Part shown: positions 1-64,000 of the stretch, piece after piece
Numbering within the stretch: the stretch's first letter is position 1
Layout of the letters: every line of letters starts with the position of its first letter
Assembly (NCBI GenBank): GCA_030390025.1
Contig: CM059432.1
Location: forward strand, 22,384,001-22,448,000
DNA length: 64,000 bases
Direction of reading: 5' to 3'
Source: Squalus acanthias
Taxonomy: Eukaryota
Made by a program: the position numbers and the translations under genes
The notes under the pieces: generated by a model
Seen by the model: the letters and a program-made list of their open reading frames with translations, nothing else
Database searches by the model: none
What the model was told of the DNA's origin: nothing

Positions 1-22
1 CAGCATCATTGGTGGGGTGGGG

Positions 23-2200
23 TGTAAGCTTCGCAAAATTCCCCAGAAACTCATATAGAACCCTAAAAGGGGTGAATTTTGGATTTTTCCTACAAATTTG
101 GGATGATGGGACATAAGTGAAGTGATTTGAGGTAAAAAAAACCCTCAGTTTTGGACATTTTAAAGATCAGGGAAGAAAAACACTGAGGAAAAATGACTTT
201 TGAAAATGACTATTGGAAAAAAAGCACCTTTGCGAAGGGGTGTGGCGAGGCAGTGGACAGCTTTTGGCATCAAGCTGTCTGGAATTTGTTTGCACTGCAA
301 TCCAGGCAGGAGGAGGAACCTCACCCAAAACCTCACAACACATCCAAAATTGAATAATTCAAGACACCTTTTGAATATCCCCAGGCCCAAACAGGATGCC
401 AGAAGCCTGTAAACAATAAAACATCTAGTACAGCCATTACTTCATCAATAAACAATCAGCCAGGTATCTATAGGGACAAGATTTGACACGTAGATAAAGG
501 CCCTGCCTAAATGGAGACATCAGAAGCCATCAGGACAATTTAACACCAAGTTAAAACCATCAAAACTTAACAAGCCCGCAAAACTAAGACAATGGAATAA
601 ACAGGCCTCAACTGAAACCTAAATCACTTCAACACGAAACCGATTTAGGAAAGGGGTTTTGGCGCGAAAAAGACAAAGGGCTGGTTTGTCATTGACCCGT
701 GGAGGTGGGTTTGGAGGCGTGTGGGGGGTTAAAATTGCGAAAACCGGCGGGCGGGCACAAGTCCGCCTCCATCCCGCCTCCACGCAATTTTCATTAAATC
801 GTGTCTGCTGGTCCCGCCTCCGTCCCGCCTCTAAGAGGCGGGATAGGCTGTTAAGGCCCTTAACAAGCACTAAATTGCCTCAATAATGCCATTTTGAAAG
901 GCCTTTGTGATTTTAACCCTTGTTCTACTTGAAGCACGCCTGTTCTGAACCACGAATGTGAAACCTGGCGGGAGCACATTTGGATAGCTGACTATGGCTG
1001 GCCAGGTTTCACATTTGGCTGGCTGGCTATGGGGATGCATATATGGATAGCTATGTGGATGGATGGAGAGGAGACATATCTGGGAGTGGTGGTGTAAAAA
1101 TATCTGGGAGCAGACTTAGGACTGCTGCTGCTCATTTTGCGGGTCCTCTCACAGCAAAGGCCAGGCAGTCTTTGAAGACCTTCAATGCAGCAGCAATGAT
1201 GACATCATCAAAGGCGACTTTCAGACTGAAAACACTAATTGGTTCATGGGTTCCCACATGCTGGAACTCAATTACCCAATTAGGTGAAAATTGTATCAAT
1301 CTCCCACATCCAATTGCAGTCGGGTGGATAACACGAAAAGTGGATGACACGACCCCAACCCGCCCCAGTATCAAAATCCAGCCCAAAGGGTCTGAACAGT
1401 ATAATTGAGGGCCTAAACCCCTAAGAAACTCTCTCTCAGCTCTGTTCCAGTTGCAGCAAGTTCCAGCAAGACACTACCAGCCACACGACACGAGCAGGAG
1501 GAGGAGAGAAGCAGCAAGGCCACGAGGCAGACCCGGGGCGAGATCGGAGGCAAGGACAGACTAGGCCAGGCAAGGGCTAGAGCTGAGGCCACTGGGAGCG
1601 AGTCGGCATCGCTCAGCACACGGTCTAGCACTAGCAGCCACTAGCCAAGGTCACTGGAGGCTGGGAGCGAGTCGGCATCGCTCAACCCACAGTCCAGCCC
1701 CAGAAGGTACCGCCCCGACAAGCCTCCAACGCAACAAAACTCGACGACCAGACCACCATCGCAGATTTCACAGACCGGTACCACGTGGGGACGGCAGGCC
1801 CCAAAGGACAAAAAGAGAGTACCTCAAAATCGCAATCAACTTACCTGGCTGGATTTCGCACTGTCAAAACCCCTGTTTGGTGAGCATTATCCCTGATCTC
1901 CTGAAACCAAAACCTTGCTAGATAGTGGGATTTTTGGGAGGGATAAGGGTTTTTCGTATATTGTCATTCTCCCTCGCCTGTGCCGTGTGTTCCCCAACCT
2001 GTTTAAGTGTTAAGTGTGTTTTAAGTTTGTTACCTTTTCTTTTAATAAAGTCAAAATTTTTTCATCAGAACCTGTTGTCTACTGTATCTTTATTCACAAC
2101 CCCCAAATAAGTCCAAGGTCCAGAACCAGGGGCGTGGGAGCGATTCGAACCGCTCGCTGAGTCAGAGGTGAGGCTGACCCCTACCACACCACCCCCTACA
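23..2200 (+). mobile_element. Solo LTR (~1.47 kb after removing nested MITE), Gypsy/ERV-like
   Basis: TGTA at 23 and TACA ending 2200; GGGG on both flanks (19-22, 2201-2204); TATA-like TATAAT ~1400; AATAAA 2044-2049; internal direct repeat CTGGGAGCGAGTCGGCATCGCTCA (~1593, ~1662); no internal coding region. Confidence 0.75.
678..1384. mobile_element. Harbinger-type non-autonomous element (MITE) nested in the LTR
   Basis: TIRs GGGCTGGTTT / AAAATCCAGCCC; AAA TSD (675-677, 1385-1387); CCCGCC subterminal motifs. Confidence 0.8.
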
Positions 2201-2641
2201 GGGGGGGGGGAGGCCTCATGGTGGGGATCGGAGGCCTCGGAAGACGATCGGAGGCCTTGTGGTGGGGCCTCCCATCGCGGGCTGTGCGTTAGGCAGGGAC
2301 CCTGGATCCAGGAGGTCGGTATAAAGCCACGTACCTCCTGGATGCAGCAGTCCCCTGCCTCAGTTTAACTGCCGGGTTTCACGAATTGTGTGAAACCTGT
2401 CCCCAGGCAGTTAAATTCAAAATGATGGGGAAAATAGAGGCTTACAGCCTCATTATAATATTTCAATTAAGGAAACGTCCCCTGGGAGTGGATTGATCAC
2501 CCTCGCGCCCCCCCCCCCCACCCCCCGTTCCACCTCCCTTAAAACCGGAAGTGGGTGGGTTGGAGGCGGAATCCCATTTTTAACAGTTTAGCTGCCCCCA
2601 CGCTCCAAACCCAATCTTTTTTTTCGGGGAAAATTCCGGCC
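2201..2641. mobile_element. Right arm of a Harbinger-type MITE (left arm at 1-22 and upstream of window), interrupted by the LTR
   Basis: Ends in TIR AAAATTCCGGCC (2641) followed by ATT; sequence resembles other MITE ends at 50560-50806 and 57072-57300. Confidence 0.7.
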
Positions 2642-2712
2642 ATTAATTCTACTTCTCTCTCCACAGATGCTGCTTGACCTGCTGAGTATTTCCAGCATTT
2701 TCTGTTTTTATT
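2642..2712 (+). mobile_element. Penelope-like terminal fragment (portion 3' of the hammerhead cleavage site)
   Basis: ATTAATTCTACTTCTCTCTCCACAGATGCTGCTTGACCTGCTGAGTATTTCCAGCATTTTCTG matches the reverse complement of 9080-9143. Confidence 0.75.
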
Positions 2713-3436
2713 ACAACTCAACTATGATGCCCCCATAATCCAACAGCCTGCTAATACTCACTGATTAAACTCCCACATGAAGTAAGGGTTGTTACCAGAG
2801 GGTAACTGGCCCTTATAGAACCATACCCCAGTGTGAGTCAGTGCCTTCAAAACAGAGGGAAGAAAAGTGGAGCAGGTTTATTTTAAAGTATAAAGTACAG
2901 ACGCATGCAGCAATTCAGATAAGTACAAATTCCCTTTTTTATAAATATTCAGAGGAGATGTCGGTTGCTTTGATGACCGAGAATATTGCAAGTGTCCTGA
3001 TAGCTTTGTGGCAGTCCACAGACGTTCGGAGAGAGGTGCTAAATGTAGTTAGGGAAAGGAAAGAAAGAAAACTGCGAGTTGCGTCACCAGTGGACCAACA
3101 CTTCAATTTTCGTGGGCGGTTATAGTGTGGCTTTGGCACGGAGCTGCCCACCCACTCAGCTAGGGAAATCTTTTAGGCATTGAGGGACCTCAAGTGGTTG
3201 ACAAAAACATAACAAGAAAGGCAAAAGGCATGTCTCACCTTCAGTGTCGGCAGACGTCCTGCGATTTTTCAGGAAAGGAACATGCCATAAAAATAAGTAG
3301 CATTTTCCTCCCTCTACTCCAAGGTAGCTTAGGTAAATCTTAGATCCCAAACCGCTCCCCCAGCTAACTCAGCACAAACCTGGGATCTTCTGGTTTTCAT
3401 CGCTTCGTGCTGCACCGGGAAACAGCTTTGCCTATA

Positions 3437-3526
3437 GAAGAAGAAGAAGAAGAAGAAGAAGAAGAAGAAGAAGAAGAAGAAGAAGAAGAAGAAGAAGAAG
3501 AAGAAGAAGAAGAAGAAGAAGAAGAA
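3437..3526. repeat. (GAA)30 microsatellite, expanded 3' tail of a minus-strand SINE/L2 end
   Basis: 90 bp of pure GAA directly abutting GACTTGCATTTATATAGCGCCTTT. Confidence 0.95.
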
Positions 3527-3630
3527 GGACTTGCATTTATATAGCGCCTTTCACAACCACTGGACATCTCAAAACACTTTACAGCCAATGAAGTACTTTT
3601 GAAGTGGAGTCACTGTTGTACTGTGGGAGC
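3527..3630 (-). mobile_element. 3' end of SacSINE1/DeuSINE-like (L2-tailed) SINE
   Basis: Reverse complement of the 3' end of the SINE at 13810-13905. Confidence 0.75.
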
Positions 3631-3861
3631 CACTAGGGGTTCTTTCTCATTCCTTTTTTTTCCTATTTAGTTCTTGCCATGACTGTTTCTCATCTACCAT
3701 TTTGAAATCCTTTGCTCAGTGCACTCTGCGCTACCTAGTATCCTTCTTTTTACGGTGAGAATTATGGGTCAATGATTTCCCTGTGGACACAGATTTCATT
3801 TAAGTATTCAATATTTTTTTTTAAGGAGCATGCCTTCTAAAATAATAAATTCCCCAATATT

Positions 3862-4086
3862 CTTTAGAGAAGGAAACCTTCCGCCCTTACCCGGTCTGGC
3901 CTATAAGTGACTCCAGTCCTACACCATCATGGTTGACTCTTAACCACCCTCTGAAGTGGCCTCGCAAGTCACTCGGTATCAAGCTCGAGAAGAAGGCCCA
4001 CCACCACTTTCTCAGGGCAACTAGGGGATGGGCATTAAATGCTGGCCTTGCCAGCGATGGCTACATCCTAAGAACGAAGATAAAAA
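3862..4086 (+). mobile_element. 3' end fragment of a non-LTR retroelement family
   Basis: AAGAAGGCCCACCACCACTTTCTCAGGGCAACTAGGGGATGGGCATTAAATGCTGGCCTTGCCAGCG shared with 30230-30333 and 34505-34620. Confidence 0.6.
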
Positions 4087-4927
4087 TGAAATGCTGCAAC
4101 AATGAACTGCAAGTTCTCAATAATGTCAGTTGCTCATAATTCTTAGCTTGGGAAAATGCCACGACAACCAAGTGGCAGAAGTATGTTCACAATAAGTGCT
4201 CTCAACAAAGCGATTAAAAATTGCTGGGGAGGGTACACTGGTGCTTAATGGAGAAACAGGTTCCAATGTGGCAGGAGGCCTCCATAATTAATAATAACAC
4301 TAGAGTTAGTGAACCAACATGTTAAACTACTGCAAAAATGCAGACTAAATCTCATCTTTACAGCTGTTGGAAAATACTCTTACTGCAAAAAATTGTAGTT
4401 GTTTCCCTTGCTTTGATCTTTTAAAATCCAAGTTTGTCATCACTGAACTATGAATTCTTGTTTTCCCTCATCTTCACTCCTATTCTTTTCAGTATTAGTG
4501 ATGCTCTGCAGTATGGGCTGGGCCATTCACCTTGATTTCTTAATTTTGAAAGAAACCAATAGACCTCACAATGTCTGCATGTTGGATACTCTTCAAATAG
4601 GAACAATGACCTAGAAATTGGATAAGGCCCAAAAAAGGGCATGGGTTTTGCGATGCGTGACTACCCCGCACCCGTTCCTTCCGAGCAGGCAACACAGAAA
4701 CTTTGTGCTGCTTGCTAATTTAAATGTCAGCAGTGTGCAGCCCAGCGCTAACCGTGCTTTTGAGTGGCTGCACGCCTCAGTAGGGAGCTCAAGTTTGTGC
4801 GAGGCTAGCACCAATTAAAGCTAGCCTGCAGTTCTTAAAGCCAGCCTGCACCTCTTAAAGGAGTGGCGCATTCTGGCTGCAGCACGTACTGGAAGTTGTT
4901 GTCGAGGAGTGTGAAGGAAGATGGAAG

Positions 4928-6808
4928 ATGGCACAAAATGGCAAAGAGAGGGCTCCCAGATTTTCTGATGCAGCATTCGAAGACCTGGAGCAGGAGGTTC
5001 TCAGGAATGGAGGTGTCCTCGATCTACAGGGGGCCAGGAGGCCCTCCAGACACAAGCTGAGAAGGGAATGAGAGCAGATACCCATCGCTGTCAATGCAAG
5101 CAGTGTAGCCCCGAGGACCTGGAAGCAGTGCAGGAAGAAATTCAAGGTCAGTGAATTCATCTTCAAATGCCATATCCCAGCATCTGCACCATTAGCCTCA
5201 CACACTGCTCAAATCAACACACCCCCATCAGAATCATACCAACAATCTCTATCAAAACAATTCAGACCTCACATTTATAGTTTTGCCTCACCCTCACACA
5301 CTTACCACTGCTGCAAGCCTCACAGCTTGCATACACTGCCAGCTATTCAACCATGACAGGCACATCAACCAACCACACTCAGTGAAACGCTTCCCTTTCT
5401 CTTCCAGGACATAACTGGAGGCAGCAGGGGCTACCCGCAGGGAGACAGGTGCACCTGCATGACCTAACCACCATGGAGGAGACGGTGCTGGAGATAATTG
5501 GAACGGCCATCGCTGAGCCTGTGACCAGCAGAGGGGCTGAAACAATCTAAGTTGACGGTATCCTCATTCCTAATCCTCTTTTTCACATTCCACTTTCCCC
5601 TCATTCCACAATTTCTTCTGATTTACAAGCTGCAGATGGTGTTAGCACCCCCCCCCACCTCACCACAACTGTACCCTTGTGCCTTTCTCCTTTCAGATAG
5701 CCAAGAACTGCAACCTGGCCAGGCAGTGGTGAAGAGCAGGAACATCAAGAGGAAGAAGGCAGTGAAGCTGAAGACACAGCAACGTCTCTCGATTTCACAC
5801 TCGCAGCTACCAGCTCAGATACAGACACTCTGTGTACTTTAGAGGATAGGTTAGGAGTGGGACCTGCACGTGGTGAGACACCGAGCATGAGTGGTCTGCA
5901 GCCAAGGCAGGGGGAAAGGTTAGCTCAGGTGCCAGCTCCCTGGAGGGCGAGGTTGCACACGGGTTCTGCTACACAGGACTCAGATGAGGACTTCGATGGG
6001 GCAGCCTACAGAAGAAGGCTGATGGGTAGGCATACAGAAATGCTTGGTGCATTGGCAGACCTGCCAGAAAGCCTGAGTGCAATGTCAAGGAGCATGGAGG
6101 AGTCTGGCACCAACCTGGCACAGGGCTTTGTGCAGAACTTGGAGCTCATCCTTTCCAGCATGGAAGGGGTGGCCAGATCCATTAGCACACTTGTGGGCCC
6201 AACCATGATGCAGCGTCTGATGGCTGATGTCTCAGCCTCCATATGAGCACCAGCAGAAGTCACCCAACGTCTGAGTGCTGCAGTGGAAGCTCAGACTGAA
6301 GTCATGCAAGCTCAGCTTGTTGCCATGCAAGCTCAGTTTGCTAACACAGACTGGTGCCATCATGGCTGCGGGTACCAGTGTTGAAAGGGGTTTTTCAGGG
6401 TATCACAGCAGTCCAGCCATCTGTCCTCCAACAGATTATTAGGAATGCTGAGGCACCGCCCCGGGGAGTGGCAGTGGCTCCGTGGTGCACGAACTTGTTG
6501 TCCTCTCTCAGGATGACAGCACTCGTCCTCCCACCGTTGTCACTCTGCCAGTGCCCTTGCTGTTGCCTGTCAGCAGGTCAGCCCAGACTGTTGCCACCCA
6601 TGCTGAGGTGGTGCAGTCTAAAGCCGGGACTTCTAGGCCCAGAGCTGTTCGAGGTCATCCTACAAGGCCATCTGCAGTCTCTCCCATTGAAAGTCAGCAG
6701 CATTCCACCAGCCATGCTGCAGTCACTTGGGTAGCACTTTGTAGGAGCACTAGAACAGGCAAAGGCACACGGAAGACAGGCACTAATGAAATGCACAAGG
6801 GTGATTAG
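4928..6808 (+). pseudogene. Harbinger Myb/SANT-like DNA-binding protein, 3 exons, disrupted
   Basis: MAQNGKERAPRFSDAAFEDLEQEV...RTWKQCRKKF; inferred exons 4928-5146, 5408-5557, 5697-6808 with GT/AG sites; stops and frameshifts; C-terminus similar to Myb of 59146 element (VVLSQDDS...AGTSRPR). Confidence 0.8.
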
Positions 6809-6976
6809 TTGATATTGTTATGTAATATTGGATGGATTGAATATAAATTTGGTTTGGAATGTTTGTTTTGTGGTGGCTTTTATTGTAGCATTGTGGCCAA
6901 AAGGACGCTGTCATGGTCCATAACAGAGAGAAGGTGAGGTGTGGGACTGTGGGTGAATGGGGAATTGGGGTTGCAT

Positions 6977-8126
6977 TCACTGGTACCGCAGTCGGATCAG
7001 TTGATTATGGGTAGCCCAGCCAGAAAGGGGCTGTGTTGGTTGCCTCCCCACTTCCTCCTGCTCCTCCTCTTCCTCTTCCTTCTCTTCCTCTTCCTCCACC
7101 TCCTCTTCCTCCTCCACCTCCTCCTCTCCCTCCTCCTCAGTTCTTAGCCATCTCGATGGTGGCAAAGGCTGTGCCCTCATGATGGCGAGGTTGTGGAGCA
7201 TGCAGCAGACCATGACAAATCTTGAGACGGGGTCTGGTGAGTACTGCAGGGCTCCTCCAGAGTGGTCCAGGTAGCAGTAGCATTGTTTAAGGACCCCAAT
7301 AGTCTGCTCAATCAAATTCCATGTGGCAGCATGGCTTTCGTTATATGTGGTTGGTTTGCGCAGCGGAGTCATGAGCCTGGTGGTAAGTGGATAGCCCTTG
7401 TCACCCAGTAGCCACCCTCTGGTTTGTAGTGGTGGCTGAAAAGCAGATTGTACAGCAGACTGCCGCAGAATGAAGGCATCATGGCTGCTGCCAGGATACC
7501 GATCATTGACCTGCATGATGCTCTGAGTAGGTCGCACACCAGCTGGATGTTGAGGGAGTGGAATCCCTTCCGGTTGCGCTACATCTCCGAATTCACATGC
7601 GGCGTCCACAAAGCAACATGTGTGCAGTCAATGGCACCCTGCACCATGAAGAAGCCTGCTATCCTGCCGATGTGCATGCTCGCTCCGCCTGCTTCTCTCT
7701 GGTAAGAGAAAATGAAATGTATTCACCTCTCTTTGCATACAGAGCCTCACTGACCTCCTTTATGCAACGGTGGATGGCGAACTGTGAGATGTTGCAAATG
7801 TTGCCTGCTCCAGCCTGGAAGGAGCCCGACGCATGAAAATTCATGGCCACGGTAACATTCACAGCCACTGGCAATGCCGTCCTCGCACTACTCTGAGGCT
7901 GCAAGTCTGCCTGCAACAGGTGGCAGATTTCAGTAAGCAACTCCTCAATGTAGCGTAGACGTCGCATGCACTGTTCCTCGCTGAGATTGCGGTAGGATAT
8001 GGCCTCCTGCTGAGAGCCCTTCTCCCCCTCCTCCCTCTTCAAGCAGCTTGTCCTCCTCTGTGTAGCCTCTGCTCATTCTCCCTATCATGCCGAAAGCCAA
8101 AGGGGGATACAAACTACAGCCCCCAT
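6977..8126 (-). pseudogene. Harbinger DDE transposase (HARBI1-like), frameshifted
   Basis: Motifs [55 protein letters not shown] and acidic tail across ORFs 7659-8042 and 6977-7609; ATG at 8126. Confidence 0.9.
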
Positions 8127-9136
8127 GTCTGGGAGCAATTGGTCTGAGCAGAAGCCTTCAAATACCTGCCACACCCCTCCCTTGAGACTTCAGCAACTTC
8201 AAATAAGACACCAAGCCAAGAAACACCTCTACAAACTCACCAAGATCCAATAGAAATCAATCAGCAACTAACCTGAAAGCAGTTGATGATCCCTTTAAAT
8301 AGCGTTGATGAGGGGTCCTTCCTGCTGCTGAATGAATGTTGAGCTATGGGAGGTTAAGAGAAGGCAGTGGCTGCAGCATTGATGTAAATGGCACCGCTGG
8401 CGTCAAATTAGCATTACACACTGACTGACATCACAATCTATGCACTCTGCATAGTTCCAGTGCACGCTCCAAGCACCCGCACTAGTGAGCTCACCAAAAT
8501 GGCAACCGCACCAGAAGGGTGCACACGCAGCGCGGATGCCATTTTGGGCACACAGCGGCACACACAACGCCGAAAAACCGGATGCTATTGAGCCAAATTT
8601 CGCAGCCGATGGATTTTATCTTAGTCTGCCGCTTTCACAAAACATTACAGCACTACTAAAGTCTGAGTAAAAAGTTCAGAAATTGATGGTTCTTTTGGAT
8701 CACATTGTAATATTTTGATAGCAGTCCAGATTTACTTGTTTGGTGCTGAAGAATACCTGCTTTCAATCTGGAAGCAACATCGACGTGCAACTGCGAGTTG
8801 TTTTGATGCATTATCTGGAACTAACGTAGATCATTTTGAGGATGCATTTCATTATATAACTGAAACAAAGGGGGCAATTTTAACTGTATGTGCCCGGTGG
8901 AAATCGAGCATGAGGTTGGCGATCTGCCCCCCCCACCCCCAACGCACCCCCCCCCCCCCCCCCCCCAGACCCGACCTGCCAACTAGCTCAGCATTGGAGC
9001 TGACAGATTTTTCACCCTCCCAGAACCAGGATACCACAGCAGGGCAAAAGCAAAATACTGCAGATGCTGGAAATTCAAAGCAGAAAATGCTGGAAATACT
9101 CAGCAGGTCAGGCAGCATCTGTCAAGAGAGAAACAG

Positions 9137-10072
9137 AGTTAATGGCCGGAATTTTCACTGTCCGATGCACTGGTAGCGGGAGAGCCCTGCAGTACGCGGG
9201 GATCTCGGAAGTTTCAGCGGAGCATTTGTCCATGGCTTTTTAACAAAGCCACTGCATTAGCATCTGACCTCCGGATTTCCCGACCAATTAGTGTGACCGG
9301 GAGTGACGATGACAGGTATGAGTCTATTTCAGCTGAATTATTTAAAGGGACCCTGCGAAGATGAAAGTTGAAGGATTGTCCAGGTGGGGGAACAGAGGAA
9401 GAAACTGCACTAATGGAGTCTCAAAGTGGCAAGGCTGCGCCTCGCTTAAATGATGCCTCCCTAGAGCTGACGTTGCATTCTGTAAGGGCCCGCAGGGAGA
9501 TTCTCCTCCCAAGCCGACTCCAGCACATCATCCCTCACACATACTTACCTTGCAGGTGCACCTCCACATAACCTCCAAAGTATTGGAAATCAGCTGACAA
9601 GTGAAAGCACACTCTCGGAACAAGTCCTGTGAGCAAAAGCCTTTCGTTTAGGCAAGGAAGCAGGTGTGAGGTCTGAGTACTTATAGGATTGTTTGCCTGT
9701 CACTTGGTCAGCCCTCTCAACTTGCGCTGTCATCTCGCCTTGCTTTCACTGGCGAGACCCAGGAAGCCTGGGAAACCTTCGCACTCAGAGTTAAAGCTCA
9801 AATCTACAGATAAAACAGCTCCTAACTGCCTCTTAACCTCTCCTAATTGTCTCTTAACATCTTTTAGTAACCAACCCGCCTCTCCCATGGGGTTTCTCAC
9901 ACGCAGCCGAAGGCGCTGCAGTTAAAAGCGGAAGTCAGTGGGTTTGAGACCACTTCCCGACCCGCTTCTCCGTTTCATCCCCTTAAACCCCCCCCGCGCA
10001 CTCCCAGACACACTCGGTTTTTAGGTAAAAATTCCCCCCAATGTTTCAGGTCGATGACCTTTCATCAGAACT
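9137..10072 (-). ncRNA. Minimal type I hammerhead ribozyme of Penelope, split by a MITE insertion
   Basis: Minus strand: AGTT-CTGATGA (10068-10062)-A-AGGTC ATC GACCT stem II-GAAAC (10047-10043)-ATT-[MITE]-AACT (9140-9137); stem I AGUU/AACU. Confidence 0.75.
9144..10039. mobile_element. Harbinger non-autonomous element retaining the Myb start
   Basis: Termini GGCCGGAATTTT / AAAATTCCCCCC; AAT TSD (9141-9143, 10040-10042); MESQSGKAAPRLNDASLE from 9413. Confidence 0.85.
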
Positions 10073-10307
10073 GGAAAAAGTTAGAGATGTAACAGGTTTT
10101 ATGCAAGTACAGAGACAGGGAAAGGGGGGACAGGGAGGAAAGAACAAAAGGGAAGATCCGTGATAGCGTGGAAGGCAGGAGAGATTAAATGACAAAAGGG
10201 ATGATGGTGCAAGGCAAAAGGGAATGGTAATGGGACAAGTAAAGAAACAGATGGGTCTGGAGGAGGTGTAAATGGCAAGAGCAGAATCATTACCAACTGC
10301 TGCCGTA

Positions 10308-11215
10308 TCCATAACATTCATACACCCTTCAGAGAAAAGCATTAAAGAAGGTGGGGATGGAAAGAGATTTGGGCATTCTAGTTCATACATCTCTAAAGGT
10401 ACACGAGCAATGTTGTGAATCGATAGCTAGAGCAAATAGGGTGTTTGGGTCTATCCATAGGACAATTGAGTATAAGACGAGGCATACTATTTTGTTCTTG
10501 TACAAGACCTTAGTCAGGCCGCACTTGGAATATTGTGTCCAGTTTTGGTCTCCTTACATGGTGGGTGATATTGAGGCTTTGGAAAGGGTGCAGAGGAGGG
10601 CCACTAGACTAATTTGCAGTTTAAAGCATCTTAGTTATCAAGATAGGCTAAGCGAGTTGGGACTCTACACTTTAGAGAAGCGTAGACTTAGAAGTGATTG
10701 AGGTTTATAAAATAAGATTGTGTTCCAGTTGACAGTTTGTTTCAATTAAATAGGTTAGGGAGGCCCAGGGGTCACAAATTAAAAATTTAAGTTGTCTAAG
10801 GCCAGATCTAGGTTAGATGTCAAGCGGTGGTTCTTTTCCCAGAGAATAGTGGACGCTGGAACAGGCTGCCATCTCATGCGGTGGATGCTGATTGGCTGAA
10901 TTCCTTCAAGCGAGAGCTGGATCTGTTTCTGGCTGGAGCGGAGATCACCTCTTACAGAAGGTAGGTACTGCAGGGAATTCGGGGCCAGAGTGATCTCCTG
11001 GACTAGTTTCGATCGCCTAGATGGGTCGGAGAGGAATTTCCCAGATTTTTTCCCCAAATTGGCCTGGGTTTTTTAGCTTTTTTTTGCCTCTCCCAGGAGA
11101 TCACATGGTTTCAGGTGGGGTGGAGTGTATATATTGTGATACACAAGTTATTGCAATTGTGTGGGACAGGCTCAATGAACCAGAGGGTCTTTACCTGTCT
11201 GTCAATGTTCGTATG
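10308..11215 (+). mobile_element. CR1 LINE 3' fragment with long 3' UTR
   Basis: ERDLGILV...LYKTLVRPHLEYCVQFWSP...LERVQRRATRLI...LEKRRLR (ORF 10351-10701). Confidence 0.9.
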
Positions 11216-12520
11216 AAAAAATGGGAGCAGTGGTTATGATACGAAATTGTTGAATTCAGTTTTGAGTCCAGAAGGATGTAAAGTGCCTAATTAAAAGATG
11301 AGATGCTGTTCCTCGAGTTTCCATTGAGATTCAGTAGAATAGTGTAGGAGGCCAAGGACAGAGAGGTCAGAGTGGCAGTGGGGCGCAGCATTAATATGAG
11401 AGGAAGCTCAGGGTCACTCTTGTCGACTGAATGGAAGTGTTCTGTAAAGCATTCACCCAATCTGCATTTGGTCTTCCCAATGTAGAGGTGAGCACGTCGT
11501 GAGCAGTGAATACATTATACTAAACTGAAAAACGAACAAGTAAATCGTTGATTCACCTGGAAGGAGTGTCTGGGCGGTGAGAAGGGAGAAGGTAAAAGGG
11601 CAGGTGTTGCACCTGCTGCGTTGCACGGGAAAGTGCCGTGGGAAGGGGAGGGAGTGTTGGGGATGATTGAAGAGTGAACCAGGGTGTCGCGGAGGGAACG
11701 GTCCCTTCAGAATGCTGAAAGGGGAGGGGATGGGAAGATGTTTTTGGTGGTGGGATCACGCTGGATGTGGCGGAAATGGCAGAGGATGATCTGTTGAATG
11801 TGGAGGCTGGTGGGGTGGAAGGGGAGGACAAGGGGAACCAAATCCACTTGGTTCTGGGAAGGAGGAGCAGGAGTGAGTACAGAAGTGCGGGAAATGGGAC
11901 AAATACGGTTGAGGGTTATGTCAACTGTGGTGGAGGGCAATCCTCGGTTGAGGAAACTGGACAAGGGAGAAAAAATAGAGTTCAGATAGAAAGAAATCAG
12001 TTCCGTGGGCCACGAACAGGCTGAAATGATGGGTTTACTGGGGCTGTTTGTAGATCTTGGGAAGGAGATAGAAGCGGTCTGTGCAAGGTTGGGGACTATG
12101 AGGTTGGAGGCTGTAGAGGGAAGATCTCCAGCGGGATACCTGTCTGACATTCATAGCTTGCCGATGGCATTTCAATGCGGCACAAACGATTTTGGTTTGA
12201 ATCTCCTGCTGCCGCCTTTGGGCCCTGGCTAACCTCACGCCTATTTCATAGTGGAAGTCGAAGAATGCCCCTACTATTTCCATTGGTTGTTGAGGTGGTA
12301 ACTAAAAGGGCATAAATGTAAAATCTTCACCAAAAGAAAAGATGAAGAGAAAGATTTTTTGCATAAAGGGTTGTTAGAACATGCCATGCCCTACCAGAAG
12401 CAATTGTGGAAGCAGAATTCATCATTGCTTTTAAAGGGGAAGTGGATAAATGTTTGAAAACAAAATAAAACAGACTGGAAAAAGGGAAGAAAATGGGATG
12501 AGGTGGTAGACTGGTGCTTC

Positions 12521-13116
12521 AGGGGGGCGATTGGGCTCCTTTTGAGCTGCTTTGATTCTGCCCAGCGTCATTTTACTTCAACAGCCACTGGATGCAGGCT
12601 GGGGCCTAATTTAAATCGTAAAGTCGAATCTCAGTGACGTCATCAGCAGAGCAACGGCATTTTAACTTCTGCATTCGGGAGGCCTGCACGGTGCCGACTG
12701 CAATAGCCGAACCATGGCGGGAGTCGCAGAGTGACCAGAAGAAATCAAGGTAAGTTTGACGAAGTAAATTTATGGTGGAATGCTTGTGCAGGACTGCTCC
12801 CCCAAGCCCCGCAAGGATACCATGGGCCTCCCTCACTCCCCCCCCACTCCCCAGTGATCGTTCAGATTCCCGTCCCTCCTTCCTCAATTACCATGCCGGA
12901 GGACTGTTTCCTGACCGTCCTGACTATCCCCCACCCCCAACCCCCCACTTGAATTGCCGCTCCTGCCCGCTGGCGTTAACATCATTCCTGACAGCTTCGG
13001 TTAGGAGTCAGTTTTAAGGGTCTTCAAATGAGAGGCTCACACTCAGGCGAGCCAGACCGATCACCGCCTGCTTCTGCCCCCGCACCACCGATTTCCAGCC
13101 CCAAGTTAAAATCGAC
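12521..13116. mobile_element. Degenerate Harbinger-type MITE
   Basis: GGGGGCGATT start, GTTAAAATCG end, internal TGACGTCA and C-rich tract; TSD not resolved. Confidence 0.5.
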
Positions 13117-13441
13117 GATTCTAAAGTGCTTCTACTATAATTAGCCAGGTGGAGAGGGAGTTAGAGGAGTGACCAGAGTGGAGCTATCGCCTGATGCCTC
13201 TGAACACTGCCCAGTATAGAACAGGGCTATGCAGGTCCCAGCATCGACACTCAGTCTATGGTGATCTCACTGATTTCAGCCAGGGAGGTGGTCGGAGGGC
13301 TATAATGGGCTTCAGTGCTCCAGGGCGGAGGGAAGGAAAAATCAGCCACGATTATGCTAACCAGCAGCCACTTTTAATCTTTTTGTGTCATATACTTCCT
13401 CATCCCAAAAACTATCCTTTGCCTGGAACTTTAGCCTCGGA

Positions 13442-13917
13442 GTGTCAGCTGTGGCTCAGTTGGTAGCACACTTGCCTCTGAGTCAGAAGATTGCGGGTTC
13501 AAGTTCCACTCCAGGAACTTGAGCACAAAAATCTAGGCTAACACTCCAGTGCAGTGCTGAGGGAGTGCTGCACTGCCGGAAGTGCTGTCTTTTGGATGAG
13601 ACGTTAAACCGAGGCCCCGTCCGTCTGCTCTCTCAGGTCGATGTAAAAGATTCCCATGGCACTATTTTGAAGAAGAGCAGGGGAGTTCTCCCCGGTGGCC
13701 TGGCCAATATTTATCCCTCAACCAACATAACAAAAACAGATCATCTGGTCATTATCACATTGCTGTTTGTGGGAGCTTGCTGTGCACAAGTTGGCTGCCG
13801 CGTGTCCTACATTACAACAGTGGCTACACTTCAAAAGTACTTAATTGGCTGTAAAGCGCTTTGAGACGTCTGGTGGTCGTGAAAGGCGCTATATAAATGC
13901 AAGTCTTTCTTTCTTTC
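13442..13917 (+). mobile_element. SacSINE1/DeuSINE-like tRNA-derived SINE, full length
   Basis: A box TGGCTCAGTTGG, B box GGTTCAAGTTCC, Deu-like core (GATGAGACGTTAAACCGAGGCCCC...CCCATGGCACTATTT), L2-type tail GGCGCTATATAAATGCAAG(TCTT)n. Confidence 0.9.
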
Positions 13918-15308
13918 TCACAATAGTGATAATTTTCAGTTAGACATTTCTCTCTCTGTTTCCTGCTTGTCCTTTTGATAAGAACAAAATTCTCCCCGAT
14001 CTATAACATTTGAGCTCTGCCGTTTGCACTGCGGTGGTTTTGTAACAAATTGCAACCATCACTTAAAGAAACGAGCGAAAGGCGGGGAGGGGGTGGTGAG
14101 TGGTGTTGACTCCATTAACTAGGTGCATGTTTATGTCCTGATTACAGCCAGATTATCACAGTGGAGAAACTTTCATTATCTCCTTACATTTACCACCCCC
14201 AGCAAGTGCAAACAAAATAATGCTCAAGGAGTTACAAGACCAGGTCCATCTTCTGGTTTCCCCACAGAGAGACATTGAAGATAAAGCACTTTGCAGTAAA
14301 AGCGGTCCGAGAGAAGTTGTTTTCTACAGTGACTGCTAACTGCAGTCTGGCTGGATGTTTGATTCCATTACCCATTTAGAAGGAACAGTGAAGACTTGCA
14401 GCTGACTCCTTTAGCTGCAGGAGACTGAACAGCAACAGACATTGAGAGTAGCCTATGAATATATTACAAAGCACCAAAAAAAAATACTGAGAGAATCCCA
14501 TATACCTTAAGCCTCTGTGTCGCTGTAATTGTACAATCCGTATGCCGCTATTTTTTTATTATAGATGAATCACTTTCTCAAAGGTCTCAAAACAATTACT
14601 CCAATTGTGCTAATCCCTACAATAATATCCAGAATTAATAGTTGCATAAACTTCCATTTAAAAAAAAAGCATCTTTTCATATCCCTCAATGAAGTGATTA
14701 TGCGAAGGTGACAAGAAAATGATAGTGGGGTGTGTATGTGCAGGAAGGTTTAACACAAATAGTGATTGTTGGTGGAAATTTGACAATAAAAGGAAAACAA
14801 AACCTACAAGTGGGTGTGTTGAAAGGAATTGGAGACTGAGGAGGAAGACAATAGCAATAGGAAATGTCAACAAACGGTCTCTATTCACAGTGTCCAAGGA
14901 GACTGCAGGAGGCAGTTCTCTGAACCAGCAGCAGTCTGAGTCTCAATAGTGTTGCACAAAAACATAAGCGTGTGTAGAATGGGTATGTGCTTAATTTTCT
15001 TTTCCAGCTTTTCCTTCCTTTACTTACCTACTTTCCTAAAGTCGTTGACTCACACAGGCCTCCATGGGCCACCCCCCTCCACCCACCCCCATGGACCTTC
15101 CCCAATGGCCCATTCTTCATCTGTGAACTCTGACAGTGCGTATCAGCAGACTGTTTGACAGTGAAAGGCATTTAACCCAAGGTTGACCCTGCCCTCACTT
15201 GCTGTTTCCATAAAAACATAACAGAACATGCAACATGAAAAGGTCATTCAGCTCATCGGGTATGTATAATCTTCTATATCATGGACTATGCCAGACCTAT
15301 TTAATTGT

Positions 15309-15650
15309 TGTGTCATCTTGGTTCAGTTGGTAGCACGCTCGCGTCTGAGGAAGAAACTTATGGGGTCAAGTCCCACTGTGGGACTGAGCACACAATCTAG
15401 ACTGACACTTTAAAAAGAAAGATTTTGCATTTATATAGCGCCTTTCCCAAAGCGCTTTACAGCTAATTAAGTACTTCTGAAGTGTAGTCACTCTTGTCGT
15501 GTAGAAAATGTGGCAGCCAATATGCACACAGCGAGTTCCCATGAGGTTTGTCACCTCATCCGAAAGACGGCACCTCCAGCAGTGCAGCACTCCATCAGCA
15601 CTGTATTGAAGTGTCAGCATAAAATTAGAGCACAAATCTGATTCCCAAAA
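15309..15650. mobile_element. Rearranged SacSINE1-like fragments (5' head on +, body and tail on -)
   Basis: Head TGGTTCAGTTGGTAGCAC at ~15320; inverted tail TTGCATTTATATAGCGCC at ~15425. Confidence 0.7.
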
Positions 15651-15709
15651 CCCACGGGTGCTGCTACTCAGTGCAGCAAGGAATAGGGCTGCACAAGCTA
15701 TGTCCTCCC

Positions 15710-16120
15710 ATTGCCCAGTTCTGACTGTAAGCATAGAATTAGGTTAGATGTTAGGAGGTTGTTCTTTTCTCAAAGGGTCATTGACCTGTGGAATAAGTTG
15801 GGTACGGATTCATTGCAAACATTCAAAAGGGAGCTGGACATGTTCCTGGAAAAGGCTGATATCGCTGCGAACAGAATGTTGTTGGGCAATGTACCTCGTG
15901 GTCATTGTTGTCTTCTGGAACTTGTTTAGGGGCTCGGAGGGAAATTTCCCAGAATTATTTTTTCACCATGAAAAGGCTTAGGTATTTTTTTTATCTGTTT
16001 GTTTGCCTCTTCCGGGTGGGGAGCATTGGGGGTCGTGTTACCTAGTTGCAACACAGCTGAATGGGATGGACATGATGGAGCAGCTAGTCCTTTTCTGTCT
16101 GACGTTTTTGTATTTTTCAT
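15710..16120 (+). mobile_element. CR1 3' fragment
   Basis: RLDVRRLFFSQRVIDLWN...FKRELD; 3' UTR similar to 10900-11215. Confidence 0.8.
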
Positions 16121-16814
16121 AATGATTCAGAAAAAGCTCATCTTCCAGACATAAAACAATTCTTCTGTTAAGTATGGCATTATCACAAACCGAGCTACAG
16201 TTTTGATGAGCTATCTGGGAAAGAAAGATTTTGAATTACATAGCACCTCTAAAAGCACTTGATGCACGATGAATCATTTTGGTGTGCAGCAATTGTTATG
16301 AATGCAAACCTAGCAGTCATTTTGCACACCTGATCTCAGAAATAGCAATGAGATGAACGAAGGGTTCATCTGTTTTGAATGGCATTGGTTTGAAGAAATA
16401 TATATGGTATGTCAGTCAGGTTATAGAATGAACTTGTTGCTCTTCTTTGAATAGTGCCCTGAGATTATTAACGCCACCTTGAAAAATCAAATTTGACAGA
16501 CAGGATTTTGGTTTAATGTCTCATCTGAGAAGGGTACCTCCAGCAATACAGCAATCCCTCAGTACTGCACCAGAATGTCAGCCTAAATTATGTGCTCAAG
16601 GCCTGAAGTGAGGTTTGAGCCTACAATCTTTTGAAACCAGTTCAAGAATGCTATCAGTTGAGCCAAGGTGACATTGCAAATGATTTGCCAAATCACTAAT
16701 TAAGATAAAGAAACAATTGGGTATAGTATGCTGGTTTGTGGGACTCCAGCTTATATTTTACAATAAGATGAATAGCAATTTCTTATTGCCCTTTGCTCAT
16801 GTGCTTTGAGAATG

Positions 16815-17300
16815 GTGTTAGCCATGGCTCAGTGGTAGCAGTCTCGATCAGAGTCAGAAGGTTGTGGGTTCAAGCTCCACTCCAGAGACTTGAGCACATA
16901 ATGTATGCTGACACTCCAGTGCAGTATTGAGGGAGTGCTTTACTATCAGACTTTCAGATCAGACGTTAAACCGAGCCCTGTCTGACCTCTCAGGTGGGTA
17001 TAAAAGGTCCCATGGCACTATTTCAAAGAAGAGCAGGGAAGTTCTTTCTGGTGTCTTGGCTAATATTTATCCCTCAAACAACATCACTAAAGCAGATTAT
17101 CACATTGCTGTTTGTGGGACCTTGCTGTGCACAAATTAGCTGATGTGTTTCCTACATTACAGCAGCAACTGCACATTCAAAAATAGTACTTAATTGGCTG
17201 TAAAGCGCTTTGGGATATCCTTAGGTCATGAAAGGTGACTTGTATTAATTAATTAATTCATTAATTCTGTCTGTCTGTCTTTCTGTCTTTCTTTCTTTCG
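16815..17300 (+). mobile_element. SacSINE1/DeuSINE-like SINE, full length
   Basis: Colinear with 13442-13917; A/B boxes and (TCTT)n tail. Confidence 0.88.
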
Positions 17301-17954
17301 TTCCATGAAACCATACATTTCAATAGTTCAACAGATGTGCCTCGCAGCTTTGTATCCAGGTTTGAATGGCATGCCCTAAAAGGAGGCTCCGAGGATTACT
17401 GATCTAACTTCACTCTGGATACCATGGCAATTGTACCATTTCCAGGCCATGAGATTGAAAGTCTGACAAGTCAACCAATTTGCTCTGAAGTCACATTGAC
17501 AAACAGCATTGTAGTTGAGATATTAAAACACCTTATTATTCATTTTGATTTCCATGAGGTTTAATAATATTGGGATTGTAAATATTGGCTTCTAGTTTAG
17601 TCCATGCTTGTGGAGAGGCATGATATTTACAGATTGTTAGTGGTAACTCTGGAACATACCCTTCTTTTACAATTAACAATAGAAACAAAGTCATATTACT
17701 TACTGAAACATTATACCCATCATGACCAGGCTGATAATTTAACCTTATGGTGAATATGAAATTACTTTTACCTTGGTGTGTAGCTCCATCTACTGAACTA
17801 TTCTATATTGCACAAAACGGTTTAAACTGCACAACAAAATAGTTTACTGTTGGAATTTTTAACTTCTTTAAATTCTATTCCTGCTTCTTTGCATCTCCTT
17901 TGTAGTAAAGTACGAGTGATAGTGGAAAGATGTTCAAAAGAATTAAAACAAAAA

Positions 17955-18640
17955 GGAGGAAAAATTGGTTGGTTTGTGCCTCTCGTTAGTGCCCCCGGGG
18001 ATGCTGACAGGGCGCAAATCCCCTAGCGCCTGGGCACGATGCCGCTAACGCCTCCTGCGAAATTCAGTGGGAGGTTAGCGGTGGCGGTAGCGCCCCGCGC
18101 TGCTGCGCCGCCGGAGCTGACGCATTGTCGTGCACAGCGCCCCGCTTGCGCCCCGGCTGCAAACTTTCCTTTACGTCCCCTGACCTATCGCCGGGTGATA
18201 TGTCCGACAGGATCAGGGGGCATCTTTGCAGTGGTGGCAGCGCTACTTAAAGGGCAAGTGTCGGGCGGCCATTTTAATTTTGGCCGACTGCCAGCACCTG
18301 CCCCATTCTCCATTTTTATGTGGGGTGCAGGCCACGATCGCTCAAGAGGAGTGCCAGGCTGTTTTCACGGCACCCTGCTCCCCGGTGGTCCAGCAGGGCT
18401 GCAGTGTGCACAGCGCTAGGCCCCTCCCCTTTAATCAGGGGAGGAGGCCTGCAATGACGCAGTGCTACGTAGCACCGTGAAATTCAGTAGCAGCGCTCCA
18501 AGCAGGAGGTGGAGTGCTTTCCGGTAGCGCTCCCACCTCCTGCTTGGGGCACTACTACTGAATTTATGGTGGATGGGCGCTAACTTTTTCGGTGCGCTAA
18601 AATTAGCGCCCCAAAATGGGCGCCATCCAGTTTTATCCCC
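17955..18640. mobile_element. Harbinger MITE (GCGCC class)
   Basis: GGAGGAAAAATTGG / CCAGTTTTATCCCC; AAA TSD (17952-17954, 18641-18643); many TAGCGCC motifs. Confidence 0.85.
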
Positions 18641-18952
18641 AAACTCTTCTGAATTGAGCCAAGTTATTTATTTTTTCTGATGGACTTCGGCACTCATGAT
18701 GGTGAAAGATAAGAATGGCGGAAGTAGAACGTTTTCCACTTTCTACTCCCAGTGTCAACAACCATCATTTCCAGGTCGAGCCTAAATAACAATTCCTCTG
18801 CCCTGGCCCCAAATTTTGCTATTTTCTCATCTCTCCCTCACTCAAGTATCTAGTACTTCACCAGTCTGACATCCCATTTCCTACACAAAGCACTAATGTA
18901 GCTCAGTAAGATTGCCAATTATGGTCAAACTATGAGCAGTTTTTTTGTAATT

Positions 18953-19505
18953 GGGGTTGATTTTAACTTTACCCACCTGGCGGAAACTGGGCAGATAGGC
19001 AGCTAAAAGGGGCCAGTTGACTTACCTGCCGATGTTCAACTTGGATCTGGTCAATTTTGATCTTATCTTCTGAGCAGGTGGCAAAGGGAACTGCCTGAAG
19101 CTGCTTTCAATATGCAGATCAAGGTCAGATGACGTCATCGGGCCCCAACCACTATTTTCACCTGTGTGGGAAAACCGCTATAGCTTTCCTGCCAGGTGAA
19201 CTCAAGTTATAAATTGATTGGAAGCAGAAGAGGGCTGTGAAGGAAAGTTTAGTCCTCCTCTTCCCTATCACGAGACACCCGGAGCCCATATCCCTATTCC
19301 TACACTTACTGGCAGGCAGCCAAGGCCCACCCAAATAATTTCCGCAGGCCGGCTTTCATTTCCAACCCACTTCCTGTCCATTCCAGCAGCATGTGAATGA
19401 GGCCCCACAAGTTAAAATTGCTGCGGCTTCACTCTGCCGAGAGCAGGTGGGAATCTAACCAGAACCAACAGGTTCCTACCGGAAACCCGCTGGCAGTTAA
19501 TAGAC
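18953..19505. mobile_element. Degenerate Harbinger-type MITE
   Basis: GGGGTTGATTTTTAAC start; GATGACGTCATC at ~19130; right end eroded. Confidence 0.55.
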
Positions 19506-19893
19506 TTGTGCCCTCTGGAAATTGAGTTAAGGCTATCAAATCACATTTCACGTGTCCCCTTAGTCATCAGTAAGAGAGAGAGAAAGGGAGGCTTGATCCT
19601 GTTGGTCTGTACTGGCATTAGGTCCAGATCACAGAAGTTGTTTTCAAATTGAAAGCACTATGCAGTCCCATGTGAGTGTGGTCATTTCAACCAGGCTGAA
19701 ATGCAATTGGATTGGTTTCAATTTTTGTTGTTAAATGGATGATTTCTTTGTGCATTTCAAAAAGTCCAAAGGCACTTCTAAAAATACAACTTTTGCAGCG
19801 TTAAGAAGTTAACCCTGCAGTCCCAGCTCCTGTAGCTGTTGACTGAGCTGTGTGAAATTGCAAATAAAAACACTCAGGCAAGTAAATTTATAC

Positions 19894-20236
19894 ATTTTGA
19901 AACAAATTTCCCGTCCCTTAAATATTCAGAATCATCTCCTCCACAAGGCAAGACTCCGGTCATATCAAATGATTGCAACTGTGGGGAAAGGAAGAGATGG
20001 GAGTGGAATGCTTCCCTTTCTGGTTACTGAACTGTCAGTATGCTGTAATTCAGAAAATAAATTGTCACCTAGAAACCATTTTATATATGCTCTTTGGAAA
20101 AAAAGAGTCCTTCCAATGTCGAGGCATGATCATTTTATCCTCGTCTTGTTCTTCTACTTCATCTTCATTTCCCTCAGCTATTAAGAAACATGGATCGTGT
20201 CCCTTTTCACCGTTGAAAGCAAGTATTTCTTCATAA
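19894..20236 (-). pseudogene. Two candidate exons of a decayed host gene (identity unresolved)
   Basis: Exon 20236-20077 (or -20069) YEEILAFNGEKGHDPCFLIAEGNEDEVEEQDEDKMIMPRHWKDSFFPKSIYKM; exon 19978-19894 LQSFDMTGVLPCGGDDSEYLRDGKFVSK after strong acceptor TCTCTTCCTTTCCCCACAG; non-repeat AT-rich context. Confidence 0.4.
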
Positions 20237-21231
20237 CTTAGAATCAAAGTTATTGCCCTTTTCTGAACACTCTCTGGTTTCCCCAATGGCTGAATGGGTA
20301 AAGACACTGTTTGGTCCAGCACTTAGCATTAGAGAAATCTCTCAAGTTCAATTCATAGTTGTGGTTATTTAGCTGTTCTCAGGAGTTGTGGTGCTACAGT
20401 TGGCCTCAGTGTTCCTGACTCAGGGCTACTCTTGGAGCGGCTGATCCTTTACTCGCACCTATTTTCTCAGCAACATCAAGAGCCTGGACTGCCGAGCGTC
20501 AGAACTAAAGGGGTCGCCTTTCAAATGTGATTCCCCTGCCCCTTCCCAAACACCACACGTGACAATCTGACTGGAAACATTTGCCTCTAACCCTGCTTGA
20601 AATTCTGCCGTTCCTCTGATTGAACATAACCTTTAGTTGGTGTTGAAATCCTATTTGGCCTGAATAACTGATGTGTTCTTATTTTGTTTTCTTTGTCTCC
20701 TGTAGAATTTCAAGCTGCCGGTGTTATTGTGTTTCCAATAATGTCAACCAAATATAATAAAGATGCCAACAACCCGGTGAATCCTTTGATAAACAGTTTG
20801 TGCATATTTAAATGATAGAAGGAACAAGGTACGCAAATGATTGATGTGTTATGTTGGAAACTTTAGATGTTTCAACTCCTGCAGAATCTTTCTGACGCCA
20901 GGAATAGGCGAGTATAAATAAAAAAATGATATGACAGGAGCATTTGATTCCGGTGATGTGATAAAGACAGTGGGGAAGCAATTATCCAGAGTGTTACATT
21001 TTTTGTTGTCGCCTATTCTCACGTCACAGGTGGAAATGACAGCAGTGCTCTGAAATGTGTCATATCACCAGAAAAATTAATAGCATTTTGTCATTTTAAT
21101 GAAATTTTATGCCATATCATGCTCTATATAAATTAAATTCTCTCATTTTATTTTGTGTATATAATCACTCTTTATAAATTTTTACTTCAGCAATAAACTG
21201 CAAGAATCAGACGAGTAAAATCAAATATATT

Positions 21232-24200
21232 GGGGGTGAAACTGGGTGCCTTTGCGCCTCCCGTTAGCACCCCCAGGGGGTGCTAAGGGGGCGCAAATAG
21301 CTTTGCGACTGGGCGCGGCGCTGACATCGACTCCCGCCATATTCGGAGGGAGTTTTGCGGCGGCGCTACGGCGTGGCGCTCCACTCTCCTTCGCCCGGAG
21401 ATCATGACGTCATCGGTGTGCGCATCGCCCCAAAATTCACGCACAGGCATCTTCCACCCTTTAAGTTGAAGTTCAGGACCTGGAAAGTCAGGACCCTCAT
21501 GGACAACCCGAACAGCGACAGACCGGAACGCCATACAACTATCGTTGCCCGCGAGCTCAGACGTTTCGACGTAGACATCGCCGCCCTAAGCGAGACCTGG
21601 CGGACAGGGGAAAGCCAGCTCAAGGAGCAAGGCGGTGGTTACACCTTCTTCTGGAAAGGCAAACCTGAAGAAGAACGCTGCCTCCATGGGGTAGGCTTCG
21701 CCATAAAAAATGAGCTAGTTGAACGTCTCAGATACTCCCCTTGTGGAATAAATGAACGCTTCATGACTCTACGGCTCACCCTAGCCCGGAACCAGTGTGC
21801 TACGGTCATCAGTGCGTACACCCCAACACTGGAAGCCACAGACCAGACCAAAGAGCAATTCTACTCCAGCCTTGAACAATCCCTGTCCCGAGTCCCAACA
21901 GGCGACAAGCTGATCCTCCTTGGCGAATTTAATGCCAGAGTTGGAAAGGACACAGACCTCTGGGGAGTTGTGATCGGCAGAGAGGGGGTAGGGAAAGCCA
22001 ACTCCAACGGTACCCTCCTCCTGACGAAATGCTTAGAACATGGCCTTGTCATAACCAACACCTTGTTCCATCAGAGAGACAAGTACAAGGCTTCGTGGCA
22101 ACACCCTCACTCCAAACACTGGCATCTGCTGGATTATCTCATTATCCGAGCGAGGGACCGCAAGGACGTCCGCATCACCCGAGCCATGACAGGAGCTGAC
22201 GACTGCTGGACAGACTACTGCCTAATCCACTCTGTCATCTCCATCAACGTAGCCCCAAAACAGCGCCGGCAACAGAAGCAATGCCGCAGGAAAATCAACG
22301 CTGGAGCACTCAAAGACCCTGCTAAGAAAGCCCTATTCAGCCTGCGCCTCACAAACAACCTGGCAACTCCAAGTGACTCAGAGACACAGAGTGTCCACAG
22401 CGCCTGGTCTGCACTCAAGGCCTCCATAATCAGCACCTGTAAAGAGATTCTCGGTCACTCGACCAGGAAACACCAAGACTGGTTCGACGAGAATGACCAG
22501 GATATCCAGGAGCTAATAAGCCACAAGCGCAAAGCATTCCTGATCTGGAAACAGCAACAGAACTCGAGAGCAAGAAAGCAGCTCTACAGACGCCTGAAGG
22601 CCAAGGTCCAACAAAAAACTCGTGACCTAAAGAAGAGATGGTGGGTGGACAAAGCGCAGGAGATCCAGCAGCTAGCCGACAACCACGACGTGCGTGGATT
22701 CTTTAGTGCAGTCAAGACCACCTACGGCCCAAGCACCCAAGGTCCTACCCCACTGCGGGCCAAGTACGGAGAGGTACTCATCAAGGACAGAGGCAGTCAG
22801 TGCCTGCTGGAAGGAGCACTTCGAAGATCTCCTTAACCGAGACTCTGTCTTCGACGCGAGTGTCCTCAACTCCATCCCGCAGCATGCTACCTGCCACCAT
22901 CTCAGCACAACCCCAGCCCGGCATGAGGTTGAAAACACCATCCGACAACTGAAGAACAACAAGGCCTCAGGAGCAGATAGAATCCCCGCCGAGGAGCTAA
23001 AACATGGCGGAGAAGCACTATTGACGTGAATACATTAACTAATTTCTCTTATCTGGAAGGAGGAGAGCATGCCAGGGGATCTCAGAGATGGCGTAATCGT
23101 GACCATCTTCAAGAAAGGTGACAAGTCTGATTGCGGTAATTACAGAGGAGTCTCCCTGCTGTCTGCCACAGGGAAAGTCATCGCAAGAATCCTCCTCAAT
23201 CGCCTTCTCCCAGTGGCTGAAGAGCTCCTCCCAGAGTTGCAATGCGGATTCCACCCACTAAGGGGCACAATGGACATGATCTTCACCGCGCGTCAAATAC
23301 AAGAGAAATGCAGGGAACAGCACCAACTGCTGTACATGGCCTTCTTTGACCTCACAAAGGCCTTCGACATTGTCAACCGTGAGGGATTATGGAGTGTCCT
23401 CCTCAAATTCGGCTGCCCTCAGAAGTTTGTCACCATCCTCCGCCTGCTTCACGACGACATACAAGCCGTGATCCTGACCACCGGATCCACCACAGACCCA
23501 ATTCACGTACTGACCGGGGTCAAGCAAGGCTGTGTCATCGCACCAACACTCCTCTCAATCTTCCTTGCTGCAATGCTCCATCACACCCTCAGTAAGCTCC
23601 CCGCTGGAGTGGAGCTAATCTACAGAACAAACGGAAACTGTTCAACCTCCGTCACCTCCGGTCCAGATCCAAGGTCGTCCCATCCTCTGTCGTCGAATTA
23701 CAGTATGCAGATGACGCTTGTGTCTGCGCACACTCGGAGGTCGAACTGCAAACCATCGTCAACACCTTCACTGAAGCATGAGCCTTACACTAAACATCCG
23801 TAACACAAAGGTCCTCTGCCAACCTGCCCCCGCCACACAGTACTGCTCCCCGATTATCAAAATCCATGACGAGGCCTTGGACAACGCAAACCACTTTCCA
23901 TACCTCAGGAGCCGACTGTCAACAAGAGTAGACGTCGATGACGAAGTCCAACACCACCTTCAGTGTGCCAGTGCAGCCTTCGGTCGCCTGAGGAAGATAG
24001 CGTTTGAAGACCAAGACCTCAAATCCAGTACCAAGCTCATGGTCTACAGTAGTGTTACCCGCCCTCCTGTATGCTTCAGAGACATGGACCATGTACAGCA
24101 GGCACCTCAAAGCACTGGAGAGGTACCACCAATGCTCCCTCCGCAAGATCCTGCAAATCCATTGGCAGGATAGGTGCACCAACATCAGTGTTCTCGTTCA

Positions 24201-25226
24201 GGCCAACATCCCCAGCATCGAAGCTTTGGCCACGCTCGATCAGCTCCGATGGAAGGGTCACATTGTCCACATGCCCGATACGAGACTCCCAAAGCAAGCG
24301 CTCTACTCGGAGCTCCGACACGGCAAGAGAGCCCCAGGTGGGCAGAGGAAATGCTTCAAGGACACCCTCAAAGCCTCCTTAAATAAGTGCAACATCCCAA
24401 CCGACACCTGGGAATCCTGGCCCAAGACTGCACAAAGTGAAGGAGAAGCATCCGGGAAGACGCCGAACACCTCGAGTATCTTTGCCGGGAGCAAGCAGAA
24501 GCCAAGCACAAACAGCGGAAGGAGCGCACGTCAACCCAAGCACCCCCCCACCCGCCCCTTCAACCCCCGTCTGCCCCACCTGTGACAGAGACTGTAGGTC
24601 CCGCATTGGACTCATCCGTCACCTGAGAACTCATTTTTAGTGTGGAAGCAAGTCATCCTCGGTTCCGAGGGACTGCCTAAGAAGAAGAACCGCCCCGGAC
24701 CTAAAATTGACTTCTGCCCCCTGCAGCAGCGCCGGTCGAAAACACCGACAGCCGCAGGAAGCATGCATCGGGTGGCCGGCCACTTCAGGGGCGATGATTA
24801 AAGGCGAGGTGGCTGAGGTAAGTGCAAAAAAACCTACCTTTCCTGTTCTAGTTTTTTTCACGGGTTCCTGCACTCTGCTTGAATGCCGGGCTGATCACGT
24901 GGGATCACGGCTGCCTTGGTGGTCCAGGTAGGTACTTTATATATTGCACAGCCTGCAGCGATGGCCCTTCCCTTTTAGGGAGGGAAGGAGCCTTTGAGCG
25001 CGTCAGCGCTGCACGGCCCAGTGTGCAGCGCTGCTGAAGTCTCCGCCCCACTCTCCGACGTTAACACCCTAAGAAGGAAATGGAGTACTTGATTTAGCGC
25101 TCCACTTCCCGCTTGGGGCACTAAAACTCAATTTCGCGGTCGCCGGCGCTAATTAGCGCCGGGCATTAAAGTTAGCACCAGACGATGTTAGCGCCCCAAA
25201 ATGTTCGATACCGAAATTTCCCCCCC
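21232..25226. mobile_element. Harbinger MITE (GCGCC class) hosting an RTE LINE
   Basis: GGGGGTGAAACTGG / CCGAAATTTCCCCCCC; probable TTG TSD (boundary +/-1); arms 21232-21431 and 24689-25226. Confidence 0.8.
21432..24688 (+). mobile_element. RTE-clade LINE, near-complete single ORF (APE endonuclease, RT, C-terminal Cys/His motif), frameshifted
   Basis: LKFRTWKVRTL, DIAALSET, GVGFAI, LLGEFNARVG; NYRGVSLLS, FFDLTKAFD, GVKQGCVIAP, YADD at ~23704; CPTCDRDCRSRIGLIRHLRTH; (AAG)n tail ~24679-24688. Confidence 0.93.
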
Positions 25227-25859
25227 TTGTCTCTTGTTGAATTTCCATCTCTCCCCCTCCACTTCACTGAGCATGCCTCATGTTGATGGAATTGAATGAC
25301 ATTGCCTTGGCACGCAGACTAGTTTAGGATGATTTGCTTGTGCTTTCAGCTGAAGAAAGCTATATGGAAGTGAGCAGCCCTGGGAGAAAACAAAAAGGAA
25401 AGTTTTATTTCAACAAAAAACGAGTTTCAACTCTCATGCTATGGTCATTGCTCCTCTAAATCTTTCTTCTCTTCTTCCACCCAAGCTCCAGTTACTCCAT
25501 TCCGAATGTTTTTCCTCTGCCTAAATTGAGGTCAAGACTCATTGGAGGTAATTTTGATTTTGGCCGATAGTGTTAAGTGGGCAATATCAGTTCAGCCGCC
25601 CATTCTACAACTCTCCCGATTTTCATATTCATTGAAGTCATTGATTTTCATTGGTGGCTGAACCAATATTGCCCGTTTTACACTTTCACCCCAAGTCAAA
25701 ATTACCCCCATTGCATTTTCTCCTATTTCACTCATTCTTTCCCAGATCATCAAAGTTATGGACCAAAAAACATAAAATGATGAAAGCACTCAGCAGGGAA
25801 GGCAGGATTTGTGATTGTTCTCCTTCCAGTCCGCAACACTTTGTGCGGTTCCTTTTTAA

Positions 25860-26000
25860 ATATTGTTCATCTGTAATGTTTTCCACTTCAGATGAGAGGT
25901 CTACACCTGAAACTTTAACTTGTCGTTTCTTTCCAGAGATGCTGAGTCACATCCTGTGTGTTTCCAGCATTTTCTGGTGTTTTTTTTCAGTTTTCTGGCC
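25860..26000 (+). mobile_element. Old Penelope terminal remnant with degenerate hammerhead core
   Basis: CAGATGA-G-AGGT CTAC ACCT-GAAAC-TTT-AACT at 25889-25920, followed by AGATGCTGA...TTTCCAGCATTTTCTG. Confidence 0.6.
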
Positions 26001-26770
26001 ACTGCAGTTTTTGGGTTTTTTTTTGTTGATATTCCTCAAAATTGTGAAATTGCTTACGTCCCCCAGTCTTCCCTTCTCACTAGAATCAATCATCTTTCAA
26101 AAAATGAACTTGGCATCACCTAACAACCACTTCTTGATAATTTGGGGCCGATTAGACTGTCTTTAACGCCAGTGGCAAAGCAGGCGAAAAAGGAACAGAG
26201 ACCATGACAGTGGATGTGTGTCCCTTTACATTGCCCTGGAATACTTATGGCTTCCTCTGAGGGGCGTGGACAGCCTGCACTTACAATAGGCCCAGGCTAA
26301 GGTCTGCAATGTTAATAAGGTTGAGAGCGATTTTCCCAGCTCTCCCGACTCATTTTCCTGTTTATTCACCAGCAGGGCGCCTTTTCTGAGGGATTCCCAG
26401 AAAGAATGAACTATAGGTCCTGCACTGAGCCTCTCTCTGATCAGAGAATTAAAGATGGGTAGGACCAAGAAGATAAGTCGTTTTCTAATTGCTACATCTG
26501 ACCGTAGATCAGCATAGGATGCCTTCTGGCTGCCGTTTTTGGGCCACAAGCTGAAGGCCCAAATAGTGGAGGACTTCGTTCTTCCCCCTCCCCTCCTCCA
26601 CTCTCCAATTCCAGGTGCTAGGCCTTGCCAAAATGCGAGACTGTCGTGGCCATGCAAGTTACTTGAACCCGCAAATCCAGGCGGGTTCAAGTCAAGTCAG
26701 GAGCAGCGTACTTCAGATGCACTACACCCGACGAGTGCCCAGGAACATAGGAACATGAGTAAGACATTTA

Positions 26771-27336
26771 GGGGGAAAAAATTCAGTTGCGCTCCCTTTG
26801 GGGTGCTAACTTTAGTGCCCCGGAAAAGTTAGCGCCCCTGCGCCATAAATTGAGTGGTAGCGCCCCAAGCAGGAGGCGGGACGCTACTGGAAGCGCACCC
26901 CCTCCTTCCTGGGGCGCTACCATTCAATATTGCAGCGCTACATGCAAAAGCGCCATGCGCGTCGGCACGTAGTGCCGCGGCATTACAGGCCTCCCTCCCC
27001 TGATTAAAGGGGAGGGGCCTAGCGCAGCGTGCACCGGGGTCCTACTGGACCACCGGGGAGCGAGGTGCCGGGAAAACAGCCCAGCACTCAAGAGGACTGC
27101 CGGGCTGAGCGATCGCGGCCGGCACCCTGCATGAGGACATGAAAGGGGGCAGGTGCTGGCAGGCGGCCCAAAAAAAATGGCCACCCAGCACTTGCCCTTT
27201 AATTTGCGCCGCCGCGGCCGCAAAAACATAACCCTGACCCTGTCAGACATAACGTCCGGCGGTAGGTCAGGGGGTGCAACTGAAGTTTGCGGCCGGGGCA
27301 CGAGCGGGAGACGCAAAGAAACCCAATTTTTCCCCC
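26771..27336. mobile_element. Harbinger MITE (GCGCC class)
   Basis: GGGGGAAAAAATT / AATTTTTCCCCC; TTA TSD (26768-26770, 27337-27339). Confidence 0.9.
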
Positions 27337-28179
27337 TTAGCCTCTCGAGCCTGTTCCACCATTCAATGAGATCATGGCTGATATGTGACCTGACTCCATA
27401 TACCCGCCTTTGCCCCATATCCTTTAATACCCCTGGTTAACAGAAATCTATCAATCTCAGATTTAAAATTAACAATTGGCCTAGCATCAACTGCCATTTG
27501 TGGAAGAGAGTTCCAAACTTCTACCACCCTTTGTGTGTAGAAGTGTTTCCTAACTTCACGCCTGAAAGGCCTGGCTCTAATTTTTCGGCTATGTCCTGTA
27601 GTCCTAAATTCCCCAATCAGCGGAAATAGGAAATAGTTTCTCTCCATAAACCCTATCAGTTTCTCTTAATACCTTGGAAACTTCAATCAAATCACCCCTT
27701 AATCTTTAAATTCCAGGGAATACAACCCTAGTTTGAGTAATCTCTCTTTGTAGTTTAACCCCTTGGAGTCCAGATATCATTCTGGTAAATCTACACTGCT
27801 GCACTCCCTCCAAGGCCAACATATCCTTCCTAAGGTGTGGTGCCCAGAATTGGTCCCAGTACTCCAGGTGTGGTCTAACCAGAACTTTATATAGCTGTAG
27901 CATGACTTCTAACCCCTTATCTTTTAGATATAAAGGCCAGCATTCCATTAGCCTTTTTGATTATTTTTTGTACCTGTCCATGACATTTTAATGATCTATG
28001 TACATGGACCCCTAAGTCCCTTTGGACCTCCACTGCTTCTAGCTTTTCACCATTTAGAAATTACCCTGATCTATCATTTTTACGTCCAAAGTGAATGGCC
28101 TCACACTTGCTTATATTGAATCAATTTGCCACAGTGTTGCCCATTCACTGAATCTATTAATATCTCTTTGTAATGTTAT

Positions 28180-28612
28180 AGAAACATAGAAACATAGAAT
28201 CTAGGAGCAGGAGTAGGCCATTCGGCCCGTCGAGCCTGCTCCGCCATTCAATACGATCATGGCTGATCATCCAAATCCAGTACCCTGTCGCTGCTTTAAT
28301 CCCCACAGTACACATATCCCACCCTACCCCCGTAACCCCACGTATTTAATTCCCCCTAACATATCCCATCCTATCCCCATAACCTCACATATTTAATCCC
28401 CCCTAACACTAAGGGTCAATTTATCATAGCCAAATCAACCTAACCCACACATTTTTGGACTGTGGGAGGAAACCGGAGCACCCGGAGGAAACCCACGCAG
28501 ACACGGGGAGAATGTGCAAACTCCACACAGACAGTCACCCGAGGTCAGATTCGAACCCGGGTCTCTGGCGCTGTGAGGCACCAGTGCTAACCACTATGCC
28601 ACCGTGTTGCCC
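28180..28612 (-). mobile_element. HE1-like (V-SINE) tRNA-derived SINE with CR1-derived tail
   Basis: Minus-strand head GGGCAACACGGTGGCATAGTGGTTAGCACTG...GGTTCGAATC; V-domain GTGTCTGCGTGGGTTTCCTCCGGGTGCTCCGGTTTCCTCCCACAGTCC; (TTTCTATG)n tail. Confidence 0.9.
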
Positions 28613-29828
28613 ATCTTATGCTTCCATCTACACTGCTTACAATGCTGCCTATCTGTGTGTCGTTGGCAAACTTGGTATGTGGCTCTCTAACCCATCATCG
28701 AAGTTGTTAATAAATATAATGAACAGTTGAGGCCTCAACACAGATCCCTGTGGGACGCCACTAGACATATCCTGCCAATTACTGTACCTGTCCATTATCC
28801 CTACTCTCTGTCTCCTGCCGCTCAGCCAATTTCCTAACCAGATCAGTAATTTATCTTCAATTCCGTGGGCTTCAACTTTAGCTAACAGTCTCTTATGAGG
28901 GACTTCATCGAATGCTTTCGGGAAGTCCATATAAATAACATCCATAGACATTCCCCTGTCCACTACTTTAGTCATCTCTTCAAAAAATTCAATCAGGTTC
29001 GGCAGGCATGACCTACCTTTTACAAATCCATGCTAACTCTCTGTAAGCAGCTGAAAATTTTCAAGGTGTTCAGTCACTCTATCCTTAATTATAGACTCTA
29101 GTAATTTCCCGACAACATATGTTAGGCTAACTGGTCTATAATTACCTGGTTTCCCACTTAAATAATGAAGTGACATGCACAATTTTCTAATCTAAAGGCA
29201 CGGTTACTGAATCGAGAGAATTATGGAAGATTAGAGTTAGGGTATCTGTATTGTTCTCACCTACTTCCCTTAAAACTCTGGGATGAAAGCCATCTGGTCC
29301 AGGGCATCTGTCATTCTTTAGTGCCATTATTTTATTTATTACTGTTAATTTGCTTACATTAATTTTGCTGAGTCCCTATCCCTGAGTAAATATTAGTTTC
29401 TTGGGATATCCGGCTGTAAATACTAACGCAAAGTAATTATTTAACATGTCCGCCATTTCCTTATTTTCATTTATAAAATCACCATTATCAGTATTTGAGG
29501 GGCCCACGTTTCTCTTAACCACCCTCTTTTTCCTAATATAATTATAAAAGCTTTCTGTGTTGAGTTTGCCATCCTTTGAAAGTTTCTTTTCATATTCCCT
29601 TTTTGTAGCTCTTACTATCTGTTTTGTCATCTTTTTCTGTTCTTTGTATCTCTCCCATTCGGCACGATCTATGCTATTTTTTGCATTCTTGTATGCTTTT
29701 TCATTAAGTTTTATGTTGTCCCTTATTTCTTTAAACATCCATGGCTGTTCTTTTTGGCAAGTAGAGCATTTGCCCCTTAGGGGTACAAACTGGTTCTGTA
29801 TCACATTAACTTCTTTTTTGAATACTCT

Positions 29829-30333
29829 CCACTTGCCTGGATGAGTGCAGCTCCAACAACACTCAAGAAGCTCAACACCATCCAGGACAAAGCAGCCCAC
29901 TTGATTGGCAGCCCATCCACCACCTTAAACATTCACTCCCTCCACCACCGGCGTACCGTGGCTGCAGTGTGTACCATCTACAAGATGCACTGCAGCAACT
30001 CATCAAGGCTTCTTCGGCAGCACCTCCCAAACCCGCGACCTCTTCCACCTAGAAGGACAAGGGCAGCAGACGCATGGGAACACCACCACCTCCAAGTTCC
30101 CCTCCAAGTCACACGCCATCCTGACTTAGAAGTATATCGGCATTCCTTCATCATCGCTGGGTCAAAATCCTGGAACTCCCTCCCTAACAGCACTGTGGGA
30201 GTACCTTCACCACACGGACTGCCGCGGTTCAAGAAGGCGGCTCACCACCACCTTTTCAAGGGTAATTAGGGATGGACAATAAATGCTGGCTTTGCCAGCG
30301 ACCCCCACATCCCATAAACAAATTTAAAAAAAA
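29829..30333 (+). mobile_element. 5'-truncated non-LTR retroelement 3' end (clade uncertain)
   Basis: WMSAAPTTLKKLNTIQDKAAHLIG...HSLHHRRTVAAV; A-rich tail; interrupts CR1. Confidence 0.75.
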
Positions 30334-30492
30334 ATCTTCTGTCGTTTTAGCCAGTAACAGATTTGCCCAGTTTACTGTGGACAGTCTCTGTCTCATCCCG
30401 TTGAAGTCGCCCTTACCTAACTCTAGAATCTTAGTAGCTGTTTCTCGTTTCTCCCTTTCAAACACAACTCAATCTTATTCTGATCACTATTC

Positions 30493-32508
30493 AACAACAA
30501 CACAACTTATATTTATATAGCGCCTTTAACGTAATAAAACAACCCAAAGCGCTTCACAGGAGTATTATAAGACAAAAAATTGACACTGAGCCACATAAGG
30601 AGAAATTAGGGTAGATGACTAAAAGCTTGGTCAAAGAGGTAGGTTTTAAGGAGTGTCTTAAAGGAGGAAAGAGAGGTAGCGAGGTGGAGAGGTTTAGGGA
30701 GGGAATTCCAGAGCTTAGGGCCTAGGTAACAGAAGGCATGGCCACCAATGGTTGAGTGATTATAATCAGGTATGCTCAAGAGGGCAGAATTAGAGGAGCG
30801 CAGATATCTCGGGGGGGGGGGGGGTTGTGGGACTGGAGGAGATTACAGAGATAGGGAGGGGTGCAGAGATTTGGCCAATTGGTAGCTTATCTCTCGTCTT
30901 TCAAATAATCAGAATTGACTGCAAACCAATATGGTGGGTATATTGTATTTAATCAGAGTTTAAGACGGAATATAACATGCTAGTTACACAGCAACAACAT
31001 ACGACCGTGACAAGCAGCTGGTACCAGTCCTGATCGGACAGACAGTTGGCGTGCATGAACAGTTCTCTGGCTTCTGGCCTCTCTCTCTTTCTCTCTCTCT
31101 CTCGCGAACCTCCGATGGTGAGCGTGGGATCACTCTCAAAAGAGCGTTCGACCAGCCCAACTTCTGTTCGGCTCTCCCCTCCACCGTCTGTGTGGGCGAG
31201 CACTCAGGGTGTCACTTTTATTCTCTTTTTAGGGGTGGGACTGAGGCCAAGTTATTGACAAGACCATTTAATCAGTTGAGGTTCCTCTAAAACCTTATCA
31301 CCCAATGACACCTCAAGTTCTTTGTCTTGGTTCTTGGATGAAAGCCGTCCCCAAAAGGGGGTCTCATTACTTCATCCAATTTGTCTTGTTGTTTAATCTT
31401 TCTGAAAGATTTTCCTTTGGAATTTTTGTCTTATCTCTCTTGTCTCTATCCTCCTTGACCCAGCAAGTATAAGGTCCGACCCTGTCCCTCTTTAATCAGG
31501 AGGCCCAAGCCAGAGCTGTCGCACCTTCATCTAGCAAATGGCCCATTCTAAGATGGATACCTTAGCCTCCTCAAATTCCTTTCATTCTATGTCTTTTCCT
31601 AATTAACTTTTAATTATCTTCATAAGCAGTTCTGCTAAACAAACTTCAAATTCTATCTTTAGAGATTATAATATGGTTATTAGTAATAATGGAAGAAACA
31701 TAGGTTGGGCCTTCACTGGCCAAATTAAAGATACATTAACAAAGTCAAAACCCTAACTTACAAACAACAGATAACTAGCCTGGCAGGGCCATCCTATGGG
31801 CCCCTGCGTGGAATATTTATGCCTCACCTAATCTAACTGATTGAAAAGACTGTCTCAAATTCTAATGCAAGTTTTCCAGGAAAATGAAACTTAATCAATC
31901 CCCTTACTTGTCTCAAGCCGAAACTTACAATCATTTAAATACAGTATTATTCGTATAGCCATATACATTTTTATGCACCCCTAGTTTCTAACAGGGGCGA
32001 GGCCATGGAGGGATTTGAAAACAAGGATGAGAATTTTGAAATTGAGGCCTTGCTTAGCCGGGAGCTAATGTAGATCAGTGAGTACAGGGGTGATGGGTGA
32101 ACGGGACTTGGTGCAAGTTAGGACATGGGCAGCCGAGCTTTGGATGACCTCAAGTTTAAGTAGGGTAGAACATGGGAGGGCAGTCAGGAGTGCGTTGGAA
32201 AAGTCAAGTCTAGAGGTAACAAAGGCATGGATGAGGGTTTCAGCAGCGGTTGAGCTGAGGCAGGGGCAGAGACGAGCGATGTTACGGAGGTGGAAATGGT
32301 TATGGCGCGGATATGTGGTTGGAAGCTCATATCAGGTTCAAATATGACGCCAAGGTTGCAGACAGTGTGGTTCAGCCTCAGACAGATGTTAAGGAGAGGG
32401 ATGGAGTCATTGGATAGGGAACAGAGTTTGTGGCGGGGACTGAAAACAATGGCTTCGGCCTTCCCAATATTAATTGGAGAAAATTTCTGTTCATCCAGAA
32501 CTGGATGT
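30493..32508 (-). mobile_element. L2-like LINE 3' portion, interrupted by a solo LTR
   Basis: Tail (TTG)n + GGCGCTATATAAAT at ~30493-30525; minus-strand LIHAFVTSRLDFSNALL at ~32230-32180. Confidence 0.85.
30862..31993 (-). mobile_element. Solo LTR (1132 bp)
   Basis: Minus strand TGTTAGAAACTAGG...TCTCTGCA; GGGG TSD (30858-30861, 31994-31997); ATTAAA at 30953-30948; L2 is contiguous across the site; homologous to 58047-63569. Confidence 0.88.
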
Positions 32509-33600
32509 CATTCGCTAAATGTTCATACACTGTTAGGCTGTTAACTCAATCTGGCTCATTACTCATTATTAAATTGAATATGGCCTGCCTCCTCATTGGT
32601 TCTAGGCCATATTGTTGCAGAAAAGTGTCCTAAACACTCTCAAGAAATTTGCTACCTTTCTAACATTAGCTTGTCTGCTTATCACAATCTATATGGAAGT
32701 TAAAATCCCCTATTAAATCTACACTGCCTTTACTACATGCTAGTCTAATCTCTGCATTAATACATTCTGCCACTTTACAGCTGCTACCTGGGGGCCTATA
32801 CATAACTTCCACTTCAGTCTTAAATCCTTTTCTATTTCTTAATTCTACCCATAAAATCTCCACTGCCTGCTTACCTCTCGTTATATCATCTCATATCATA
32901 GAACTCATTTCATCCTTAATCACTAATGCTACTCCTCCCCCTCTACCAGATTCCCTATCCTTCCTGTAGACCTTATAACCTGGTATATTCAGTTCCCAGT
33001 CCTGACCATCTTGCAGCCATGTCTCAGTAATGGCTACCATGTTGTGCCCTCTAAGTTGAATTTACGCCAGCAGTTCATTCAATTTCTTCCTTATTCTCTA
33101 TGCGTTTGTGTAAAGAACCTTATTTGGGCCACACACCCTAACCTGTCCTGCTCTAATGCTGTTTTTCTCACACATTTCTTTTTTCTCTCTCCTGATTTAA
33201 TTACTTTTTATCTTTTAGTTCTCCCTTTACCTGTAGTGCCTAAAGTACAATTCATGGCTATTACTCTACTTTCTTCCTTTTCATTTGTTTTAGAGTTATT
33301 ATTTATACTACCTTTTCCACCTGAGCTGTTCCCACCTCCCCCCCCCCCCGCCCCCCGATTTACTGGCTTAAAGTCCCTGTGACTGCCCGATTTATCATTT
33401 CCGCTAGAACCTTGGTCCCAGCCTAGTTTAGGTGGAGCCCATCCCAATGGTACAGCTCCTTCTTGTCCCAGTACTGGTGTCAGTGTCCCGTGAAGTGGAA
33501 CCCCTCTTTCCCACACCACTCCTTCAGCCACGTGTTCACCTCCCTAATCTGTTTATCTCTATGCATGTGGCTCAGGTAATAACCAGAGATTATAACCCTT

Positions 33601-34063
33601 AGGGGGAAAAATTTGTTAGTGACCATTTTGGTCACGTAGCACTGCCGCATGGAAGGGCTCGTCCCATCATTAAAGGGGAGGGCCCAAGCCCACAACTCTG
33701 CGGGGCCCTACCTGGACCACCGGGGAGTGGGGTGCCGTGCCAGCAGCCTGGCACTCAAGAGGAGTGCCGAGCTGCCAGATCGCGGCATGAACCCCGCGTT
33801 CAAAGACGCAACGGGCCACGTCAAGTAAGTCGGACAATTTTTTTTTCCCTGCCTGCCACCTCCCCTTTAGTTAGCGCCCCGCGAGCCTCCTGCCGCCCTA
33901 TTCCCGGCCCCTGAATCGGTTGCTGTCAACGCCCGGCGCAGATTCAGGGGGCATAGACCAATTTTGCAGGCAGGGCGAAAATGGGGTGCTGCGCACGGCC
34001 TTCATCACCTGCGCAGCGGAGCGGAGCGCTACCGAGAGGCACAAATTCACCAAATTTCTAGCC
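33601..34063. mobile_element. Harbinger MITE in CR1 ORF1
   Basis: (A)GGGGGAAAAATTTG / CAAATTTCTAGCC; CTT duplicated (boundary +/-1); CR1 ORF1 contiguous across site. Confidence 0.8.
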
Positions 34064-34504
34064 CTTGAGGTCCTGTTTTTTAATTTAGTTCCTAGCTCCT
34101 GGTTCTCTCTGAACAGGACCTCTTGCCTACTCTTTCCTATGTTGTTGGTCCCAACATGGACCACAACGATTGGATCCTGCCTCTCCCTCTCCAATATCCT
34201 TTCATGCCAGTTCGAGATGTCCCAGGTCGGCAACATACCATGTGGGACTCTCGATCCTGCTTACAAAAACTCTCTTTACTCTTTTCAACCTTTGTGATGT
34301 CCTGCTCTTTGCACTTTAGTCCTTCAGGATTCTTAATTTAACAAACTTACGCAGGTAGTTCTGGTAAAGGATTGCAAGATGGATTGCCAGAATTCAACTG
34401 ACATTGAAACGTGAAGATTATTCCATGATCCACTGCACAGAATCACCCCATTGACTGCATTCAAAGTGAGCTTCATCAGTGTCTTGTCTTTCAAGTAGCC
34501 CCAA

Positions 34505-34760
34505 TTTTTTTTAAATTTGTTTTTATGGGATGTGGGTGTCGCTGGCAAGGCCAGCATTTATTGCCCATTCCTAATTACCCTTGAGAAGGTGGTGGTGAGC
34601 CGCCTTCTTGAACCGCTGCAGTCCGTGTGGTGAAGGTACTCCCACAGTGCTGTTAGGGAGGGAGTTCCAGGATTTTGACCCAGTGACGATGAAGGATCGG
34701 CGATATACTTCTAAGTCAGGATGGTGTGTGACTTGGAGGGGAACTTGGAGGTGGTGGTGA
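34505..34760 (-). mobile_element. Non-LTR retroelement 3' end, same family as 29829-30333
   Basis: Reverse-complement match to 30080-30333. Confidence 0.8.
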
Positions 34761-35654
34761 TCCTTTAAGGCACATAAACAAGTTTAGGTTTATATGGGCT
34801 ACCACACAGACTTCCATATTATTTGCTTCAGAAACTACTGAGGATCCTATGAGTGGAAAATCTTACCCTGCACTTTACTGCTTTCAGGTATATCACCATC
34901 TCTGTTATAAAGGATGCTCAATCTTGGTTACTGACTTTGTCATATTGCATTTTTGCTATACTGGGGCATGAAATTGCACTTTTAGATATTAGTAATGAAT
35001 GTATTAATACAATTCCTCTGTCTTCTATTTTAATGAAGAGTTTAACCAGTTTATCTAATATAGCTTAAGGCCTTTGATAAAATAATGGACAGAGGAATTT
35101 TGTACAAATGGATGAAGATGTTCATCACCATTACCATACAGCCTAATTTCAAACCCATTTACTGTGACTTGCACCTGATTGAAGGACACAAAATTATTGC
35201 CTTTCAACATGCATAGTAGACTTCTGTTATTGCACTGTAAATGCACTATTATATAGAGTGCTTTCTTATCTCTGAATTAAAACAGCTATGAAATTATTTA
35301 AAATTTATTTCTGTTCTGGATATACTCTACAGCAGCTTAGAATGAAACAGATGCTGATTGCTGTCATAGATATTAAATAGATACACCTCTGTTCTTCGTC
35401 CAACTGTACCTGATAGAAGCTATCATACTCATAGTTTGACGGTTTGTAAACAGATTATGGTCAGGTTTGGTCTGTCATTTTGCCTCATCCATCCAACATG
35501 AAACGTTGTGGAGAAAGATTTGCTGCATCGTCAATTATATGAGTTATTAGACAGAGATTCTAGTCTAATATAGAGTCTACCTGATCCTTCATTTTGGTTC
35601 TATCCACTGCCTCTGGTCAAATTTTGTCTGATAACGTTCCTGTGAAGCACCTCT

Positions 35655-35955
35655 GGTGGAGGAATCAAGAACAAGCAGACGCAATCTTAAAATTAGAGCT
35701 AGATCATTCAGGAGTGAAATCAGGAAGCACTTTTCCACACAAATGCTAGTAGAAATCTGGAATTCTCTTCCCCAAAAGGCTGTGGATGCTAGGACAATTG
35801 CAGCTTTCAAGACTGAGATCGATAGATTTGTGTTCGGCAAGGGTATCAAAGGATATGGAGCAAAGGCGGGTAAATGGAGTTGAGGTAAAGATCAGCCATG
35901 ATTTCATTGAATGGTGGAGGGGCTGAATGGCCTACTCCTTTGCTAATGTTTTTAC
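35655..35955 (+). mobile_element. CR1 3' fragment
   Basis: EESRTSRRNLKIRARSFRSEIRKHFSTQ...WNSLPQ...GIKGYG. Confidence 0.85.
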
Positions 35956-36878
35956 GTTGCTATGACTGTTCACCATACGTCTAGGGTCAGACTGCACCTT
36001 TAAATCTGTGTTCAGGTTTGATCGCTGAGACATAAGGGAAAATTTAAGACAAGGCAGAGAAAAGCCGTGGCCGCGATTTCGCCGACCGAGGCGGGACCGG
36101 GGCGGCCGGGGTTGGTGTTGCGGTCCCAGCCCGCTCTCTACCGCAGCCCGCACTCTCCAAGCGATTTTTCATTGATTGGGCTTGTTAAGGAAGTGGGTCT
36201 GATGACGTCATTTGATGATGCATCATTAGCCGGTTTGCTTAAAGGACCATGTCCAAATTGATCTTGACAGTTCTGCTGTCAGTGTTGTACAGCATTGAGG
36301 TGCTGTAAACACTGACAAGCACTGCACAAAGGTGCACAGCTGGAGCCCGGCTCTCCCATTACTCCCTCCATAGGCAGGGAGGTTCTCTTCCCTTCCCATG
36401 GGTGGAACAGACCTCCCCAGGAGATCAACAGAGCCTGGTTGCACATTGCAAAGGAGGGCAGAAGCAGGGATGTCGTCAGGAGGACTAGGCTGCAGTAGCA
36501 CAGACCTTTCAATGATCTCAGCAGATCACAAAACGTTACTGCAAAGCCACACTCAATCTCCTCCTGCTGTGCCACTCATCACAGCCTCATCACTCTGCCT
36601 TCCATACCCTACTCCTGCACATGACGCGGGCAAGAGGAAGCAGCTGATTGGGTGAGTACGGCCAGGTGAGTATTTATACTACTCTATAGTTTGACAGTTA
36701 AGGTTAACAGTTTATAAAGTTTAGAAGGACTTAATTTTTGTGGTTATAGTTTCTAAGGTCTCTGTTGTGTAGCGGGGAGTGCTAGTGAACAAGGGCCCTT
36801 GAGTATATTATTTAATTGTAGTGTAATTAGTGGTATTGATTTGATTAAATTTAATTTAAATTAATTAAAGGGTAAGTC

Positions 36879-37828
36879 ATGGCAGCACAGCTCGGCCCCG
36901 TGGCAAGCTCCTCCTGCACTATGTGGGAATTCAGGGACACTTCGTGTGTCCCTGATGACCATGTGTGCGGGAAGTGTACCCAGCTACAGCTACTGCCAGA
37001 CCGCATTGTGGCGCTGGAGCTGCGAATGGATACATACTGAAGCATTCGCGATGCTGAGGACATCGTGGTTAGCATGTTTAATGAGTTGGTCACACCGCAG
37101 GTAAAGGCTGCACAGGCAGGAAGGGAATGGGTGACCACCAGGCAGAGTAGTAGGCGCAGGCAGGTAGTGCAGGGGTCCCCTGTGGCCATCCCCCTCTCAA
37201 ACATATATACCACTTTGGATATTGTTGAGGGAGATGGCTTACCGGGGGAAGGCAGCAGCAGCCAACTTCCTGGCACCATGGGTGGTTCTGCTGCACAGGA
37301 CGGGAGGAAAAAGAACGGGAGAGCTATAGTGATAGAGGACTCAATTGTAAGGGGAATAGATAGGCGTTTCTGCGGCCGCAAACGAGACTCCAGGATGGTA
37401 TGTTGCCTCTCTGGTGCAAGGGTCAAGGATGTCTCGGGGTGGCTGCAGGGCATTCTGATGGGGGAGGGCGAACAGCCAGTTGTCGTGGTGCATATAGGTA
37501 CCAACGATATAGGTAAAAAATGGGATGAGGTCCTAAAAGCTGAATATAGGGAGTTAGGAGGTCAATTAAAAAATAGGACCTCAAAGGTAGTAATCTCAGG
37601 ATTGCTACCAGAGCCACGTGCTAGTCAGAGTAGAAATAGAAGGATATTTCAGATGAATATGTGGCGAGAGGAATGGTGCAAGGGGGAGGGATTCAAATTC
37701 CTGGGACATTGGAACCGGTTCTGGGGGAGGTGGGATGAGTACAAACTGGACGGTTTGCATCTGGGCAGGACCGGGACGATGTCCTAGGGGAAGTGTTTGC
37801 TAGTGCTGTTGGGGAGGGTTTAAACTAA
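36879..37828 (+). pseudogene. CR1 ORF1: zinc-finger/leucine-zipper plus SGNH esterase domain
   Basis: ATG 36879; SSCTMWE...HVCGKC; in-frame TGA ~37038; IEDSIVRG, VVVHIGTND, DGLHL; frameshift near 37780. Confidence 0.88.
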
Positions 37829-37985
37829 AATGGCAGGCAGTTGGGTACCTGTGCAGGGAGACAGAGGAAAGGGAAGCAAGGATAGAAACAAAAGACAGGA
37901 AGGAGAAAAGCAAAAGTGGAAGGCAGAGAAATCAAGGGTGTAAATCAAACAGGGCTACAGTAAATAATAATTCTAAAAGGACTAA

Positions 37986-38878
37986 GGGGGAGAAATTCAG
38001 TATCGCCCCATTTGGGGCGCAATTACAGGCCGGGCGCAAAGATTAGCGCCTGGCGCTAATTATCACCACCGACTGCAAACTTGACTTTTATCGCCCCTGG
38101 AGGTGATTGGAGCACTAAATCAGGCGCTTCACACCTGTCTTAAGGCGCAAAGGCCGAGGAGCGAGGCGCTACCTCAGAGCGCTGGCGAAGCTCATGTGAT
38201 GTCAGTCAGCAATGGAACACACACACAATGGCGCAGGCTAGTTCTTAAAGGGGAGGGTTGCTCTTGCTTTCCATCCACATCCTGCTCATTGCAGCCTTGA
38301 ATCTCGGCCTGTAGAGACCTGCACATCAAATCTGCTGGAAAGAACAATGGAGAGTACCAGGGAAAGAGCTCAGAGTGCAGCCCCCACAGTCTCTTCTAAA
38401 TCGATACAAGGAAGGGCAAATCAAAATGAACCTGCAAAGTGCTGCTCAGTACCCAAAACTCCTTCACACAGCATTGAATCTCTCCAGAAGTCTCTCTCTC
38501 TCTCTCTCAGAATGCGTGGTTCAAAAATGTCACCAACAATAAAAGGCAGGAAGCGGTTGCCTTTAAATAGCACTCCCCCAGTCCCTTCCTGACTGCAAAA
38601 CGCTCCCCTCAGCTTGTCGTTGCTAGCGGCAGGCAGTAAGGCAGGAGGCGCCACTCAATATCTGCTCCGGGGCGATACCGGGGCGTTGCGCACTCGACTG
38701 ACGTCACGATCTGCCGGCGCAGGAGATTGTGGCGGTAGTGTTTAGCGCCGCCGCAAAATGTCTAGTTAATTTCGCGAGCGGCGCAAACATCGCCGCGCCC
38801 GGGCGCTAGATGCTTTCCACCTCATTAGCGCCCTCTTAAGGCGCTAATGGAAGGCGCAACCAACGGAATTTTTCCCCC
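37986..38878. mobile_element. Harbinger internal-deletion derivative (893 bp) of the 59146-type family
   Basis: GGGGGAGAAATT / AATTTTTCCCCC; TAA TSD (37983-37985, 38879-38881); both arms match ends of 59146-63325 in inverted orientation; keeps Myb start MESTRERAQ. Confidence 0.92.
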
Positions 38879-38908
38879 TAAGAGTGTTAAAAAAACAAGC
38901 CTGAAGGC

Positions 38909-39385
38909 TTGCAGCTGGGCCCCCAGGGATCGGGAGTGCCGGCAAAAGAGCCCGGCACTCAAGAGAAGTGCCGGGCTCTTGGAGCGCAGCCGGCACTTCA
39001 CGGTGGGGGGGCTTCACGGGGGCCGGGGGCAGGTGCTGGCAGGCGGCCAGCAACAAAAATGGCCGCCTGCCACCTCCGCTTTAAATATCGCCGCCCCGGC
39101 CGCACGTACGCCTCCCTGAACCCGTCGGACATAGCGTCTGGCGGTAAATCAGGGGGCGCGACTGAAGATCGCGGCCGGGGCGCGAGCGGGGTGCTGCGCA
39201 CGGCGATGACGTCATCGCCGGCGGCGCAGCGCCACAGGGCGCTACCGGCTGCCACCGCCGCTAACCTCCCACTAAATTTTTCGGGAGGCGTGGGCGGCGC
39301 TGCGCCCGGGCGTTAGCTGCTTTACGCCCCATTAGCGCCCTCTTAAGGTGCTAACGGGAGGCGCAAGCAGCTGAATTTTTCCCCC
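38909..39385. mobile_element. One-ended Harbinger MITE (GCGCC class)
   Basis: Right TIR GAATTTTTCCCCC at 39385; similar to 27040-27336; left TIR missing. Confidence 0.8.
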
Positions 39386-39386
39386 A

Positions 39387-42167
39387 TAGTGTCTTAATGC
39401 GAGGAGCATTCGTAAAAAGGTGGATGAATTAGCTGTGCAAATAGATGTAAATGGATATGACATAATTGGGATTACGGAGACATGGCTCCAGGGTGACCAA
39501 GACTGGGAATTCAACATCCAGGGGTATTCAATATTCAGGAAAGACAGGCTAAAAGGAAAAGGAGGTGGGGTAGCATTGCTGGTTAAAGAGGAGATTAACA
39601 CAATAGTAAGGAAGGATATTAGCTCTGATGATGTGGAATCTGTATGGGTTGAGCTGAGAAATACCAAGGGGCAGAAATCGTTAGTGGGAATGGTATACAG
39701 ACCCCCAAACAGTAATGCTGAGGTTAGGGATGACATTAAATGGGAAATTCGAGATGCGTGCAATAAGGGCACAGCAGTTATCATGGGTGACTTTAATCTA
39801 CATATAGATTGGGCTAACCAAATTAGTAACAATACTGTGGAGGAGGAATTTCTAGAGTGTATACGGGATGGTTTCCAATATGTTGAGGAACCAACGAGAG
39901 ATCAGGCCATCTTAGACTGGGTATTATGTAATGAGAAAGGATTAATTAGCAATCTTGTTGTGCGAGGCCCCTTGGGGAGGAGCGATCATAATATGATAGA
40001 ATTCTTCATTAAGATGGAGAGTGAAGTAGTTAACTCAGAGACTAGGGTCCTGAATTTCAATAAAGGAAACTACGATGGTATGAGGCGCAAGTTGGCTAGG
40101 ATGTTTTGGGGAGCGTTACTTAAAGGGTTGACGGTGGGTAGGCAATGGCAAACATTTAAAGATCGCATGGATAAACTACAGAATTTGTTCATCCCTGTTT
40201 GGCATAAAAATAAAACAAAAAAGGTGACTCAACTGTGGTTAACAAGGGAAATTAGAGATAGCGTAAGATCCAAGGAGAGGACATTTAAATTGGCCAGAAA
40301 AAGCAGCAAACCTGAGGGTTGGGAGCAGTTTAGGATTCAGCAAAGGAGGACAAAGGGATTAATTAAGAGGGGGAAAATAGAATATGGGAGTAAGCTTGCA
40401 GGGAACATAAAAACTGACTGTAAAAGCTTCTATAGATAAATGAAGAGAAAAAGATTGGTGAAGTCAAGCGTAGGTCCCTTGCAGTCAGAATCAGGGGAAT
40501 TTATAATGGGGAACAAAGAAAGGGCAGACCAATTAAATACATACTTTGGTTCTGTCTTCACAAAGGAGGACACAAATAACCTCCCAGAGATGTTGGGGAA
40601 CATAGGGTCTAATGAGAGGGAGGAATTGAATGAAATCAGTATTTGTAGGGAAATGGTGTTAGGGAAATTGACGGGATTGAAGACCGATAAATCCCCAGGG
40701 CCTGATAATTTACATCCTAGGGTACTTAAGGAAGTGAACCTAGAAATAGTAGATGCATTGCTGGTCATCTTCCAAAATTCTATAGACTCTGGAACAGTTC
40801 CCATGGATTGGAGGGTAGCTAATGTAACCCCACTATTTAAAAAAGGTGGTAGAGAGAAAACGGGGAATTATAGACCGGTAAGACTGACATCGGTAGTGGG
40901 GAAAATGCTAGAGTCCATTATACAAGATATAATGGCAGAGCACTTGGAAAACAGTGACAGGATCGGACAAAGTCAACATGGATTTACAAAAGACAAATCA
41001 TGCTTGAATAATCTACTGGAATTTTTTGGTAGCATAGATAAGGGAGAACCAGTGGATGTGGTGTATTTGGACTTTCAGAAGGCTTTCGATAAGGTCCCGC
41101 ATAAGAGATTAGCGTGGAAAGTTAAAGCACATGGGAATGGGGGTAAGGTACTGACTTGGATAGAAAACTGGTTGGCAGACAGGAAGCAAAGAGTTGGAAT
41201 AAATGGGTCTTTTTCCGAGTGGCAGGCAGTGACTAGTGGGGTACCGCAGGGATCGGTGCTAGGACCCCAGCTATTCACAATATATATTAATGATCTAGAC
41301 GAGGGAACTAGATGTAATATCTCCAAGTTTGCAGACGACACAAAGCTGGGTGGGCGTGTGTGCTGTGAGGAGGCTGCAGAGAAACTCCAGTATGATTTGG
41401 ACAGGTTGGGTGATTGGGCAGATGCATGGCAGATGCAGTATAATGTGGATAAATGCGAGGTTATCTACTTTGGTGGCAAAAACAGGAAGACAGATTATTA
41501 TCTGAACGGCAATAGATTGGGAAAAGTGAAAGTGCAACGAGACCTGGGTGTCCTTGTGCACCAGTCGCTGAAGGTAAGTATGCAGGTGCAGCAGGCGGTT
41601 AAGAAGGCAAATGGTATGTTGGCCTTCATAGCAAGAGGATTCGAGTACAGGAGCAAGGATGTCTTGCTGCAGTTGTACAGGGCCTTGGTGAGACCACACC
41701 TTGAGTATTGTGTGCAGTTTTGGTCGCCTTATCTGAGGAAGGATGTTCTTGCCATGGAGGGAGTGCAGCAAAGATTCACCAGACTGATACCTGAGATGGC
41801 AGGAATGATGTATGAAGAGAGATTGGGTCGATTAGGCTTATATTCGCTAGAGTTTAGAAGAATGAGAGGGGATCTCATTGAAACTTCTAAAATTCTAACA
41901 GGACTAGACAGACTAGATGCAGGAAGGATGTTCCCGATGGCGGGGGAGTCCAGAACTAGGGGTCACAGTCTAAGGATAAGGAGTAAACCATTTAGGACTG
42001 AAATGAGGAGGAATTTCTTTACCCAGAGAGTGGTGAACCTGTGGAATTCTCTACCACAGAAGGCAGTTAAGGCCAATTCATTAAATATATTCAAGAAGGA
42101 GTTAGATATATTTCTTAAGGCTAAAGGGATCAAGGGATATGGGGAGAAAGCAGGGACAGGGTACTGA
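39387..42167 (+). pseudogene. CR1 ORF2 (APE endonuclease + reverse transcriptase)
   Basis: [57 protein letters not shown]; ORFs 39420-40439 and 40440-42167 in the same frame, separated by one TAA; N-terminal region cut by two MITEs. Confidence 0.93.
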
Positions 42168-43787
42168 ATTTGGATGATCAGCTATGATCTCATTAAATGG
42201 CGGAACAGACTCGAGGGGCCGAATGACCTACTCCTGCTCCTATCTTCTCTGTTTCTATGTTTCTATGCACATCTTTACTCACACCAACTTACCTTGCACC
42301 TGCACCCATCCCTCTCTATCTACATTATCACTTCTCCATTTCATTAGCCACCCCCACACTCACCCTCAACCTACTGCAAGCATACAAACTAACATCACAC
42401 AAGGGCAGGCACCTGGGTGGTTTAGCCAATGTTCATGTGACATTTCTGTTAATGTGTTGTCAAACATTGAAATCTATATTTTCAACACTTTACCTTATTG
42501 GACAGATCTGTGCTCACCTTTGGAAGTGTCTTAGTGAGTTCCAGTGAATGTTGAGACATGACTGTCCCTGCTCCCCCCCCCCCCCCCCCCCCCGCCACCC
42601 CCCTCCACAATGTGTGTGAAAGGAATGGCTTGGACATTGTAGGGATGCTTTATGGTGCTGGTGTGTGATGGTGTCAATCTGGCGCATCATCTGGCAGCCA
42701 GAGTGTACAACGTCAAGTGAAGTAAATCTGGCCATTGTGATGCCGTCGCTAGCCTCCCTGGCAGTAATGTTGTCGGGTGCTGATGCCCTGTGTCCTGTGC
42801 AGCATCAGGTGATTGCGGAGAAGGTTGGTATTGTTATTGGTGATGTTGGTGTGCCTGGTGATGTTGGTGCTGAGGCTGATCGTGGAGGGATTCAGAGGAT
42901 CAAGGTGACATTTTTTCATGGGCACCGAGTAGATGGCAGCTGAAGTTGAGATGACAGAAGTGATCTGTCAATGGTGAGAGAGCTTGCTCCAAGGAGGGGA
43001 CAGTGGATAGAGAGTTTACTCCAAACACTTCCAAACTGCATAAAGTTCAATAGTGTCTTCCAAGTCCTGAAGGCTCAAGCTTCTGACATTGGAAAGTGAA
43101 CTGCTGTGAAATAGTAGCTTTCATACCACTTTTGCAGCGGTCACCTATTCACAGCAATGGGGAGAGATATACTTACCTGACGTGATCTCCGAACGACATG
43201 AACCCCGTTAAAAAAGGTGGGAAAATAGAAATAGGCTGGCAAAATATTAGTTAATAAGCGTTTAACAAGCATTTAACTATCTTAAATGCCTCCCCCGCCG
43301 TTTGTTGTCGGGTCTCTTCTGAAATCGCAGACCCGACACTTTGGAAACTTACATGGAGGCGGGTTTGGAGCGGGTTCCCAACCAGCTGTCAATCATTTCA
43401 ATTTTGAAAGCGGACCCGCCTCCAAACCCGCACTCTGAGTGTCGGCAAAATCGCGGCCCATGAGTCTGATCCGCAGTGTCAAAGGATTGAGTTATGACTG
43501 GAGAAACTGGAGCCTATTAGCTTTGAAAGGAGACAACTGAAAGGGGGATTATATAGAAGTGCAGAAGATGTTTAAGGGGCAGGTAAAGTTAATCCGGAGA
43601 ACTACTTCAAAGTATGCCAGGATACTAGAACAAGGTGGTATAGATTAAAGCTGGTGAAAGGGAAATTTAGGATTGACATCAGGAAGCAGTTCTTCATACA
43701 AAAAGTGATCTATACTTGAAAAGGTCTTCTTGCTAGGGTAGTTGAGGCAAAAACCTAAGACGCATTCAAGAACCAGTTAGATGATGC

Positions 43788-44128
43788 CTTTTTTAATTAG
43801 ACTGGTAAAGGTGGCACCGGGTTTTCTCAGTGTCTCCAGACAAAGAATCAGTACTACAGGGGCCCTTTTTAAGAGGCACTTCAAAAAAAATCTACCCAGG
43901 TTTAACCAAACTATTAGAGACTTAAATTAACTCATTATTTTGTTGAATCTATCTATTATTCAACGAGTATCCTGCGGTGCCCACTGGTCGGGGAAGCCCT
44001 CGAGCATACTGCTGGACACTGCATACTCCCTCTCCAGGGCCACCTGGGCGTGGACACGACTACGGAAGAGAGGCAGGCAGCCAGAGTGATCCTCCCCACG
44101 GGCTGCGCTCGTCCTGGACCTCTGAGGG
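43788..44128 (-). mobile_element. 5'-truncated Tx1/L1-like LINE 3' end
   Basis: Perfect 14-bp TSD CAGTTAGATGATGC (43774-43787, 44129-44142); short poly(A) tail; peptide CLPLFRSRVHAQVALEREYAVSSSMLEGFPDQWAPQ; lies within an old CR1 3' fragment (~43462-44220). Confidence 0.78.
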
Positions 44129-45156
44129 CAGTTAGATGATGCGATGACAGGAAATTAAGTTTTTTTTTTAATTCTAGATAGATGAGCTACAATGGGCCAG
44201 ATGGCCTTCCTCGTCTGCAGCTATCTCGCGATCTAATTATCAGTCATAATTTTACAATTCTCTCTTCCTTTACACTGTACAAAGGTTCTCTCTCTTAATT
44301 AACTGCAGTTTATGTCTTAAACCACTTAGCACTATGTGCGGTATCTAATTTGTAGAGTATTCAACTGCTTCAATACACAGTTGTAATCATGTACCTCATA
44401 TCAGCACGAACACGCAAACAGAGGCATTCTCAAACCACATCCTTTGCCAATTTAATTAGATTCTGAAGGTTTATGGCTTTATAGATTGCCAATTATGCAG
44501 AATTAGCACAGATTTAATTCCCAACATCCAGGAACAAGGCCAAGTACTGCCAGTTCTATTGAAATGTATCAATATTTTGTCACAACTTAATCAATATCTT
44601 CCTTTTGTTTTGACTGCACAGTTTGGGATGAAAAGAACAGGAAAGGGATAAAACAGGAACAATCAGTGGCTGTAATTGCTGCTTTGGAGATTCAGTGTAT
44701 TCAGAGGTAGATTGAAAGATGGTGTGAAAAGGAAACAAAAACTTTCAGCTCTGCTGGGTTCCAATGCAGCCCAGACTAATGGGCTGAAAGTATCTGTCTG
44801 CCAGCTGTAAGCATCCTAGGTAGAATGAGTTTGAGCCATTTCAATCCACTTTCTTGCAGGCATGGGTGCACAGTACAAAACTATCCTCAATCTGATGCTA
44901 ATTGGTACTAGAGCGGCATTCAGAGGCCAGAGAGTGTGGGTGTTGGGAAAATAAAATTAAGGATAGTATTAGATCCAAAGAGGAGTCATATAAAGATGCC
45001 AGAAAAAGTAGCAAGCCTGAGGATTGGGAGCAGTTTAGAGTTCAGCAAAAAAGGACCAAGAGATTGATTAAGAGGGGAAAAGTAGAGTATGAGAGTAAAC
45101 TTGCAAGGAACATAAAAGCGGATTGTAAAAGCTTCTACAAGTATGTAAAAAGAAAA

Positions 45157-47895
45157 TTGGAGTTTGGGAGACTAGACTAAAAGGTATGAAGGTGGACATA
45201 CAATGGCTAACATTCAAGGAAATAATGCATAATTTGCAACAAACATATATTCCTCTCGGGCATAAAAACCCAAAAGGAAAAGTGATCCAACCATGGCTAA
45301 CAAAATAAATTAAAGCTAGTATTAAGTCAAAGGAGGAAGCTTATAAAGTTGCCAGAAAAAGCGGTCAGCCTGAGGATTGGGATCTTTTTAGAAATCAGCA
45401 AAGGGGGACCAAGAAATTGATAAAAAAAGGGAAAATGGAATATGAGCACAAACTAGCGAAAAATATAAAAAACGGATTGTAAAAGCTTCTACAGGTATGT
45501 GAAAAGGAAAAGACTGGCGAAGGTAAATGTAGGTCCTTTACAGTCAGAGACGGGAGAATTTATAATGGGGAATGAGGAAATGGCTGAGAAATTAAATAAA
45601 TACTTTGTATTTAAAGGGGACCTCTTCCTGTCTTTTATTGTTGGTGGCATTTTTGAACTACGCATTCTGAGAGAGAGAGGGAGAGACTTCTGGAGAGATT
45701 CAACGTTGTGGGAAGGAGTTTTGGGTACTGAGCAGCACTTTGCAGGTTCATTTTGATTTGCCATTCCTTGTATCGATTTAGCAGAGACTGTGGGAGCTGC
45801 ACTCTGAGCTCTTTGCCTGTTACTCTCCATTGTTCTTTCCAGCACATTTGATGTGCAAGTCTCTCCAGGCCGAGATTCAAGGCTGCAATGAACAGGATGT
45901 GCATGGAAAGCAAGATTAACCATCCCCTTTAAGAACTGGCCCGTGCCATTGTGTGTGTGTTTCATTGCTGACTGACATTACATGAGCTTCGCCAGCGCTC
46001 TGAGTTAGCGCCTCACTCCTTGGCCTTTGCGCCTTAAGACAGGTGTGCAGCGCCTGCTTTAGCGCTCCACTCACCTCCCGGGGCGGTAAAAGTGAAGTTT
46101 CCTGTCAGTGCCGATAATTAGCGCCAGGCGCTAATATTTGCGTCCAGACGATATTTGCGCCCCAAATGGGGCGCGACCTAATTTCTACCCCTTTGTTTCT
46201 GTATTCACAGAGGAAGACACAAAAATCCTCCCAGAAATACAAGAAAACCAAGGGTGTGGTGAGAATGAGGAACTTAAAGAAATTATTATTAGTAAAAAAA
46301 CAGTAATAGCAAAATTAATGGGACTAAAAGTTGATAAATCCCAAGGACCGGATGACCTACCTCCTAGGGATTTGAAACAGGTGGCCATTGGGATAGTGGA
46401 CGCATCGGTTGTCATCTTCCAAAATTCTATAGATTCTGGAACGGTTCCTGCAGATTAGAGGATAGCAAATGTAACGCCGCTATTTAAGAAAGGAGGGAAA
46501 GAGAAAACAGGGAACTACAGACCTGTTAGCCTCACATCAGTAGTTGGGAAAATGCTGGAATCTATTATAAAGGATGCAATAACTGGGCACTTAGAAACTA
46601 ATAGTAAGATTGGGCAGAGTCAACATGGATTTATGAAAGGGAAATCCTGTTTAACAAACCTATTGGAGTTCTTTGAGGATGTAACTAGTGGAGTAGACAA
46701 AGGGGAACCGGTAGATGTGGTGTATTTGGATTTTCAGAAGGCCTTCAATAAGGTCCCACACAAGAGGTTGGTGAACATAATTAGGGCACATGGAATTGGG
46801 GGTAATATACTAGCATGGATTGAGAATTGGCTAACAGACAGAAAACAAAGAGTAGGGATAAACGGGTCTTTTTCAGGATGGCAGGTTGTGACTAGTGGGG
46901 TACCGCAAGGATCGGTGCTTGGGCCCCAGCTATTCACAATCTATATCAATGATTTGGATGAGGGGACTAAATGTAACATTTCCAAATTTGCTGATGATAC
47001 AAAGCTAGGTGGCAGTGTCAGTTGTGAAGAGGATGTGAAGAGGCTTCAAGGGGATCTCGACAGGCTCAGTGAGTGGGCGAGAACATGGCAGATGGAATAT
47101 AATGTGAAGTTATCCACTTTGGTAGAAAAAACAGAAAGGCAGAGTATTTCCTAAATGGTGAAAGATTGGGGAATGCAGATGCTAAAAGGGACTTGGATGT
47201 CCTTGTACATGAGTCACTGAAAGTGAATGTGCAGGTGCAGCAAGCCATTAGGAAGGCAAATGGTATGCTGGCCTTCATTACAAGAGGATTTGAGTACAGG
47301 AGTAAAGAAGTCTTACTCCAATTATATAGGGCCTTGGTGAGACCACACCTGGAGTACTGTGTACAATTTTGGTCTCCTTACCTAAGGAAAGATATACTTG
47401 CCATAGAGGGAGTGCAATGAAGGTTCACGAGATTGCTTCCTGGGATGGCAGGACTGTCGTATGAGAAGAGATTGAGTAAACTAGGCCTGTATTCTCTTGA
47501 ATTCAGAAGAATGAGAGGGGATCTCATTGAAGCATAAAAAATTATTACAGGGCTTGATAGGGTGGATGCTGGGAGAATGTTTCCCTTGGCTGGGGAGTCG
47601 AGAACCAGGGGCCACAGCCTCAGGATAAAGGGTAGGCCATTCAGGACTAAGATGAGAAGAGGGTGGTGAATCTTTGGAATTCTCTACCCCAGAGGGCTGT
47701 GGAGGCTCAGTCATTGGGTATATTCAAAACAGAAGTCGATAGATTTCTGACTAGTAAGGGCATCAAGGGATATGGTGATAGGTCCGGTGAATGGAGTTGA
47801 GGCAGAAGATCAGCCAGGATCTCATTGAATGGCGGAGCAGGCTCGAGGGGCCGAATGGCCTACTCCTGCTCCTATTGCTTATGTTCTTATGTTCT
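45157..47895 (+). mobile_element. 5'-truncated CR1 (inner), nested in the outer CR1 in the same orientation
   Basis: RT motifs in ORFs 46552-47154 and 47166-47420; (TTCTTATG)n tail ending ~47895. Confidence 0.88.
45608..46191. mobile_element. One-ended Harbinger deletion derivative, same subfamily as 37986-38878
   Basis: Right TIR AATTTCTACCCC; right ~200 bp nearly identical to 63130-63325; same internal junction as 37986 copy; left ~300 bp absent. Confidence 0.88.
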
Positions 47896-49955
47896 AAAAA
47901 GATTAGTGAAGACAAATGTAGGTCCCTTACAGTCAGAAACGGGAGAATTTATAATGGGGAACAAGGAAATGGCAGAGCAATTAAACAAATACTTTGGTTC
48001 TGACTTCACGGAAGAGGACACAAATAACTTCCCAGCAATGCTAGGGAACCAAGGGTTTAGTGAGAAGGAGGAATTAAAGGAAATTAGTATTAGTAAAAAA
48101 ATAGTGCTGGAGAAATTAATGGGACTGAAAGCTGATAAATCCCCAGGGCCTGATAATCTGCATCCCAGAGTACTAAAAGAGGTAGCCATGGAAATAGTGG
48201 ATGCATTGGTTGTCATCTTCCAAAATTCTATAGATTATGGAACAGTTCCTGCAGATTGGAGGGTGGCAAATGTAACCCCACTATTTAAAAAAGAAGAGAG
48301 GGAGAAAACAGGGAACTACATTAGCCTAACATCAGTAGTAGGGAAAATGCTAGAGTCTATTATAAAGGATGTGATAACAGGACACTTAGAAAATATCAAC
48401 GGGATTAGACAATGTCAACATGGATTTATGAAAGGGAAATCGTGTTTGACAAACCTACTGGAGTTTTTTGAGGATGTAACACGTAGAATAGATAAGGGAG
48501 AACCAGTGGATGTGGTGTATTTGGATTTTCAGAAGGCCTTTGAAAAAGTTCCACATAAGAGGTTAGTGTGCAAAATTAAAGCACATGGGATTGGGGGTAA
48601 TATACTGGCATGGATTGAAAATTGGTTAATAGACAGGAAACAGAGAGTAGGAATAATTGGGTCTTTTTCGGGGTGGCAGGCGGTGACTAGTGGGGTACCG
48701 CAGGGATCAGTGCTTGGGACCCAGCTATTCACAATATATATCAATGATTTGGATGAGGGAACCAAATGTAATATTTCCAAGTTTTCTGACGACATGAAAC
48801 TGGGTGGGATTGAGAGCTGTGAGGAAGATGAAAAGAGGCTTCAAGGCGATTTAGACAAGTTGAGTGAGTGGGCAAATACATGGCAGATGCAATATAACGT
48901 GGATAAATGTGAAGTTATCCACTTTGGTAGGAAAAACAGAAAGGTAGAGTATTATTTAAATGCTGATAGATTGGGAAATGCTGATGTACAAAGGGACCTG
49001 GGTGTCCTTGTACACCAGTCACTGAAAGCAAACATGCAGGTGCAGCAAGCAGTTAGGAAGGCAAATGGTATGTTGGCCTTCATTGCAAGAGGACTTGAGT
49101 ACAGGAGCAAGGATGTCTTACTACAATTGTACAGGGCCTTGGTGAGACCACACCTGGAGTACTGTGTGCAGTTTTGGTCTCCTTACCGAAGAAATTATAT
49201 ACTTGCCATAGAGGGAGTGCAGCGAAGGTTCACCAGACTGATTCCTGGGATGGCAGGACTGTCGTATGAGGAGAGATTGGGTTGACTAGGCCTGTATTCA
49301 CTAGAGTTTAGAAGAATGAGAGGGGATCTCATTGAAACGTATACAATTCTGACAGGACTAGACAGACTGGATGCAGGGAGGATGTTTCCCCTGGCTGGGG
49401 GTTCTAGAACGAGGGGTTACAGTCTCATGATATGGGGTAGGACATTTAGGACTGAGATGAGGAGAAATTTCTTCACTCAGAGGGTGGTGAACCTGTGGAA
49501 TTCTCTACCACAGAAGGCTGTGGAGGCCAAGTCACTGAATATATTTAAGAAGGAGATGGATAAATTTCTAGACACAAAAGGCATCAAGGGGTATGGGGAG
49601 AGAGCGGGAATATGGTATTGAGATAGAGGATTAGCCATGATCATATTGAATGGCGGAGCAGGCTCGAAGGGCCGAAGGGCCGACTCCTGCTCCTATTTTT
49701 CCTATGTTTCTATGTAAACATTGGCACGGTAGGGCTGCCTTTTCTGATGCTGTTGGAGCAAGTTGGAGGAAAATTTACTGGGAATCTAATCTAACCCGGG
49801 AATGCTTGATGCTCATATTGTATGCCTGAAATGGAAGTGATCCATTTCCAACATTAACAGCCCTCATCTCAATGAGCACCAGTTCAGCTTTGCGCAGTGT
49901 TACAGCAGTGCCAGGAAGTGGGAATCCCCTTGGCTAACACCAGTGGCGCACATTA

Positions 49956-50806
49956 GGGTAGATTTTAACTTTTGGGTGGTCGACCGGGGAAGAATGTCAG
50001 TTGGACACCCGATTGCGCCGACGGAGGGCCAGTGTCCAATTTAAAGGCTGGGCCTTATTACTATGTCGCTTACGGTGTGCGCGCACCAAATAGGCACCCC
50101 GCTGCAGCTCACCGGCTCTGGGTCGGCACAATATTGGGCGGCCAGGAGTCTGACCTGGTCAGCGGCAAGGTAGGTCGTGGGGTGGGGCCATGATCGCTGC
50201 GGTAGGAGATACCGAAGGCAGCAGCAGCCACATTATTCTTACGGAGCCTGGAGCAGCACTTCTGCTCCTCCTGGCCCCACCCAAAGAATTTGAAACTGAT
50301 TGGCTCAGGTTTTGTAGTCAGCAGCGAAGGAACAGCGCTCGCGGTTCACTACGCTGAGAGCTGCCCACAGAGCTTTCGCGGGTCTTTGAGTGGAGACTTG
50401 CTGTCATCAGGTATCTGATTCAGCACACCGCCCTCTACAGGGGATCTGTGGTGTGTGTGAGCAGAGCAAACAATGGCATGGCTCTTCAACCAATCCGATT
50501 AAAGAATCCTCACTGAAACACGCAGGCCTGGATATTAACAGGGCGGGATATGTAGGGATATGAGTTTCAGATGGGAAATCCGGAAGCAGGTTAAATCAGA
50601 GGCTGCCAGCTGCATTTAAATATTTAAATTATTTAAATTGCCAATCCGCCTCCTGGGAGTGGGTTGGCTGCCCGCTCCTTGTCCTGCCTCCGTTAAATCC
50701 GGAAGTGGGCGGGGTGGAAGTATGGTTGGGGTCAGGGTTCAGATTTTTAAAATTTTAACTTCTGACCCGAACCCAACCTGTCCTTTTTTGTGTGCTAAAA
50801 TTCCCC
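49956..50806. mobile_element. Degenerate Harbinger-type MITE
   Basis: GGGTAGATTTTAAC start, TAAAATTCCCC end; CCCGCC/GGCGGG motifs; a further eroded element follows (~50820-51473) containing a CR1 tail at ~51255-51410. Confidence 0.6.
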
Positions 50807-51759
50807 TCCTCCACTCCCCCACCCCCCCCAGATTCTACACCAGGAAGTATAAACCAGGAATTATAAATTTGATTTAAATCATGTACAGAAAGAGAAATAA
50901 AGAGAGGGAAAGACGGATGGGATTAAGAGAGAGAGATAAAAGAGACAGACAGAGAAGAGAAAAAAAATCGTTTAATTCTTTCTTTACATCTCCAACACTT
51001 AATTCAATTCTGGAGGAATGAGACTCTACATTTGTAAAATTAAATTTTCAGTGCCAGAGAGGTTGTTTTGCAGTAATTATGACTTATCACACCATTAAAA
51101 ATTCAGTTACACCTGAATACACTAGCCCTAACTTTTTCTGGCATGTTTCGTGGGTAACTAATGGGCAAGTTCAGCAACTTCATGCCCATACATGGATTTC
51201 AATGCCGAGTCTATCGGGAAGAACACATGCGCATACTCCAGAAGTTGCTGTCTGATTTCTTTAGACACAAAAGGCATCAAGGGATATGGGGAGAGAGCGG
51301 GAATATGGTATTGAGATGGAGGATCAGCCATGATCGTATTGAATGATGGAGCAGGCTCGAAGGGCCTAATGGCCTACTCCTGCTCCTATTTTTCTCTGTT
51401 TCTATGTTTCCACTCCATAATGACAGTGATCGCTGTTAGCTTCACCGTTAATCTTAACACAAAATCGGGGCCATTGTTTTTGGCCCTCTTCATCTGTACT
51501 GCCACCTAAAGCTGGGTGTGCAGTTGTTCCCCAAAATGGCAGTCGGCGTCCTATGTATGTTATACCACCCTGATTTGCAAATTAAAAGGGCCTTCCACCT
51601 GAAACAGGCAGGTGCCAAAGAGAAGGCCAATGGATTATTTAGCACTTGAGTAATCGTTTGTAACCTCTAAAGTGACTGCTTACCATCTTTCGTAGCATTT
51701 TTCCCTGAATCTACCATCTTCTTTAATGATAACTTGCTGGCCTAAGTGATAGAGCCCTA

Positions 51760-54700
51760 GGGCTCGATTTTAATAGCCCTGAGGAGGCGGGTTTGGAGGC
51801 GGGTCTGTTGGGAAAATTAGCCAAAATGGCTTCAGACACCCAACCCGCCTCCATCCCGCCCCCATCCGATTTTTGTGAGTGTCTGTTTAGCCGCTCGAAA
51901 ACTGACCCGTCTCCAACCGGTGGGACAGGTAGTTAAGGCAGTTAACAGCCTGCTAACTGCCTTGCTAATCCTATTTTCATAGTGGTTTCCTATTTTCATA
52001 GTGGTTTCCCATTTTCCTGCTTCTGGCTCCTGTTGCCCGACTAGTCAGAAACAGGCCAGGTTCAAGGAGATGAGATGCTGGAGGAGATGATTTGTATGCA
52101 TTGGTGGAGTGCTTTAAAAGCGCCCCTGAAACATGGCTGACATTCAAATGCAACAACTTTGCTGCTGTAGGTATGGGATAAGATTTTGCACGTCTACTGA
52201 CCTTGTGCTGACACTCATCTGCAGTGTGACCTGAATGGAAATATTTCAGGCCAATCCGACTGTGCGCTTGCAAGATTGTTACCTCAAATGAAATCTATAG
52301 CAAGGGGATGGGAAACACTTATGCCCTCTCATTCTGGTCCTCATACTCGGGGGAATAGCAGCCGCGTGGCTCACCACAGATCTTCCTGGGAAGAGGAGTA
52401 GGAGGAGGACGAGGGGAGCCTTGCATGCCCTGTTGTGACCAATGCAGCATCCCTCCAGTTCACTGCTGCCCGTCAACCAGGGTATGCACACTGCCATGCC
52501 ACATTACCATAAGCTTACTCTTCGACCATAGGTGGCCACCATATGGCTCTGTAATTGCAGGCGACACTTGTCCAATGTCATACTTCATCTCTGCTATACC
52601 CTCTTATTTCCTATCACTTTTACCATCAGCATTACAAATGCAAGTCGCCCTGAGCCCTCAATGCGCTTTTGCCATTTCCCAGAACACATAGGCCACACAA
52701 TCAACTGTTTGACATAATTTATCTTTAACACATGACAAAATATACCAGCAAGAGTCAGAAAAAAAGAAACATCACTCATGTGAGTCCCCTTGTGACTACA
52801 GGTGCTAATCTTTCTCTTACGCATGATTCTACGTGGTGCTTCCCCTGTGGCTTCAGCAGAGGTAAAGGCACCTTGCTGACTAGGATGCTGCGCCTGCTTA
52901 GACGTCTTTGGCGGGCGTCCTCTGGGTTTGGGAGACTGGGAGGGCTCTTCAACAGTCTGCTCTTCCTGCGGCTGTGCAGGGGCTGAAACGGCCATCTCAG
53001 TTGTCTCAAAGTGGATCTCTGACCAAGGGCTCCACAGTGGCATGGTCGTGCGAGCGCTTTGAGAGGAGCCCACACTTCCTTCTGCCCTGCCAGCAACATC
53101 CCTCTCATGGGTCAACCACACCTCAGTGTTGGCAAGTGGCAGGAGAGCACCTTGCTACACTTCAGGGGGGCCATGAGGACCTGTATCTGCACTGGCAGTC
53201 CTCATCACAAGGACGTCCATGAAGCTGGCCATCGCTCCTCCAGAGATGTTATTCTATTCTGAACAGTCACCATGTTTTCCTGACTCTGGCGACTTATTTC
53301 CTCCATGGCCATAGCCATCCTTTCCACTGAGGTAGCCAGCCTTCCACGGAGGTTGCCATCCTATCCATGGTGGTGCGTTCATGCGCCATTGCCCCCACCA
53401 TGGCAGTGCTGATGTTAGAGATGGACTCCTCCATTCTCTCCAAACTCGCACTAACCCTGGAGGCAAACCCTTCCAGAGACACCTGCACTTGTTCCTGTAT
53501 TTCACGAACCGCTCTTTTTCTGGATGGCCCCAGAGGCACAGCGTCTGCATGCAGCTCAGCAGAGCTAGGAGAGTCCTGCGACCTCCACAGAGGACTCTCC
53601 ACTGCTGTCGCTGTCTCCACCATCTGCTGATGCTCACTTGTGTGCTGTGATAGACCAGGTGGCAACACTACTCTAACTCGCGAGGGCCCCACCAAGGTGT
53701 GCGTTGCTGCGCTGGTGCTGGGTGCACTGAGTCCTGGTGATGCTGGTCCCTCAGAGGCTTCAGGTTCCTCTGAGGAGATGGCCGACTCTTCGTCCTGGAT
53801 CGTGGGGAGGGGGGCAGTCGATCGTCCTGTGGGAGAGTAAAGGCTTGAGTTAGACATCTGATATTGATGTAGCAGACACATACTTTTGAGCAGATGATAC
53901 AAAGCGATTCTCTATGAACATCATATTCCATTGCTTTCTGAGAGGGATGAAACTCTATTATGTCACCAACTTCCTCTAGTGTGCCCGTCTCTCCATCGCC
54001 CACTTCCAGATCCTCGCCACCCCCAACAATCTCGTTTGCTGCCTCCTCAGCACTGGTTAATGTTGCAAGGGTAGGTGTTCCTCCTCCAGTCATTGCTCTC
54101 TCCCTCTTATTGTGGGCTATCTTTTCCTGCAAGGAGGGACACAAGCGATGTTTCAGCCACAGTGATGGAGTGAGTGTGATTAATCCCTCCCATAGAAGCT
54201 TTGAGTGAGACAAAGATGGGGTAAGGTGCCAAGAGGAAGGTAGCTCCCTGTGCGTTGTTAGTTGTTGTCACTGCATGACAGTGAGAGCGAGTCTAAGGGG
54301 TGCATAGGCAGGATGCTGAAGTGATTCAGTGCAGAGACAGAGATGGATAGGAAAGGGTGCAAGAGAAGTAAGAGTAAGGTGGGATGTGAAGGAGAGGCTT
54401 ACAACACAGAGTGCTGGTGATGAGAAGAGAAGGGAAGCAGAGTGAAGGCAAGTGAGATGGGATACTCACTTTTGATGTTCTCACAAGATCATTAAAACTT
54501 TTGCGGCACTGGATCCATGACCGTGCATAAATAGACCGTGCGCTGACCTCCTGAGCAATGTGCAGCCAGGCTGCCTTGGTCTGCTGAGGAGGCTTCCTCC
54601 AGCCGTCAGGAGGGAAGAGAATCTCCCTGCACCCTCTGACAGCATCCACAAGAACTTGAAGGGACTCATCATTAAAACGAGGAGCTGCCTTGCCTCTGGA

Positions 54701-54969
54701 AGAAGTCATAGCTTTGAAAAGAACTGCAGGAAACCACAATAGAAAGGCTCAGGCTGGAAGGCAACTTTAAAAGCAGCTGCTATTATGACGTCATCAGAGG
54801 TGGCCAGCCAACCCGATCCCACTCATTGGACCAGCCAGCGCACCTCCATGAAATTAACAAGGTACTTGAAAAAATCGCAAATCTGCAGCTGTTCCCGCCG
54901 GAAGCAGCTCCCGAACCCGCCCACCACGCAACCCGACTCCAACCCTCCTCGGGAATTAAAATTGAGCCC
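51760..54969. mobile_element. Harbinger element (CCCGCC class) retaining Myb gene, transposase mostly deleted
   Basis: TIRs GGGCTCGATTTTAAT / ATTAAAATTGAGCCC (14/15); CTA TSD (51757-51759, 54970-54972); only an acidic-tail-like remnant of transposase near 52390-52420. Confidence 0.9.
52776..54709 (-). pseudogene. Harbinger Myb/SANT-like protein, 3 exons; N-terminal part open, C-terminal third disrupted
   Basis: Exons 54709-54470 (MTSSRGKAAPRFNDESL...WLHIAQEV...RSWIQCRKSFNDL), 54126-53967, 53826 onward with GT/AG; stop at 53296-53294; out-of-frame tail has AT-hook-like KPRGRPPK; 3' end approximate. Confidence 0.85.
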
Positions 54970-56149
54970 CTAGACTCCCAACCACAGGTTAGTGAAAGAG
55001 AATTTCACAGCTGCTAAGATTTTAACACCCTTCCTTCAGGCTGAGTTTCAAAAGTTCTCAGTCAAGATGATAGATAGCATTTCACACAGTGGGGGAGCAT
55101 TCCATGCGTGGGTGAACATGGCTGTCTTGAATTTAGATTCAAGCTGTCTAATCAAGGGGATTACTATCCTTTGGTCCACAGTTCTTGGTTCCTTGCTGTG
55201 CTGGTGAAAAAAGAAGCATAATGAGAACTGTATTGTAAGAGGCAGAAAACAGAGGTGAACGGAGATTCCGTACATCACAGAAAAGGACAAGCTAACTCAA
55301 GTCTTATCTTTTTTGTGTGTTCCTGCAAAGTTTATATATCGGGGGAAATCATGGTTTACTTTATTGATAATAATATGGTCACTGTTTCTCTGAATATTTC
55401 TTTGGGGTTCTTTCTAAGCTCCAAATATACAGAGCCACATGCTCTAGCTTCTCTCTACAAACTCACGGTTGAAATTAAGACTCATCACACAGTCTCCTAC
55501 TCTAACTCATTCTTTTCCCAGAGCTTTGGTGTTCCTTACCTCCCTCAGCCTTCCCTTCCTCCTACAATCGACATCCTTTTACAAAACAAGCTTGGTGCCA
55601 CCTAGCCACTTCTTTTTGATTTATCTTGTCTTCTCCGCTACACTTTCTAACCTTGACAGCGTCCTGCATTATGCACTGGACTTTTGGCTAGTTTTCTCCA
55701 GCTGAATATTGGTGGAACGGAAGGTGTTGAAATAGCTCTGGGTAAGGTTGAAAATGGGCAACCCGACCCCAACCTGCCTCCAACCTGCCCACTTCTGCTT
55801 TTAACGGAGGGGGGTTGGGGGACGGGTGACCAACACGCTCTCAGGAGGCAGGTTCGTCATTAAAATATTTTAGGGAGGCTGCGCGCCTCCAATTCACCTT
55901 AACTTTTAGTTTTAACACTGTAGACCAAGTTTCCCAGACCTCAGGAAACCTGGCAGCTGAAGAGAGGCATGAAGGGCCGGATCACTCAAGTAAGTGCCTT
56001 TCCAGCACTGCTTATGGGCCAGGAGGAGCAGGAGTGCTTCCCCCCGGCCCAGCAAGCTTACCTCCATGCGATGAGACCCTCACAATTGGCCAGTTCCCCC
56101 TTCCCCCACCCCCTCCCCCGCGATGTCCGACTCCCCCCAACCCTCCCTC

Positions 56150-56790
56150 ATAGAATCATAGAATGGTTACAGCAGAGAAGGAGGCCATTCGGCCTGTTGA
56201 CCCCATGCTGGCTCTCTGCAAGAGCACTTCAGCTAGTCCCATTCCCCCATCTTTCCCCGTAGCCCTGCAAATATTTTTCCTTCAGGTACTTATCGAATTA
56301 TTCCTTTTGAAAATTGTCGTAAGAATGAGCCTTACGCGTGGTGAACTTAAAGTAAGCTTTAATCAACTAAAAAGGTGCTACATACAAAAGAGGTCTTACT
56401 CTATGCCTCTCCAGGATCCAACTGATCAGTCCAGTATTTATCCTGGACTAATCACAGGAAGTGATGCAATAAAGTTCGAGTCACAGGAAGCTGTTTTGTG
56501 TTACCACAAAAGCCACAATTGAGTCTGCCTCCACCACCCTTTCAGGCAGTGCATTCCAGATCCTAACCACTCGCTGTGTAAAAAAGTTTTTCCTCATGTC
56601 AAAACTTGAGAACAACCATAGCTTCTCCAGTCTATCCACGTAACTGAAGTCCCTCATCCCTGGAACCATTCTTGTAAATCTTTTCTGCACCCTCTCTAAG
56701 GCCTTCACATCCTTCCTAAAGTGCGGTGCTCAGAATTGGACACAATACTCCAGTTGAGGCTCAACCAGTGTTTTATAAAGGTTGGACTTA
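56150..56790 (-). mobile_element. CR1 3' fragment within a Harbinger-type MITE (~55745-56990)
   Basis: KALERVQKRFTRMVPGM...FFTQRVVRIWNALP; (ATTCTATG)n tail at ~56150. Confidence 0.85.
56315..56508 (-). mobile_element. Short solo LTR (194 bp), Gypsy-like
   Basis: TGT...ACA termini; flanks AAAT / AAAG; minus-strand ATAAATA and ATTAAA; CR1 contiguous across site. Confidence 0.7.
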
Positions 56791-57652
56791 CCTCTGCTCT
56801 GCTCCCGTCTGCCTTCCCCCCAACAGACAGACAGACTGTCAATCCGGCTGGCTGTGGCCAGCAAACCTTGTGAAATTATTTAAAACAAGTCCTGCTGTTA
56901 AATTCGGCAGGACTTGCAGGAAACCTGAACTTCCCGGGTTTCCCGGCCGCTATTCCACCCCAGCTCCCTTCCCACCTCACAGTTATTATCGGGACATGGG
57001 GTTAACTTTCACATGTATACTGTTCCACCTCTTTTGACTCTTCCATTGCTGCTGTGCTTGTCTGACATCCAGGGGGAGATTTTGATCCCCAAAATAGGTG
57101 GATTTGGGTCGGGTTGGATGTTAAAATGTAAAAAATCTCAAACCCGAACCCAACCCGCCTCAAACCCGCCCACTACTGGTTCTAATGGAGGCAGGACAGG
57201 GGCGGCTAACCAACACGCTCCCAGGAGGTGGGTCGCTCATTTAAATAATTTAATGAGGCTGCGCGCCACAGATTTTTTCTCTCTTCCAGCTTTAACACTG
57301 GCCAGCCGGGTTTCCTGGGCCTCGGGAAACCTGGGAGCTAAAGGGGGGGGTGAGGACTGCTGCATGGAATAGCGTTTCCAGCACTGCTTATGGGCCAGGA
57401 GAAGAAGGAGTGCAACACCACAACCCTCCAAGCAAACCTGTTTTCCACTCCAGAAAATCAGAACCCCCCGTAATCAGACTTCACCACACCCCCGCCGTCA
57501 TGGACCTCTACCCCGCGATCTGACCCGCCCCACGATGGGAATCCCCCATTATCACCGTCCCCCCCCACCAAAAGTCGTACACACCCCTGTGACCACCAAC
57601 CCTTCTCCCCCCACTATCACCAACCCCTCCTATGGTCACCGACCCCCCTGAC

Positions 57653-57816
57653 CATTGTTCCCTCTAAGCTGCGTGGCCGCGCAGCTCTCTGCCGGTCCTG
57701 TGCAGCCCGGGACCAGCTTTTCCAATGTTAAATTACACGCATGTGCGAAACTCTGAATGGGCCGCGCAGCCCCATAAAGGGGCCGTGCACCCCAAAAAAC
57801 ATTAGGGGTAACATTG
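57653..57816. mobile_element. hAT-type MITE (164 bp)
   Basis: TIRs CATTGTTCCCTCTAA / TTAGGGGTAACATTG; 8-bp TSD CCCCTGAC / CTCCTGAC (7/8). Confidence 0.75.
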
Positions 57817-59657
57817 CTCCTGACCGCTCATCTCTGCCCCCGACCTCTCTCCGGCTCCCCGCGATCACCCCCCAAACCACGCTTTACCCCACCCCCCCCT
57901 TGTGATCTCTACCCCGAGCAGCAGGCTCCCTACCTGCTCCCGGGCTGCAGCCTCTTCTGGAGTGTTCCCCACCTGACAGGGACCCAAGGCTGTCAATCAG
58001 GCTGACTTCCGGTCAGATAACCTGTTTAAAAAACAAATGTGCACGCTGTTAGAAATTAGGGTATCCAAAATATATGGGGTTATGCTAATGATATTGTGAC
58101 ACAAATAAGACTGTGTTTGCATGACTGTATTAGAACTTGAGACAAAAGTCTCATCAGACTAGTTTCAGAATAACGGGATAGATGCTTAGAATTTGCTTAT
58201 GTTTTTAATTCTCTGCTGATGTTATAACATTCTTCACCGTGACGGTCATATATGACTTTGTTTCCAGGCTAGCTATCTGCTGTTTTCAAGTTAGGATTTT
58301 GACTTTGTTTATGTATCTCTAATTTGGCCAACCGAGGCCCAACGTTATATTTCTTCCATTACTGCTAATAACCATATTATGATGCTAAGTTAGGATTTTG
58401 ACTTTCTTCAACAAAGCTGCTTTAAAATGCGTAAGTTAACAAGTGTGTGAGAATAGAATAGAGGATACCTTTGGGAATTTAATGCTTCATTCCATGGTAC
58501 AATAGTCTGATAATGGAATGAAATAATTAGTTTTGCACAGTTAAAGCTACATGAACAGCTTGAACGTAAATAACTTATAACAAGCAACTACGAATATCTG
58601 AAGGCCAAGAATGGCATGTCTGACTCCAAACTTGGGAGGATAGGGACAAGAGAGATAAGAGGAATTATGATGGATGGGCCTTCAGAATGTATAAACAGGA
58701 AAGACATGTGAGGTAAGAGCATGAGACCCCTTAGGGGAGGGCTTTCATCTGAAAGTTAAGACAACAAACTCGACGTGCCATTGGGCACATTGGTTTAAGA
58801 AGAACCCTTACAGGTTAAATGGTCCTGTCCATATTGTACATCAGGCCCACCCCTAAAAAGGGAATAAAAGCAAAATCCAAAAAGTTCTTAGCACAGATGA
58901 TGGAGGGGAGAGCCAGACAAGAGTGGGGCTGGTCTAACACTCTTCCGGGAGTGGACACATGCTGACCTAAGTTAACACTCTTGGAGGTTTCAGACGAGAG
59001 GAAGAAAGGCCGTAAGCCGGAGAACTGTTTGCGCACGCCAGCCATCTGTCCGATCGGGATCGGTACCAGCTGCTTGTCATGGTCGTATGTTTTTGCTGTA
59101 TTACTAGTGTGTTATATTCTGTCTTAAACTCTGATTAAACACAATGGGGTAAAAATTCAGTTGGTTGCGCCTCCCGTTAGCACCTTAAGAGGGCGCTAAA
59201 GGGGCGCAAAGCCGCTAACGCCCGGGCGCAGCGATGTTTGCGCCGCTCGGGAACTTAACTAGAGATTGTGCGGCGGCGCTAAAACTTACCGCTGCGACCA
59301 CCTGCGCACGCAGATTGTGACGTCATTCCATGGTGCAACGCCCTTGTGGCGCACCGGAGCGGAAATTGAGTGGCGCCCCCTGCCTTACCGCCTGGCGCTT
59401 CCAACGACCGGAAGACTGGAACGCTATCAATCGCTGTGGGGCTGGGGGGGGGCGCTATTTAAAGGGGGCCTCTTCCTGTCTTTTTCTGTGGTCGACATTT
59501 TTGCACCACTCGTTCTGAGAGAGAGAGAGAGATTCGGAGAGAGAGAAAGAGAGACTTCTACATTGACTCAACGCTTTGTGAGGTAGTTTTGCCTATTGAT
59601 CCTAACTTCGCTGCTACTTTAGTTGCTGTCCTTCATTACTTTGCTTGCAAAGAGAAT

Positions 59658-60809
59658 ATGGGGGCTGCACTGATTGGGGGCGTCGTCCTGCTCCAGCTGA
59701 ATCGGAGGATACAGAGACGCAGAGAGAGAGTGGCAATGATGGCCAGACGGAGGAGGGCCATCAGGCATATGTACAGGAGAGCTTACCCTCCCAGGGTATA
59801 TCGTGAACAGCTCTCCTACATCCATATGTCCGAGGAGCTGTGTTTGCGAAGGCTGCGATTCAGCAAGGAGGTGGTCACTGACATCTGCCACCTGCTGTAG
59901 CCAGATCTGCAGCCTCAACTGAGGTCCAGGACGTCTCTGTCGGTGGCAGTGAAGGTCACAGTGGCTTTGAACTTTTACGCTACTGGCTCATTTCAAGCTG
60001 CTGCTGGGGACCTCGCCAATATCTCCCAGTTCGCGGTGCATTGCTGCATCCGGCAGGTCACAAATGCCCTCTTCAAAAGGAGACGAGAGTTCATCTCTTT
60101 CCCCATGACCCCAGACAAGCAGCGTGACCGCACTCTGGGCTTTGCGAGGGTAGCGGGCTTCCCCATGGTGCAGGGCGCCATTGACTGCACGCATGTGGCT
60201 TTGCGTGCTCCGCATGAGAATGCCGAGGAATTCAGGAACAGAAAGGGGTTCCATTCCTTGAATGTCCAGTTGGTCTGTGACCACAGACAGCTGATACTCG
60301 CTGTCAATGCCCAGTATCCTGGCAGCTGCCACAATGCTTTTATCCTGCGCCAGACTACTGTGGCAGAACTTTTCGAGGCACCGCATCAGCCAGTTGGTTG
60401 GCTTCTCGGGGACAAGGGGTATGCATTGAGCACCTGGCTGATGACACCGCTCCGTACGCCCAACACCCCTGCTGAGCTGCGGTACAATGAGAGCCATCAA
60501 GCTACCAGGAACATTATTGAGCGCACAATCGGCGTGCTGAAGCAATGGTTCCGCTGTCTGGACCATTCTGGAGGAGCCCTGCAGTACTCGCCTGAGCGAG
60601 TATCGAACTTCGTAGTCGTGTGCTGCATGTTGCATAACATGGCAATCCTCAGGACCCAGCCAATGCCACCAGGCCTTGGAGCACCACCAGAGGAGGAGGA
60701 GGAAGAGGACGAGGTCGATGATCATCAGCAGCACCAAGGCGGGAGGGCGGCCCACAATGGTCAAACTGCAAGGGCCGTCTGTCAACGGCTAATAGCAAGC
60801 CGCTTCTAG
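59658..60809 (+). pseudogene. Harbinger DDE transposase (HARBI1-like), 383 codons with one premature stop
   Basis: ATG 59658 to TAG 60809 in one frame; internal TAG 59898-59900; [47 protein letters not shown] motif reads HN (AAT 60333-60335). Confidence 0.95.
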
Positions 60810-61102
60810 GGCCCCTGCAATTGCTAACAACATTAATGAACCCAGCACGCAACCCTAAGCCGGCCAAGGCACCAATAATTCCAACCACCAACCATGTATA
60901 TTTTGAATACAGAAACTTATTTATTTTACAAACTCTGTGTGTGTCAATTCCTCATGACAAACTCATAGAAATAAACACAAAAAAATAGTCAATAACATAA
61001 CTGGTTCTCACAACCTGGAGATAATGTCCAAAACACTAAACAAAAGTTGGACCATGAACCTCGACCTTTGATAAAAAAATGACCAGCATTTTGTCACACC
61101 TC

Positions 61103-62979
61103 CTACTTTTTGCCCTTCGAGGGTGATCTCCTTCCCTTGCGCACTTCCCCCCTTCTAACCCTACTGCTCCTCCGTAATGGGACCTCAGTGGCTGCAGCAA
61201 GGCTGGTGGAAGGCTGCTGCTCGTCAGACCCTGACACTGCAGATGCCCCTGAAGGACGGCCTCGACCAGTTCTGGGCCTGGAGGGCCCAGCTGCAGACTA
61301 CACCAACTCTGCATGGGCGGCAGCAGTCTGTCCTACAGGCGGTGGCAAGTGCAGTGGAGAAGTGACAGTGTTGGCAGCAGGAATGCTGTCATCGTGAGAG
61401 AGGACAGCAACTCCCTGCTCGCCCGACACACTGGCACTCCCACGGGGCAGCACTTCAGCATCCGGAGCAATCTGCCGGAGAACAGATTGCTGGCCTGCTG
61501 CGGCGCGGTGACAGCCCCGGGGACATGTGCACGAACCATCGAGGTTGGCAGCAGTCTGTGCTCGCGTGGCCTCAATCTGAGTCTGTATGAGAGCAGTCAG
61601 AGATGGGATCACAGCAGCCAGTGACTGAATTGCAGCACTAAGCGTTAGTGTGGCATCCGCCTGTGCTACAGCGAAGTGCTCCACACTCCTTGCCAGTGAC
61701 TCAATGCATTCGGGCACCCTTCCCACTGCACCCATGAGCTCAGTGTGCATGCCCACCGCCTGGGTGTTCATTTCTGCGATCAGCCGCTCCTCCTCTGCGT
61801 CCATTGCAGTAGGAGTGTCTGGCATACTCTCCCTCTGGAGAGAAGGCCCCCGTTCTTCCCTACCCCCCCCATGGCGTTGCTGCAGCCCGCTGGGTCCTGG
61901 AGCTTCACCCTCATCAGATCCTTCCCCCCTGCTCCCCTCCAGGGAAGGCGTGTTCCCAGTGTGGGCATGGGCTTCCTCGGGAGAGGGTGGCACTGATGCT
62001 CCGGCTTCCTCTTCCTCCTCAGCTGCAGCATCACTCCCAGTGGCAGCTTCAGGGCCCGTCTCCTCAGCTGGTGAATCACCATCTGAAAGCAGGGAGGTAC
62101 AAGAGTGGCTTTAGCGTGAGGACAGGGTGGCAGTAAGGGAGGAATAAGTGCAGCGAGTTAGCAAGTTGGATTGAAAGTGTCAAAGGCTGGTGTTGTGAGG
62201 GACAAGTGGAAGGACAGAGGACAAAAAGGTGATGACCTTACCATTGCTGTCCAGAACGGGGTCGGCGTCTCCAGTGGCGACGGGACCGATCACCCGGCTT
62301 GCCACAATCCTGTGGACGCGCTCCTCAAGATCGCTGAGGGGTTGCAGCTGAGGCCGCCCTCCACCTGTCCGTTGCTGCTGTCTCCGATTATGCGCCAGCT
62401 TGGCCTGCAAGAAAAAGGACAGCATCTGAGTAAATATACAGCCATGGTCTTGCCTGATGTGCCTCCCATAGGTGAATAGCCCTTACTGAATGCAGCCATG
62501 GTCTTGCCTGATGTGCCTCCCATAGGTGAATAGCCCTTACTGTATACAGCCATGGTGTTGCCTGATGTGCCTCCCATAGGTGAATAGCCCTTACTGTATG
62601 CAAAGTGTGGAATGTGTGTGTGTGTTTGATGAAAGGGCCATAGGTGTTGGATGAGTGTTGTGCATTGGGGTTTTAACACCCTCTGGCCATAGAGTGAGGT
62701 TGAGATGGAGGGATGGAGAGGTATTGAGAAAAAGCCACTCACCCTGACGACCCGAGTGAGGTCGTTGAACTTTTTGCGGCATTGAGTATGGGTCCTGGGC
62801 ACCATGCTCCTGGAGGAGACGCTCTGAGCCACCTCCCTCCACACTCTTCTGAACTCGCGTGGCAAAGGCCTCCTGCCACTCTCAGGGAAGAGCATACATC
62901 TTCTGCGCTCCACCGCGCCAACCAGAGCATCCAAGGCCTGCTCGGTGAAGCGATGAGCGCGTTCTCTCACCCTCTCCAT
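61103..62979 (-). pseudogene. Harbinger Myb/SANT-like protein, 3 exons, one late premature stop
   Basis: Exons 62979-62743 (MERVRERAHRFTEQAL...WREVAQSV...QCRKKFNDL), 62404-62242, 62082-61103; canonical GT/AG, phases 0 and 1 join in frame; TAG at 61300-61298 precedes a basic tail ending SKGKK*. Confidence 0.9.
62437..62598. repeat. Tandem repeat, 3 x 54 bp, in Myb intron 1
   Basis: GCCATGGTCTTGCCTGATGTGCCTCCCATAGGTGAATAGCCCTTACTG recurs at 62441, 62495, 62549. Confidence 0.95.
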
Positions 62980-63652
62980 GCTTGGCAGCAAAATGGATTC
63001 ACAGGTCTCTCCAGGCCGAGATTCAAGGCTGCAATGAGCAGGGTGTGGCTGGGGAGCAAGTTGGCCCCCCCCGCTTTAAGAAGTGGCCGGCGCCAGTGTG
63101 TCTGTGTTCCCTCGCTAACTGGCAGCAGCTGCGCTGAGTTAGCGCCTCACTCCTTGGCCTTTGCGCCTTAAGACAGGTGTGCAGCGCCTGATTTAGCGCT
63201 CCACTCACCTCCCGGGGCGGTAAAAGTGAAGTTTCCAGTCAGTGCCGATAATTAGCGCCAGGCGCTAATATTTGCGTCCAGACGATATTTGCGCCCCAAA
63301 TGGGGCGCGACCTAATTTTTACCCCAATATTCCCACCATATTGTTTTGCACTCGATCCTGATTATTTGAAAGACCAGCGAAAGCTAATATCAGCAAATTA
63401 CATAGGATTATATAAGATATACGGCACAGAAACAGGCCATTCGGTTCAACCAGTCCATGCCGGCGTTTATGCTCCACACGACCCTCCTCCCGTCTTTCCT
63501 CATCTAAATCTATCAGCATAATCCTCTATTCCCTTTTCCCTCATATGCTTGTCTAGCCTAATCTCAACACGCTGTGGAGTTAAAACCTGGACCTTCCTGA
63601 CCAGAACTCCTCCCCCCGGCTTGGAAGTCCCACCACAGTAAAGATTGGGGCC

Positions 63653-64000
63653 CCATTCTGGGATGAGCTAAAATTTCCTTCAGTTAAATATTGGGAAACC
63701 AAAAGCCATGGTCTTTGCCCTTCACCACAAACTCTGTACCTTGGCCACTGGTTCCATTTTTCACCCCAGCCACTGTCTCATCTTGATCCAGACTGTTCAC
63801 AACCTCGGCGTCCTATTCGACCCCGAGCTGAGCTTCCAAGCCTACATCCTCTCCAACACAAAGGCTGCCTCCTTCCAACTCCGTAACATTGCCTACTTCC
63901 ACCCCTGCATCAATCCTTTTACTACTGATACCCTCATCCATGCCTTTGTCACCTCCAGGCTCAACTAGTCCAAAGCTCTCCTAGCAAACCTGCAATCTTT
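63653..64000 (+). mobile_element. L2-like LINE fragment
   Basis: NFLQLNIGK, VHNLGVLFDPELSF, LIHAFVTSRL; continues from ~57030-57071. Confidence 0.85.

Follow-up and report, generated by a model that had tools for sequence, protein, structure and literature searches.

The window (64,000 nucleotides, positions 22384001–22448000 of the contig, in a 3.7-Gb genome) contains two copies of a Penelope repeat whose minimal-hammerhead-like motif is occupied by a Harbinger-type element. Both junctions read as the preliminary description gave them: each element is flanked by a 3-bp ATT duplication, which coincides with the predicted cleavage triplet. Case 1 lies on the plus strand at the start of the window and comprises the following features:

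1–2641, beginning at −513 upstream of the window: outer non-autonomous Harbinger-type element with perfect 13-bp TIRs, the MITE proper being −513 to ~22 plus ~2201–2641
23–2200: nested insert bounded by TG...CA and flanked by G runs, recognised from the sequence and as a gap in the alignment to the element at locus L022
69–1384: second Harbinger-type MITE, 1,316 bp, inside the TG...CA insert, with an AAA duplication
2630–2641, plus strand: right TIR end
2642–2644, plus strand: ATT target duplication, at what is predicted to be the NUH triplet of the hammerhead (numbering follows from the architecture)
2645–2712, plus strand: 3′ half of the Penelope repeat, comprising the 3′ arm of helix I and the tail beyond it

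The right TIR of case 1 thus runs through ATT directly into the Penelope 3′ half. The left junction is found upstream of the window start, at window position −513 (L031:9487), directly after GAAAC-ATT, so that the 3-bp duplication is complete, with ATT on both sides. The outer element measures 3,155 bp in total, made up of a MITE of ~980 bp and 2.2 kb of nested inserts. In the alignment, its two MITE halves share 69% and 80% identity with the element at L022, which occupies the same hammerhead base elsewhere in the genome. The TG...CA insert resembles a solo LTR and is itself interrupted by the 1,316-bp MITE, giving the locus four levels of nesting. The preliminary description expected CTGATGA upstream of the outer MITE, and held that the lack of a hammerhead 5′ half there would count against its reading. 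Only ~20 nt of the 5′ half precede case 1, abutting a piece of Penelope ORF that runs in the opposite orientation, and CTGAYGA is absent from the 300 nt upstream of the left junction; because the box is missing, this expectation failed and the locus speaks in part against that reading. The arrangement would fit a Penelope inversion junction. The target in case 1 was probably a motif already truncated; with the CTGATGA box absent, the insertion is unlikely to have disrupted a whole ribozyme.

Case 2 lies whole within the window on the minus strand, in the order 5′ half (10072–10043), ATT, element, ATT, 3′ half. It is listed here with its neighbours:

9075–9140, minus strand: 3′ half of the Penelope repeat (far end approximate)
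9141–9143, minus strand: right duplication ATT
9144–10039: non-autonomous Harbinger-type element, 896 bp, with imperfect TIRs
10040–10072, minus strand: hammerhead 5′ half, with helix I 5′ arm, CUGAUGA box, extra A, 5-bp helix II, GAAAC and left ATT
11237–11961, minus strand: broken end of a Penelope ORF, covering the GIY-YIG region and lying upstream of the case 2 repeat; tblastn matches it (E 6e-62 and 6e-23) to a genomic ORF that itself hits GIY-YIG (E 2e-4)
6980–7627, minus strand: neighbouring broken Harbinger transposase (DDE_Tnp_4; E 1.4e-20; 45% identity to an intact 390-aa transposase), given as context and as a candidate only

Read along the minus strand, the CTGATGA box at 10068 is followed by GAAAC at 10047–10043 and ATT at 10042–10040; at the other end, the TIR closes at 9155–9144 and ATT follows at 9143–9141. 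The interiors of the two MITEs had been described as unrelated beyond ~13 bp, which was borne out: by blastn, the case 1 and case 2 elements share the 13-bp TIR and one 27-bp patch only. Elsewhere in the window, a broken two-gene Harbinger-like element with TIR-like ends is seen at ~4600–8610, with its transposase remnant at 6980–8072 on the minus strand; no Pfam match to a Myb domain was found in two candidate fragments. A 54-nt unit is present in three tandem copies, 93–97% identical, at 62435–62602.

The architecture of the host motif was derived from 30 empty copies and consists of a 4-bp helix I, CUGAYGA, one extra A, a 5-bp helix II and GAAAC-GUU. A fixed-register test (core, helix I with at least 3 pairs, helix II with at least 4 pairs) was passed by 16 of the 30. 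The 10.1–11.1 pair is A-U or G-U, and the motif is classed as a variant resembling minimal hammerhead ribozymes (min-HHRs) because the conserved G10.1-C11.1 pair is lacking. The usual empty triplet is GTT (90 GTT and 10 ATT in a hand count of the first 100 empty sites listed). Under the standard hammerhead numbering, the duplicated triplet corresponds to positions 16.2-16.1-17, which would put the left junction at the predicted scissile bond. The placement at the cleavage triplet is thus upheld, as a predicted NUH triplet. An Rfam scan of the window returned no hammerhead family at E ≤ 1; it gave five matches, all unrelated and either weak or of hairpin type. Next to an empty copy, an ORF matches GIY-YIG (E 2e-4) at 22.1 bits, just under the cut-off of 22.6, and ORF pieces homologous to it adjoin both window cases; in those two pieces Pfam found no GIY-YIG domain, and the Penelope ORF piece had no match among solved structures. 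Inversion junctions of Penelope copies often fall in or just before the hammerhead core (L075, L083, L084, L307), producing near-perfect palindromes of two hammerhead halves.

The motif shares several features with the Penelope min-HHRs described in the main text of Cervera and de la Pena (2014, PMC4209133): a type I core, an extra base between positions 9 and 10.1, a 4-bp helix I, palindromic positions 15–16 without loop 3, close pairs on opposite strands, and mostly truncated copies. It differs from them at 10.1–11.1, where their conserved G-C is replaced by A-U or G-U, and in having a helix II of 5 bp. That main text contains no mention of shark, and it attributes only low in vitro self-cleavage activity to min-HHR motifs.

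The hotspot was measured genome-wide from the CUGA-box anchor of the motif, which occurs 70,560 times; the exact empty 16-mer occurs 74,188 times. Any TIR located 0–30 nt past the anchor gave 575 forward matches, with the reverse strand counting the same events again. Among the first 100 of the 1,498 matches listed, counted by hand with minus-strand double counts removed, 70 of 75 distinct events were at the hotspot base, four at +6 to +8 and one at −3. Junctions of one exact TIR in the same 31-base window, all 85 of which were counted by hand, were likewise sharply placed, with 74 at the hotspot base, nine at +6 and two elsewhere (one-base indels were scored as on-site in both counts). The preliminary description had suggested looking for a peak at this base along Penelope, and these 74 junctions show one. 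Uniform insertion, calculated from 10,426 background-corrected ends, predicts 0.1 exact-TIR junctions at this base in the genome, so that the enrichment is ~750-fold (747). About 1.5% of anchor-bearing hammerhead copies are filled, by many subfamilies, while at least 98% carry no pattern-matching TIR in the 31 bases scanned. Conversely, exact-TIR ends at the hammerhead site of anchor-bearing copies make up ~1.4% of all such ends.

A hotspot could be mimicked if one or a few composite Penelope–MITE elements had been copied by retrotransposition or segmental duplication. One pair of loci (L112 and L114) is indeed 99% identical, and a few further pairs of exact-TIR junctions look duplicated. Apart from that pair, however, the best identity within clusters is 75–93%, and the 51 ends retrieved by hammerhead-junction searches fall into 26 clusters (two with non-Penelope flanks and one at +6). 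Several TIR types are represented, and the same families are found at unrelated sites: 26 of 30 hammerhead-junction ends have relatives among 87 unselected ends. At L307 (C1:196211922-196212008), both hammerheads of a single head-to-head Penelope pair are filled at the same base by elements with different left ends. A transposase-coding element also reaches this base at L326. Composite copying is largely refuted by this cluster diversity, the several TIR types, L307 and L326, and we consider it extremely improbable. The insertions at the hammerhead site are independent events, as proposed earlier from the two window cases, and the unrelated interiors and the number of clusters support this.

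A DDE transposase and a Myb-like partner excise a Harbinger element and integrate it with a 3-nt stagger. The elements studied here have Harbinger-type TIRs of 12–13 bp starting with GG, and the genome contains many intact DDE_Tnp_4 frames of 385–391 aa with related, non-identical TIRs and a similar flank motif. In a young transposase-coding family (L308–L337) with open frames of 385–391 aa, the duplication is near-strict A-N-T: of 30 ends, 28 have A at position 1 and 29 have T at position 3. One of these 30 transposase loci (L326) has an end at the hammerhead base. There, the left junction alone is seen at that base; at a distance of 4.5 kb, a TIR with AAT adjoins another TIR, and no tie of the far end to a Penelope 3′ half was found within 7.5 kb. 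A transposase-coding parent of the MITEs was sought by sequence, and no link from the MITE interiors was found; 21 of the 58 matches sit at the edges of transposase loci, where they seem to represent adjacent MITE DNA. Several transposase-coding Harbingers are seemingly located inside MITEs (L308, L319).

The general target of these elements was derived from ends selected blind to their flanks, namely the first 100 listed for each of two TIR types on contig C1; together, the two types have ~83,000 exact ends in the assembly. After four identical flanks were collapsed, 100 and 88 distinct flanks remained. These 188 ends define a palindromic target of ~17 bp, in which an A/T-rich 3-bp duplication is flanked by the half-site G-W-S-T-Y-T-G (G at +1 in 130/188, T at +4 in 158/188 and C or T at +5 in 153/188). 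Two-ended elements had an identical 3-bp duplication in 24 of 30 cases and a 4-bp duplication in none of the 30. The hammerhead site fits this half-site at five of seven positions in its left arm and at six of seven in its right arm. G is nearly absent (5/188) as the first duplicated base beside the terminal C of the TIR, a shortage that points to CpG decay at the junction; at Harbinger junctions, ATT may often have arisen from GTT by such decay.

A first matrix, trained after four ends with Penelope flanks had been dropped, ranked the hotspot base top among 145 positions along the repeat. A strict matrix, trained on 78 of 90 ends (12 dropped), gave predictions that were written down before counting: 6–63 junctions at the hammerhead (median 16–20) and 8–94 at a control site in a LINE. 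The LINE count of 48 fell inside its interval, whereas the 74 observed at the hammerhead exceeded the 97.5% bound and left a residual of 3–4-fold. A refined model was then fitted, after the hammerhead count was known, on 149 of the 188 ends, with Penelope and test-LINE flanks removed, one end retained per recurrent cluster and a real-DNA background (the training ends were drawn solely from the initial 40 Mb of a single chromosome, with 170 kb of background). It predicts 405-fold enrichment at the hammerhead (5–95%: 226–754) against the 747 observed, with a share of 0.84 at the hotspot base against 74/85 (0.87) and 70/75. For the LINE site, 6,047-fold was predicted and 5,706-fold observed. The model misplaces the secondary site, putting 11–13% at +8 and 1–3% at +6, where the exact-TIR count has none at +8 and 9/85 at +6. 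Its fit means that sequence accounts for all but about two-fold of the hammerhead enrichment, the residual being ~1.8-fold and the observed value lying at the top of the 5–95% range.

The control site lies in the coding sequence of a CR1/L2-like LINE (esterase-type ORF1 and RT), between the endonuclease and RT regions; it contains no ribozyme and fits the target half-sites at seven of seven and six of seven positions. Counted on one strand each, 557 of 3,035 anchor-bearing LINE copies are filled (18%) against 575 of 35,027 hammerhead copies (1.6%), the ages of the two repeats being unmatched. With exact TIRs, the counts are 48/5,992 and 74/70,560, a 7.6-fold difference (Fisher p 5e-22), again with copy ages unmatched. 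Per copy, the LINE site is thus occupied 8–11 times more than the hammerhead, although any young Penelope copies counted in the denominator would mask a rate that is in truth higher.

Recurrence at a single base is not peculiar to the hammerhead. Among the 188 unselected ends, 47 belong to 13 clusters with recurrent flanks (the largest of 11), and one falls on the hammerhead triplet. For these Harbinger elements, repeated insertion at the same base of a repeat is therefore routine. The 11 ends at the largest recurrent site (L153, L155, L229, L234, L236, L243, L247, L260, L277, L293 and L298) have one common flank that by eye resembles LINE RT coding sequence. Harbinger ends were also observed inside an 8-letter tandem repeat at five loci (L253, L257, L264, L292 and L312).

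Ribozyme-directed targeting would require the hammerhead to attract the transposase or an intermediate, either a Penelope RNA or an R-loop, with insertion at the scissile bond silencing Penelope. The exact coincidence of the duplication with the predicted NUH triplet would be expected from this, as would the ~750-fold enrichment and the residual left by both the strict and the refined models. Yet the ribozyme-free LINE site is struck more often per copy, case 1 was struck despite having no CUGA box upstream, sequence alone places the hammerhead base first, only ~1.5% of copies are filled, and a 3-bp duplication is the mark of transposition at the DNA level. We regard such targeting as highly unlikely. 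The earlier proposal that the hotspot specifically destroys Penelope ribozymes is likewise unsupported: the site fits the general target motif of unselected insertions, the ribozyme-free LINE site is the more heavily occupied, and the great majority of hammerhead copies are unfilled.

The explanation that we consider very probable is that independent Harbinger-type insertions at the hammerhead base follow from a good match to the general palindromic target of ~17 bp, multiplied by ~70,000 copies, without any seeking of the ribozyme. The conserved GAAAC of the core would serve as the reverse complement of the half-site GTTTC, and the helix I 3′ arm would supply the other half-site, so that the duplicated 3 bp would fall on the cleavage triplet by coincidence of sequence. 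The genome's DDE_Tnp_4 elements are the putative mobilisers, and loss of ribozyme function, in copies that are mostly truncated, would be a by-product.

This explanation may be refined, rather than opposed, by a modest additional effect unrelated to RNA catalysis, to which we give an even chance. Candidates are non-additive half-sites, CpG in the target, local DNA shape and regional co-occurrence of the two repeats. At +6, which the model failed to predict, one perfect GTTTC half-site is likewise present, the additive model puts too much weight on +8, and the prediction rose when a real-DNA, CpG-depleted background was used, all of which favour such an effect. The residual nevertheless lies just at the limit of the bootstrap range and could reflect noise in training.

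Insertion might also remodel the ribozyme. In the four tested copies with an intact helix I 5′ arm (L098, L102, L117 and L121), the commonest TIR is predicted to pair with that arm at −9.0 kcal/mol, compared with −1.8 to −2.5 kcal/mol for the native helix I arms of three empty copies and −2.6 to −7.3 for other TIR types. This pairing depends on two G-U pairs, leaves a G next to the cleavage site unpaired, and is probably due to chance. Given this predicted pairing, the term “destroys” may be too strong even for filled copies. A stronger proposal is that insertion re-engineers the ribozyme, with hundreds of filled copies encoding chimeric hammerheads whose cut would fall exactly on the transposon RNA's first base, and with the residual two-fold reflecting real attraction or retention; we think this very doubtful.

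Target-specific DNA transposons such as Dada insert repeatedly at one base of a multicopy RNA-related sequence and are near-exclusive to that target. The hammerhead insertions are alike in their one-base recurrence in a multicopy RNA-related sequence, but they represent only the ~1.4% of exact-TIR ends given above. Most copies of a target-specific transposon lie in one target, and a single end out of 188 does not place these elements in that class.

Closer parallels are found in the zebrafish elements Harbinger3_DR and Harbinger3N_DR, which, as here, generate a 3-bp duplication within an extended palindromic target (PMC3016246; PMC2836001). As quoted in PMC3016246, the Harbinger3_DR consensus half-sites are G-T-G/C-T-T-T, which match G-W-S-T-Y-T here, whereas the duplicated triplet is CWG rather than the relaxed, A/T-rich one observed in this genome. 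A further difference is that the preference was measured here in genomic repeats, among them a hammerhead motif. Across the superfamily, extended targets are a recognised trait (PMC2836001). The PHIS superfamily (PIF/Harbinger, Pangu and NuwaI; Han et al., 2015, PMC4482050) is likewise described as combining a DDE transposase, short TIRs starting GG or GGG and 3-bp duplications. The NuwaI group is defined there by a CWG duplication, which the A/T-rich duplications here do not show, while the A-N-T duplication of the young transposase-coding family resembles the ANT of Pangu. In the literature searched, which left out most subscription journals and Repbase notes, no report was found of Harbinger insertion into hammerhead motifs.

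The hotspot is real, and it is a new instance of the known Harbinger target preference rather than ribozyme-specific targeting. Any effect that it has on Penelope activity is probably small. Same-base insertions into a functional-looking motif need a control for copy number and target motif before targeting is claimed. The two repeats provide a natural measurement of vertebrate Harbinger target preference, in which a simple sequence model recovers, within a factor of about two, how strong the hotspots are in two unrelated repeats. Since the conserved GAAAC of hammerheads also forms a Harbinger half-site, Harbinger insertions should land on the cleavage triplet in other genomes that contain both hammerheads and Harbingers.

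What the first reader, a model, noticed from the sequence alone, without database searches (positions are those of the whole stretch)
59146..63325. Nearly resurrectable two-component Harbinger transposon
Seen: perfect TIRs and TSD, no frameshifts in either gene, intact splice sites. Visible lesions are single-base transitions: transposase TAG 59898 (Gln in the 4608 element, CHLLQ), HD>HN at 60333 (HD in the 4608 element), probable R>W at ~60546, and Myb TAG at 61300 (Gln in the 4608 element, EVVQSKAG). Established: Harbinger transposition needs both a DDE transposase and a Myb-like protein; the vertebrate system characterised so far (Harbinger3_DR) was reconstructed from zebrafish. Inference: the family was recently active and intact copies may exist in this genome.
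Basis: partly seen in the sequence, partly recalled or inferred. Interest (0 to 1): 0.76.

Follow-up and report, generated by a model that had tools for sequence, protein, structure and literature searches.

The report
Dead copy of abundant shark transposon
This is a structurally complete but inactivated two-gene Harbinger jumping gene from a very abundant family in a shark-type genome; the family's working sequence can be read from its many sister copies, but nothing here shows that it still moves.

Summary
Real: a 4,180-bp Harbinger-superfamily DNA transposon at 59146-63325, with 12-bp exact terminal repeats, an AAT duplication confirmed by a paralogous empty site at 30942-30944, a 383-aa DD35E transposase and a convergent three-exon Myb/SANT gene. 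All four named lesions are where stated. In public runs the sister copies carry the open or conserved codon at three of them (88-100% of depth), so they are private to this copy; the fourth (HD>HN) rests on homologues. The family, coding part included, has about a thousand or more copies (inferred), and this copy lies about 1.4% from the majority sequence. Corrections: at least six more private amino-acid changes and an in-frame insertion exist; the HD aspartate is outside the canonical triad, which is intact; the 37986 MITE is a sister family (27 of 195 terminal bases differ). Low divergence is not recency in sharks, and no intact copy, empty allele or spliced transcript was seen. Naturally intact vertebrate Harbingers are already described (Harbinger-Snek). 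The scan found a similar near-intact copy elsewhere in this genome. Verdict: new member of a known kind; modest interest.

The parts
59143..59145 (.). [quoted passage not shown]
59146..59157 (+). left terminal inverted repeat, 12 bp exact (14 of 16)
59192..59282 (.). four subterminal TTWGCGCY-type motifs, candidate Myb-protein binding sites (binding inferred, untested)
   Evidence: 10 motifs in the terminal 300+300 bp, 0 in the 3,580-bp interior; shuffle mean 0.16, maximum 4 of 2,000 shuffles
59658..60809 (+). intronless DDE transposase, 383 aa; D176, D252, E288 (DD35E) intact; stop at codon 81 (59898), N226 (60333), W297 (60546)
   Evidence: (PF13359 E 7.5e-38)
60920..60975 (.). convergent polyadenylation-like signals: AATAAA on minus at 60925-60920 and on plus at 60970-60975 (use inferred)
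61103..62082 (-). Myb-like gene exon 3; premature TAG at 61300 removes the last 64 aa (16 Lys/Arg); 3-bp in-frame insertion near 61863
62242..62404 (-). Myb-like gene exon 2 (163 bp)
   Evidence: same exon structure matches the 4608 and 51760 elements by tblastn
62435..62602 (.). 54-bp tandem repeat, 3.1 copies, inside intron 1
62743..62979 (-). Myb-like gene exon 1 with the Myb/SANT domain
   Evidence: (PF13873 E 2.3e-8)
63139..63295 (.). six subterminal TTWGCGCY-type motifs
63314..63325 (-). right terminal inverted repeat
63326..63328 (.). right copy of the AAT duplication
30883..31367 (-). paralogous empty site: another copy of the host repeat with a single AAT (30942-30944)
45607..46191 (+). 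non-coding derivative inside a CR1 LINE, TTT duplication, left TIR lost; last 195 bp differ from the element at 4 positions, interior resembles the 37986 MITE
37986..38878 (-). 893-bp MITE of a sister family, TAA duplication, TIR GGGGGA(G/A)AAATT
4608..8603 (-). older, frameshifted two-gene Harbinger element (transposase 58-72% aa identical in three pieces); ends approximate

Best explanation
A full-length, once-autonomous copy of a Harbinger-superfamily cut-and-paste transposon of a cartilaginous fish, now dead by ordinary neutral point mutation. Mechanism of the intact family (from established Harbinger biology, not tested here): the Myb/SANT protein binds repeated subterminal motifs, binds the transposase and brings it to the nucleus and the ends; the DD35E transposase excises the element and inserts it at an AT-rich triplet within a loose palindromic target, duplicating 3 bp. 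The family multiplied to about a thousand or more coding-length copies plus MITE-like derivatives, in at least two sub-lineages. Copies have since decayed slowly, so near-intactness reflects a slow shark clock at least as much as youth. Shown: anatomy, duplication, private nature of three lesions, abundance (as summed contig depth). Inferred: copy number, age, binding sites, present inactivity of the family.
For: Anatomy and lesions. Empty paralogous site. Sister copies: 59898 shows C in 98.9/99.8/100/100% of depth in four runs, 61300 shows G in 99.5/99.7/99/100%, 60546 shows C in 88.5/91.7/100/100%. Median summed depth over 17 internal bins is 6-7e5 in the two DNA runs of organism A, single contigs reach depth 25,000, and long flank contigs have depth 10-27. 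Six long majority-like contigs differ from this copy at 31 of 2,198 bases, 1.4%. Of 15 displayed differences that are private (>85% other base in both DNA runs), 5 are CpG transitions and 11 are coding, of which 9 change a residue or create a stop, as expected without selection. The transposase nests in a 23-row shark-and-ray clade with 100/98 support; 108 of the 120 listed homologues carry shark or ray names, best identity 69%.
Against: No genome was available, so the youngest tail of the family was not seen. 7,227 of 39,449 and 8,728 of 51,623 laid contigs are 99% or more alike to this stretch, though most are very short. Summed contig depth is not a copy number. Part of the 1.4% may be sub-lineage difference, which would make the copy younger. 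The shark mutation rate comes from one other species and has a tenfold interval (PMC10587355, passages). Only 15 of 103 joints were displayed, so an empty allele could be hidden.
Confidence: 0.66

Rival explanations
1. This copy is dead but the family is still active: a few intact master copies supply transposase and Myb protein and still move full-length copies and MITEs.
For: Very high abundance and low divergence; copies with both frames open are expected (37% at 1.4%, 87% at 0.2%, substitutions only); precedent in sea kraits, with intact and transcribed copies (PMC8437027, passages); the 45607 derivative is 98% identical over its last 195 bp.
Against: A copy at 1.4% carries about 11 transposase and 13 Myb missense changes in simulation, so an open frame is not a working one. 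No homologue above 69% identity among 400 hits (best 120 listed). No empty-allele joint among the 15 of 103 displayed.
Confidence: 0.2
2. The copy is still partly functional in trans: the 394-aa truncated Myb protein keeps its SANT domain and could bind ends or the transposase, as helper or as dominant-negative brake.
For: The Myb stop is late (codon 395 of 459) and in the last exon; splice sites and SANT aromatics F11, F31, F43, W47, F71 are present. Solo-ORF variants are known in sea kraits and Caenorhabditis inopinata (PMC8437027 and 10.64898/2026.05.26.728016, passages).
Against: The stop removes a basic tail (16 Lys/Arg in 64 aa), a likely nuclear signal (inferred); Q14 in the SANT region is a private change (Arg in 98-99.5% of sister depth); the lesions look neutral.
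Confidence: 0.07
3. A recent horizontal transfer spread a near-identical element over several unrelated species.
For: Seven organism labels hold about 0.4 or more of the sampled words; marine Harbinger transfers are documented (PMC8437027, PMC9179366, passages).
Against: The one foreign-label run laid (X12, organism F) shows the element at a median 5.9e-5 of run X2's depth, and an unrelated high-copy flank repeat at 8.6e-5, with the same two sequence variants as organism A: the pattern of trace host DNA. The transposase nests among shark and ray sequences.
Confidence: 0.05
4. A domesticated gene pair, or stops that are assembly errors.
For: Database names of the homologues are 'putative nuclease HARBI1'.
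Against: Intact TIRs and duplication inside a repeat; very high abundance; the lesions are mostly transitions, several at CpG, not the indels typical of assembly error.
Confidence: 0.02

Closest known systems
Harbinger3_DR / Harbinger3N_DR of zebrafish (Sinzelle et al. 2008: not held; seen only as cited in passages of PMC2836001, PMC3016246, PMC9710019)
   Same: Two genes (DDE transposase, Myb-like protein), TIRs, subterminal repeated motifs, 3-bp duplication. The six bases before the duplication here (AAACAC) equal the left arm of its AAACAC-CWG-GTCTTT target.
   Different: Duplication is AAT (TAA, TTT in related copies), not CWG; the right arm matches at 1 of 6 bases; shark host; this copy is dead; activity untested. 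No sequence comparison with Harbinger3_DR was made.
Harbinger-Snek of sea kraits (PMC8437027, passages)
   Same: Massive expansion of a two-gene Harbinger in a marine vertebrate, with full-length copies and non-autonomous derivatives.
   Different: Snek is a dated horizontal transfer (15-25 Mya) with 269 intact copies in one species. Here the transposase belongs to a resident shark-and-ray clade and no intact copy was seen.
Shark and ray 'putative nuclease HARBI1' gene models (66 of the best 120 from Pristiophorus japonicus)
   Same: Up to 69% identical transposases, same motifs; closest branches in the tree.
   Different: Automatic names for what are mostly decayed transposon copies or separate domestications (my reading); none is this family.
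Rice Ping/Pong with mPing (PMC2836001, passages)
   Same: Two-protein mechanism with MITE mobilisation in trans; TTA-type AT-rich duplication.
   Different: Plant system, naturally active, 9-bp target preference.

Membership tests
Harbinger superfamily, broad sense (PMC9179366; PHIS of PMC4482050) | DDE transposase of the DDE_Tnp_4 type | tested here: met
   PF13359 E 7.5e-38. In the model (pLDDT 90.3) D176 lies on a strand, D252 just after the fourth strand and E288 in the long helix; 35 residues between D252 and E288. Fold search: only weak hits (best E 5.7e-3), nearly all DDE transposases or integrases.
Harbinger superfamily, broad sense | second gene encoding a Myb/SANT protein | tested here: met
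   PF13873 E 2.3e-8, above the curated cut-off; three exons
Harbinger superfamily, broad sense | terminal inverted repeats | tested here: met
   12 bp exact, starting GGG; shorter than the usual 25-50 bp in PMC9179366, within the 12-61 bp given for NuwaI in PMC4482050
Harbinger superfamily, broad sense | 3-bp target-site duplication | tested here: met
   AAT/AAT with a paralogous empty site
Harbinger superfamily, broad sense | both proteins needed for transposition; Myb binds the ends | not testable with these tools
   established for Harbinger3_DR and Ping/Pong (PMC2836001, passages)
PIF/Harbinger in the narrow sense of Han et al. 2015 | TWA duplication | tested here: not met
   this copy has AAT; the sister MITE has TAA and one junction contig shows TAA after the right end, so the wider family is mixed
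NuwaI / NuwaII (Han et al. 2015) | CWG, or C|TNA|G, duplication | tested here: not met
   AAT; gene content and GGG start do fit
Pangu (Han et al. 2015) | ANT duplication with a second ORF lacking known motifs | tested here: not met
   AAT fits ANT but the second ORF has a Myb/SANT domain
PHIS subgroups (Han et al. 2015) | placement in the DDE-domain tree among reference subgroup transposases | not tested
   no labelled reference sequences were at hand; the tree holds database homologues only
potentially active (autonomous) element | both ORFs intact | tested here: not met
   one premature stop in each gene

The most novel reading that the evidence does not exclude
The genome holds naturally intact, still-mobile copies of this family: a shark Harbinger system with AT-rich 3-bp duplications and a Harbinger3_DR-like extended target, active without reconstruction, in a lineage whose DNA transposons are usually reported as a minor fraction. 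It would give a second vertebrate two-component Harbinger for cell assays and a first handle on structure, since no solved relative was found.
Probability: 0.18. Interest if true: 0.65.

Novelty: new member of a known kind. Interest (0 to 1): 0.3.

Why it matters
As one dead copy it matters little. The family matters somewhat more. Harbingers were reported absent from elephant shark with a call to check other cartilaginous fishes (PMC9179366), listed in whale shark (PMC8455134), and DNA transposons make up only 1.58% of the grey reef shark genome (PMC12498223; all passages). Here Harbinger-type pieces fill roughly 29% of this one window (rough interval sum) and one family has about a thousand or more coding-length copies. 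Because the majority sequence is well determined by sister copies, a consensus element could be tested as was done for Harbinger3_DR. No solved structure of a relative was found by sequence or fold.

Tried and rejected
Whole-genome search: no genome is held for this window. Expression: no listed holder is on record as RNA. Run X13 (RNA is only a guess) covers both introns, including a 458-bp contig across the exon 1/intron 1 border, and no joint matching either intron is among the 15 of 103 joints displayed; intron 1 bins are lower than exon 3 bins relative to DNA, but contig depth cannot rank parts, so no conclusion. Insertion polymorphism: no empty-allele joint displayed and no listed contig bridges a flank-element junction; undecided. 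Position 60333 is not among the 40 of 218 rows displayed, so the HD lesion was not checked on sister copies. Horizontal transfer: rejected for the one foreign run laid. Near-identical proteins: none at 210-671 aa, one distant hit among short proteins, one Myb hit at 50%. PDB sequence search: nothing significant. Rfam 58000-64000: 0 matches. Look-ups of earlier scan notes by sequence and relatives: nothing. HD>HN as a triad lesion: rejected on spacing and model topology, although D is the usual residue (81 of 115 homologues; N in 17). Paper searches for a description of this shark family found none; Repbase and Dfam could not be searched, so it may be catalogued there.
Full report
Observation. 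The element is real and bounded as stated. Both ends read GGGGTAAAAATT (12 bp exact, 14 of 16) and are flanked by AAT. Joining the two flanks in silico gives a sequence that aligns across the junction to a second copy of the same host repeat at 30883-31367, which has one AAT; this paralogous empty site confirms the 3-bp duplication. A motif TTWGCGCY occurs 10 times in the terminal 300+300 bp and never in the 3,580-bp interior (shuffle mean 0.16). I read these as Myb-protein binding sites by analogy with the 9-bp subterminal motif of Harbinger3_DR (PMC9710019, passages); this is inferred.

Genes. The plus strand holds an intronless 383-codon transposase (59658-60809) with one stop at codon 81 (PF13359). 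The minus strand holds a three-exon, 459-codon Myb/SANT gene with GT-AG introns and one stop at codon 395. The genes converge on two AATAAA signals. There is no frameshift. The model of residues 82-383 (pLDDT 90.3) puts D176, D252 and E288 at the positions that PMC4482050 (sections read) describes for the triad, with DD35E spacing. N226 sits at the start of a helix after the third strand: a fourth conserved acidic site (D in 81 of 115 homologues), not the canonical second D. Whether it is essential is untested.

Host and relatives. The flanking repeats are CR1- and RTE-type LINEs (for the domains; the clade names are my reading). 108 of the 120 listed transposase homologues carry shark or ray names, the best at 69% identity. 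In a tree of 33 rows (this protein and 32 of the 120, chosen to span taxa) it lies in a shark-and-ray clade with 100/98 support, near sawshark sequences. The host is therefore most likely a shark, and the lineage looks resident.

Sister copies. No genome was held, so I used public runs: 23 listed, 4 laid. In two DNA runs of organism A (the same or a very close species; flank contigs differ by 1 to 4 bases in 288) the median summed depth over 17 internal bins is 6.1e5 and 6.8e5, against 10-27 for long flank contigs, and single contigs reach 25,000. The tool warns that this is no copy number; my inference is about a thousand or more copies that include the coding part. At 59898, 61300 and 60546 the other base makes up 98.9-100%, 99-100% and 88.5-100% of depth in all four runs, so these lesions are private. 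Position 60333 was not among the 40 of 218 rows displayed. I evaluated 28 of those 40 rows: those inside the element, less five clustered non-coding rows. They show further private residues: transposase H37, I76, T159, Q219 and Myb Q14, L215, plus a 3-bp in-frame insertion near 61863. Homologue columns add A236 (P in 88 of 114) and C375 (R in 45 of 74) as candidates. Intermediate-frequency variants and paired contigs at 59937-60180 (7 versus 12 differences) indicate at least two sub-lineages.

Age. Six long majority-like contigs differ from this copy at 31 of 2,198 bases, 1.4% (for two regions with two variants I took the closer one). A simulation gives about one stop and 24 missense changes at that divergence, and a 37% chance of no stop: two stops are unremarkable, open-frame copies probably exist, and most would still be damaged. 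At 7e-10 per generation (interval 1.4-14.1e-10; PMC10587355, passages) 1.4% is 10-100 million generations. This is an upper-side estimate, since CpG decay and sub-lineage differences inflate it, but it shows that low divergence does not mean recent activity in a shark. No empty allele or spliced transcript was seen, in truncated tables.

Other organisms. Seven organism labels hold about 0.4 or more of the words. The one foreign-label run laid has the element at 5.9e-5 of run X2's depth and an unrelated flank repeat at 8.6e-5, with the same variants. That is trace host DNA, not transfer. Five labels remain unlaid.

The proposed substrate. The 37986 MITE has a different TIR, a TAA duplication and 27 differences in the terminal 195 bp, against 4 for the derivative at 45607-46191. 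It shares the subterminal motifs (8 copies), so cross-mobilisation is possible, but it is a sister family.

Comparison. It meets every tested feature of the Harbinger superfamily in the broad sense. It fits none of the duplication-defined subgroups of PMC4482050, so I leave the subgroup open. The target flank AAACAC equals the left arm of the Harbinger3_DR target (PMC3016246, passage); related copies show AAGGAC, AAATAC and AGACAC. Intact natural vertebrate copies are known from sea kraits (PMC8437027, passages), and PMC4482050 lists 88 potentially active PIF/Harbinger families. Other papers seen as passages only: PMC2836001, PMC4671723, PMC9392472, PMC8455134, PMC12498223 and two bioRxiv preprints; PMC9179366 as its first sixth plus passages. 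No supplements were read. Earlier scan notes on this genome describe a similar near-intact copy and the same target preference; they are unchecked AI notes and I used them as leads only.

Verdict. A well-preserved dead copy of an abundant shark Harbinger family: new member of a known kind, interest 0.3. The chance that the family is still naturally active is about 0.2.

Noticed in passing
window 69-1384, 9144-10039, 18953-25709, 39140-39385, 51760-54969: Further Harbinger-type elements with short GG-starting inverted ends and 3-bp duplications (AAA, AAT, ATT, CTA; 39140-39385 is a left-end fragment). 51760-54969 carries Myb-like exons but no transposase match. A rough sum puts Harbinger-type DNA at about 29% of the window.
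   Followed up: partly
window 45607-46191: Mosaic derivative inside a CR1 LINE: interior 94% like the 37986 MITE, last 195 bp 98% like the 59146 element; TTT duplication kept although the left TIR is gone. Loose ends at 63134 in three of the four runs match it, so this form is itself a family.
   Followed up: partly
window 21233-25226: Related MITE interrupted by a roughly 3.6-kb LINE (endonuclease and reverse transcriptase ORFs at 21325-23803), itself nested in the 18953-25709 element.
   Followed up: no
proteins P0004/P0005, P0011/P0014, P0025/P0028, P0044/P0045, P0006/P0012/P0017/P0019: Harbinger transposase-like proteins that pair across distant sharks and rays on short branches, several lacking the catalytic Glu: they look like several separate domesticated transposase genes.
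   Followed up: no
window 59898 and 61300: Both premature stops come from CAG codons in the same TGCAG context rather than from CpG; two cases only.
   Followed up: no
window 36376-36525: A further Myb-like fragment inside a 36069-43458 inverted-end pair that also holds a long CR1-type LINE (esterase, endonuclease and reverse transcriptase ORFs).
   Followed up: no
run X12 (organism F): Holds this element and a flank repeat in the proportions of organism A at about 6e-5 depth: trace DNA can mimic horizontal transfer for any high-copy repeat in such run searches.
   Followed up: yes
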